Source: Streptomycetales bacterium
GTDB taxonomy: Bacteria; Actinomycetota; Actinomycetes; JBOHCZ01
NCBI GenBank assembly: GCA_050699195.1
Contig: JBOHCZ010000351.1
Coordinates: forward strand, 1 to 33,500
Reading direction: 5' to 3'
Length of the DNA: 33,500 nucleotides
The position numbers and the translations under genes were made by a program. Positions 1 to 33,500 of this stretch are shown here, one piece after another. Each line of letters starts with the position of its first letter. Positions within the stretch are counted from its first letter, which is position 1. A model generated the notes under the pieces. That model saw only the letters and a program-made list of their open reading frames with translations, was not told the origin of the DNA and did no database searches.

Positions 1-537
1 CCCAACCAGCCGGCGCCGCCGCGCAGCGACAGCGAGAAGGTGTACGGCGCCCCTGGGCTGCGGCCCGAGGGGCTCGAACCGCCCGGGCGCCATTCACCAC
101 TGCTCGCCTACCGCTTCGCCGACACCGACCGGACGCTCGACGGCCTGCTGGAGACCCGCGACGACGCGCCGATGGTCGGCGTGACCTACGTCGACCCGGC
201 CAGCGGGCGGGACGCGCTCCCTACCATGCGCTGCGCCATGCACCGGCTGCGGCCGGGGCGGCGTACCCCGTCCCGGCGGAGCGCCGGCAGCAGCGTGGTC
301 GTCGCCTTCCGGGGTTCGGGGTCGAGCGTGGTCGACGGCACCCGCATGCACTGGCGGGCCGGTGACATGTTCGCCGTCCCGTCCTGGGCGGCCGTCGACC
401 ACGAGGCCGAGGAACCCGCCGACCTGTTCACCATCAGCGACGCCCCGGTGCTCGAGGCGCTCGGCCTGGACCGGACCGAGACGCTGCCCGAGCACCAGGC
501 GGTCGCCGGCACCTTCGACGCCGAGGGCGCCGCGTAA
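1..537 (+). CDS. Gentisate 1,2-dioxygenase-like bicupin, C-terminal part (5' end lies outside the window)
   Basis: Frame 1 is open from base 1 into the listed ORF 40..537. The C-terminal cupin barrel and tail (...DGTRMHWRAGDMFAVPSWAAVDHEAEEPADLFTISDAPVLEALGL...) resemble gentisate-type ring-cleavage dioxygenases. An FAH-family hydrolase follows 42 nt downstream. Confidence 0.65.
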   Translation, partial: PNQPAPPRSDSEKVYGAPGLRPEGLEPPGRHSPLLAYRFADTDRTLDGLLETRDDAPMVGVTYVDPASGRDALPTMRCAMHRLRPGRRTPSRRSAGSSVVVAFRGSGSSVVDGTRMHWRAGDMFAVPSWAAVDHEAEEPADLFTISDAPVLEALGLDRTETLPEHQAVAGTFDAEGAA

Positions 538-579
538 GCCATCCGGATTTCGCCGTCCGGCCGTTCACAGGAGACGCCC

Positions 580-1473
580 GTGCTGCTCGCCACCTTCGAC
601 GACGACCGGGTCGGCCTCGTCGCCGGTCAGCGGATCGCCGACGTGACGGACGAGGTCCGCGCCGTGACGGGCGGAACGAACGGGGCGATGCGCGGCCTCA
701 TCCGCGACTGGCCGCAGGTGAGGCCGCGCCTGGAGGGGCCGGAGCACCGTGCCTCGCTCCCCCTGTCCGCGGTGCGGCTCGGCCCGCCGGTCCCCGACCC
801 CACGAAGATCGTCGCGGCACCGGTGAACTACCTCGACCACATGTCGGAGATGAGCGAGGAGCACCACATCACCTCGCTCGGCGTCTTCCTGAAGGCGCCG
901 TCTGCACTGGTCGGCCCGGACGGGCCAATCCAGCTCCCCTACACCGACCGGAGGTTCGACCAGGAGGGCGAGCTCGCGGTCGTGATCGGGCGCCGCGCCC
1001 GGAACGTGAGCGTGGACGCGGCGCTCGACCACGTCTTCGGCTATACGGGACTGCTGGACATCACGATGCGGGGCGGGGAGGACCGGTCGACCCGCAAGTC
1101 CTTCGACACCTTCGCCCCGCTCGGGCCGTGGCTGGTCACCGGCGAGGAGTTCGGCCGGCCGGACAACGTCGACCTGACATGCCGGGTGAACGGACGGCTG
1201 CGGCAGGAGGCGAACACCCGGGACCTGATCTGGGACGTCCCGGCCCTGGTCTCGTACGTGTCCTCCGTCATGACCCTGGAGCCGGGCGACGTCATCGCGA
1301 CCGGGACACCGGCCGGTGTCGGGCCGATCAGCCCCGGCGACGACGTCGAACTCGAACTCTCCGGCATCGGCACGCTGCGGGTAACGGTCGCCGCAGACGA
1401 CGCCGTCACCTGCCCGACGACGGGCGCCGGCCGCGGCCCCGTACCGCCCCCGCCGCCCGTCGAGACCAGCTGA
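580..1473 (+). CDS. Fumarylacetoacetate hydrolase (FAH) family protein, plausible fumarylpyruvate-type hydrolase
   Basis: 297 aa with FAH-fold motifs (GELAVVIGRRARNV, FGYTGLLDITMR, TFAPLGPWLVT, GDVIATGTPAGVG). GTG start is preceded by AGGAGA. Pro-rich C-terminal tail (GPVPPPPPVETS). Confidence 0.8.
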   Translation: MLLATFDDDRVGLVAGQRIADVTDEVRAVTGGTNGAMRGLIRDWPQVRPRLEGPEHRASLPLSAVRLGPPVPDPTKIVAAPVNYLDHMSEMSEEHHITSLGVFLKAPSALVGPDGPIQLPYTDRRFDQEGELAVVIGRRARNVSVDAALDHVFGYTGLLDITMRGGEDRSTRKSFDTFAPLGPWLVTGEEFGRPDNVDLTCRVNGRLRQEANTRDLIWDVPALVSYVSSVMTLEPGDVIATGTPAGVGPISPGDDVELELSGIGTLRVTVAADDAVTCPTTGAGRGPVPPPPPVETS

Positions 1474-1509
1474 CCGCCCGGCCGGCCGGTGGTAGCCCCG
1501 GAGCCGGTC

Positions 1510-2628
1510 TCAGCCCCAGACCTCCTGGGCCGTCTCGACGATGAGGCGCAGCTTGTCCACCTGCTGCTGATGACTGAGCGTGTTCCCCTCGACGGTGGAG
1601 GAGAAGCCGCACTGCGGCGACAGGCAGAGCTGGTCGAGCGGCACGAACCGGCTGGCCTCCTCGATGCGCCGCTTGAGCCGGTCCTTGGTCTCCAGCTCGC
1701 CGTGCTTGGTCGTCACCAGGCCGAGCACGACCATCTTGCCCTTCGGGACGAAGCGCAGCGGCTCGAACCCGCCCGAGCGCGCGTCGTCGTACTCCAGGAA
1801 GAACCCGTCCACGGCCAGCTCGCTGAACAGCGCCTCGGCGACGAAGTCGTAGCCGCCCTCGGCGACCCATGACGAGCGGAAGTTGCCGCGGCACATGTGG
1901 GTGGTGACCGTCATGCCCTCGGGCTTGTGCTGGAGCGCGTCGTTGATCTGCCTGATGTAGCGCAGGTGCAGGTGATCGGCGTCTTCCCCGCGCCGCGCGA
2001 TCTCCGCCCGCTCGTTCGGGTCGTTGAGGTAGGCCAGGCTGGTGTCGTCGAACTGCAGGTAGCGGCAGCCCAGCTGGTCGAGCCGCCGGACCTGCTCGGC
2101 GTAGGCCGCGGCCAGGTCGCTCCAGAACTCCTCGACGTCGGGGTAGACCTCGCGGTCGATCGCCGCGGGTCCGCCGCGGTAGTGCACCATGTTCGGCGAG
2201 GGAACGGTGAGCTTCGGCGTGGCCGCCGTGGTGAAGCCCTGGAGCGCCTCGAAGTGTTCGCCGAAGATCGTATGCTCCAGCCCGATCCTGGCGTCCACGC
2301 GCAGCGCCGCGGGCTCGAACTCGATCGTCCCGCCCTCGTTGACGAACCTGACCTTGATGTGCTCCTCGGCCTGCGTGATGCCGCCGAGCTGGTAGATGAA
2401 GTCCATGTGCCAGGTCGTCCGGCGGAACTCGCCGTCGGTGGCGGACTGCAGCCCCACCTCCTCCTGCATCTTCACCACCGAGCGGATCGCCTCGTCCTCG
2501 ACGGCGCGCAGCTCGTCCGCGGAGATCCGGCCAGCGGCGCGGTCCTCGCGGGCGCTGAGCAGCTCGGGTGGGCGCAGCAGGCTGCCGACGTGGTCTGCTC
2601 GAAACGGCGGGGTGCTGCGAACAGACAT
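1510..2628 (-). CDS. Stand-alone MetE C-terminal-domain-like (cobalamin-independent methionine synthase family) Zn methyltransferase
   Basis: Listed ORF is 1510..2679. I prefer the internal ATG at 2628 (MSVRSTPPFRADHVGSLLRP...) because GAGAGGAG lies just upstream. Putative Zn-ligand motifs HMCRGN and LSPQCGF are present. About 372 aa, roughly half the size of full-length MetE. Confidence 0.8.
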   Translation of the reverse strand: MSVRSTPPFRADHVGSLLRPPELLSAREDRAAGRISADELRAVEDEAIRSVVKMQEEVGLQSATDGEFRRTTWHMDFIYQLGGITQAEEHIKVRFVNEGGTIEFEPAALRVDARIGLEHTIFGEHFEALQGFTTAATPKLTVPSPNMVHYRGGPAAIDREVYPDVEEFWSDLAAAYAEQVRRLDQLGCRYLQFDDTSLAYLNDPNERAEIARRGEDADHLHLRYIRQINDALQHKPEGMTVTTHMCRGNFRSSWVAEGGYDFVAEALFSELAVDGFFLEYDDARSGGFEPLRFVPKGKMVVLGLVTTKHGELETKDRLKRRIEEASRFVPLDQLCLSPQCGFSSTVEGNTLSHQQQVDKLRLIVETAQEVWG

Positions 2629-2757
2629 GGCGCTCCTCTCGATCACGGCTGTGCGGACGGGTACGGGCCTGTCCTGCACTGCGCAGGCAGCCTATCAATG
2701 ACTGTTGGATTTGCGGTCGTGAGCGCTGTTGTCTTTCGTCGCGCCACCGCCGGTGTG

Positions 2758-3468
2758 CTACCTGCTCGACGCAGGTTCCCAGACCGCTTGATCGTGGGCG
2801 AACAGGATGCGCGAGGGATCGAATCCCTGCAGCCGCTCGATCCATGGGCGGTGAAGCGGCAACGGGTCGGCGACCGCGTCGTTGCGTGCCCGCCAGGCGA
2901 GCTGATCGCCGGTGTAGGCGGTCGCGGAGTCGTGCGCCTGCCCGGCCAGCACCACCGTTCCGTCGTCGCAGCGGATGGCCAGGGACTGGTGGCCGTCGGT
3001 GTGTCCCGGGGTCGGGAGGACCCAGACGTCGGGCAGGATCTCGACGTCCCCGTCCACCTCCTCGTAACGCGCCCCGTCGAAGTCGACGAGGTGCGGCAGC
3101 GTGTAGTGCTCGACGGTGCGGGCCTGGGAGAGCTCGGTCCGCTGTACGAAGATGGGCCTGCCCGCCAGGTCGGGGTTACCCCCGCAGTGGTCGAAGTGCA
3201 GGTGGCAGTTGACCACCCACCGCACATCCTGACCGGAGGCGCCCGCGCCGGCCAGCGCGGCCCCCAGGTCTCGCCGGGACGGCCGGTAGTGGGCGTCCAC
3301 GCCAGGCTCGCCGGCGCCGATGCCCGTGTCGAACAGCAGCAGGCCGCCGCGATGTGCCAGGACGTAGCCGAGGACCGGTTCCACCCGCGGGCATCCGGTC
3401 CCCGTCTCCTCGGCCGGCCGAATGAAGTAGCCGAAGTCCACCCGGCGGACGTCGCTCGTCGTCACCAT
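2758..3468 (-). CDS. MBL-fold metallo-hydrolase (lactonase-like)
   Basis: HxHxDH motif (NCHLHFDHCGG) and the downstream TPGHTDGH motif. ORF listed to 3525; the ATG at 3468 (MVTTSDVRRVDFGYF...) or GTGs at 3471/3474 are more plausible starts, since the upstream residues are low-complexity. Confidence 0.8.
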   Translation of the reverse strand: MVTTSDVRRVDFGYFIRPAEETGTGCPRVEPVLGYVLAHRGGLLLFDTGIGAGEPGVDAHYRPSRRDLGAALAGAGASGQDVRWVVNCHLHFDHCGGNPDLAGRPIFVQRTELSQARTVEHYTLPHLVDFDGARYEEVDGDVEILPDVWVLPTPGHTDGHQSLAIRCDDGTVVLAGQAHDSATAYTGDQLAWRARNDAVADPLPLHRPWIERLQGFDPSRILFAHDQAVWEPASSR

Positions 3469-3518
3469 CACCACAGTCTGCACCCTTACGTTCGACTGCC
3501 GGGTGGAGCAGGAAGTGC

Positions 3519-3581
3519 TTGACAACGACCCAACATTAACAACGACAATTCACCGGACGACAGCTGGACAGAATGTCGTTG
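3519..3581. promoter_or_regulatory. Divergent promoter/operator region between the MBL hydrolase and amidohydrolase genes
   Basis: Locally AT-richer DNA. TTGACA at 3519-3524. CAACGAC occurs directly at 3523-3529 and 3540-3546 and inverted (GTCGTTG) at 3575-3581, overlapping the ATG at 3573. Confidence 0.35.
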
Positions 3582-4520
3582 GTTTACTTTCAATTGCCTA
3601 GGAACCCGCCCGTGCCCATACCGCCCGGCCACCTCGATGACGTCGTCGCGATCGACGTGCACACCCACGTGCTGCGCTCGATCGACGGCGGCACGCACGG
3701 ACTCGACGACGCGCAGTCCTCGCTGGAGCGGGTCTTCGGCTTCTCCGCCCGCCCCACCCTCCCGGAGCTCGCGGCGGAGTACCGCGCCCGGCGGATGCTC
3801 TGCGTCGCGTTCATGGTGGACGTGGCCGGGGTGGCGGCGCCCGTGACGAACGAGGAGATCGCCGAGCTGGCGAGCCAGCACAGCGACACCGTCCTGCCCT
3901 TCGCCAGCGTCGATCCGGCCAGGGGCCGGGCGGGGGTGCGCGAAGCGCGCCGCCTCATCGAGCACTTCGGCGTACGGGGCTTCAAGTTCCACCCGAGCCA
4001 GCAGCAGTTCTACCCGAGCGACCGGGATGCCTACCCGCTGTACGAGGTCATCGCCGAGCACCGGCTGCCCGCCGTCTTCCATACCGGGCAGACGGGCGTA
4101 GGACCCGGGCAGCGGGGTGGGGGTGGCGTGCGCCTGAAGTACTCCAACCCGCTCTACCTCGACGACGTCGCGGTGGACTTCCCCGACATGCCGATCGTGA
4201 TGGCGCACCCTTCGGTGCCCTGGCAGGACGAGGCGCTGGCCATCGCCGGCCACAAGCCCCAGGTCTACATCGACCTGTCCGGGTGGTCGCCGAAGTACTT
4301 TCCGCCCCGGCTCGTGAACCACGCGAACACCCTGCTGCGCCACAAGGTGCTCTTCGGCACCGACTACCCGCTCCTCACCCCGGAGCGGTGGCTCGCCGAC
4401 TTCGACACGCTGCCGATCAAGCCTGCCGTCCGTCCGCTCATCCTCAGGGACAACGCCGCACGCCTGCTGGGCCTCGCCGACGCGGACGGGGCGGGCGGGC
4501 CGGGCGGGGCGGAGCCGTAG
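3573..4520 (+). CDS. Amidohydrolase-2 (ACMSD/TIM-barrel metal hydrolase/decarboxylase) family protein
   Basis: 315 aa. N-terminal metal motif AIDVHTHV, later FHPSQQ, MAHPS and FGTDYP (conserved Asp). Start uncertain: GTG at 3612 is an alternative. Confidence 0.75.
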   Translation: MSLVYFQLPRNPPVPIPPGHLDDVVAIDVHTHVLRSIDGGTHGLDDAQSSLERVFGFSARPTLPELAAEYRARRMLCVAFMVDVAGVAAPVTNEEIAELASQHSDTVLPFASVDPARGRAGVREARRLIEHFGVRGFKFHPSQQQFYPSDRDAYPLYEVIAEHRLPAVFHTGQTGVGPGQRGGGGVRLKYSNPLYLDDVAVDFPDMPIVMAHPSVPWQDEALAIAGHKPQVYIDLSGWSPKYFPPRLVNHANTLLRHKVLFGTDYPLLTPERWLADFDTLPIKPAVRPLILRDNAARLLGLADADGAGGPGGAEP

Positions 4521-4659
4521 GCGCAGGACCGCGATCGCCGACGGTGAACGGCGGAACCGGTGGTCAGCGCCACTTCGTGGCTCGCCGCCGGCTGCCCGGG
4601 CCTCACCAGGCGCCCCAGCGCTCACCAAGCCTGACGCCGACCGTGCCCGGTCAATGCCC

Positions 4660-6285
4660 TCAGGCCGGGGTGGAAGGTGCCCGGCCACCGTCGGCGGCAG
4701 CCACCTCCGTGGCGGTCTCCGTGGCGGTCTCCGTGTCGGTCTCCGTGGCGGTCTCCGTGGCGGGTTCGCGGGTAGGCACCCGGCCTGCCGGCGGGTTTCG
4801 CCGCCACACCCGGTCCCACTCGCCGTGGAAACGCTCGACGGTCACGCTGTCGGGCGGCGTGGTGAGCAGGCTCACCACGATGAAGCTCCCCGACGAAGAC
4901 ACGGCCACCCAGAAGGGCGGCATCAGGCCGAGTACCGGTGGATAGAGCTGGAGGTAGCCGGCGATCGCGACGATCTGGCCGACGAGCAGGCTGGTGAGTG
5001 CCCCGGCCCGGGTGGCCCGCCGCCACAGCACTCCCCCGACCATCAACGGGAAGAACGCCATGAACCCGGTGAAGGCGAAGGTCGACAGGCTGAACACGGC
5101 GGGCAGCGGCAGCAGCGCGATCAGGTAGAGCAGCACCAGCAGGCCCAGCACGAACAGTCGCGCGGAGCGCACCACGCGCAGGCTGTCGCGCAGCCGCGTG
5201 TAGCGCTGCAGGACGTCGACGGTGAAGAAGTTGCTGAGCGTCAGCGCCTGGGCGTCCATCGACGACATCACGATGGCGAACAGGCCGAGCATCCCGAAGG
5301 CCACCATCCATGTGGGGAACAGCTCGCCGCTGAGCACGAAGATGACCGAGTCCGACGCGGTCCCCTCGAGGCCGGGTACGAGCACCGCGCCCCACAGGCC
5401 GAGCAGGATGGCCGGGACCCACGTGCTCAGCACCGCGATCGGGTAGTAGGTCGCGAGGCGGCGGGCCGTCTGCCCGGACTGCGCCGAGATCATCCGGATC
5501 CAGATGTAGGGGGTGGCGAAGTTCGCCATGCTGAACAGCAGGAAGAAGCTCAACGCCGGCCCCCAGCCGGCCGCCCCCCAACTGCGCGTGAGCAGCTGCG
5601 GCGCCTCCGCCTGCAGCTGCTCGAACAGCCTCCCCGGCCCTCCGGTCACCGCAGGCACCCAGAGCACGGCGAGCACCAGGAACGAGAGGAATATGCAGGT
5701 CTGGGCGACGTTGGTCCAGGCCGTCGCGCGCATGCCGCCCACGGTCGTGTAGTACCCGACGACCGCGGTGACGATGAGGGCGCCCAGCCAGTACGGGATC
5801 GCACCCCGACTGGCCTCCTCGAACACGCGGCCGCTGCCGATGATCCCGGTGAGGATGACCGGCAGCACCCAGGCCACGAAGAAGACGAAGGCCAGCACCC
5901 CCAGCGCGGGGCTTGCGTATCGCTCGCGGTAGAACTCCGCGGGCGATGTGTAACCGTACCGCCGGGCGACCAGCCAGCAGCGGTAGCCGAAGTAGAAGTG
6001 GATCGGCAAGGTCAGCACGACCGCGCCGGCCAGCATGCCCCAGGTCCCCAGGCCGAGCCGGTAGGTCTGGCCCGCGAGACCCAGCATGACGAACGCGGTC
6101 ATGTTGGTGCCGAAAACCGAGGCGAAGAGCACGAAACCGCGCAGCTTCCGGCTCGCGACGAAATAGGCTTGGCTGCCGGTTCCCGCGCCGCGCGCGCTCA
6201 CCCGGCCGATCACCAGCATCAACAGGAAGTAGGCCGCCGCCGCTAAGACCACGACCGTGACATTGGGATCAAACATCGGTGTCAC
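4660..6285 (-). CDS. Sodium:solute symporter (SSF) family transporter with a repetitive T-E-T-A C-terminal tail
   Basis: 541 aa, multi-TM, with a typical SSF N-terminus (AAAYFLLMLVIG...AYFVASRKL...FASVFGTNMTAF). GTG start at 6285 or ATG at 6276; either one overlaps the stop of the upstream DUF3311 gene. Confidence 0.85.
   Translation of the reverse strand: MTPMFDPNVTVVVLAAAAYFLLMLVIGRVSARGAGTGSQAYFVASRKLRGFVLFASVFGTNMTAFVMLGLAGQTYRLGLGTWGMLAGAVVLTLPIHFYFGYRCWLVARRYGYTSPAEFYRERYASPALGVLAFVFFVAWVLPVILTGIIGSGRVFEEASRGAIPYWLGALIVTAVVGYYTTVGGMRATAWTNVAQTCIFLSFLVLAVLWVPAVTGGPGRLFEQLQAEAPQLLTRSWGAAGWGPALSFFLLFSMANFATPYIWIRMISAQSGQTARRLATYYPIAVLSTWVPAILLGLWGAVLVPGLEGTASDSVIFVLSGELFPTWMVAFGMLGLFAIVMSSMDAQALTLSNFFTVDVLQRYTRLRDSLRVVRSARLFVLGLLVLLYLIALLPLPAVFSLSTFAFTGFMAFFPLMVGGVLWRRATRAGALTSLLVGQIVAIAGYLQLYPPVLGLMPPFWVAVSSSGSFIVVSLLTTPPDSVTVERFHGEWDRVWRRNPPAGRVPTREPATETATETDTETATETATEVAAADGGRAPSTPA
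4705..4764. repeat. 12-bp tandem repeat, 5 copies (CTCCGTGGCGGT; one copy with 1 mismatch)
   Basis: Read directly at 4705, 4717, 4729, 4741 and 4753. On the minus strand it encodes ATETATETDTETATETATE in the symporter tail. Confidence 0.9.
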
Positions 6286-6520
6286 CGTCCCCCTTCGGCC
6301 AGATGGCCTTGAACAGCAGCCCGAGCACCGGCACGGCTGCCACGCAGTAGAGGGCGTGGTAGGTGAAGGCGATCGGGAGGCCGAGCACGACCGGGCCGGT
6401 CCGCCCGTCGAGCCAGAACGGGAAGCTCGCGACGGCCATCACGACGCACACCGCCATGGCCACCCAGTACAGCGCATTGGTACGAAGCCGCGGTCGGGCC
6501 CCGGTGGAGTCGTCACTCAT
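6269..6520 (-). CDS. Small two-TM membrane protein, DUF3311-like symporter accessory
   Basis: 83 aa with two hydrophobic helices. ATGA overlap with the LLM stop (6517-6520), and its stop lies inside the symporter start region. Small DUF3311 proteins are typically encoded immediately upstream of SSF transporters. Confidence 0.6.
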   Translation of the reverse strand: MSDDSTGARPRLRTNALYWVAMAVCVVMAVASFPFWLDGRTGPVVLGLPIAFTYHALYCVAAVPVLGLLFKAIWPKGDGDTDV

Positions 6521-7701
6521 GGTCGGATCCCTTCGATCCGGGCGGATGGCTCGTGCGAGGCGCCCTCCCCGAGGGGCCGCAGCGCGGGCATCACCCGATC
6601 GGCGAAGAGCGCCACGCTGCTGTGAAAGCGCTCGTGGTCGAGGGTGCCGAACTGGAAGATGCCGCTGAACGTGCCGAACCCGAGCTCCTTCTGGTAGCTC
6701 TCAATCTGCTGGCGCACCGACTCCGGCGACCCGGCGATCGCGTAACCGCGTTCGATCAGCTCGTAGGGATCCATCGGGCTCGTCCCGAGTCCGCGCTTGC
6801 CCGCCATGACGCGGGTGGTCGACTCCAGGCTCAGGTAGCCGGCCGGGAAGAACAGCTCCCTGGGCATCCGGATCAGCGTGTTGAACAGGAAGTCGAGGTG
6901 GCGGGCCGCCTCGCGGCGCGCCTCGTCGTCGGTGTCGGCGACCAGCACCGGCAGCGACCAGCCCAGCTGCCCGGGCTCCGCGGTGTAGCCGTGGCGTTCG
7001 GCGGCCTCGCGGAACTGCGAGAACACCCGCCTGATCGTGCCCAGGTCGCTGTAGGTCTGCAGGTAGGTGTAACGGTTCCTGGCCGCCCAGTCCACGGTCT
7101 CCCCGCTGCCCTGGGAGGGACTCCAGATCGGGGGGTGCGGCTGCTGGTACGGCCGCGGCCACGGGTTCACGGCGCGCAGCTTGTAGAACGTGCCGTACCA
7201 CTCGAAGGGGCCGGGCTCGGTCCACGCCTTGACGATGAGGTCGTGCGCCTCGTGGAAGCGCTCCCGGGACTGCGTGGGGTCCATGGAGAAGGTGTGGTAC
7301 TCGGCGCCGATCCCGCGTACGAAGCCGGAGATGATGCGCCCGCCGGACATCACGTCGAGCATGGCGACCTCTTCGGCCACCCGCAGCGGGTGATCACGGA
7401 GCGGGAGGGCGTTGCCGAGGATGGCGATCTTGCCTCTGGTCTGCGGAACGAGCATCGCCGCTGTGACGTTCGGCGAGGGCATCAGGCCGTAGGCGGTCTG
7501 ATGGTGCTCGTTGACGCAGATGCCGTCGAAGCCCAGCTCGTCGTAGAGGACCAGCTCGGACAGGTACCGCTGGTAGAGCTCGTGCCCGCGGACCGGGTCG
7601 AAGACGGCGTTGCTGAGCGTCACCCAGCTGGAGTCGCGGCCCTCGACGTGGCCCTGCGGGAGGTAGGGGTAGGGCATCAGGTGGAAGCCGAAGAACCTCA
7701 C
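6517..7701 (-). CDS. LLM-class (luciferase-like) flavin-dependent monooxygenase/oxidoreductase
   Basis: The listed ORF runs to 7893, but that upstream part overlaps the hydrolase gene and is Arg/Gly/Pro junk. GTG at 7701 (VRFFGFHLMPYPY...) forms a GTGA overlap with the hydrolase stop (7698-7701). LLM-like core (FDGICVNEHHQTAYGLMPSPN, MLDVMSGGRIISGFVRG). Confidence 0.85.
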   Translation of the reverse strand: MRFFGFHLMPYPYLPQGHVEGRDSSWVTLSNAVFDPVRGHELYQRYLSELVLYDELGFDGICVNEHHQTAYGLMPSPNVTAAMLVPQTRGKIAILGNALPLRDHPLRVAEEVAMLDVMSGGRIISGFVRGIGAEYHTFSMDPTQSRERFHEAHDLIVKAWTEPGPFEWYGTFYKLRAVNPWPRPYQQPHPPIWSPSQGSGETVDWAARNRYTYLQTYSDLGTIRRVFSQFREAAERHGYTAEPGQLGWSLPVLVADTDDEARREAARHLDFLFNTLIRMPRELFFPAGYLSLESTTRVMAGKRGLGTSPMDPYELIERGYAIAGSPESVRQQIESYQKELGFGTFSGIFQFGTLDHERFHSSVALFADRVMPALRPLGEGASHEPSARIEGIRP

Positions 7702-8519
7702 GCGACGCCACCCCCCTCCGCCAGGAAGCCCTGCACGGCGTCGAGAGCGGCCTCCGGCTGCTCGACGAGAGGGAGGTGTCCGGCGTCGTCGATGACCTCC
7801 AGCCGGGCATCCGGCAGCAACTCGGACCACCGGCGCGCGTACTCCAGGGGCAGCAGGCGGTCCTGCGCGCCCCAGACGAGCAGCGTCGGGCAACTCACGC
7901 GGTGCAGCCGGGCCGGCAGCTTCGGGTCGTGCAGGTAGGGGTTCCAGCCGAGATGGGCGGTGGCGATGCGGTTACGCAGGTAGCGCTCGAAGAGCGCGGG
8001 GTTCTGGTCCAGCGAAGCGGCCTGCGCGAGGGCGGGAACGCGGGCGTCCTCGGTCGCCCAGGTGAGCTCCGCGACCTCGACCGGGTCGAGGGTGAAGATG
8101 TCCGGCGTGGGGGCCGCCGCCCGCACCCCTGCCGCACCGACGAGCACCAGCCGCTCGACGCGCGCGGGCTCGATGGTGGCGAGGTCGGCCGCGAGCCAGC
8201 CGCCGAGCGACGTACCGATGACCGTGGGCTTGTCGAGGCCGGCGGCGTCGAGCAGGTCGAGGTAGAAGAACGCCAGGTCGTGCACGCTGTCGATCGCGTC
8301 GCCGTCGGCGCTGCCGTTGAACCCGGGGTGGTCAGGACGTATGACGGTGTACCGCTCCGCCAGCGCGGAGAGCGCCGGCGGCCAGGTCCCCAGATCGCCT
8401 ACCCCGTGCAGGTAGAGCAGCGGCGCCCCACTCCCCGCGGTGAGGAGGTTGATGCGTGTGCCGCGCACCGGGAGGTCGCGCTGCTCCGGCAGCAGCGCCG
8501 CCCGCGATCGCGCTGTCAT
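7698..8519 (-). CDS. Alpha/beta-fold hydrolase (meta-cleavage-product/BphD-like class)
   Basis: 273 aa. HG oxyanion motif (LYLHGVG), nucleophile elbow GTSLGG, C-terminal catalytic His context (DDAGHLP). ATG at 8519 with GAGGAG 6 nt upstream. Confidence 0.85.
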   Translation of the reverse strand: MTARSRAALLPEQRDLPVRGTRINLLTAGSGAPLLYLHGVGDLGTWPPALSALAERYTVIRPDHPGFNGSADGDAIDSVHDLAFFYLDLLDAAGLDKPTVIGTSLGGWLAADLATIEPARVERLVLVGAAGVRAAAPTPDIFTLDPVEVAELTWATEDARVPALAQAASLDQNPALFERYLRNRIATAHLGWNPYLHDPKLPARLHRVSCPTLLVWGAQDRLLPLEYARRWSELLPDARLEVIDDAGHLPLVEQPEAALDAVQGFLAEGGGVA

Positions 8520-8655
8520 CGCCGCTCCTCATCCGTGCGGTGACGTTGCAGGTGAAAGCTAGCCGTGTCGCCTCGGGGGTCTCCAATGCACGATGGTTCG
8601 CGATCGATGACTCTTGGTGATCACGCTGGCCGGAAACCGTGCTACGGTGCGGGCC

Positions 8656-9582
8656 GTGGAGCTCCGGCACCTCCGCTACTTCCTGGCTGTTGCGCAGGAG
8701 TTGCACTTCGGGCGGGCCGCCGAGCAGCTGCACATCGTGCAGCCGGCGCTCAGCAAGCAGATCGCGGCGCTCGAGAGGGAAGTCGGCGTGCGGCTGCTCG
8801 AGCGCACGAAGCGCAGCGTGCGGCTGACCCAGGCGGGCGCCGTCTTCCTCGGTGAGGCGCGCCAGGTTCTCGCCCACGCGAACCTGGCGGCCGAGCACGC
8901 GCGGGCCGCCGGTCGGGGAGAGCGTGGCGTTCTCGTCATCGGTTTCATCCCGCCCGCCCTCAACAGCGTGTTGCCGCCGGCGCTGCGCGCCCACCGGCTG
9001 CGGTATCCGGACGTACGGCTGGTGCTGCGCGAGTCGCCGAACCGGGTGGCCGTCGATGGCGTGCTGAGCAGCCAGCTGCACCTGGCCTTCGTGCGGCTGC
9101 CCATCGAGGACACCGCCCTGTGCTGCGAGACCGTGCTCGAGGAACCCGTGATGCTCGCGGTCCCCGACGACCACGAGCTGGCCGATCTCGAGGAGATCCC
9201 GCTGGCCGCGCTCGCCGACGAGGCGTTCGTCATGATCCCGCGCTCCCAGGAGCAGGTGCTCCACGACTACTACATCGCGCTGTGCCTGCAGGCCGGCTTC
9301 AGCCCCCGGATCGTGCACGAGGTCAACCACCTGCTGGTCGCGGTGGGGCTGGTCGCCGGTGGGGTGGGCGTGGCCTTCGTCCCGGCGTCGACCCAGTCGG
9401 TCCTGCGGCCAGGGGTGGTCTACCGGCCCCTCAGGGAACCCACCCCGATGTTCCGGCTCGGAGCGGTGTGGCAGCCCGAGCCGAACCCGGTGGTGAGCGC
9501 CTTCCTGCAGACTCGGCCGTGGCCTCTGCAACAGGATCACCTGCCGGGTCAGCACCCGGACCGGTCCGCGGGACGCGCATGA
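8656..9582 (+). CDS. LysR-family transcriptional regulator (divergent from the hydrolase-LLM operon)
   Basis: Canonical N-terminal wHTH (ELRHLRYFLAVAQELHFGRAAEQLHIVQPALSKQIAALE). The listed ORF begins at a TTG at 8614. GTG at 8656 gives the usual M-E-L-R-H-L-R-Y-F start. Confidence 0.85.
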   Translation: MELRHLRYFLAVAQELHFGRAAEQLHIVQPALSKQIAALEREVGVRLLERTKRSVRLTQAGAVFLGEARQVLAHANLAAEHARAAGRGERGVLVIGFIPPALNSVLPPALRAHRLRYPDVRLVLRESPNRVAVDGVLSSQLHLAFVRLPIEDTALCCETVLEEPVMLAVPDDHELADLEEIPLAALADEAFVMIPRSQEQVLHDYYIALCLQAGFSPRIVHEVNHLLVAVGLVAGGVGVAFVPASTQSVLRPGVVYRPLREPTPMFRLGAVWQPEPNPVVSAFLQTRPWPLQQDHLPGQHPDRSAGRA

Positions 9583-10100
9583 AGACCCTCGTGCATCGTG
9601 CTCCGGAAGAACAGCAGCGGCTGCTTGCTGTCGTCGTGCCAGGACGCCACGACCCGCCCGATGACGATGGCGTGCGTGGGGCTGGCCACCGCGTCGACGA
9701 GCCGGCACTCGAAGACGGCCAGCACGTCACGCAGCAGCGGCGCCCCCACGAGACCGCGGTGGAACGGCACGCCGGAGAACTTGTCCCAGCCCTTGGAAGC
9801 GAAATGCCGGGCGAGATCGCCGCCGGTGGCGGAGAGCACGTTGACGGCGAAGCCCCGGCACCGGCGGATCACGTGCCAGGTGTTGGAGGTCTCGGCTAAG
9901 CACACGATGATCTGCGGCGGGTCCAGGCTCAGCGACGTGAAGGAGTTCACCGTCAGGCCGCAGTCCCCGTCGTGCGCCGAACTCGCCGTCACGACGACGA
10001 CACCGGTCACAAACTGGGCGCACGCCGACCGGAAGGCGATCTCGTCGGTGGGTGGGGGAGATGGTGAAAGCGTGTCCGCTCGTACGGCCGTGGGGCGCAC
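9549..10100 (-). CDS. Flavin reductase family protein (HpaC/RutF-like NAD(P)H:flavin oxidoreductase)
   Basis: FRSACAQFVTGVVVVT...GLTVNSFTSLSLDPP motif. The listed ORF starts at a TTG at 10163; I prefer GTG at 10100 because GAGGAGG sits 6 nt upstream. Its 3' end overlaps the LysR 3' end by 34 nt (convergent). Confidence 0.8.
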   Translation of the reverse strand: MRPTAVRADTLSPSPPPTDEIAFRSACAQFVTGVVVVTASSAHDGDCGLTVNSFTSLSLDPPQIIVCLAETSNTWHVIRRCRGFAVNVLSATGGDLARHFASKGWDKFSGVPFHRGLVGAPLLRDVLAVFECRLVDAVASPTHAIVIGRVVASWHDDSKQPLLFFRSTMHEGLHARPADRSGC

Positions 10101-10197
10101 TGCGGGCCTCCTCAAGCCTGCTCCGATACCCCATTTGTACCCGCCGCGATCGGCTATCGCCAATACAGAGCGGTCCTCGACTGATCGCCGGAGGGCA

Positions 10198-10620
10198 TCA
10201 GGGCTCGACCCGCTCGACCCGCTCGACCTCTACGACACCGTTGTCCGCGTCGATCCGGACCCGGTCCCCGGTCCTGATCACCTCGAGCGGGTCGCGGTCG
10301 AGCCCGGTCACCGCAGGGACGCGGGTGACGACGGCACCCAGGGCCACCTTCGTGGTCAGCACCGTGAAGATCATGCCCAGCGGGGCGCTGCCCATCAGCC
10401 TGGTGCTCTGGAAGAACCCGGACCATCCGGAGGACCCCTTGGCTCCGGGGAAGACCAGGATCCTTCCGGCGAACGACTGCCCGAACAGCTCGTGGCGCCG
10501 CTCGATGATGACGCCCTTCTCCGGGTCGATGCCGCCCCAGCCGGAGATCGTCTCGTAGGACACCAGCGCCTGGCCCTCGGCCACCCCCGGGACGACGGTC
10601 CTGCCGTGCAGGGTGATCAC
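10198..10620 (-). CDS. Aconitase X swivel-domain subunit (DUF126-like, AcnX small subunit)
   Basis: Only the last 140 aa of listed ORF 10198..10884 look real (VITLHGRTVVPGVAEGQALVSYETISGWGGIDPEKGVI...FPGAKGSSGWS...). GTG at 10620 forms a GTGA overlap with the large-subunit stop. Confidence 0.8.
   Translation of the reverse strand: MITLHGRTVVPGVAEGQALVSYETISGWGGIDPEKGVIIERRHELFGQSFAGRILVFPGAKGSSGWSGFFQSTRLMGSAPLGMIFTVLTTKVALGAVVTRVPAVTGLDRDPLEVIRTGDRVRIDADNGVVEVERVERVEP
10204..10230. repeat. 9-bp tandem repeat (CTCGACCCG x2 plus one imperfect copy)
   Basis: Read directly. Encodes the VERVERVEP C-terminus of the AcnX small subunit. Confidence 0.8.
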
Positions 10621-11897
10621 GGCAGGCCTCCACTCCACCGGCCGGTCACGGCCGCGTCGATGCACTCCTCCAGCGAGCCGAACCACGCCTCGATGCCGAG
10701 GATGGCGGGCAGGTAGTGCGCCTGCTTCGCGGAGTCCGTGGCGAACACCCGGGTGCCGGCCGGTGCGGCCCGGGACATCGCGGGACACGAGTCGCTGAGC
10801 ACGCGTCCGCCGGCCCGCTCGATGATCTCGGTGTAGCCGCTGCGGTCGGCCACCGCCTTGAGCGCCCGTGGCACCATGATCCACAGCTCGGTGGCGGGGC
10901 TGAGCCGGCGCCCTTCAAGTGCCCTGGCTGCCCGCCAGACCTGCTCGACGGAGGCGTGCGGGCAGCCCAGCAGCACGAAGTCGACTTCGGCGCTCGAGCC
11001 TTGTGAGTTGAGGTCGTCGTAGACGGCACGGCGTTCGCCCGGCCCGTAGGTGACGGCGGGCGGGACCGGCCTCGCGCCGAAGGCCGCCTCCAGCGTCGGG
11101 GCCTCCGGCGTGATGCCGGGGATGTGGTAGAGCTCGACCCCGCCTGAGGTCGCGGCCGCGGCGCCGAAGTGCTTGAGGTCGGCGAGATCGGGCCGTGCGA
11201 TGTCGCCGGCGACTACGGGGCGCTCCTCCTGCACCAGCCCGCCGGCGAAGTAGCCGAGCATGCCCCACTCCAGGAAGCCCTCGACCGGAACCCCGACGTC
11301 GATCAGGTGGGTGCCGTAGCGGTTCTCCGGCAGGTGGTTGCCCCAGCAGGGGACCTTCCCCGTCAGGCTGGCAGCTCCGGTGGACGCCGTCCCCTCGCAG
11401 TTGGTACGGGCGCCGAGGACGGAGTTGGCGTAGACGACCGCCGACGACTCCATCCACGCGCAGTGCTCCCCACGGACCGGCAGGTTGCCCACCTGGTAGG
11501 GCGTGCAGGTGGCCAGGATGTTCACGCCCCGGCGCCCGTAGAACGCCTCGGCGTCGTCCTGGAGCTGGATCAGCTCCTTCGGGTAGGGTGCCACGCCCTC
11601 CGCGTCGGGACCGAAACCGTGCTGGAGCTGGCAGGTCGGCACCCGCATGGCCGGGATCTCGATGTCGTCGTCGCAGTCCAGGTTGATGACGGCGTACGCC
11701 TTGCTCCAACCACCGGCCTTGACCAGGCGGACCTTCGCCGGGGACGGCTGGGTCATCGTCCCGGCCACGTTGCGCACGTCGCATAGCCGCTCGCAGTCGA
11801 GCGCCTCGCCGTAGCGGACGAGCAGGTCCATCGCCGCAGCGACGGCGGGGCCCTCCACGCCGTCGAGCATGGCCTTCTCCTCGCCGGATAGCTTCAC
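10617..11897 (-). CDS. Aconitase X catalytic-domain subunit (DUF521-like, AcnX large subunit)
   Basis: Last 426 codons of the 1032-aa listed ORF (VKLSGEEKAMLDGVEGPAVAAAMDLLVRYGEAL...ATCTPYQ...GCPHAS...). GTG at 11897 forms a GTGA overlap with the IlvD/Edd stop (11894-11897). The upstream part of the listed ORF is an alternate frame of the IlvD/Edd gene. Confidence 0.8.
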   Translation of the reverse strand: MKLSGEEKAMLDGVEGPAVAAAMDLLVRYGEALDCERLCDVRNVAGTMTQPSPAKVRLVKAGGWSKAYAVINLDCDDDIEIPAMRVPTCQLQHGFGPDAEGVAPYPKELIQLQDDAEAFYGRRGVNILATCTPYQVGNLPVRGEHCAWMESSAVVYANSVLGARTNCEGTASTGAASLTGKVPCWGNHLPENRYGTHLIDVGVPVEGFLEWGMLGYFAGGLVQEERPVVAGDIARPDLADLKHFGAAAATSGGVELYHIPGITPEAPTLEAAFGARPVPPAVTYGPGERRAVYDDLNSQGSSAEVDFVLLGCPHASVEQVWRAARALEGRRLSPATELWIMVPRALKAVADRSGYTEIIERAGGRVLSDSCPAMSRAAPAGTRVFATDSAKQAHYLPAILGIEAWFGSLEECIDAAVTGRWSGGLP

Positions 11898-13597
11898 GGG
11901 CGCGCTCCTCGCTGCTGGTGCTCGCCGGTCGTGAGTACGGCGCCGTCCCGCAGCGGCCGTACGACACGCTGGTAGATGGACAGCCAGCCACGCTCGGTGG
12001 TGTCCGGGGTGAGGGTCAGCCCTGCCCGCCGCCTGGCCAGCTCGTCGTCCGGGACGTCGAGGTCGACGCGGCGGGCGGCGACGTCGATGCGGATGCGGTC
12101 GCCGTCCTCGACCAGCGCCAGCGGCCCTCCGTCCGCCGCCTCGGGGGACACCTCGCCGACGACGATGCCCTTGTTCACAAGGCCGGACAGCTGGCCGTCG
12201 GTCACCACGGCGACCTGCGCGGTGAGGCCCGCACCGTCCAGCTGGAACACCACCCGGGAGGCCATCCCCATGCCGGGGCTGCCCCGGGGGCCGAGACCCC
12301 TGAGCACGACGACCTGGCCGGTTTCGATCTCGCCGTTCTGCAGCCCGTCGACGGCCTCCTCCGGCGAGTTGTAGACCTTCGCCGGCCCGGTGAAATGGAG
12401 TTCCCGATCGTCCGCGACCGCAAGCTTGACGATCCCCGCGGCCGGGGCCAGGCTGCCGCGGACCACCACGATGGTGGGCCGCAGGCCGAGCGGCCGGTCG
12501 ACCGGCCGGATGACCTCGCTGTCCACTGCGCGTACGTCGGACAGGTTCTCGCCGACTGACCGGCCGGTCAGTGTGCGGGCGTCGGTGTGCAGGAGGCCTG
12601 CCAGCTGTTTCATGATGGCGCTGGCACCGCCGGCGGCTTCGAACGCCTCGATGGAGTGCTCGCCGTTGGGCCTGACCGCCGTCAGCAGCGGAGTCTGGTC
12701 GGCGTAGCGCTCGAAGAGCTCGTAGACGTCGACCTCGCACTCCGCCTCCTCGGCGGTGGCCTGCAGGTGCTTCACCGAGTTGATGGAACCGCTGACCGCG
12801 AGCATCACCATGGCGGCGTTCGCGAAGGCTTCGGGTGTGAGCACGTCGCGGGGCTTGGTGTCCGCCAGCACCATCTCCACGATGCGCTGCCCGGCGCGTT
12901 CCACCGCTTCCCACATCCGGGGGCTGTTGGCGAGCACCGGGGTGGTGCCGGGCAGCGCCATACCGAGCGCCTCGCACGCGATGTGCATCGAGTTCGCCGT
13001 ACCCATCCCGGCGCACACACCTGGACCGCGGACGGCGTTCTCGCTCATCTCGGTCAGCTCGGGTAGGCTGATCCGGCCCCTGGCGAAGTGCCCCGCGGCC
13101 AGGAACACGTCCTCGATGTCGCAGTGCCCGCCGCGGTACTCGCCGCACGGCTGGTACCCGCAGGCGACGACGACCGTCGGGATGTTCAGCCGCCCCGCGG
13201 CCATCAGCTGCGCGGGGGCGGTCTTGTCGCACGAGGCCAGGCAGACCATGCCGTCGAGCAGGGCGCCCTCGACGCCGGCCTCGATGTCGTTGACGATCAG
13301 ATCGCGGCTGGCCAGGATGTAGCCGCCACGGTGGCCTGCGCTGTGGATGAAGTCGCTCGGTGCTGTCGTGCGTACCTCGAAGCCCACCCCCCCGGCGCCG
13401 CGGATGGCCTGTTTGGCCCGCCGTGCTATCTCGTCCAGGTGGCTGTAGCAGATCGCCAGATCCGACGACGAGTTCACGACGGCGATCTTGGGTTTCACCA
13501 TGTCCTCGTCGGACAGTCCGAGCGCCCGCCATTGCGCCCGCCGGGTGGCCCACCGCGAGCTGCCGGGCTCGAAGTTGCTGCGCAGCGTCTTCGCCAC
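11894..13597 (-). CDS. IlvD/Edd-family dehydratase (dihydroxy-acid / sugar-acid dehydratase family)
   Basis: 567 aa from GTG at 13597 (VAKTLRSNFEPGS...), with GGAGG 8 nt upstream. Family motifs include LASCDKTAPAQLMAAGRLNIP and PGVCAGMGTANSM (Fe-S cysteines). Confidence 0.85.
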   Translation of the reverse strand: MAKTLRSNFEPGSSRWATRRAQWRALGLSDEDMVKPKIAVVNSSSDLAICYSHLDEIARRAKQAIRGAGGVGFEVRTTAPSDFIHSAGHRGGYILASRDLIVNDIEAGVEGALLDGMVCLASCDKTAPAQLMAAGRLNIPTVVVACGYQPCGEYRGGHCDIEDVFLAAGHFARGRISLPELTEMSENAVRGPGVCAGMGTANSMHIACEALGMALPGTTPVLANSPRMWEAVERAGQRIVEMVLADTKPRDVLTPEAFANAAMVMLAVSGSINSVKHLQATAEEAECEVDVYELFERYADQTPLLTAVRPNGEHSIEAFEAAGGASAIMKQLAGLLHTDARTLTGRSVGENLSDVRAVDSEVIRPVDRPLGLRPTIVVVRGSLAPAAGIVKLAVADDRELHFTGPAKVYNSPEEAVDGLQNGEIETGQVVVLRGLGPRGSPGMGMASRVVFQLDGAGLTAQVAVVTDGQLSGLVNKGIVVGEVSPEAADGGPLALVEDGDRIRIDVAARRVDLDVPDDELARRRAGLTLTPDTTERGWLSIYQRVVRPLRDGAVLTTGEHQQRGARP

Positions 13598-13614
13598 CGT
13601 CAACGCCTCCCGGC

Positions 13615-14910
13615 TCAGTCGAGGTTCGCGCGCAGCCGCGCGCGCAGCTGGGCCGGGTCGACGTCGCGGACGCTCTCCTTGCCGGCCAGGTCGAGCGCGT
13701 GGGCCGCGCCGGCACCCATGGCGGCGCAGGGACCCATCACCCGCACGCTGGACAGCGCCGCGGCGTCCGCGTCGATGCACCGCCCGGCGGCCAGCAGGTT
13801 GTGCGTGCCCGCCGGGATCATGCTGCGCAGCGGGACGTAGTGGACGTGGTCGCCGTCGAAGGTCTCCCAGGTGTAGCCCTCGGCGCGGTCGTGCAGCTCG
13901 ATCGGCCAGGCCGTGCGCGCCACCGCGTCGCCGAACCGGACGCCCGAGCGCACCTCGTCGACGGTCAGCTGGTGCAGCCCCTGGATCCAGCGCGTCTGGC
14001 GGCGGCCCGGGAGCCCGTACGCCCGCACCCGTGCGGCTCCGAACGCCTCGGGGAACTCCGCACGCAGGAACGCGACGACCCGGTCGGCCTGCGCCTTCCC
14101 GTCGAGCCCGGCCTCCGATGCCCGGACGGGGTCGAGCGGGGCCTCGATGTGGGTCATGTTCAGCACAGCGGTGCCGCGGCCGGGGAAGAAGAAGGCCAGC
14201 CCTTCCTGGCGCACCAGCCCGTACTCGGCGGCCTTCGCCCTGGCGCGTTCGGCCAGCGCGCCCGTCTCCGGCTGGTGCGACTCGTCGACGTGCTCGACGA
14301 TGACCTGCTGCGAACCGTAGATCGTCCGCTCAGGGACCCGGCAGGGCTGGCCCGCCTCCCAGCAGAGCGCCGCGTCCCCGGTCGCGTCGACGAAGCCGGT
14401 GGCGGTCACGGTCACGTTGCCGTAGCGCGAGGCCAGCGAGATCGACCGGACACGCCCGTCGGCGACCTCGACCCCCTGGATGACCGCGCCCAGCACGACC
14501 CGCACGCCCAACGCGCGGATGGTGTTCTCCAGCCAACGGCCCAGCGCCACCTCGTCGAAGTAGACCGTCGTCGTGTGGTTGCGCTGGAAGTGCAGGTCCC
14601 CGGCCGCACCGAGATCCCGGAAGATGTCGTCGAAGATGCCGCGGGTCAGCTGCCGGTGTTCCGGAGCGTTCCCGAAGACACCGGCGAACAGCCCGATCAG
14701 GGAGTTGACCATCTGGCCGCCGAGGACGGGGAGCCCGTCCACCAGTACGACGTCACGCCCCAGCCGCGCGGACTCGATCGCGGCCGACATGCCGGCGATC
14801 CCCGCGCCGACGACGCACACGTCGCCGCCGACCTCGTGGACGGGCCCGCCGGCGGGCTTGGTGACGGTGTGAACCGGTACGTCGGTCAGCGGGTGGGGCA
14901 TGGCCGGCAC
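13615..14910 (-). CDS. FAD-dependent oxidoreductase (FAD_oxidored-type)
   Basis: Dinucleotide-binding motif VCVVGAGIAGMSAAIESARLGRDVVLVD...GGQ. GTG at 14910 with GAGAGG 9 nt upstream; ATG at 14901 is an alternative. Confidence 0.8.
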   Translation of the reverse strand: MPAMPHPLTDVPVHTVTKPAGGPVHEVGGDVCVVGAGIAGMSAAIESARLGRDVVLVDGLPVLGGQMVNSLIGLFAGVFGNAPEHRQLTRGIFDDIFRDLGAAGDLHFQRNHTTTVYFDEVALGRWLENTIRALGVRVVLGAVIQGVEVADGRVRSISLASRYGNVTVTATGFVDATGDAALCWEAGQPCRVPERTIYGSQQVIVEHVDESHQPETGALAERARAKAAEYGLVRQEGLAFFFPGRGTAVLNMTHIEAPLDPVRASEAGLDGKAQADRVVAFLRAEFPEAFGAARVRAYGLPGRRQTRWIQGLHQLTVDEVRSGVRFGDAVARTAWPIELHDRAEGYTWETFDGDHVHYVPLRSMIPAGTHNLLAAGRCIDADAAALSSVRVMGPCAAMGAGAAHALDLAGKESVRDVDPAQLRARLRANLD

Positions 14911-14951
14911 GCTACGCGGCCTCTCGCCGGTGCCGGAAACAACGAATTCAG

Positions 14952-15935
14952 CTAACCGGTATCAACGCGGTCGATGGGACGTGATGGAGCCGCCTGTACG
15001 AGGAGCCGGCGCAGCCAGGCGTGCGCCGGGTCGTCCTCGTAGTGGTCGTGCCACCACAGTGCCTCGCTGATGGGCTCCGGCTCGCCGGGGCACTCGAGCA
15101 CCGTGAGGTCCAGCCGGTCGGCGAACCTCGCGGCGAGGCGCTCCTGCATCAGCGCGACCCGGTCGGTACCCGCGATGAAATGCGGCACCGCAAGGTAGCT
15201 CTCCACGCGCACCGCGACCCGCGGCCGGATGCCGAGCAGCCTGAGCTGGCGGGTGATCGGGGCCGCCGAGGGGTGGTCCTGGTCCTGGTGGTAGGGCGCG
15301 ACCCAGGACAAGGCGGCGAGGTCGTCCAGGCCGAGGGTGCCGGGAGTGCCCGTGCCCAGTGCCCGGTTCCCGGTCGACACAACGCACACCCATCGGTCGC
15401 GGAAAAGTTCGACCGAGGAGGTGTCCGGCAGGTGGAAGCGGTTCACCGGCGGGGCCACGATGCCGTCGACGAGGCGGACGGTCTCGGCGTACTCCGTGAC
15501 CAGCGACTCCCTGACCAGCCTCACGTGCAGCCTCGCCTGGGGTGCCGCCGCGTGGACGAGCTGGGACAGCCGCTCGCCCATGACCGCGACGGTGTAGTCG
15601 GCCATCAGCAGGGTGAACTCGCGCTGCGACGTGGCCGGGTCGAAGTGCGTGCTCGCTGCGAACAGCCGCTCGGCTGCCGCGCAAACCGCCTCGACCTGCC
15701 CGGCCAGCTGCGTCGCGAGCGGCGTCAGCAGGTAGCCGCCCTTGCCGCGCACCAGCAGCTCGTCACCGAAATGCCTGCGCAGCCGGGACAGTGCGGCACT
15801 GGCGGCCGGCTGCGTGACTCCGAGACGCCCGGCCGCCCGGGTGACGTTGCGTTCGCGGATAAGCTCCCGCAAGGCGACGAGCAGGTTCAGGTCGAGGTTC
15901 GCCAGGTGTGCGCCAGGACGGTTCGGGCCGCTCAC
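14952..15935 (-). CDS. LysR-family transcriptional regulator embedded in the co-directional array
   Basis: wHTH (LDLNLLVALRELIRERNVTRAAGRLGVTQPAASAALSRLRRHFGDELLVR). GTG at 15935 forms a GTGA overlap with the DinB-like stop (15932-15935). Confidence 0.85.
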   Translation of the reverse strand: MSGPNRPGAHLANLDLNLLVALRELIRERNVTRAAGRLGVTQPAASAALSRLRRHFGDELLVRGKGGYLLTPLATQLAGQVEAVCAAAERLFAASTHFDPATSQREFTLLMADYTVAVMGERLSQLVHAAAPQARLHVRLVRESLVTEYAETVRLVDGIVAPPVNRFHLPDTSSVELFRDRWVCVVSTGNRALGTGTPGTLGLDDLAALSWVAPYHQDQDHPSAAPITRQLRLLGIRPRVAVRVESYLAVPHFIAGTDRVALMQERLAARFADRLDLTVLECPGEPEPISEALWWHDHYEDDPAHAWLRRLLVQAAPSRPIDRVDTG

Positions 15936-16447
15936 CGGATGCCGTCCCCCTCCGGGTGCCGGAGGTGACCCGCCTGGTCCGCCAGCAGCAGGTCCCGGGT
16001 GATCTCCAGCTGGCCGTGATGCTGGGCAAGCTCCTCGAACACGTGCAGGAGGGCGGCCCCCCGGCGCAGGCTGATGGGGGTGCCGGCGTACCGCGCGGGC
16101 GGGGCGTCAGTCAGCGGCTCGTCACACAGCAGGGCGTCCGGGCCGCCTTGCCGAAGATCGTCGCGCAGCCGCCGCCTGGCGGCGGTGACCCGGTCGCTCA
16201 GCCCGGCGACCGGCCCGGCCGCGGCGAACTCGGCGTCGCGGTCACGTTCGACCGGCCGTCCGGCGACGAGCTGCCCGGCCCAGTAGTCCATGACCCCCAG
16301 GCAGTGCGTCAGGATCGCGTAGGGGGAGTTCGCGCCGGGCAGCGGCGGACGCCGGTTGGCCCGCTCGTCACCGAGGTCCGTGACGATCTTCACCATGCCG
16401 TCGAGGGCACGGTCCACGAGGTGGAGGTAGTCGTCGGTGCTGATCAC
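15932..16447 (-). CDS. DinB/DUF664-like four-helix-bundle protein (mycothiol-transferase-like family)
   Basis: 171 aa. DinB-like pattern (DRALDGMVKIVTDL...ANSPYAILTHCLGVMDYWAG...). GTG start with GGAG 6 nt upstream. Confidence 0.65.
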   Translation of the reverse strand: MISTDDYLHLVDRALDGMVKIVTDLGDERANRRPPLPGANSPYAILTHCLGVMDYWAGQLVAGRPVERDRDAEFAAAGPVAGLSDRVTAARRRLRDDLRQGGPDALLCDEPLTDAPPARYAGTPISLRRGAALLHVFEELAQHHGQLEITRDLLLADQAGHLRHPEGDGIR

Positions 16448-16508
16448 TGCGGCTCCGCATCGATACCGGCCGGGACCCCTCTCCCCGATCCGGGGCAGCC
16501 TCGGGCGT

Positions 16509-17339
16509 CTAGGTGGTCGCGTGATCGGTCCCGACGACGGACTCGTGCCACGGGATGAAGAGCCGCTTCAAGCCGATGACCCCGAGGAACAGCGAGAAGC
16601 CGAGCAACGTCAGCACCACGATCACCGCGAACAGCTGCTCCGCGTTCAGCGCGTTGAGACTGACCACGATCAGGTAGCCCAGGCCCTGGTTGCCGCCGAG
16701 GTACTCGCCGACGATCGCGCCGATGATGGAGAACACGATCCCGATCTCCATGCCGGCGAACACGTAGGGCAGCGTGCTGTGGTACTCGAGCCGCCAGAAC
16801 GTCGCCCACCGGCTCGCGTTCAGGCTGCGCATCACGTCGCGGTGCCCAGGTTCGACCGACCGCACCCCGAGCATCGAGTTGAGCATGATCGGGAAGAACG
16901 CCAGCATCGCGACGATGATGATCTTCGACGTCACGCCGAAGCCGAACCAGATGATGAACAGCGGCACGAGGGCGATCTTGGGGACCACCTGCGAGGCCAC
17001 GAGCAGGGGCCGCAGCGCTCGCTCGAGCCAGCGGAGCCGCCCCAGCACAGCGCCCATCCCCACGCCCAGCACCAGCGCTATGCCGAAGCCGGCGAGCGTC
17101 TCGATCAGCGTGACGCGCAGGTGGCCCACGAAGCCCCGCGACCCGACGAGCTCGGCCATCCCGCCGAGAACCTGCTCGGGCTGGGGCAGCACGAACTTCG
17201 AGATGTCGAACACCGCGATGGTGAGCTTCCAAAGGATGACGAAGAGGAAGAGCAGTACGGGCGTGCTGATCCAGGGCAGCAGCTTGCCGCGTAACAGCTC
17301 GCCCACCGGCGCGCGCTCCTGCGGCTGGGGAGAACTCAT
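16509..17339 (-). CDS. ABC transporter permease (NitT/TauT, SsuC-like family)
   Basis: 276 aa with about 6 TM segments and a binding-protein-dependent permease pattern. ATGA overlap with the ATPase stop (17336-17339). Confidence 0.85.
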   Translation of the reverse strand: MSSPQPQERAPVGELLRGKLLPWISTPVLLFLFVILWKLTIAVFDISKFVLPQPEQVLGGMAELVGSRGFVGHLRVTLIETLAGFGIALVLGVGMGAVLGRLRWLERALRPLLVASQVVPKIALVPLFIIWFGFGVTSKIIIVAMLAFFPIMLNSMLGVRSVEPGHRDVMRSLNASRWATFWRLEYHSTLPYVFAGMEIGIVFSIIGAIVGEYLGGNQGLGYLIVVSLNALNAEQLFAVIVVLTLLGFSLFLGVIGLKRLFIPWHESVVGTDHATT

Positions 17340-18271
17340 GGGCTCTGCTCCTCTTCGGTGTAGAGCTGGTGACGCAGCTCCCGGACGGTGTCCTGGAAGG
17401 CCGAAGCGGTCTGGATCTCGAGCGCCCGCGGGCGCTCGAAGTCGACGGGAGTCACGACGCGCAACCGCCCCGGTCGCGACGACAGAAGCAGAACCCGGTC
17501 GGCCAAAAAGACGGCCTCCGTGATCGAGTGGGTGACGAAGACCACCGTCGCCCCGATCGCCGCCGTGATCGACTGCAGCTCCAGGTTCATCCGGTCGCGG
17601 GTGAGCGCGTCGAGCGCCCCGAACGGCTCGTCCATCAGCAGGATCTCCGGGTTGTAGCTCAGGGCGCGGGCAATCGCCACGCGCTGGCGCATGCCTCCGG
17701 AGAGCTCGCGCGGGTAGGACCTTTCGAAGCCGGTGAGCCCCACGAGCTCGCTGAGCTCACCCGCCCTGGCGCGCCACTCGCGCCTGCCGGCCCCCCGCAG
17801 GCGCAGCGGCAGGCCGATGTTGTCCTCGACCGTGTACCAGGGGAACAGGTGCGCATCCTGGAAGACCAGCCCGAGCATGCGAAGCGCCTGGTCGTCGCGC
17901 CGTGCGCCGCGCCACAGCGGCTCGCCGCCGACCCGTACCGCACCTTCGGTCGGGCGGATCAGCCCCGCCAGGATCCGCAGCAGCGTCGTCTTGCCGCAGC
18001 CGGACTGCCCGACCAGCGCGACGAACTCCCGGTGTGCCACCGACAGGGTGATGTCGTCGAGCGCAAGGGTCGAGCTGCGCCGCGTCAGGTAGCGCATCGT
18101 GAGGCCGTCGCCCTCAATGAAGTGATCGCCCGACGGGGCGCGACCGTCCACCGACCCGCTCGAGGCCGGCCCGGCGTCCGTCGCATCCCGCGCGTTGCGG
18201 GTGACGCTGGCCGTCGAGGTCTCTCCCCTGCTCACGTCACTCACTCCACTCCGCACCACGGCGCGCGACAA
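17336..18271 (-). CDS. ABC transporter ATP-binding protein (NitT/TauT, SsuB/TauB-like)
   Basis: Walker A GQSGCGKTT, signature LSGGMRQRVAIARAL, Walker B ILLMDEPFGALD. The listed start is a TTG at 18271. The true start is uncertain: GTGs at 18235 or 18151 are possible, and the first ~40 aa are low complexity. Confidence 0.85.
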   Translation of the reverse strand: MSRAVVRSGVSDVSRGETSTASVTRNARDATDAGPASSGSVDGRAPSGDHFIEGDGLTMRYLTRRSSTLALDDITLSVAHREFVALVGQSGCGKTTLLRILAGLIRPTEGAVRVGGEPLWRGARRDDQALRMLGLVFQDAHLFPWYTVEDNIGLPLRLRGAGRREWRARAGELSELVGLTGFERSYPRELSGGMRQRVAIARALSYNPEILLMDEPFGALDALTRDRMNLELQSITAAIGATVVFVTHSITEAVFLADRVLLLSSRPGRLRVVTPVDFERPRALEIQTASAFQDTVRELRHQLYTEEEQSP

Positions 18272-18294
18272 CCGACCCTAACGTCCCCGGGCGT

Positions 18295-19374
18295 CTAACT
18301 CACGAGCTCGTTGCTGAACCACTTCTGCGGGTCCTTCCCCTTCGCCGCTTGGCCGACCCCCACCAGGTCGTCGTACACCTTCTGCCAGTTCTCCGGCACG
18401 GTATTGAGCATGTTCTCCTCGCCCGCGTAGAACCAGGCATCGACCTGCTGCTCCAGCACCCCCTTGGCGATGCTGTCCGCCTTGAGCTCCGGGAAGTCGT
18501 GCTTGCTACGGACCAGCTCGATGATCTTCTTGAAGCCGTTGCCGCGGTCGGCGAGGACATCCTCCATCCCGGCCTTGATCGCGTTCATGTAGCCCTGGAG
18601 CAGGTCGCGCTGCTCCTGCAGGGAACGCCGGGAGGTGATATAGCACTGGCCCTCCTCGACGTACTCCGACGGGTCGAGCACCGTTGCCTTGGGGATCTGC
18701 TGATCGAAGATGACCTGCTCGACCGAGCCGATGACATAGCCGTCGATGCGGCCCTTCTCGACGAGCGCGAAGGTCCCCGGCGAAAAGCCCGTGACCTGCC
18801 GGCCGACGCTGCCGAGCGGAACGTCCCGGGAGGCCAGCATGAGATCAATGGTGATCTCGCTCGTACCGCCCTCGGACGGGATACCGATCTTCTTGCCCCG
18901 GAAGTCCTCGGGCGTCGTGAGTGACTTCTCGTCCGCAGAGACGATCGCGATGGGTGACTTGTGCCACTGCATGCCGATGTTGACCAGCGGCGCGTCCTGG
19001 TCGGCGATGGCGATGACCGTCTCGATCGCGCCCGCCCTGGTGAGGAGGGCGCTGCCCTGCAGGATCGACTGCAGCGCCTGCGCAGAGCCGCGCGTCGACT
19101 GGATGTCGACCTTGAGGCCCTCCTGCTTGAAGTGCCCGTTGAGGTCGCCGAGGATCTCGCAGACGAAGCCGAGGTTCAGCGGGATGATCGTGAGAAAGGT
19201 GACCGGCTCCAGGCCCTTGGCTCCGCCGGCCGACTGCTCGTCGCCGCACCCGGCGACGAGCATCCCGCTGACGCTCGAAGCGAAGAGCGTCCCTGCGGCA
19301 CCGGCCAGGAACGAGCGCCTTGTCGGGTGCCGCCACTCCTGTTGACCCCGACCGTCCCCCATCCGACTGTCCAT
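18295..19374 (-). CDS. ABC transporter substrate-binding lipoprotein (NMT1/THI5/SsuA-like) with Tat-type signal
   Basis: ATG at 19374 with GGAGGAG upstream. Twin-arginine signal (HPTRRSFLAGAAG) followed by the lipobox LVAGC. Confidence 0.8.
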   Translation of the reverse strand: MDSRMGDGRGQQEWRHPTRRSFLAGAAGTLFASSVSGMLVAGCGDEQSAGGAKGLEPVTFLTIIPLNLGFVCEILGDLNGHFKQEGLKVDIQSTRGSAQALQSILQGSALLTRAGAIETVIAIADQDAPLVNIGMQWHKSPIAIVSADEKSLTTPEDFRGKKIGIPSEGGTSEITIDLMLASRDVPLGSVGRQVTGFSPGTFALVEKGRIDGYVIGSVEQVIFDQQIPKATVLDPSEYVEEGQCYITSRRSLQEQRDLLQGYMNAIKAGMEDVLADRGNGFKKIIELVRSKHDFPELKADSIAKGVLEQQVDAWFYAGEENMLNTVPENWQKVYDDLVGVGQAAKGKDPQKWFSNELVS

Positions 19375-19502
19375 GGACTCCTCCTCACTGCGCGATCCGC
19401 GCGGCCTTGCCCGAACCGGGGACACGGTGCGGTCGTTCAGGTGCGGTACCACACCGCCGGCAACGCGGCCCACGCCGCCGACGTAGGCCTTAGGTTCGCG
19501 GA

Positions 19503-19531
19503 ATCATGTCGACCGTCGCGGAGTCTGTCAA
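19503..19531 (-). promoter_or_regulatory. Candidate internal sigma70-type promoter upstream of the ABC importer genes
   Basis: On the minus strand: TTGACA (19531-19526), a 17-nt spacer, then CATGAT (19508-19503). It lies in the 190-nt gap between the TPP-enzyme stop and the SBP start. Confidence 0.35.
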
Positions 19532-19564
19532 GCGTTGGGCAGGCAAGGGCTACCGGCCCAACCT

Positions 19565-21295
19565 TCACTGGGCCGGTAGCTGGACATCGATCACGGCGCA
19601 GCGGTTTTCGGTCTGCAGCGCCAGGCAGCGCCGCACCGCGGCCGCCATCTCCTCGGGGCGACTGACGACCTCCCCGTCACCCCCGTAGGCCCGGGCCAGC
19701 TGTACGTAGTCGGGGGTGGGCGCGAGGTCGGTCTCGGGGAAGCTCCCCTCCAGCTCGGCGGCGCCGCCGGGGTAGAGATCGGCCACCGGCAGCCTCGATG
19801 CCCGGTAGGCGCGGTTGTTCAGGATCACGGCCAGGAAGGCGGCCCCGGCTCTGTGGGCCGACCACAGCGCAGCGGTGGGGACGCTGAAATTGAACGCTCC
19901 GTCGCCGCACACGGTGACGACCGGCGACTCGGGCCTGGCGATCTTCACCCCCAGTGCGGCGGCCACCGACCAGCCGAGTGCCGGGGAGCCGGTCCCGTAG
20001 AAGGATCCGGGATCGCGGACCACCTGGCGGGTGAGGGCAGCGCGGTTGGTCACCGCCTCCTCCAGCACGATCGCCTCCGGGGGCAGCGACCTGCCGAGGG
20101 CTTGCAGCATCGCGTCAGCCGCGAAGGCGGGATCCTGCGACCGCGCCAGGTCCGCCCACCGCGCCCGCACCGCCGCCAAGCGCTGTGTCACGCGCTGCCC
20201 GCGGGTACGCCAGCGCCGCCTCCGCTCGGGGGTGGCGAGCCGGCGAAGCTCCGCATATAGCAGTGGCAGGGCGAGCGCGGTGTCGGCCGTGAGCGCGAGG
20301 CCGACGGGAAACGACCATGACGGCATCGTGGCCTTGACACAGTCGATGTCGATCTGGCAGATGGCCGCGTCCTGTGGAGGTGCCACACGCGCGGGAATCC
20401 AGGGCACCTCAACGTCGAGGAGCAGAACGGCATCGGCCTCGCGGAGCAGCTCGACGGCATCGCCGGCATAGAGGGGGTGGCCGGGCGGGAAGTTGACTCG
20501 GTCGCGGTGATCGAGCACGGGGCAGCCGAGCAGCTCAGCCACGTCGACGAGGGAGCTGACCGCCGCGGGCTGGGCACCGGTGCGGCCTGTGACGACGACG
20601 GGGCGATCCGCGTCGGCCAGCAGACTGGCCAGCTCCGCCAGCCCGCCCTGGTCGGGTGCGGCGGGCCTGGGTGGCCGCAGCCGCCTGGCCAGCCCGACTC
20701 CCCCGGGCTCCATCAGTACTTCCCGCGGAAGCATCACGTAGGCCGGTCCTTTGGGGTCGCTCTGCACGACCTGAAAGGCGCGGCGGACGATCCCGCCCAG
20801 CTCCCTGCCGCGCGGCACCTCCATGCTCCACTTGCCGAAGGCGCGCAGCACGCCCTGCTGGTCCAGCTGTTCCTGCTGCCAGTGGATGGGCAGGTCCCGG
20901 TGTCCGGCGATGTCACCGGCGGTGGTGTAGGGCGAACGGCCGGCGAAGATGACCGCGGGGACGCGGTTGCGCTGCGCGTTGTGGATGGCCCCGCCCAGGT
21001 TGAGGGTCCCGGCGTCCACGTGCACCATGAGCGCCTGCGGCCGGCCGCTGACGAAGTAGTGGCCCATGGCCGCTGACAGCGCGACGAACTCGTGGGTGCA
21101 CAGCACGGTTCGGGGGTGGGCCGTGCCCTTCGCGCGAGCCGACGCCATCGCCTCCTGAACCGGAGCGGTGTCCGTGCCGGGGTTGATGAAGAGGCACTCC
21201 ACCCCCTCGTCGGCGAGCGTCCCGACAAGCTCCGACGCCGCATCGGGGAAGGTGTCCCACGGCTTCGAGGCACCGGCCGCCGTGTCGTTCCCCAT
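19565..21295 (-). CDS. Thiamine-pyrophosphate-dependent enzyme (acetolactate synthase / benzoylformate decarboxylase superfamily)
   Basis: 576 aa with three-domain TPP enzyme layout. TPP-binding motif GDGAFNFSVPTAALWSAHRAGAAFLAVILNN. GAGGAGG precedes the ATG at 21295. Confidence 0.85.
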   Translation of the reverse strand: MGNDTAAGASKPWDTFPDAASELVGTLADEGVECLFINPGTDTAPVQEAMASARAKGTAHPRTVLCTHEFVALSAAMGHYFVSGRPQALMVHVDAGTLNLGGAIHNAQRNRVPAVIFAGRSPYTTAGDIAGHRDLPIHWQQEQLDQQGVLRAFGKWSMEVPRGRELGGIVRRAFQVVQSDPKGPAYVMLPREVLMEPGGVGLARRLRPPRPAAPDQGGLAELASLLADADRPVVVTGRTGAQPAAVSSLVDVAELLGCPVLDHRDRVNFPPGHPLYAGDAVELLREADAVLLLDVEVPWIPARVAPPQDAAICQIDIDCVKATMPSWSFPVGLALTADTALALPLLYAELRRLATPERRRRWRTRGQRVTQRLAAVRARWADLARSQDPAFAADAMLQALGRSLPPEAIVLEEAVTNRAALTRQVVRDPGSFYGTGSPALGWSVAAALGVKIARPESPVVTVCGDGAFNFSVPTAALWSAHRAGAAFLAVILNNRAYRASRLPVADLYPGGAAELEGSFPETDLAPTPDYVQLARAYGGDGEVVSRPEEMAAAVRRCLALQTENRCAVIDVQLPAQ

Positions 21296-21359
21296 CGTCC
21301 TCCTCAGGGCGCTTCCACGGGTGAGCGGGCGTCGAGTGCTGCGTGACCGGGTTGAGCTG

Positions 21360-21587
21360 GCCGAAAAGCATAACTATGACCCTGGCTGTCGTCTAGAGAG
21401 AAGTCACGCTTCAACCGCCGCTGTTGCGGGCGGACTGACGTCCCTGGCTGGTGGGCGCGGACCGGGTTCTCGGGTTGGTGCCGATCTTGGCCAGCCGTTC
21501 ACACAGAGGCGGGTGAGGATTTTATACGGAATTATCAATAAATTTAGACCGAGATCGTATCGTCGACGCGATCGGGAGGGAGCTTCG
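21360..21587. promoter_or_regulatory. AT-rich divergent control region between the TPP-enzyme array and the GntR gene
   Basis: Contains the most AT-rich stretch of the window (GGATTTTATACGGAATTATCAATAAATTTAGACC, about 21518-21548). Also a near-palindrome CATA-AC-TATG (21369-21378), CGTCGACG, and GGGAGGGAG before the ATG at 21588. Confidence 0.4.
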
Positions 21588-22313
21588 ATGTCGGATCCCG
21601 GAAACGACGGGCGCCGCGGAGGGGCGGCCGGCAAGAACGAGGCGCTGGCCGCCCTGCGGTACTCGGTGCTGCAGGGCGACAAGGTTCCGGGACAGCGGCT
21701 GGTAGAGGCCGAGCTGGCGGACGACCTGGGCGTCACGCGGACGAGCGTGCGTGAGGCGTTGATCGAGCTGGCCGCCGACGGCCTGGTCGAGCGCGTCCCC
21801 AACCGCGGCGCGCGGGTACGGATCATCTCCGTCGAGGAGGCGGTCGAGATCACCGAGTGCCGGATGGCGTTGGAGGGCCTGTGCGCGGCGAGGGCCGCCG
21901 AGCGTGTCACGCGAGCCCAGACCGACCGGCTGTCCGAGATCGGAGCACAGATGCGCGACGCGGTGGCCGACGGCGATCCGCTGCGGTACTCCGAGCTCAA
22001 CCAGCAGCTGCACCGCTTCCTCATCTGTGAGGTTGCCGGGCAGCGGGTCGCCGCGGGCCTGATCGATCGGCTGCACGGGCAGATCGTGCGTCACCAGTTC
22101 CGGCTCGCGCTGCGGCGGGGCCGCCCCGACGAGTCGCTGTCCGAGCACCTGGCCATCATCGAGGCGATCGTCGCCCGCAACCCGCCTGCCGCCGAGCAGG
22201 CCGCACGCCGGCACCTGCTCAGCATCATCGCGGCGCTGCGCCCCTCCGAGAACGCCGGCAGCCATTCCCCGTCCGTGCCGGCCGGTCAGGCCTTCCAGGA
22301 GCGCCAGTGGTGA
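21588..22313 (+). CDS. GntR-family (FadR/FCD subfamily) transcriptional regulator
   Basis: The listed ORF starts at 21168, but that upstream part is antisense to the TPP gene. ATG at 21588 with a strong RBS. wHTH (RLVEAELADDLGVTRTSVREALIELAADGLVERVPNRGARV) plus a helical FCD-like C-terminal domain. Confidence 0.85.
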   Translation: MSDPGNDGRRGGAAGKNEALAALRYSVLQGDKVPGQRLVEAELADDLGVTRTSVREALIELAADGLVERVPNRGARVRIISVEEAVEITECRMALEGLCAARAAERVTRAQTDRLSEIGAQMRDAVADGDPLRYSELNQQLHRFLICEVAGQRVAAGLIDRLHGQIVRHQFRLALRRGRPDESLSEHLAIIEAIVARNPPAAEQAARRHLLSIIAALRPSENAGSHSPSVPAGQAFQERQW

Positions 22314-22324
22314 GTGTCCGCATT

Positions 22325-22344
22325 CGAACTCTGAGCCGAGTTCG
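22325..22344. terminator. Weak hairpin between convergent GntR and SDR genes
   Basis: CGAACTC-TGAGCC-GAGTTCG: 7-bp stem, 6-nt loop, no U-tract. Confidence 0.25.
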
Positions 22345-22382
22345 CCGTCGTGTGGCAGGTGCTGCGGCAGCCTGATCGGCGA

Positions 22383-23135
22383 TCAGAACTGGTAGCGGCG
22401 GAGGCCGCCGTCGACGGGGATCACGGTGCCGGTGATGTAGCGCGCCAGCGGCGAGGCCAGATAGCAGACCAGGTGCGCGATGTCCGCCGGGAGGCCGTAC
22501 TCCCCCACCGGGATCTCGTGCTCGGACTGCCACCGGCGGTACTCAGGTGAGTAGTTGCGCTCGATCTGGTCGCTCATGATCCGGCCGGGCGGGATCGAGT
22601 TGACCGTGATGCCCTTCGGCCCGACCTCGCGGGACAGCCCCTTCGCCCAGGAATGCAGCGCGGCCTTCGCGCAGAAGGCCCCGTTGATGCCCTCGGGTTC
22701 GGACTTGCCGGAGATGTTGATGATCCGTCCCCACCCGTTGTCGATCATCACGGGCAGCAGGCGCTGAGTGAGCTGGCGGTGCCGGGTGAAGTTCAAGGTG
22801 ATCGCCTCTTCCCACCGGTCCTCACCCGCGTCCGCGGGCAGCGGCCGGCTGCCCCCGGCGTTGTTCACCAGGATCTCGACACGCCCGAGGGCGTCGAGCG
22901 CAGCTCGGGAGATGGTTTCCGCCGCGTCCTCCCGGAGGAAGTCGCAGTCGATGAGGGCCGGACGGGGCCCGCCGGCCGCTTCGATCTCGTCCGCGACGGA
23001 CTCCAGCAGGTTGAGCCGGCGGGCCGCCACCGCAAGCCGTACGCCCTCACGGCCGAGGGCGAGGGCGATGCCGCGGCCGATGCCGCTGCTGGCGCCGGTG
23101 ACCAGCCCGGCCCTGTCCTTGAGGGCGAGGTCCAT
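22383..23135 (-). CDS. SDR-family oxidoreductase of the atypical BKR-like type (no canonical YxxxK)
   Basis: TGASSGIG cofactor motif and NNAG. At the catalytic position the sequence is NGAFCAKAAL (22656-22685) rather than Y-x-x-x-K. Confidence 0.8.
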   Translation of the reverse strand: MDLALKDRAGLVTGASSGIGRGIALALGREGVRLAVAARRLNLLESVADEIEAAGGPRPALIDCDFLREDAAETISRAALDALGRVEILVNNAGGSRPLPADAGEDRWEEAITLNFTRHRQLTQRLLPVMIDNGWGRIINISGKSEPEGINGAFCAKAALHSWAKGLSREVGPKGITVNSIPPGRIMSDQIERNYSPEYRRWQSEHEIPVGEYGLPADIAHLVCYLASPLARYITGTVIPVDGGLRRYQF

Positions 23136-23182
23136 GAGGCCTCCTGGGTGGCAGTCTCGGAGGGGAGCATCGAAGGTACCGG

Positions 23183-25162
23183 TCAGGTTGCGTAAACGAG
23201 TTCGGGGACGAGCAGGCCGCCCGGCAGGTCGACGGCTCCGGTGGCGCCGAGCCCGGCGAGTACCAGCAGCAGGACCGCCGTGTAGACGGCGATCTTGACG
23301 GGCCGCCAGCGTGCCACCACCAGCAGGAACAGGGGTACGAAGGCAGCGGCCGCCAGCAGGGTGCCAGCCAGCGACACGAGTACGAGGAAGAGCAGCATCC
23401 AGCCGAAGGCCCGCGCCGAGGAGCGCGCATCGGGGCGCCAGTCGGGCCGCTCCGCTGTCGCCCGCCGCCCCCGGAGCTCACGGATGCACACGACGGTGCT
23501 GAGGACAGCCCCGAGGACACCCACCAGGTTGGGCAGCAGCGCCGCCGTGGCGTCGTAGCCCTGGGCGACGGCTAGTGCGGCGAGGAAGGTCACGGCGAGC
23601 GCGGCGCTGACGATGACCGGCCAGAGCGTGCCCGCGTAGCCGCCACCGCCCTCGACCTGGTCCGGCCCCTCGTGGCGGCTGCCGTTGCGGGCGCCGTTGC
23701 GGGCGCGCAGCCGCCGGACCACCGCCAGCAGCAACGGAGCGATGAGCAGCACCGCCATCGCCACGACCCAGGGGCGGGTGATCCAGTCGGTGGTGGCGTA
23801 GAGGCTGGTGGTCTGGAAGTAGTAGCGCTCGAGCGGCAGCGCCAGCACGAATCCGACCAGCAGCGGTGCCCGCGGGAAACCGGTCTGCTTGAGCACCCAT
23901 CCGAAGACGCCGAGCACGAGCATCACCGCGAGATCACCCAGCTGCCCTGAAGACTGGAACGCGCTCAGGAACATGACGACCACCAGCGCGGGGGCGAGCA
24001 GCTGGAACGGCACGAAGCTCAGCCTCGCCAGCGGCTTGCTTGCGAGGAAGCACAGCCCGGCCCCCATGATGCTGGCGAGCGCGAAGGACCAGACGGTGAG
24101 GTAGATGAGATCGAGGTGCTCGGTCACCATGCGGGGGCCGGTCTCCACTCCGTAGACGAGCAGCGCACCGAGCAGCATGGCGGCCGGCACGCCGCCTGGG
24201 ATGCCGAACAGCAGGGTCGGAATGAGGTCGCCGGCCTCGACGGAGTTGTTCGCGCTCTCGGGAGCGACGATGCCGCGCGGGTCACCCTTGCCGTACTTCC
24301 TCTTGTCCTTGCTGGTCGCGACGGCCTGCCCGTAGGCCATCCAGGTGCCCGCCGTGGCGCCGATCCCGGGGAGCACTCCCGCCCAGATCCCGACGAGGGA
24401 GCCCCGGATCACGAACCTCCAGTGCCGGAGGAAGTCCCGGACGCCGTCCAGCCACCCGGTGCCCAGGCCCACCCGGCTGGCGACACTGGAGCGGCTGGCG
24501 ACAAAGCCTGCGATCTCCGCAAGGCCGAAGACCCCCAGGACGACGGGTACCAGTTCGAGCCCGTCAGCCAGGAACAGCGTCCCGAAGGTGTAGCGGTACT
24601 CGGCGGTCGCCGGCGCCGCCCCGATCGTCCCGATGAGGACGCCCACCGCGCCCGCGACCAGCCCCTTGGTCACGTTGCCGCGGGAGAGCAGGCCGGTGAG
24701 GCTGATGCCCAGCAGTGCGAGCATGAACAGTTCCGGCGCCCCGAACGTCAGTACCAACGGCCGGGCAACCGGGATGGAGAAGGTCAGGCCGAGTGCACCC
24801 AGCAGCCCACCGGCCATCGAGGACAGGAACGCGGCGGAGAGCGCCCGGGCGGCCTGCCCCTGTTTGGCCATCTCGTGCCCGTCGAGCAGGGTCACGGCGG
24901 CCGAGGCGGACCCCGGGACGCCTAAGAGCACCGCGGCGATGGTGTCCGAGGTGTGTACGGTCGCAACGGCTCCGATGATCAGGGCAAGCCCTTGCCCCGG
25001 ATCCATGAACAGCACGAAGGGCAGCAGGATGGCGACCGCCCCGGTGCCGCCGAGCCCCGGGACCAGCCCGAAGACCAGTCCGGCGCACACCCCGACGAAC
25101 AGCATGAGAAAGACGCTGGGGTCCAGCAAGGACCCCAGCGCCGACGCTGCGGCGTCCAGCAT
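23183..25162 (-). CDS. tctA: Tripartite tricarboxylate transporter large permease TctA with a C-terminally fused TctB-like 4-TM module
   Basis: 659 aa. The first ~480 aa are TctA-like (GLVPGLGGTGAVAILLPF..., LLGVPGSASAAVT...). Then comes an Arg/Asn/Gly linker (RRLRARNGARNGSRHEGPDQVE) and a ~155-aa module with four hydrophobic helices (23183-23650). No separate tctB lies between tctC and tctA (19-nt gap). Confidence 0.75.
   Translation of the reverse strand: MLDAAASALGSLLDPSVFLMLFVGVCAGLVFGLVPGLGGTGAVAILLPFVLFMDPGQGLALIIGAVATVHTSDTIAAVLLGVPGSASAAVTLLDGHEMAKQGQAARALSAAFLSSMAGGLLGALGLTFSIPVARPLVLTFGAPELFMLALLGISLTGLLSRGNVTKGLVAGAVGVLIGTIGAAPATAEYRYTFGTLFLADGLELVPVVLGVFGLAEIAGFVASRSSVASRVGLGTGWLDGVRDFLRHWRFVIRGSLVGIWAGVLPGIGATAGTWMAYGQAVATSKDKRKYGKGDPRGIVAPESANNSVEAGDLIPTLLFGIPGGVPAAMLLGALLVYGVETGPRMVTEHLDLIYLTVWSFALASIMGAGLCFLASKPLARLSFVPFQLLAPALVVVMFLSAFQSSGQLGDLAVMLVLGVFGWVLKQTGFPRAPLLVGFVLALPLERYYFQTTSLYATTDWITRPWVVAMAVLLIAPLLLAVVRRLRARNGARNGSRHEGPDQVEGGGGYAGTLWPVIVSAALAVTFLAALAVAQGYDATAALLPNLVGVLGAVLSTVVCIRELRGRRATAERPDWRPDARSSARAFGWMLLFLVLVSLAGTLLAAAAFVPLFLLVVARWRPVKIAVYTAVLLLVLAGLGATGAVDLPGGLLVPELVYAT
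23681..23704. repeat. Perfect 12-bp tandem duplication (CCGTTGCGGGCG x2) in the TctA-TctB linker
   Basis: Read directly. Encodes ARNGARNG on the minus strand. Confidence 0.9.
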
Positions 25163-25181
25163 TGACCGGTTCTCCCGCCGC

Positions 25182-26294
25182 CTAGTTGGTCGTCACGCCG
25201 TACTCGTTCTCGAGCATGCTGTTGACCTGCTCGCGAATCCGGCTGTCGATCGCGAAAGCCTCCTCGACCTGCTTCTCGACCTCCTGGCCGGAGTACATGG
25301 GATAGCCACCGAGTACCTCGACCGACTGCTTCTTGAACTCCGGATCGGACCGGATGTCGTCGACCGCGCTGTAGAACTTGCTGGCGACGGCGTCCGGCGT
25401 TCCTTGCGGGGCCCACAGCCCCTTCTGGTAGTCATAACCCGCGGCCAGGAAGGAGAGGTAGGCCTCGTAGATCGGCCCGGACGGGGGCTCGCCGTACCAC
25501 CGTTCGTAGACCTCGGGCACGGTGGGGAGATCGGGAAATGCCGGGTCGCGCTCGACGCTGCCGTCCTCGGCGACCGTCCCGAAGCTCATCAGGGGGACTA
25601 CCTTGCCCTCGTCGACGAGCGGTTCCACGTCGGTCTTGTACGCGGAGGTGGTCTGGTAGTCGATGTTGACCTCGCCACGCTGGAAGCTGAGCAAGGCGGT
25701 TTCCCGGCCCTCAAAACCGAATGTCGTGTCGACGTCGGTCTTGAGAAGCTCGAATGCCAGCAGGGTCGACGCGTCGAGCCCCGTCGCACTGATCCCTGCG
25801 TACTTCAGGTTGGCGTCCGTAGTCCTGAGGTCATCGACATTCCGGATGCCCGTCGACGGGGACGTGTAGATGACGGCACCTGTGCCGTTGAGGATGAGCG
25901 GCTTCATCTTGGAGAAGTCGAACTCGACCTCACTGCGGTCCAGGAGATCCTGGAAATAGGTCGTCCCGGAGCTACCGAGCAGTGTCGCAGCGTCGGGAGC
26001 CGCCTCTGCGACAAAACGGTTCGTCCCCGTGATGCTCTCACCGCCAGGAACGTTCTCCACGATCACCGAGGGCTCCCCCGCCAGGTGCTTCTCCAGGTAG
26101 GGGGCCAGGACCCGGGCCCAGGTGTCGGTCCCCCCGCCCTTCTCGAACGGCACCATGATCGTGATGCGGTCCGGTACCTCGCCCGCACCGCTCTGGACGC
26201 CTGCCCCGCAACCTGCGAGTGCCAGCGCGAGGGCGGATGCGGCCGCGGCCGCACGACCTCCCGCGGCCGCTCGCGTGTGCTTGCGTCGACGCAT
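25182..26294 (-). CDS. tctC: Tripartite tricarboxylate transporter substrate-binding lipoprotein (TctC/Bug family)
   Basis: 370 aa. Signal peptide with lipobox (ALALALAGCGAG). Bug/TctC-like core (ITIMVPFEKGGGTDTWARVLAPYLEKHL...). GAGAAGGGA RBS before the ATG at 26294. Confidence 0.8.
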   Translation of the reverse strand: MRRRKHTRAAAGGRAAAAASALALALAGCGAGVQSGAGEVPDRITIMVPFEKGGGTDTWARVLAPYLEKHLAGEPSVIVENVPGGESITGTNRFVAEAAPDAATLLGSSGTTYFQDLLDRSEVEFDFSKMKPLILNGTGAVIYTSPSTGIRNVDDLRTTDANLKYAGISATGLDASTLLAFELLKTDVDTTFGFEGRETALLSFQRGEVNIDYQTTSAYKTDVEPLVDEGKVVPLMSFGTVAEDGSVERDPAFPDLPTVPEVYERWYGEPPSGPIYEAYLSFLAAGYDYQKGLWAPQGTPDAVASKFYSAVDDIRSDPEFKKQSVEVLGGYPMYSGQEVEKQVEEAFAIDSRIREQVNSMLENEYGVTTN

Positions 26295-26381
26295 CAGTGG
26301 TCCCTTCTCGTCGTTTTGACGCGCACCCGAACGAAGGCCGGTAGCCGGTCGCCCTGCCCTCCCGGCATGTGCGTGCAGGAA

Positions 26382-26410
26382 CGTCTAGCATGCATGCACC
26401 TAGCACGCAA
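26382..26410 (-). promoter_or_regulatory. Candidate tctC promoter with a GCATGCATGC palindrome in the spacer
   Basis: On the minus strand: TTGCGT (26410-26405), a 17-nt spacer containing TGCATGCA (26391-26398), then TAGACG (26387-26382). An ACGCAA-GAG-TTGCGT inverted repeat at 26405-26419 overlaps the -35. Confidence 0.35.
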
Positions 26411-26459
26411 GAGTTGCGTACAGCGGGCGGAAGGGACGGCCGAGCCAGCGCGGCCGCGG

Positions 26460-27209
26460 TCAGGCGCCGAGGAGCGACCTGACGCGCAGATCCCGGGCGC
26501 TGGTCATGTGATCGCGGGCCGCCTGGTCGGCGGCCTCGGAGTCACCGGCCGCGATCGCCCGGATGACGGCCTCGTGCTCATCGACGGTCGCCTCGGGACG
26601 CCCGCGGAAGCTGAAGGTGGTGCCGGGGATGCGTCGCACCGCGTGCTCCACCTGCGTGAGGAAGCGTTCCAGGTAGGGGTTGCCGGTCGCGGTACGGATG
26701 GCGCGGTGGAACTCGAGGTTCAACGAGGCCAGCTTGTCCGGCTGGTCGAGCACGGCCCGCATCCGGTCCTGGTTGTCCTCGAGCTCGGCCACCAGGCCGG
26801 CAGGCCTGCGGTTGGCGGCGAGCCGGGCCGCGAGACCCTCCAGGTTCCGGCGCACGATGTAGACCGCGAGGATGTCCTCGACCGTCATGGAGGCGACGAC
26901 GGTGCCCTGGTGGGCCGTCTTGTTCACCAGCCCCTCGTCGTCGAGACGACGCAGCGCCTCGCGGATCGGGGTACGGCTCACGGACAGGTCGCGGGCCAGG
27001 TCACCCTCCCTGATCCAGGTGCCCGGCGGCATCGCACCGTCCAGGATGGCCTCGCGCAGCGCGTCGGTCACCAGGTCGGTGGTGCTCCCCCGCCGCGGAT
27101 CGGAGCGCAGGTAGCCGGCCAGACCGGGGACCGATGCCGTGCGCCCCGTGCGGCGCCGGCCGCCGGCCCGGCGACGCTGCGGACCCGACGACCCGTGACT
27201 GGTGGTCAT
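26460..27209 (-). CDS. GntR-family (FadR/FCD subfamily) transcriptional regulator
   Basis: 249 aa. wHTH (GDLARDLSVSRTPIREALRRLDDEGLVNKTAHQGTVV) plus an FCD-like domain. There is no SD-like sequence before the ATG at 27209. Confidence 0.85.
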   Translation of the reverse strand: MTTSHGSSGPQRRRAGGRRRTGRTASVPGLAGYLRSDPRRGSTTDLVTDALREAILDGAMPPGTWIREGDLARDLSVSRTPIREALRRLDDEGLVNKTAHQGTVVASMTVEDILAVYIVRRNLEGLAARLAANRRPAGLVAELEDNQDRMRAVLDQPDKLASLNLEFHRAIRTATGNPYLERFLTQVEHAVRRIPGTTFSFRGRPEATVDEHEAVIRAIAAGDSEAADQAARDHMTSARDLRVRSLLGA

Positions 27210-27215
27210 GGGGGC

Positions 27216-27221
27216 AGATTA
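27216..27221 (-). promoter_or_regulatory. Candidate -10 hexamer (TAATCT) placed for a leaderless GntR transcript
   Basis: TAATCT on the minus strand ends 6 nt before the A of the ATG at 27209. No recognisable -35. Confidence 0.3.
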
Positions 27222-27257
27222 CCCACTGCGTGGGCATCGGGGGATGGCGGTGCACAC

Positions 27258-27286
27258 TTGACACAATTGCATGCAACGTGCATTCT
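27258..27286 (+). promoter_or_regulatory. Candidate promoter of the TcuA-like/dehydrogenase operon with a TTGCATGCAA palindrome in the spacer
   Basis: TTGACA (27258-27263), a 17-nt spacer containing the perfect 10-bp palindrome TTGCATGCAA (27267-27276), then CATTCT (27281-27286). A further GCATGC lies at 27293-27298. Confidence 0.4.
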
Positions 27287-27331
27287 CCTGGCGCATGCTC
27301 GCCCACTGAAGCGTTGGCTCCCGGAGGGGTC

Positions 27332-28816
27332 GTGTCTGGAGACCAGGTTCGGCGCGTCGTCGTGGTGGGCGCGGGCAACGCGGCCTTCTGCGCCGCGCTG
27401 GCGGCGCAGGAGCTGGGCGCGGAGGTCGTCGTTCTCGAACGCGCGCCCCGCGACCTGCGCGGAGGTAACACCGCCTTCACGGCTGGCGCGATGCGCTTCG
27501 CCTACCGTGGGGCCGAGGACATCCAGGCGCTCGTCCCCGATCTCGCCGGCGAGCAGCTCGCGACGACGGATTTCGGTTCCTACCCGGAGGAGTCGTTCTT
27601 CGACGACCTCGCACGGGTCACGGAGTACCGCGCCGATCCCGAGCTGGTCGATCTGCTGGTCAGCCGCAGCTTCGAAACCCTGCGGTGGATGGCCACCCAG
27701 GGGGTGCGTTTCGTGCCCATCTACGGCCGGCAGGCCTTCAAGGTCGACGGACGTTTCACCTTCTGGGGCGGGCTGACCCTGGAGTGCGTCGGCGGGGGCC
27801 CGGGACTCGTGGACGCACTCACGGCCAGCGCGCAGCGGGCCGGGATCCGCATCGAGTACGGCGCCCGCGCCCTCGAGCTGATGGCCGATGACGCCGGTGT
27901 GCACGGCGTCGTCTTCCGCCAGGGCGGCCGCACCCAGCGGGTCGGCGCCGACGCCGTGGTGCTGGCCAGCGGGGGGTTCGAGGCGAACCTCGAATGGCGT
28001 ACCCGCTACCTCGGCCCGGGATGGGATCTCGCCAAAGTAAGGGGCAGCTCGTACAACACCGGGGACGGGATCCGGATGGCGCTCGACATCGGGGCCAGCC
28101 CGGCCGGGCACTGGTCGGGCTGCCATGCCGTGGGATGGGAGCTCAACGCGCCCGAGTTCGGTGACCTGGCGGTGGGCGACCAGTTCCAGAAGCACAGCTA
28201 CCCCTTCGGGGTCCTGGTCAACGCCGACGGGCGGCGGTTCGTCGACGAGGGCGCGGACTTCCGGAACTACACCTACGCCAGGTACGGCCGGGTGATCCTG
28301 GAACAGCCGCGGCAGTTCGCCTGGCAGATCTTCGACGCCAAGGTGGCCCACCTGCTGCGGGACGAGTACCGGATCCGGCAGGTCACCAAGGTCTCCGCGG
28401 ACTCACTCGAGGAGCTCGCTGGCCGGCTGGACGGCGTCGACGCTGCCGGGTTCCTCGCAACCGTCCGCGAGTTCAACCGGGCCGTGGCGGACGAGGTGCC
28501 GTTCAACCCGAACGTCAGGGACGGCCGGCGGACGCTCGGACTGGACGTGCCCAAGTCGAACTGGGCCAACCCGATCGACACCCCCCCTTTCGAGGCCTAC
28601 GCCGTGACGTGCGGCATCACGTTCACCTTCGGCGGCCTGCGGATCACCCCCGACGCGCAGGTCGTCGACACCGACATGGCCCCGATCCCCGGCCTGTTCG
28701 CCGCGGGCGAGCTCGTCGGCGGCCTCTTCTACTTCAACTACCCGGGCGGTACGGGCCTGACGAGCGGCGCGGTGTTCGGGCGCATCGCGGGAAACTCCGC
28801 GGCGTCCGCGCGATGA
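27332..28816 (+). CDS. FAD-dependent dehydrogenase of the fumarate-reductase flavoprotein superfamily, TcuA (tricarballylate dehydrogenase)-like
   Basis: The listed ORF starts at 27134, which is antisense to the GntR gene. GTG at 27332 follows GGAGGGG. N-terminus RVVVVGAGNAAFCAALAAQELGAEVVVLERAP...GGNTAFTAG, and C-terminal GLFAAGELVGG motif. Confidence 0.7.
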   Translation: MSGDQVRRVVVVGAGNAAFCAALAAQELGAEVVVLERAPRDLRGGNTAFTAGAMRFAYRGAEDIQALVPDLAGEQLATTDFGSYPEESFFDDLARVTEYRADPELVDLLVSRSFETLRWMATQGVRFVPIYGRQAFKVDGRFTFWGGLTLECVGGGPGLVDALTASAQRAGIRIEYGARALELMADDAGVHGVVFRQGGRTQRVGADAVVLASGGFEANLEWRTRYLGPGWDLAKVRGSSYNTGDGIRMALDIGASPAGHWSGCHAVGWELNAPEFGDLAVGDQFQKHSYPFGVLVNADGRRFVDEGADFRNYTYARYGRVILEQPRQFAWQIFDAKVAHLLRDEYRIRQVTKVSADSLEELAGRLDGVDAAGFLATVREFNRAVADEVPFNPNVRDGRRTLGLDVPKSNWANPIDTPPFEAYAVTCGITFTFGGLRITPDAQVVDTDMAPIPGLFAAGELVGGLFYFNYPGGTGLTSGAVFGRIAGNSAASAR

Positions 28817-29904
28817 CGGACGCCGCACCGCCGCGCCGGCGACGCATCGCACTGATGGAGGGCGATGGCATCGGGCCCGAGCTGATCGAGAGCGCCGTGG
28901 CGGTGCTCGACGCCGTCACGGCCGGCTGTCCCGGTCCCGCGTTCGAGTTCCGGCACGAACGTGGCGGGGCGGCGCACTTCCGGCGCAGCGGCCAGGCCCT
29001 CTCACCGGAGACGCTGGCACGACTTCGCAGCGCCTACGACGCGCTCCTCAAGGGCCCGGTGGGGCTGCCCGACGTACGCGCTCCCGACGGCACCGAGGCG
29101 GGGCTGCTCGGAGGGGTCCTCCGCCCGGGGCTCGACACCTATGCCAACATCCGCCCGATCAAACTCCTCCCCGGCGTGCCGGCCCCGCTGCGGCTCTCCC
29201 CCGGCTCGGTCGACTACGTCATCGTGCGGGAGAACACCGAGGGCCTCTACGCGTCACGGCAGGGCGGAGCCCGTACGGCCTTCGCGGCCAGCGACTCGCT
29301 CCTCGTGACCAGGACGGGAGTGGAACGCGTCGCGCACCGCGCCTTCGGGCTCGCGCGCGGCCGTTCTGGCGCGCCGCGCGACGGCGTCCGCAGGGTCACC
29401 TGCGTCGACAAGAGCAACGTGCTGCGCAGCTTCGCCCTCTTCCGTGCCGTTTTCGACGAGGTCGCGGCGGACTACCCCGACATCGAGGCCGACCACCTTT
29501 ACGCCGACGCGGCCGCACAGGCCCTCGTCGTCGAGCCGGACAGGTTCGACGTCGTCGTCACCGAGAACTTCCTGGGCGACATCCTCAGCGACCTCGGCGC
29601 CGGCACGGTCGGCGGCGTCGGACTGTGCGGGTCGGCCAACGTCGGCGACGCCCACGCGTACTTCGAGCCGTTGCACGGCAGCGCGCCGACCATCGCCGGG
29701 CAGGACCGCGCGAACCCCACCTCGCAGATCCTCTCCGCCGCGATGATGCTCGACCACCTCGGGGAGCACTCGGGAGCACGTGCCGTCCGGACGGCCGTCG
29801 AGTCCGCGTACGCCGACGGTGCGATCACGCTCGACGCGTACGGCCGGCCGTCCTGCGGCACCCGTGGCGTGACCGCCCGGGTCGTGGAGCGGGTCCGCGG
29901 ATGA
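28813..29904 (+). CDS. Isocitrate/isopropylmalate/tartrate dehydrogenase family (beta-decarboxylating dehydrogenase)
   Basis: ATG at 28813 forms an ATGA overlap with the upstream stop (28813-28816). Family motifs include RIALMEGDGIGPELIESAV, YANIRP, VRENTEGLY, ENFLGDILSDL. 363 aa. Confidence 0.85.
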   Translation: MTDAAPPRRRRIALMEGDGIGPELIESAVAVLDAVTAGCPGPAFEFRHERGGAAHFRRSGQALSPETLARLRSAYDALLKGPVGLPDVRAPDGTEAGLLGGVLRPGLDTYANIRPIKLLPGVPAPLRLSPGSVDYVIVRENTEGLYASRQGGARTAFAASDSLLVTRTGVERVAHRAFGLARGRSGAPRDGVRRVTCVDKSNVLRSFALFRAVFDEVAADYPDIEADHLYADAAAQALVVEPDRFDVVVTENFLGDILSDLGAGTVGGVGLCGSANVGDAHAYFEPLHGSAPTIAGQDRANPTSQILSAAMMLDHLGEHSGARAVRTAVESAYADGAITLDAYGRPSCGTRGVTARVVERVRG

Positions 29905-29995
29905 CGGTCAGGCGATGGTGACCACGGAGCCGCCGCACTCCTGCGGCGCCGAGGGGTAGCGGTCGAACACGACCGGGTCATGGCCCGGAAAGTCC

Positions 29996-30724
29996 ATGAC
30001 GACAACACCGGCACCGGCGGCGGCATCAGCAAGCGAGACCATGCCTCCCGAAGGGCGCAGGGCGTTGCTTGGTGCATGGATGGGCTTCTACGTCGACATG
30101 TTCGACATCTACCTGCCGATCATCGCCCTGGCGCCCGCTGCCGCGTACTTCCAGGCCACGGACGCGTCGGCGGGCACCGCCGCGCTCATCGCAGCGATGA
30201 TCTTCGCCGCTGCCCTCCTCGGCCGCCCGGTCGGTGCCGTGATCTTCGGCCACCTCGGCGACAAGATCGGCCGCCGGCGGACCGCGATCACCGCCGTGAC
30301 CGGCTTCGGCACCGTTACCTTGGCGATCGCGGCGCTGCCGGGTTACGAGTCATTCGGCCTGGCCGCGGTCTGGCTGCTGATCGCGCTGCGGTTCATCGAC
30401 GGCATCTTCCTCGGCGGTGAGTACACCGCCGCCAGCCCACTCGCGCTGGAGTACAGCCCCAAGCACAAGCGCGGCCTCTACGGCGCGTTCATCATGACCG
30501 GCTACCCGCTGGCCTACTGCTCGATCGCGCTGATCACCTTCGGGCTCCTGCAGGTGGTGCCCGCAGGGGGGCTGCACTCGCCGTACGTGCAGTGGGGCTG
30601 GCGGATTCCCTTCGTCTTCGGCGCCCTGCTGGCCTTCGGGTTCGTCGCGTGGTACGCGCTGTTCGTCAAGGAGTCCGTGGCGTGGGAGGACGCGCCCAAG
30701 ACCTGGGCGACCCGTACTACCTGA
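29996..30724 (+). pseudogene. 3'-truncated MFS transporter (metabolite:H+ symporter-like), N-terminal six-helix half only
   Basis: 242 aa with six TM segments and the MFS loop motif GHLGDKIGRRR. It ends shortly after TM6 (...LFVKESVAWEDAPKTWATRTT). Typical family members are about 430 aa. The stop overlaps the convergent small ORF of the mobile patch. Confidence 0.6.
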
Positions 30725-30944
30725 CCGTACGTCGCGCGGACGCGACGTGCAGGCACAGCGCCCCCAGATCTGTGTAGACCGCGAGCTCGTCGGGGTCGAC
30801 GTCGTGGCGAAGCGCGGCGCACCACAGCGAGTCGAGCAAGCAGGCCGCGAAGTCTGCCTCGGCCAGGCTGAACGGCGAGAAGTCGACCGCCGCCTCGGCG
30901 ATCGCTTCGCGGGCACGAACGAGGGGGTGGGTTGGCGGGCGCAT
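30717..30944 (-). CDS. Hypothetical 75-aa protein (copy 1 of a duplicated small ORF)
   Basis: ATG at 30944 (MRPPTHPLVRAREAIAEA...LLDSLWCAALRHDVDPDELAVYTDLGALCL...). GC3-rich codons on the minus strand. A paralogous copy lies at 31595-31810. No family recognised. Confidence 0.4.
   Translation of the reverse strand: MRPPTHPLVRAREAIAEAAVDFSPFSLAEADFAACLLDSLWCAALRHDVDPDELAVYTDLGALCLHVASARRTVR
30727..30750. other. Strong hairpin 3 nt after the truncated MFS stop
   Basis: GTACGTCGCG-CGGA-CGCGACGTGC: 10-bp stem (one G-T pair), 4-nt loop, no U-tract. It lies inside the last codons of the minus-strand small ORF. Confidence 0.4.
30781..30838. repeat. Direct repeat, copy 1 (core of the duplicated small ORF)
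   Basis: Roughly four-fifths identical by eye to 31671-31725, with one 3-nt indel (GCGAGCTCGTCGGGGTCGACGTCGTGGCG...GAGTCGAG). Confidence 0.8.
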
Positions 30945-31040
30945 CGTTCGATCGTACGGAAGTGATCTATGGGTGTCCATGGGTACCCGTACGTACTTCC
31001 GCTCATCAGGGGTTGCCCAAACGTGCCTACCCTCGTGGGT

Positions 31041-31271
31041 GTGATCGAGTTCAGCCCCGACCGGCCCGTCTGGCAGCAGGTCGCCGACGTCATCGCCGAG
31101 CGCATCGCGGACGGCACGTATGCCCCCCGCCGCCCGATACCCAGCGAGAAGCAACTGGTGGCCGAGTTCGGGATCGCGCGCGGCACCGCTCGCAAGGTGA
31201 TCGCGGGTCTGCGGGCCGAGGGACTGATCTACACCGTGGCCAACCTCGGGAGTTTCGTGTCCGAGCGGTAG
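31041..31271 (+). CDS. Mini GntR-type winged-HTH protein (DNA-binding domain only, ~76 aa)
   Basis: VIEFSPDRPVWQQVADVIAERIADGTYAPRRPIPSEKQLVAEFGIARGTARKVIAGLRAEGLIYTVANLGSFV is a complete GntR wHTH with no effector domain. The listed ORF begins at 30969; GTG at 31041 or 31035 is more likely. It could also be a truncated regulator. Confidence 0.6.
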   Translation: MIEFSPDRPVWQQVADVIAERIADGTYAPRRPIPSEKQLVAEFGIARGTARKVIAGLRAEGLIYTVANLGSFVSER

Positions 31272-31332
31272 GTCCCGCACAGGCAATCTGTGGTGTCGAC
31301 TTAGGACCAGAGTTTCGGACGAAGACTTACCG

Positions 31333-31584
31333 ATGACTGTGTTCGTACCGATCAGCGAAGGGCCGGCTATCCGAGCTGGTGAAGACCTCCAGCGAACAGG
31401 ACGTGCTGCTGATGCGTCACGGCCGGCCTGCTGCGGTGGTCACCTCCGCGGAGCGCCACGACGCGCTGCTCGAGGAGATCGACGATCTCAAGGACCGCCT
31501 GTCCATTCACGAGCGTGAGCACTGACCGTCAGCCTTGAGGACCTCCAAGCCGAGCTCGGGTTGTCACGCAACCGTGTTCAGTAG
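31333..31584 (+). pseudogene. Phd/YefM-family antitoxin disrupted by two frameshifts
   Basis: Frame 1 gives MTVFVPISE (31333-31359). Frame 2 gives AKGRLSELVKTSSEQDVLLMRHGRPAAVVTSAERHDALLEEIDDLKDRLSIHEREH (31355-31522, stop 31523-31525). Frame 1 then gives LTVSLEDLQAELGLSRNRVQ (31522-31581, stop 31582-31584). Confidence 0.6.
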
Positions 31585-31594
31585 TGACGGAACC

Positions 31595-31810
31595 CTACGC
31601 GCTGGGTGTGCTTGTCCGGCGAGCCTTCAGCGTCAACGCGAGGCACGCGTCTGGGAGGTCGACCAGGACGGCGAGCTCGTCGGAGTCGACGTCGTGGCGG
31701 ATCGCGCACCACAAGGAGTCGAGTAGCTCGGCGACTGCGTCGGGGATCGGCGCGAGCAGCGCGTCCCGCGCCTCGACGATGTCCCCTCGGGCTTGGATGT
31801 AGCCGGTATG
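31595..31810 (-). pseudogene. Copy 2 of the duplicated small ORF, lacking its own start codon
   Basis: HTGYIQARGDIVEARDALLAPIPDAVAELLDSLWCAIRHDVDSDELAVLVDLPDACLALTLKARRT... aligns with copy 1 over its whole length. There is no in-frame ATG/GTG/TTG at the equivalent N-terminus. The RT fragment follows upstream. Confidence 0.4.
31671..31725. repeat. Direct repeat, copy 2
   Basis: Matches 30781-30838 (see copy 1). Confidence 0.8.
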
Positions 31811-31842
31811 CCAACAGCGTGGCCACGTGGCAGGCCTAAGTC

Positions 31843-32172
31843 GCCTCGCTTGCGGCGCCACTGGATGCGGAACCCTAGGAAGTCGAACCCATCGGCCATG
31901 TCCACCACCTGGGTCTTCGCCTCGGATAGGCGCAGCCTCAGGGGAGCGAGCACTTCGGCGATGTCCTCGCGCAGCGCCTGCGTGTCGTGCTCGGTCCCGT
32001 GGACGAGGACGACGAAGTCGTCGGCGTAGCGGACGAGCCGCCACGTCGGCGACCCTTTGCGGCGGGGGTAGACGCGTTTGCCTTCGGTGGACATCGTCCC
32101 GCCCGGCTTCCACGGCCCGTGCAGGTGCTCGTCGAGCGCCGACAGGGCGATGTTGGCCAGCAGCGGTGGGGC
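31843..32172 (-). pseudogene. Group II intron-type reverse transcriptase fragment (RT domains ~4-7 only)
   Basis: PLLANIALSALDEHL...WRLVRYADDFVVLVHGTEHDTQALREDIAEVLAPLRLRLSEAKTQVVDMADGFDFLGFRIQWRRKRG includes the YADD catalytic motif. About 110 aa, with no N-terminal RT domains and no maturase/X domain. Confidence 0.7.
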
Positions 32173-32720
32173 GATCTCGTTGCGGGTCAGCGGGATCATC
32201 CCGGCTGGTGGTGGTTGGGTGTGCTCAGTTGTTGCGGCGATGGTGAGGAATGCCAGCGCGAGCATGGCCAGGGTGACCCATCTGTACCAGGAGGTTCGGG
32301 TGCGGACCTGGTGTTCGTCCAGGCCCGCCAGGCCTTTGCTGGCCTGGAAGTCCTCCTCGACTGCCCAGCGGCGCCCGGCGGCTTGCACGAGGGCGGCGGG
32401 GGGGACGTGGCGGGGTGAGTAGCAGCGGTGGTAGGCGAGCTCGCGGGTGCGCCGGTGGCGGCGGACCAGCAGCCACTGGTGCCCGGGCAGGCCGGGATCG
32501 ATGGTGATCCAGGCCCAGTCGTAGCAGCTGGTGGCCTTTGGCGCCGGACCCGGCGGAGAGCCGCCGCCAGGCCCGGGGCGGCAGCCTGGCGGCGAGCGCG
32601 TCCGCGCGCCGGGCACCGGCCGCGGTGGCGACGGGGTGCTTTTTGGCCACGGTCAGCACATAGCTCACCCCGCATTCCTCCAGGCCGGCCCGTAATAGGG
32701 TCCGTCGTCGTTCGGATCTG
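32173..32720 (-). mobile_element. IS701-family DDE transposase remnant (C-terminal ~180 aa, one frameshift, truncated at both ends)
   Basis: One frame gives ...TLLRAGLEECGVSYVLTVAKKHPVATAAGARRADALAARLPPRAWRRLSAGSGAKG (about 32534-32701). The other gives YDWAWITIDPGLPGHQWLLVRRHRRTRELAYHRCYSP...AAGRRWAVEEDFQASKGLAGLDEHQVRTRTSWYRWVTLAMLALAFL (about 32173-32538). The frameshift is near 32520-32535. Confidence 0.7.
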
Positions 32721-32932
32721 TTGCTACACCGGCTGCTACACGACCTGCGGAGCCAGCTTGGGAAGCTGACTCGTGGTGATCGCCCGCGACCAGGCAACGC
32801 ATCTACCTGCACGTTCCTCCAGACTCCTCCCGTGAGTGCCCGTGATTGACCGCTGCGGACTCCTCGTTCGGGCACGCGGCGGGCACGCCCAGCCGCCCCG
32901 TGGGGCTTGGGTGGACCTGGTTATATGAACCC

Positions 32933-33085
32933 ATGCCGAAGTGGGGTGCCCGGCTCCGGACGATCGCCCAGTTCTTAGGGCTCATTGAGGACCGAGATGC
33001 TCCGCGTGCCCGGTGGGTTCGCGCGGTGGAGACGACGGTGGCTGTGATCGCTAGTGCGCTGATCGTTGAATTCCTGCGTAGGTAA
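32933..33085 (+). CDS. Possible small hypothetical protein (50 aa, one C-terminal hydrophobic helix)
   Basis: ATG at 32933 inside listed ORF 32846..33085. It lies in locally lower-GC DNA (GGTTATATGAACCCATG), and GC3 is noticeably lower than in the core genes. No family recognised. Confidence 0.25.
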   Translation: MPKWGARLRTIAQFLGLIEDRDAPRARWVRAVETTVAVIASALIVEFLRR

Positions 33086-33203
33086 TGTGGCCGGCGCCTG
33101 GTTGAGTCTCAGCCCTGCTGTCACCGGCCGCGCGCGGTCCCGGCGAGTCTCTCTATGGTGAGGGCCGCTTGGAGGGTTTCGCCCGGTGCCCTGGATCGGG
33201 CCG

Positions 33204-33302
33204 GGAGCGATGCCCCCCCTTAGCTAGGTGTGGTCACCTTCTTTGGCCCCGGCTGAGTGCCTGATCTTCACGAAGGTTGGCCCGAGCCTGGGGGCATCGT
33301 TT
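33204..33302 (+). other. Long-range inverted repeat / possible structured RNA element
   Basis: GGAGCGATGCCCCC (33204-33217) can pair with GGGGGCATCGTTTC (33289-33302). The two non-Watson-Crick positions are G-U only if transcribed from the plus strand. An inner ACCTTC/GAAGGT stem lies at 33235-33240 / 33271-33276. Confidence 0.2.
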
Positions 33303-33421
33303 CGGGCCCCGGCGCGAGGCAGGTGGGTAAAGCCTGCGAGCGGCCCGGACGCGAGCAGGCACGCGCTGGTGACCCAACCGTTCTGCTTCGGCAAGGGGGA
33401 TGCCTGCGGGGTTGCCCGGCG

Positions 33422-33451
33422 CGCCGGGACCGGCCCCCGCCGGGACCGGCC
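33422..33451. repeat. Tandem direct repeat GCCGGGACCGGCCC x2 (16-bp period)
   Basis: Read directly at 33422-33435 and 33438-33451. Adjacent 12-bp palindrome CCGGCGCGCCGG at about 33415-33426. Confidence 0.8.
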
Positions 33452-33500
33452 CGAAGAGGCCGCACGCCCGGCGAGAGGGGCCAGGGTTTCGGCGCTGGCC

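Follow-up and report, generated by a model that had tools for sequence, protein, structure and literature searches.

The window analyzed here comprises 33,500 nucleotides of contig JBOHCZ010000351.1 from a Streptomycetales bacterium. Four consecutive minus-strand genes were assigned in the initial annotation to a FAD oxidoreductase, an IlvD/Edd dehydratase, and the two subunits of an aconitase X (AcnX; DUF521 and DUF126), and both the translations of the open reading frames (ORFs) and Pfam matches (PF12831, PF00920 with PF24877, PF04412, and PF01989) bear this out. All four ORFs gave clean translations, and their minus-strand frames are backed by the third-codon-position GC profile. The features of the locus are collected in the table.

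Table. Features of the AcnX locus, in window coordinates
Feature	Position	Strand	Details
Flavin reductase	9549..10163	-	PF01613, 2e-39; 35 nt downstream of the AcnX small-subunit gene
AcnX small (swivel) subunit	10198..10620	-	140 aa; PF01989, 5e-24
AcnX large (catalytic) subunit	10617..11897	-	426 aa; PF04412, 2e-110, full length
IlvD/Edd-family dehydratase	11894..13597	-	567 aa; PF00920 (ILVD_EDD_N), 4e-99; PF24877 (ILV_EDD_C), 9e-56
Spacer, flavoprotein stop to IlvD start	13598..13614	-	17 nt, gccgggaggcgttgacg; GGGAGG ribosome-binding site read from sequence
FAD-dependent oxidoreductase (FAD_oxidored)	13615..14910	-	PF12831, 5e-77, full length; 431 aa from GTG 14910
LysR-family regulator	14952..15935	-	HTH_1 and LysR_substrate; co-directional, directly upstream of the flavoprotein gene
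DinB/mycothiol-S-transferase-like protein	15932..16447	-	PF04978 and PF12867; within the gene string
ABC transporter permease, TauC/SsuC-related	16509..17339	-	BPD_transp_1 and NCBIfam matches
ABC transporter ATPase	17336..18271	-	ABC_tran; co-conserved with permease and binding protein
NMT1/THI5-type substrate-binding protein of ABC transporter	18295..19473	-	PF09084, 9e-24
Promoter-like site	19503..19531	-	TTGACA, 17 nt, CATGAT; upstream of the binding-protein gene
TPP enzyme (PRK08327)	19565-21295		

The gene junctions described previously, including the spacer with its ribosome-binding site, could be read from the sequence. A GTGA overlap at 10620..10617 contains the stop of the AcnX large subunit and the start of the small subunit, and a second GTGA at 11897..11894 contains the IlvD stop and the large-subunit start, with GAGGAG located 8 nt upstream. 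Overlaps of four bases are frequent in GC-rich operons and are unremarkable alone. The overlap between the AcnX subunits is also present in Actinomadura and Paroceanicella; the IlvD/AcnX overlap is absent from the loci of both genera because gene order differs among lineages. The earlier suggestion that two dehydratases and a flavoenzyme are made in fixed stoichiometry was an over-reading, because, of these junctions, only the coupling of the AcnX subunits was seen again when two further loci with called genes were checked. The flavoprotein gene itself stands, with one small correction to its start; since the database orthologues are 428 aa long, translation probably begins at ATG 14901 (428 aa). 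The AlphaFold model of this protein is poor (pLDDT 59), and a fold search and a PDB profile search matched only the generic FAD-binding fold or the N-terminal FAD-binding segment.

The proposed extent of 10198-14910 captures the enzymatic core but omits a conserved LysR regulator and ABC transporter. In the window, the functional unit begins with the NMT1-type ABC transporter (19473), continues with the LysR regulator, and ends at the AcnX small subunit (10198). Of 80 actinobacterial loci, 48 have a regulator orthologue (57–76% identity) alongside and 26 have a permease homologue (47–82% identity) linked to AcnX; the Actinomadura operon has the order binding protein-ATPase-permease-IlvD-flavoprotein-AcnX large subunit-AcnX small subunit. 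The promoter-like site, found in a consensus scan that gave one site where 0.5 were expected and hence a weak candidate, may be the start of the entire co-directional gene string. The DinB-like protein has no homologue among 165 related loci and is not conserved with the cluster. An LLM monooxygenase and the flavin reductase flank the cluster in the window and are likewise not conserved among the 165 loci; the flavin reductase may belong to a feeder module peculiar to this lineage and not to the conserved core.

Conservation of the module was assessed in 160 AcnX-centered loci from Actinomycetota and Pseudomonadota, with genes within 9.5 kb counted as neighbors. The most constant AcnX partner is the PF12831 flavoprotein (149 of 160 loci, both subtypes counted), followed by the IlvD-like subfamily (128 of 160). 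Both occur together in 125 loci from two phyla with shuffled gene order, which settles in the affirmative whether the neighbors of AcnX are kept in related genomes. In the reverse direction, 62 of 78 IlvD-like-centered loci carry the AcnX large subunit. At least five gene orders occur in actinobacteria alone, and the trio is kept in Variovorax/Acidovorax and Microbacteriaceae despite a divergent flavoprotein subtype (~25% identity). The IlvD-like gene may not be obligatory for the module, because 32 of the 160 loci lack it inside this distance; one MAG carries it on a separate contig. The module is also found in Paroceanicella, in Burkholderia/Paraburkholderia/Pandoraea, in Alicyclobacillus, and in one Gemmatimonadota genome. 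A LysR or IclR regulator always adjoins it, and it is accompanied by one of at least five types of organic-acid transporter that are swapped among lineages, namely NMT1-type ABC, branched-chain-type ABC, MFS of the metabolite:H+ or aromatic-acid:H+ symporter family, TRAP DctP, and TctC. The operons of Actinomadura and Variovorax encode these three enzymes, transport, and regulation, and nothing else. No paper found in the searched literature describes the cluster.

The CDKTAP and GVCAGMGTANSM motifs reported for the IlvD/Edd protein were found, and its three Cys residues, CDK motif, and SG-motif Ser align with those of MtDHAD and AtDHAD. The match of the protein to the TIGR00110 ilvD equivalog reaches 494 bits (cut-off 618), and it falls under the cut-off of every NCBIfam equivalog. 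Across 128 cluster-linked homologues from both phyla, the signature TDG(Q/H)(L/F)SGLV(N/C)xG replaces TDGRFSGG(T/S)xG. Judged by its sequence, the protein belongs to a distinct subfamily and is not a housekeeping dihydroxy-acid dehydratase.

For the AcnX large subunit, the closest match in the PDB is 7cnr, an archaeal type-II large subunit (7e-59). Cys131, Cys312, and Cys371 occupy the alignment positions of Cys110, Cys283, and Cys342, which bind the cluster in the Thermococcus kodakarensis (Tk) enzyme; Glu150, Ser151, Ser152, Lys391, and Tyr395 are kept; and identity to orthologues from many actinomycete genera is 72–88%. The small subunit contains a putative general base, Ser63, in the motif KGSSGWS and Trp28 in ISGWGG, both motifs being kept across ~160 orthologues; the roles of these residues are assigned by homology to AtAcnX Ser70 and Trp35 and TkAcnX Ser62 (PMC8184944). 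In a tree of 123 sequences, the large subunit falls in a clade apart from both AtAcnX (33% identity) and Tk (39%), with 57–78% identity inside its own clade; the pair thus lies outside the clade of dehydratases for cis-3-hydroxy-L-proline. The statement that AcnX has just two assigned activities agrees with the literature examined, and uncharacterized bacterial type-II subclasses were already noted by Watanabe et al. (2021).

We consider it reasonably probable that these four genes encode the core enzymes of a conserved catabolic module that is under regulator control, has spread between phyla, and breaks down an organic acid taken up by the cell, most likely a hydroxy-carboxylate, a label that denotes a broad class and not an identification because the observed transporter families also carry sulfonates and aromatic acids. 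The encoded proteins belong to the families named above, their catalytic residues are intact, and co-localization with regulators and organic-acid transporters is conserved; we infer from the ensemble the catabolic direction and the chemical class of the substrate and, as conjecture, the sequence of reactions and what the flavoprotein does. The acid would be brought in by the transporter. The AcnX heterodimer is predicted to hold a [4Fe-4S]-type cluster on three Cys residues. Acting on a 3-hydroxy-carboxylate without an alpha-amino group, it would use small-subunit Ser63 to take the proton from C2 and the cluster to remove the hydroxyl from C3; in reverse, the enzyme would hydrate an enoate. 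Working as an Fe-S/Mg enzyme whose base is a Ser alkoxide, the IlvD-like protein would convert a 2,3-dihydroxy-carboxylate intermediate by dehydration into a 2-oxo acid. The flavoprotein may supply the single redox step linking both dehydrations, through either C-C desaturation or reduction beside the carboxylate or hydroxyl oxidation, and the final 2-oxo acid would pass to central metabolism.

Of the two established AcnX roles, that of a dehydratase for cis-3-hydroxy-L-proline is very improbable for this pair, even though split bacterial type-IIa AcnX enzymes have this activity and splitting is not unusual (PMC8184944). The Trp equivalent to AtAcnX Trp35 is kept and the NCBIfam LhpI equivalog matches, but at 222 bits against a cut-off of 700. 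AtAcnX Asp203, a ligand of the proline (imino) nitrogen whose alanine mutant is inactive (PMC8184944), is replaced with Ala45 here, and the loop variants common among ~160 orthologues have either Ala or Cys at this position; Thr72 is replaced with Gly, and Ile206 with Thr or Met. As first reported for the window, Pfam scans of its likely-gene ORFs gave no proline-racemase-like epimerase, D-hydroxyproline dehydrogenase, or pyrroline-2-carboxylate reductase, and none was among the recurrent neighbor families of ~240 related loci, which were likewise scanned with Pfam. True hydroxyproline loci hold these genes beside a fused AcnX, and, as a positive control, fused AcnX proteins at 33% identity do sit in such textbook loci. 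A bacterial phosphomevalonate (mevalonate-5-phosphate) dehydratase of the modified mevalonate pathway deserves no greater credence. The nearest solved structure, the T. kodakarensis large subunit, has all three cysteines of the cluster in common with the window protein, as well as Glu, Ser, Lys, and Tyr, and some orthologues carry the automatic UniRef name "Phosphomevalonate dehydratase large subunit"; the identity is just 39%, however, and the clade is another. The phosphate-binding N-terminal loop of Tk (Gly48-Val49-Ser50, Asn53) reads AGTMTQPSP here and differs again in proteobacterial orthologues, the Asn79-bearing region has no alignment, mevalonate kinase, UbiD/UbiX-type decarboxylase, and isopentenyl-phosphate kinase were all missing from the neighbors examined, and the regulator and uptake transporter fit catabolism. 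As far as residues and phylogeny can tell, the pair is a type-II enzyme outside both characterized subclasses, and both established specificities are excluded, in agreement with the initial proposal of an uncharacterized route; the four-gene core would mean a third activity for aconitase X.

A biosynthetic or salvage pathway resembling branched-chain amino acid synthesis, with the IlvD-like protein as the DHAD counterpart, the AcnX subunits as that of LeuCD, and the TPP enzyme as that of AHAS, would yield a non-proteinogenic amino acid, cofactor precursor, or secondary metabolite. We regard this as unlikely. The enzyme families do parallel IlvD and LeuCD, TPP enzymes recur in seven Microbacteriaceae loci, and the AcnX large subunit is unusually conserved among actinomycete genera, but the TPP gene of the window has no homologue among 165 related loci, and no KARI, IPMS, IPMDH, NRPS, or PKS genes occur among recurrent cluster neighbors. 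Several lineages have operons of only the three enzymes, an uptake system, and a LysR/IclR regulator, and catabolic modules typically exchange their uptake transporter from one lineage to another; transporters and LysR regulators are also found with certain biosynthetic or salvage operons. Decidedly unlikely is a substrate that is an organosulfonate having or gaining a carboxylate (sulfolactate- or dihydroxypropanesulfonate-type, C3/C4), from which one elimination would release sulfite or prepare its release. The TauABC/SsuABC-type transporter of the window, a TauD/TfdA-family dioxygenase within the operon in 19 proteobacterial loci, the flanking LLM monooxygenase and flavin reductase, and a TauE-family exporter after the Actinomadura operon all point this way, as does the similar variety of transporters (TRAP, TTT, MFS, and NMT1-ABC) in known sulfonate degraders. 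However, just 1 of the 165 loci carries TauE, the flanking pair is not conserved, Xsc, SuyAB, CuyA, and sulfite dehydrogenase were not found, the TPP enzyme scores 121 against an Xsc cut-off of 676, and TauD and these transporter families are equally usual for ordinary carboxylates. Catabolism of an imported hydroxy-carboxylate is the reading we prefer.

Among known systems, tricarballylate utilization by tcuRABC involves a LysR regulator, the FAD dehydrogenase TcuA, which forms cis-aconitate for aconitase, and the MFS transporter TcuC. The combination of LysR, FAD enzyme, organic-acid MFS, and a member of the aconitase superfamily that acts on the product is an analogy that serves as a lead only: TcuA is a FAD_binding_2 rather than a PF12831 protein, TcuB has no counterpart here, an IlvD-like dehydratase is added, and the Amycolatopsis/Streptomyces MFS matches TcuC below threshold and more weakly than it matches metabolite:H+ symporters and shikimate transporters. 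With the IlvD/Edd family (MtDHAD, 6ovt; AtDHAD, 5ze4; L-arabinonate dehydratase, 5j84), the IlvD-like protein shares the full-length two-domain architecture, three Cys, the CDK (Mg/carbamyl-Lys) motif, and the catalytic Ser. It is ~38–40% identical to the [2Fe-2S] DHADs, in contrast to which it has TDGQLSGLVNKG instead of TDGRFSGGTxG beside the catalytic Ser and three further changed active-site motifs, changes common to cluster-linked homologues of two phyla. AtAcnX belongs to the same superfamily as the window enzyme and has the catalytic Ser, Glu, Lys, and Tyr and the Trp35-equivalent in common; it is fused and binds [2Fe-2S] through Cys273, Cys508, and Cys510, whereas the third ligand here follows the Tk pattern (Cys312), and the three substitutions, low identity, and gene context given above set the two apart. 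The archaeal type-IIb mevalonate-5-phosphate dehydratases (T. kodakarensis and A. pernix; 7cnr/7cns) differ in clade, in the phosphate-binding loop, in an extra ~20-residue stretch present here at 55-107, and in context, the bacterial genes lying in a transporter-and-regulator operon with the IlvD-like and flavoprotein genes and not with isoprenoid genes. They share with the present pair the large and swivel subunits, the three cysteines coordinating a [4Fe-4S]-type cluster, the carboxylate- and C3-OH-holding residues Glu, Ser, Lys, and Tyr, and the small-subunit Ser general base, and the mechanism is probably alike, an alpha,beta-elimination of water from a 3-hydroxy-carboxylate.

The four minus-strand ORFs proposed in the initial annotation, encoding the small swivel and large catalytic subunits of an aconitase X (AcnXs and AcnXL), an IlvD/Edd-like dehydratase and a FAD-dependent flavoprotein, were borne out by stop-free translations and strong Pfam family matches, and profile hidden Markov model (HMM) searches supported all four family assignments. 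Reading of the sequence likewise confirmed the two GTGA overlaps (10620..10617 and 11897..11894) and the 17-nt spacer at 13598-13614, which contains GGGAGG. The flavoprotein more likely starts with the ATG at 14901 than with the GTG at 14910, as its orthologues are 428 amino acids long. The third-codon-position GC profile supports one unbroken minus-strand gene run from ~9450 to ~21400, and one promoter-like site (weak evidence) lies just 5' of the binding-protein gene. An Rfam scan of positions 9000-22000 (E <= 1) gave no riboswitch or other RNA match hinting at a ligand. Because the G+C content of the window is ~70%, long spurious ORFs are frequent; the AcnXL frame, for example, continues without a stop for 1032 codons across the IlvD gene (10617-13715, minus strand), an artefact of the 70% G+C and a possible trap for ORF-based gene callers.

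Coordinates of the core genes, their neighbours and other features of the window
Feature	Coordinates	Strand	Family match or location
AcnX swivel subunit (AcnXs)	10198-10620	-	PF01989, 5e-24, 84 bits (cut-off 27)
AcnX large subunit (AcnXL)	10617-11897	-	PF04412, 2e-110, entire profile covered, 370 bits (cut-off 31.5)
IlvD/Edd-like dehydratase	11894-13597	-	ILVD_EDD_N, 4e-99; ILV_EDD_C, 9e-56
FAD_oxidored flavoprotein	13615-14910	-	PF12831, 5e-77, 260 bits, profile positions 1-416 of 416
LysR regulator	14952-15935	-	Upstream of core, same strand
DinB-like gene	15932-16447	-	Upstream, same strand
ABC permease	16509-17339	-	Upstream, same strand
ABC ATPase	17336-18271	-	Upstream, same strand
NMT1-type binding protein of ABC transporter	18295-19473	-	Upstream, same strand
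Promoter-like site	19503-19531		Just 5' of binding-protein gene
TPP enzyme	19565-21295		Beyond binding-protein gene
Flavin reductase	9549-10163	-	Downstream of AcnXs
LysR regulator, divergent	8614-9582	+	Downstream of core
Alpha/beta-hydrolase	7698-8519	-	Downstream of core
Luciferase-like monooxygenase (LLM)	6517-7893	-	Downstream of core
Amidohydro_2 protein	3573-4520	+	PF04909
Second organic-acid locus	21168-29904		
FAD_binding_2 flavoprotein	27134-28816		Within second organic-acid locus
Isocitrate/isopropylmalate-dehydrogenase-family enzyme	28609-29904		Within second organic-acid locus
Truncated MFS gene	29996-30724		
Reverse-transcriptase fragment	31633-32616		RVT_1, 4.5e-8

Conservation of the gene set was examined in 80 species-representative actinobacterial loci, with AcnXL 72-88% identical, and in 80 proteobacterial loci gathered with a Burkholderia orthologue as the seed. 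Within 9.5 kb of the actinobacterial AcnX genes, the PF12831 flavoprotein was encoded in 73 of the 80 loci and the IlvD-like protein in 60, with both present in 60 and neither in 7; an orthologue of the LysR regulator was found in 48, the NMT1-type binding protein in 30, and the permease and the ATPase in 26 each. At least five gene orders occur in this set. Of the proteobacterial loci, 76 encoded the flavoprotein nearby and 68 the IlvD-like protein; 65 had both and a single locus had neither. The reciprocal search, centred on IlvD-like genes, recovered AcnXL in 62 of 78 loci and the flavoprotein in 57 of 78. The trio is maintained in Variovorax/Acidovorax and Microbacteriaceae with a second PF12831 subtype of only ~25% identity, and a Gemmatimonadota metagenome-assembled genome (MAG) also has the gene set. 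Operons range from that of Actinomadura madurae (IclR, binding protein, ATPase, permease, IlvD, FAD, AcnXL, AcnXs, LysR) to those of Variovorax (FAD, IclR, AcnXL, AcnXs, IlvD, TctC, TctC), Alicyclobacillus (LysR, IlvD, FAD, MFS, AcnXL, AcnXs), a Paroceanicella plasmid (LysR, IlvD, FAD, AcnXL, DUF126, with a TRAP transporter nearby) and Burkholderia/Paraburkholderia/Pandoraea (a divergent LysR, then IlvD, MFS, TauD-family dioxygenase, AcnXL, AcnXs, FAD, MFS, porin), where FAD denotes the flavoprotein gene. Since gene order is shuffled yet co-localisation persists across phyla, there is strong evidence that the core genes function together, and the association of AcnX with its IlvD/Edd and flavoprotein neighbours, initially noted in this one stretch, holds in both 80-locus sets. 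The TPP enzyme, DinB, flavin reductase, LLM, alpha/beta-hydrolase, FAA hydrolase, SSF transporter, MetE-like and MBL proteins of the window were not conserved in 165 related loci and were therefore kept out of the core.

The nearest relative in the genome collection is the Streptosporangiales MAG Dino_bin12 (L001/L169; AcnXL 88% identical), whose AcnX/FAD/ABC locus has no IlvD gene. In this MAG a 77%-identical IlvD-like gene is found on another contig, with no AcnX or FAD gene nearby, and thus a gene missing from the neighbourhood is not necessarily missing from the genome. The plasmid collection contained the Paroceanicella and Burkholderia orthologues, while the other plasmid matches that were opened were hydroxyproline-type fused AcnX (Paracoccus, Sulfitobacter) or distant AcnX (Cupriavidus). 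The latter, on Cupriavidus necator plasmid p1 (L168, 9001-13732), is an AcnX pair of 40% identity accompanied by a TctC receptor and an RraA-like aldolase (PF03737, HMG/CHA-aldolase family), with no IlvD or flavoprotein; it is another uncharacterised AcnX subclass, its substrate possibly a tertiary-hydroxy di- or tricarboxylate. In Alicyclobacillus kakegawensis, a large-subunit gene of the conventional aconitase family (PF00330, LeuC-like) lies with a short neighbouring ORF (L196, 3876-5637) ~4 kb upstream of the IlvD-FAD-MFS-AcnXL-AcnXs operon, beside a sugar-type MFS.

Residue roles in AcnX were taken from a structural study (PMC8184944) and assigned to the window proteins by alignment. Cys131, Cys312 and Cys371 of AcnXL align with the three cluster ligands of TkAcnX, the type-IIb phosphomevalonate dehydratase of T. 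kodakarensis; by this alignment AcnXL has the three Cys ligands of the type-IIb [4Fe-4S] cluster. Glu150, Ser151, Ser152, Lys391 and Tyr395 align with the TkAcnX residues binding the carboxylate and the C3-OH, and Ser63 of AcnXs, within KGSSGWS, matches the general base. The cluster Cys and catalytic residues are kept across ~160 orthologues. Because the cluster ligands, the carboxylate- and C3-OH-binding residues and the general base all match, the pair should be a working 3-hydroxy-acid dehydratase or hydratase. The specificity residues are another matter. In AtAcnX, the characterised fused dehydratase of cis-3-hydroxy-L-proline, the pyrrolidine nitrogen and ring are contacted by Asp203, Thr72, Trp35 and Ile206, of which Asp203 binds the proline nitrogen and is essential (PMC8184944). 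These residues are mostly replaced in the window pair (Asp203 to Ala45, Thr72 to Gly65, Ile206 to Thr or Met), only Trp35 being retained, as Trp28. TkAcnX contacts the phosphate through backbone Gly48-Val49-Ser50, Asn53 and Asn79 (PMC8184944); the corresponding loop differs in the window AcnXL (A45-G46-T47-M48-T49-Q50-P51) and varies between actinobacterial and proteobacterial orthologues, and the Asn79 region does not align owing to an insertion at 55-107.

Against the NCBIfam LhpI equivalog NF051439 (cut-off 700), the large and small subunits scored 222 and 66.5 bits, and the solved structure nearest to AcnXL is the archaeal type-II large subunit 7cnr (7e-59). An exhaustive HMMER search returned 530 AcnX representatives of 50% identity clusters at E <= 1e-30. 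In a neighbour-joining tree of 123 large subunits, which has no support values yet a large identity gap, the window AcnXL and its synteny-defined orthologues form a compact clade (57-78% identity), apart from both characterised enzymes: AtAcnX clusters with fused proteins from real hydroxyproline loci (33-35% identical to the window AcnXL), and TkAcnX is placed elsewhere (39% identical), leaving AcnXL outside the archaeal clade. Pfam scans of the ORFs chosen as probable genes in the window, in agreement with the initial annotation, found no hydroxyproline epimerase, D-hydroxyproline dehydrogenase or Pyr2C reductase, and the same three families were absent among recurrent neighbour families of the Pfam-scanned related loci. 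As a control, the fused AcnX on the Paracoccus and Sulfitobacter plasmids (n = 2) adjoins genes for 4-hydroxyproline epimerase, proline-racemase-family, Ldh-family (Pyr2C reductase-type) and FAD oxidoreductase proteins; in contrast to these hydroxyproline loci, the window locus lacks that gene set. No mevalonate-pathway genes were present among the neighbours examined. As far as sequence and context can show, the hydroxyproline role (by residues, LhpI score, tree and neighbours) and the phosphomevalonate role (by the 39% identity, the separate clade and the neighbours) are both out, and the original proposal that this AcnX lies outside its two assigned functions stands.

The IlvD-like protein is ~38-40% identical to [2Fe-2S] dihydroxy-acid dehydratases (DHADs) and retains the two-domain IlvD/Edd fold, three Cys, the CDK motif and the catalytic Ser. 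It scored under all NCBIfam equivalog cut-offs, with 494 bits against TIGR00110 (cut-off 618) and 526 bits against PRK00911 (cut-off 644). Where the canonical motifs are TDGRFSGG and GxGACGGMYTANTM, this protein has TDGQLSGLVNKG and GPGVCAGMGTANSM, replacements that are conserved in the subfamily. Four active-site motifs unlike those of DHAD, namely TDG(Q/H)(L/F)SGLV(N/C)xG, (G/S)PGVCxG(M/L/I)GTAN(S/T)M, APSDF(I/V)xxAG and SSSxLAxC(F/Y)SHL, are kept in 128 cluster-linked homologues from both phyla. Judged by these sequence features, the protein is a subfamily of its own and is not to be taken for a housekeeping ilvD. The flavoprotein matched PF12831 over its full length, with an N-terminal GxGxxG FAD-binding fold. 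Sequence and profile searches of the PDB matched the N-terminal FAD-binding segment only, and no solved structure of a PF12831 member was detectable by sequence search. An AlphaFold2 model built from a 35-sequence alignment was poor (pLDDT 59), and Foldseek comparison of it with the PDB gave only generic FAD-fold matches with TM-scores of 0.2-0.35.

A LysR- or IclR-type regulator always adjoins the module, the uptake system is swapped among lineages (NMT1-type ABC, branched-chain-type ABC, TRAP DctP, TctC, and MFS of the metabolite:H+ and aromatic-acid:H+ symporter families), and several operons consist solely of the three enzymes, transport and regulation. For these reasons the module is most likely catabolic for an organic acid, this being the pattern expected of such a module. 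AcnX would eliminate water from a 3-hydroxy-carboxylate without an alpha-amino group, or catalyse the reverse hydration, the IlvD-like enzyme would dehydrate a 2,3-dihydroxy-carboxylate to a 2-oxo acid, and the flavoprotein would provide one flavin-dependent redox step; we infer the order of the steps, the flavoprotein reaction and the substrate. Homology of the binding protein to PDB entries was uninformative as to its ligand, the best matches being 3qsl, labelled 'putative exported protein' and itself uncharacterised, and, at E = 0.003, a thiamine-pyrimidine binding protein. Less likely is a role in a biosynthesis akin to that of branched-chain amino acids, given that the TPP gene of the window is unconserved in the 165 related loci and that no other biosynthetic genes are among the recurrent neighbours. 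A sulfonate substrate is possible at low probability, the thin evidence for it being a TauABC-like transporter in the window, a TauD-family dioxygenase in related loci and a TauE exporter at just one locus. Among specific substrates, quinate/shikimate would fit one oxidation and two dehydrations and was rejected on the ground that C1 of quinate lacks the alpha-hydrogen which an IlvD- or AcnX-type elimination requires; carnitine/gamma-butyrobetaine was dismissed for a futile cycle and the wrong transporter types, and aldarates/pentarates, also considered, would leave the flavoprotein no job.

Within the catabolic reading, one specific and rather improbable version is a hitherto undescribed, CoA-independent route in which new AcnX and new IlvD/Edd activities, bridged by the PF12831 flavoenzyme, act on a beta-substituted or tertiary 3-hydroxy acid. 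Such an acid would be one that ordinary beta-oxidation cannot process, and it would be converted by way of an enoate and a 2,3-dihydroxy acid to a 2-oxo acid; candidates would be acids of the mevalonate, citramalate or hydroxycitrate type, or a hydroxy acid freed from a lactone. Lineage-specific feeders would then be a TauD-type dioxygenase in Burkholderiaceae, LLM and esterase in the window and Alicyclobacillaceae, and Amidohydro_2 in other actinomycetes. If true, AcnX would gain a third function and IlvD/Edd a new specificity, and a role would for the first time be defined for this PF12831 subfamily.

Several of these putative feeders recur. Homologues of the TauD-family dioxygenase were found in 19 proteobacterial loci; in one variant operon (L085-L094, L097, L100, L103; Burkholderia, Paraburkholderia, Glaciimonas, Pandoraea) a TauD/TfdA-family 2-oxoglutarate dioxygenase lies directly 5' of AcnXL, with two aromatic-acid:H+ symporter-family MFS and a porin. 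Amidohydro_2 proteins occur in ~17 actinobacterial loci, the window included, and 11 other actinobacterial loci encode, no more than 10 kb from AcnX, a homologue 50-65% identical to the window protein. Immediately 3' of AcnXs, at least some loci without a nearby IlvD-like gene (e.g. L045, L072) have a second Amidohydro_2 type. The Amidohydro_2 protein could be a pathway-accessory lactonase, decarboxylase or hydratase. Directly 3' of AcnXs in the window (6517-10163) are a two-component LLM, an alpha/beta-hydrolase and a flavin reductase, which may form a feeder that turns a ketone first into a lactone or ester and from there into a hydroxy acid. An Alicyclobacillaceae MAG operon (FAD, IlvD, SDR, LLM, alpha/beta-hydrolase, MFS, AcnXL, AcnXs; L228) encodes, at 11837-14920, an LLM and a hydrolase 37% and 35% identical to those of the window, and the LLM/hydrolase module is absent from the other ~240 related loci. 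It is speculation that the TauD, Amidohydro_2 and LLM/hydrolase enzymes produce the hydroxy acid from a ketone, a lactone or an unhydroxylated acid. A Microbacteriaceae variant (L050, L054, L064-L066, L073, L077-L080; Microbacterium, Agromyces) combines the AcnX pair with a 382-aa protein that matches neither Pfam nor NCBIfam, a UGSC-family protein (PF24696), a divergent PF12831 flavoprotein and an IlvD gene on the opposite strand. Acyl-CoA synthetase, acyl-CoA dehydrogenase, MaoC, SDR and aldehyde dehydrogenase genes were noted there by eye, without HMM check, and this variant hints at downstream processing via CoA esters. A TPP enzyme accompanies AcnX in related Microbacterium loci (e.g. L057).

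Elsewhere in the window lies a second, separate organic-acid locus with two GntR/FCD regulators, an SDR, a fused TctA-TctB, a TctC, the FAD_binding_2 flavoprotein and the isocitrate/isopropylmalate-dehydrogenase-family enzyme. In the adjoining 29996-32616 region, the truncated MFS (242 aa) groups with the metabolite:H+ symporter-type MFS sited between IlvD and AcnXL in Amycolatopsis/Streptomyces loci and is followed by the reverse-transcriptase fragment, and G+C falls to ~66% near 31000-32000. This MFS transporter gene may have been interrupted when a retroelement or group II intron inserted.

No branch of the aconitase superfamily is less well understood than AcnX, for which just two reactions are known, and Watanabe et al. 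(2021) described bacterial type-II subclasses IIc-IIf that lack the landmark residues of either known activity and await characterisation. A full-text search found no description of an AcnX/IlvD-like/PF12831 cluster in the searched library. In soil bacteria from four phyla or more, the clade to which the window AcnX belongs has two fixed partners (a PF12831 flavoprotein and an IlvD/Edd protein of a distinct subfamily) and is accompanied by organic-acid transporters that are interchangeable, and an orphan family thereby becomes a defined, testable three-enzyme problem. The differing types of binding protein should share one ligand, providing a direct experimental handle on the substrate; because the partners are conserved and the binding proteins interchangeable, a third AcnX function is directly testable. 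Its solution would reveal a catabolic pathway common in Variovorax, Paraburkholderia, Pandoraea, Amycolatopsis, Streptomyces and Microbacterium and would correct the automatic names 'dihydroxy-acid dehydratase' and 'phosphomevalonate dehydratase' on the cluster genes. Set beside known systems, the cluster is not a new kind of system; it is a real, widespread and uncharacterised variant inside known enzyme families.
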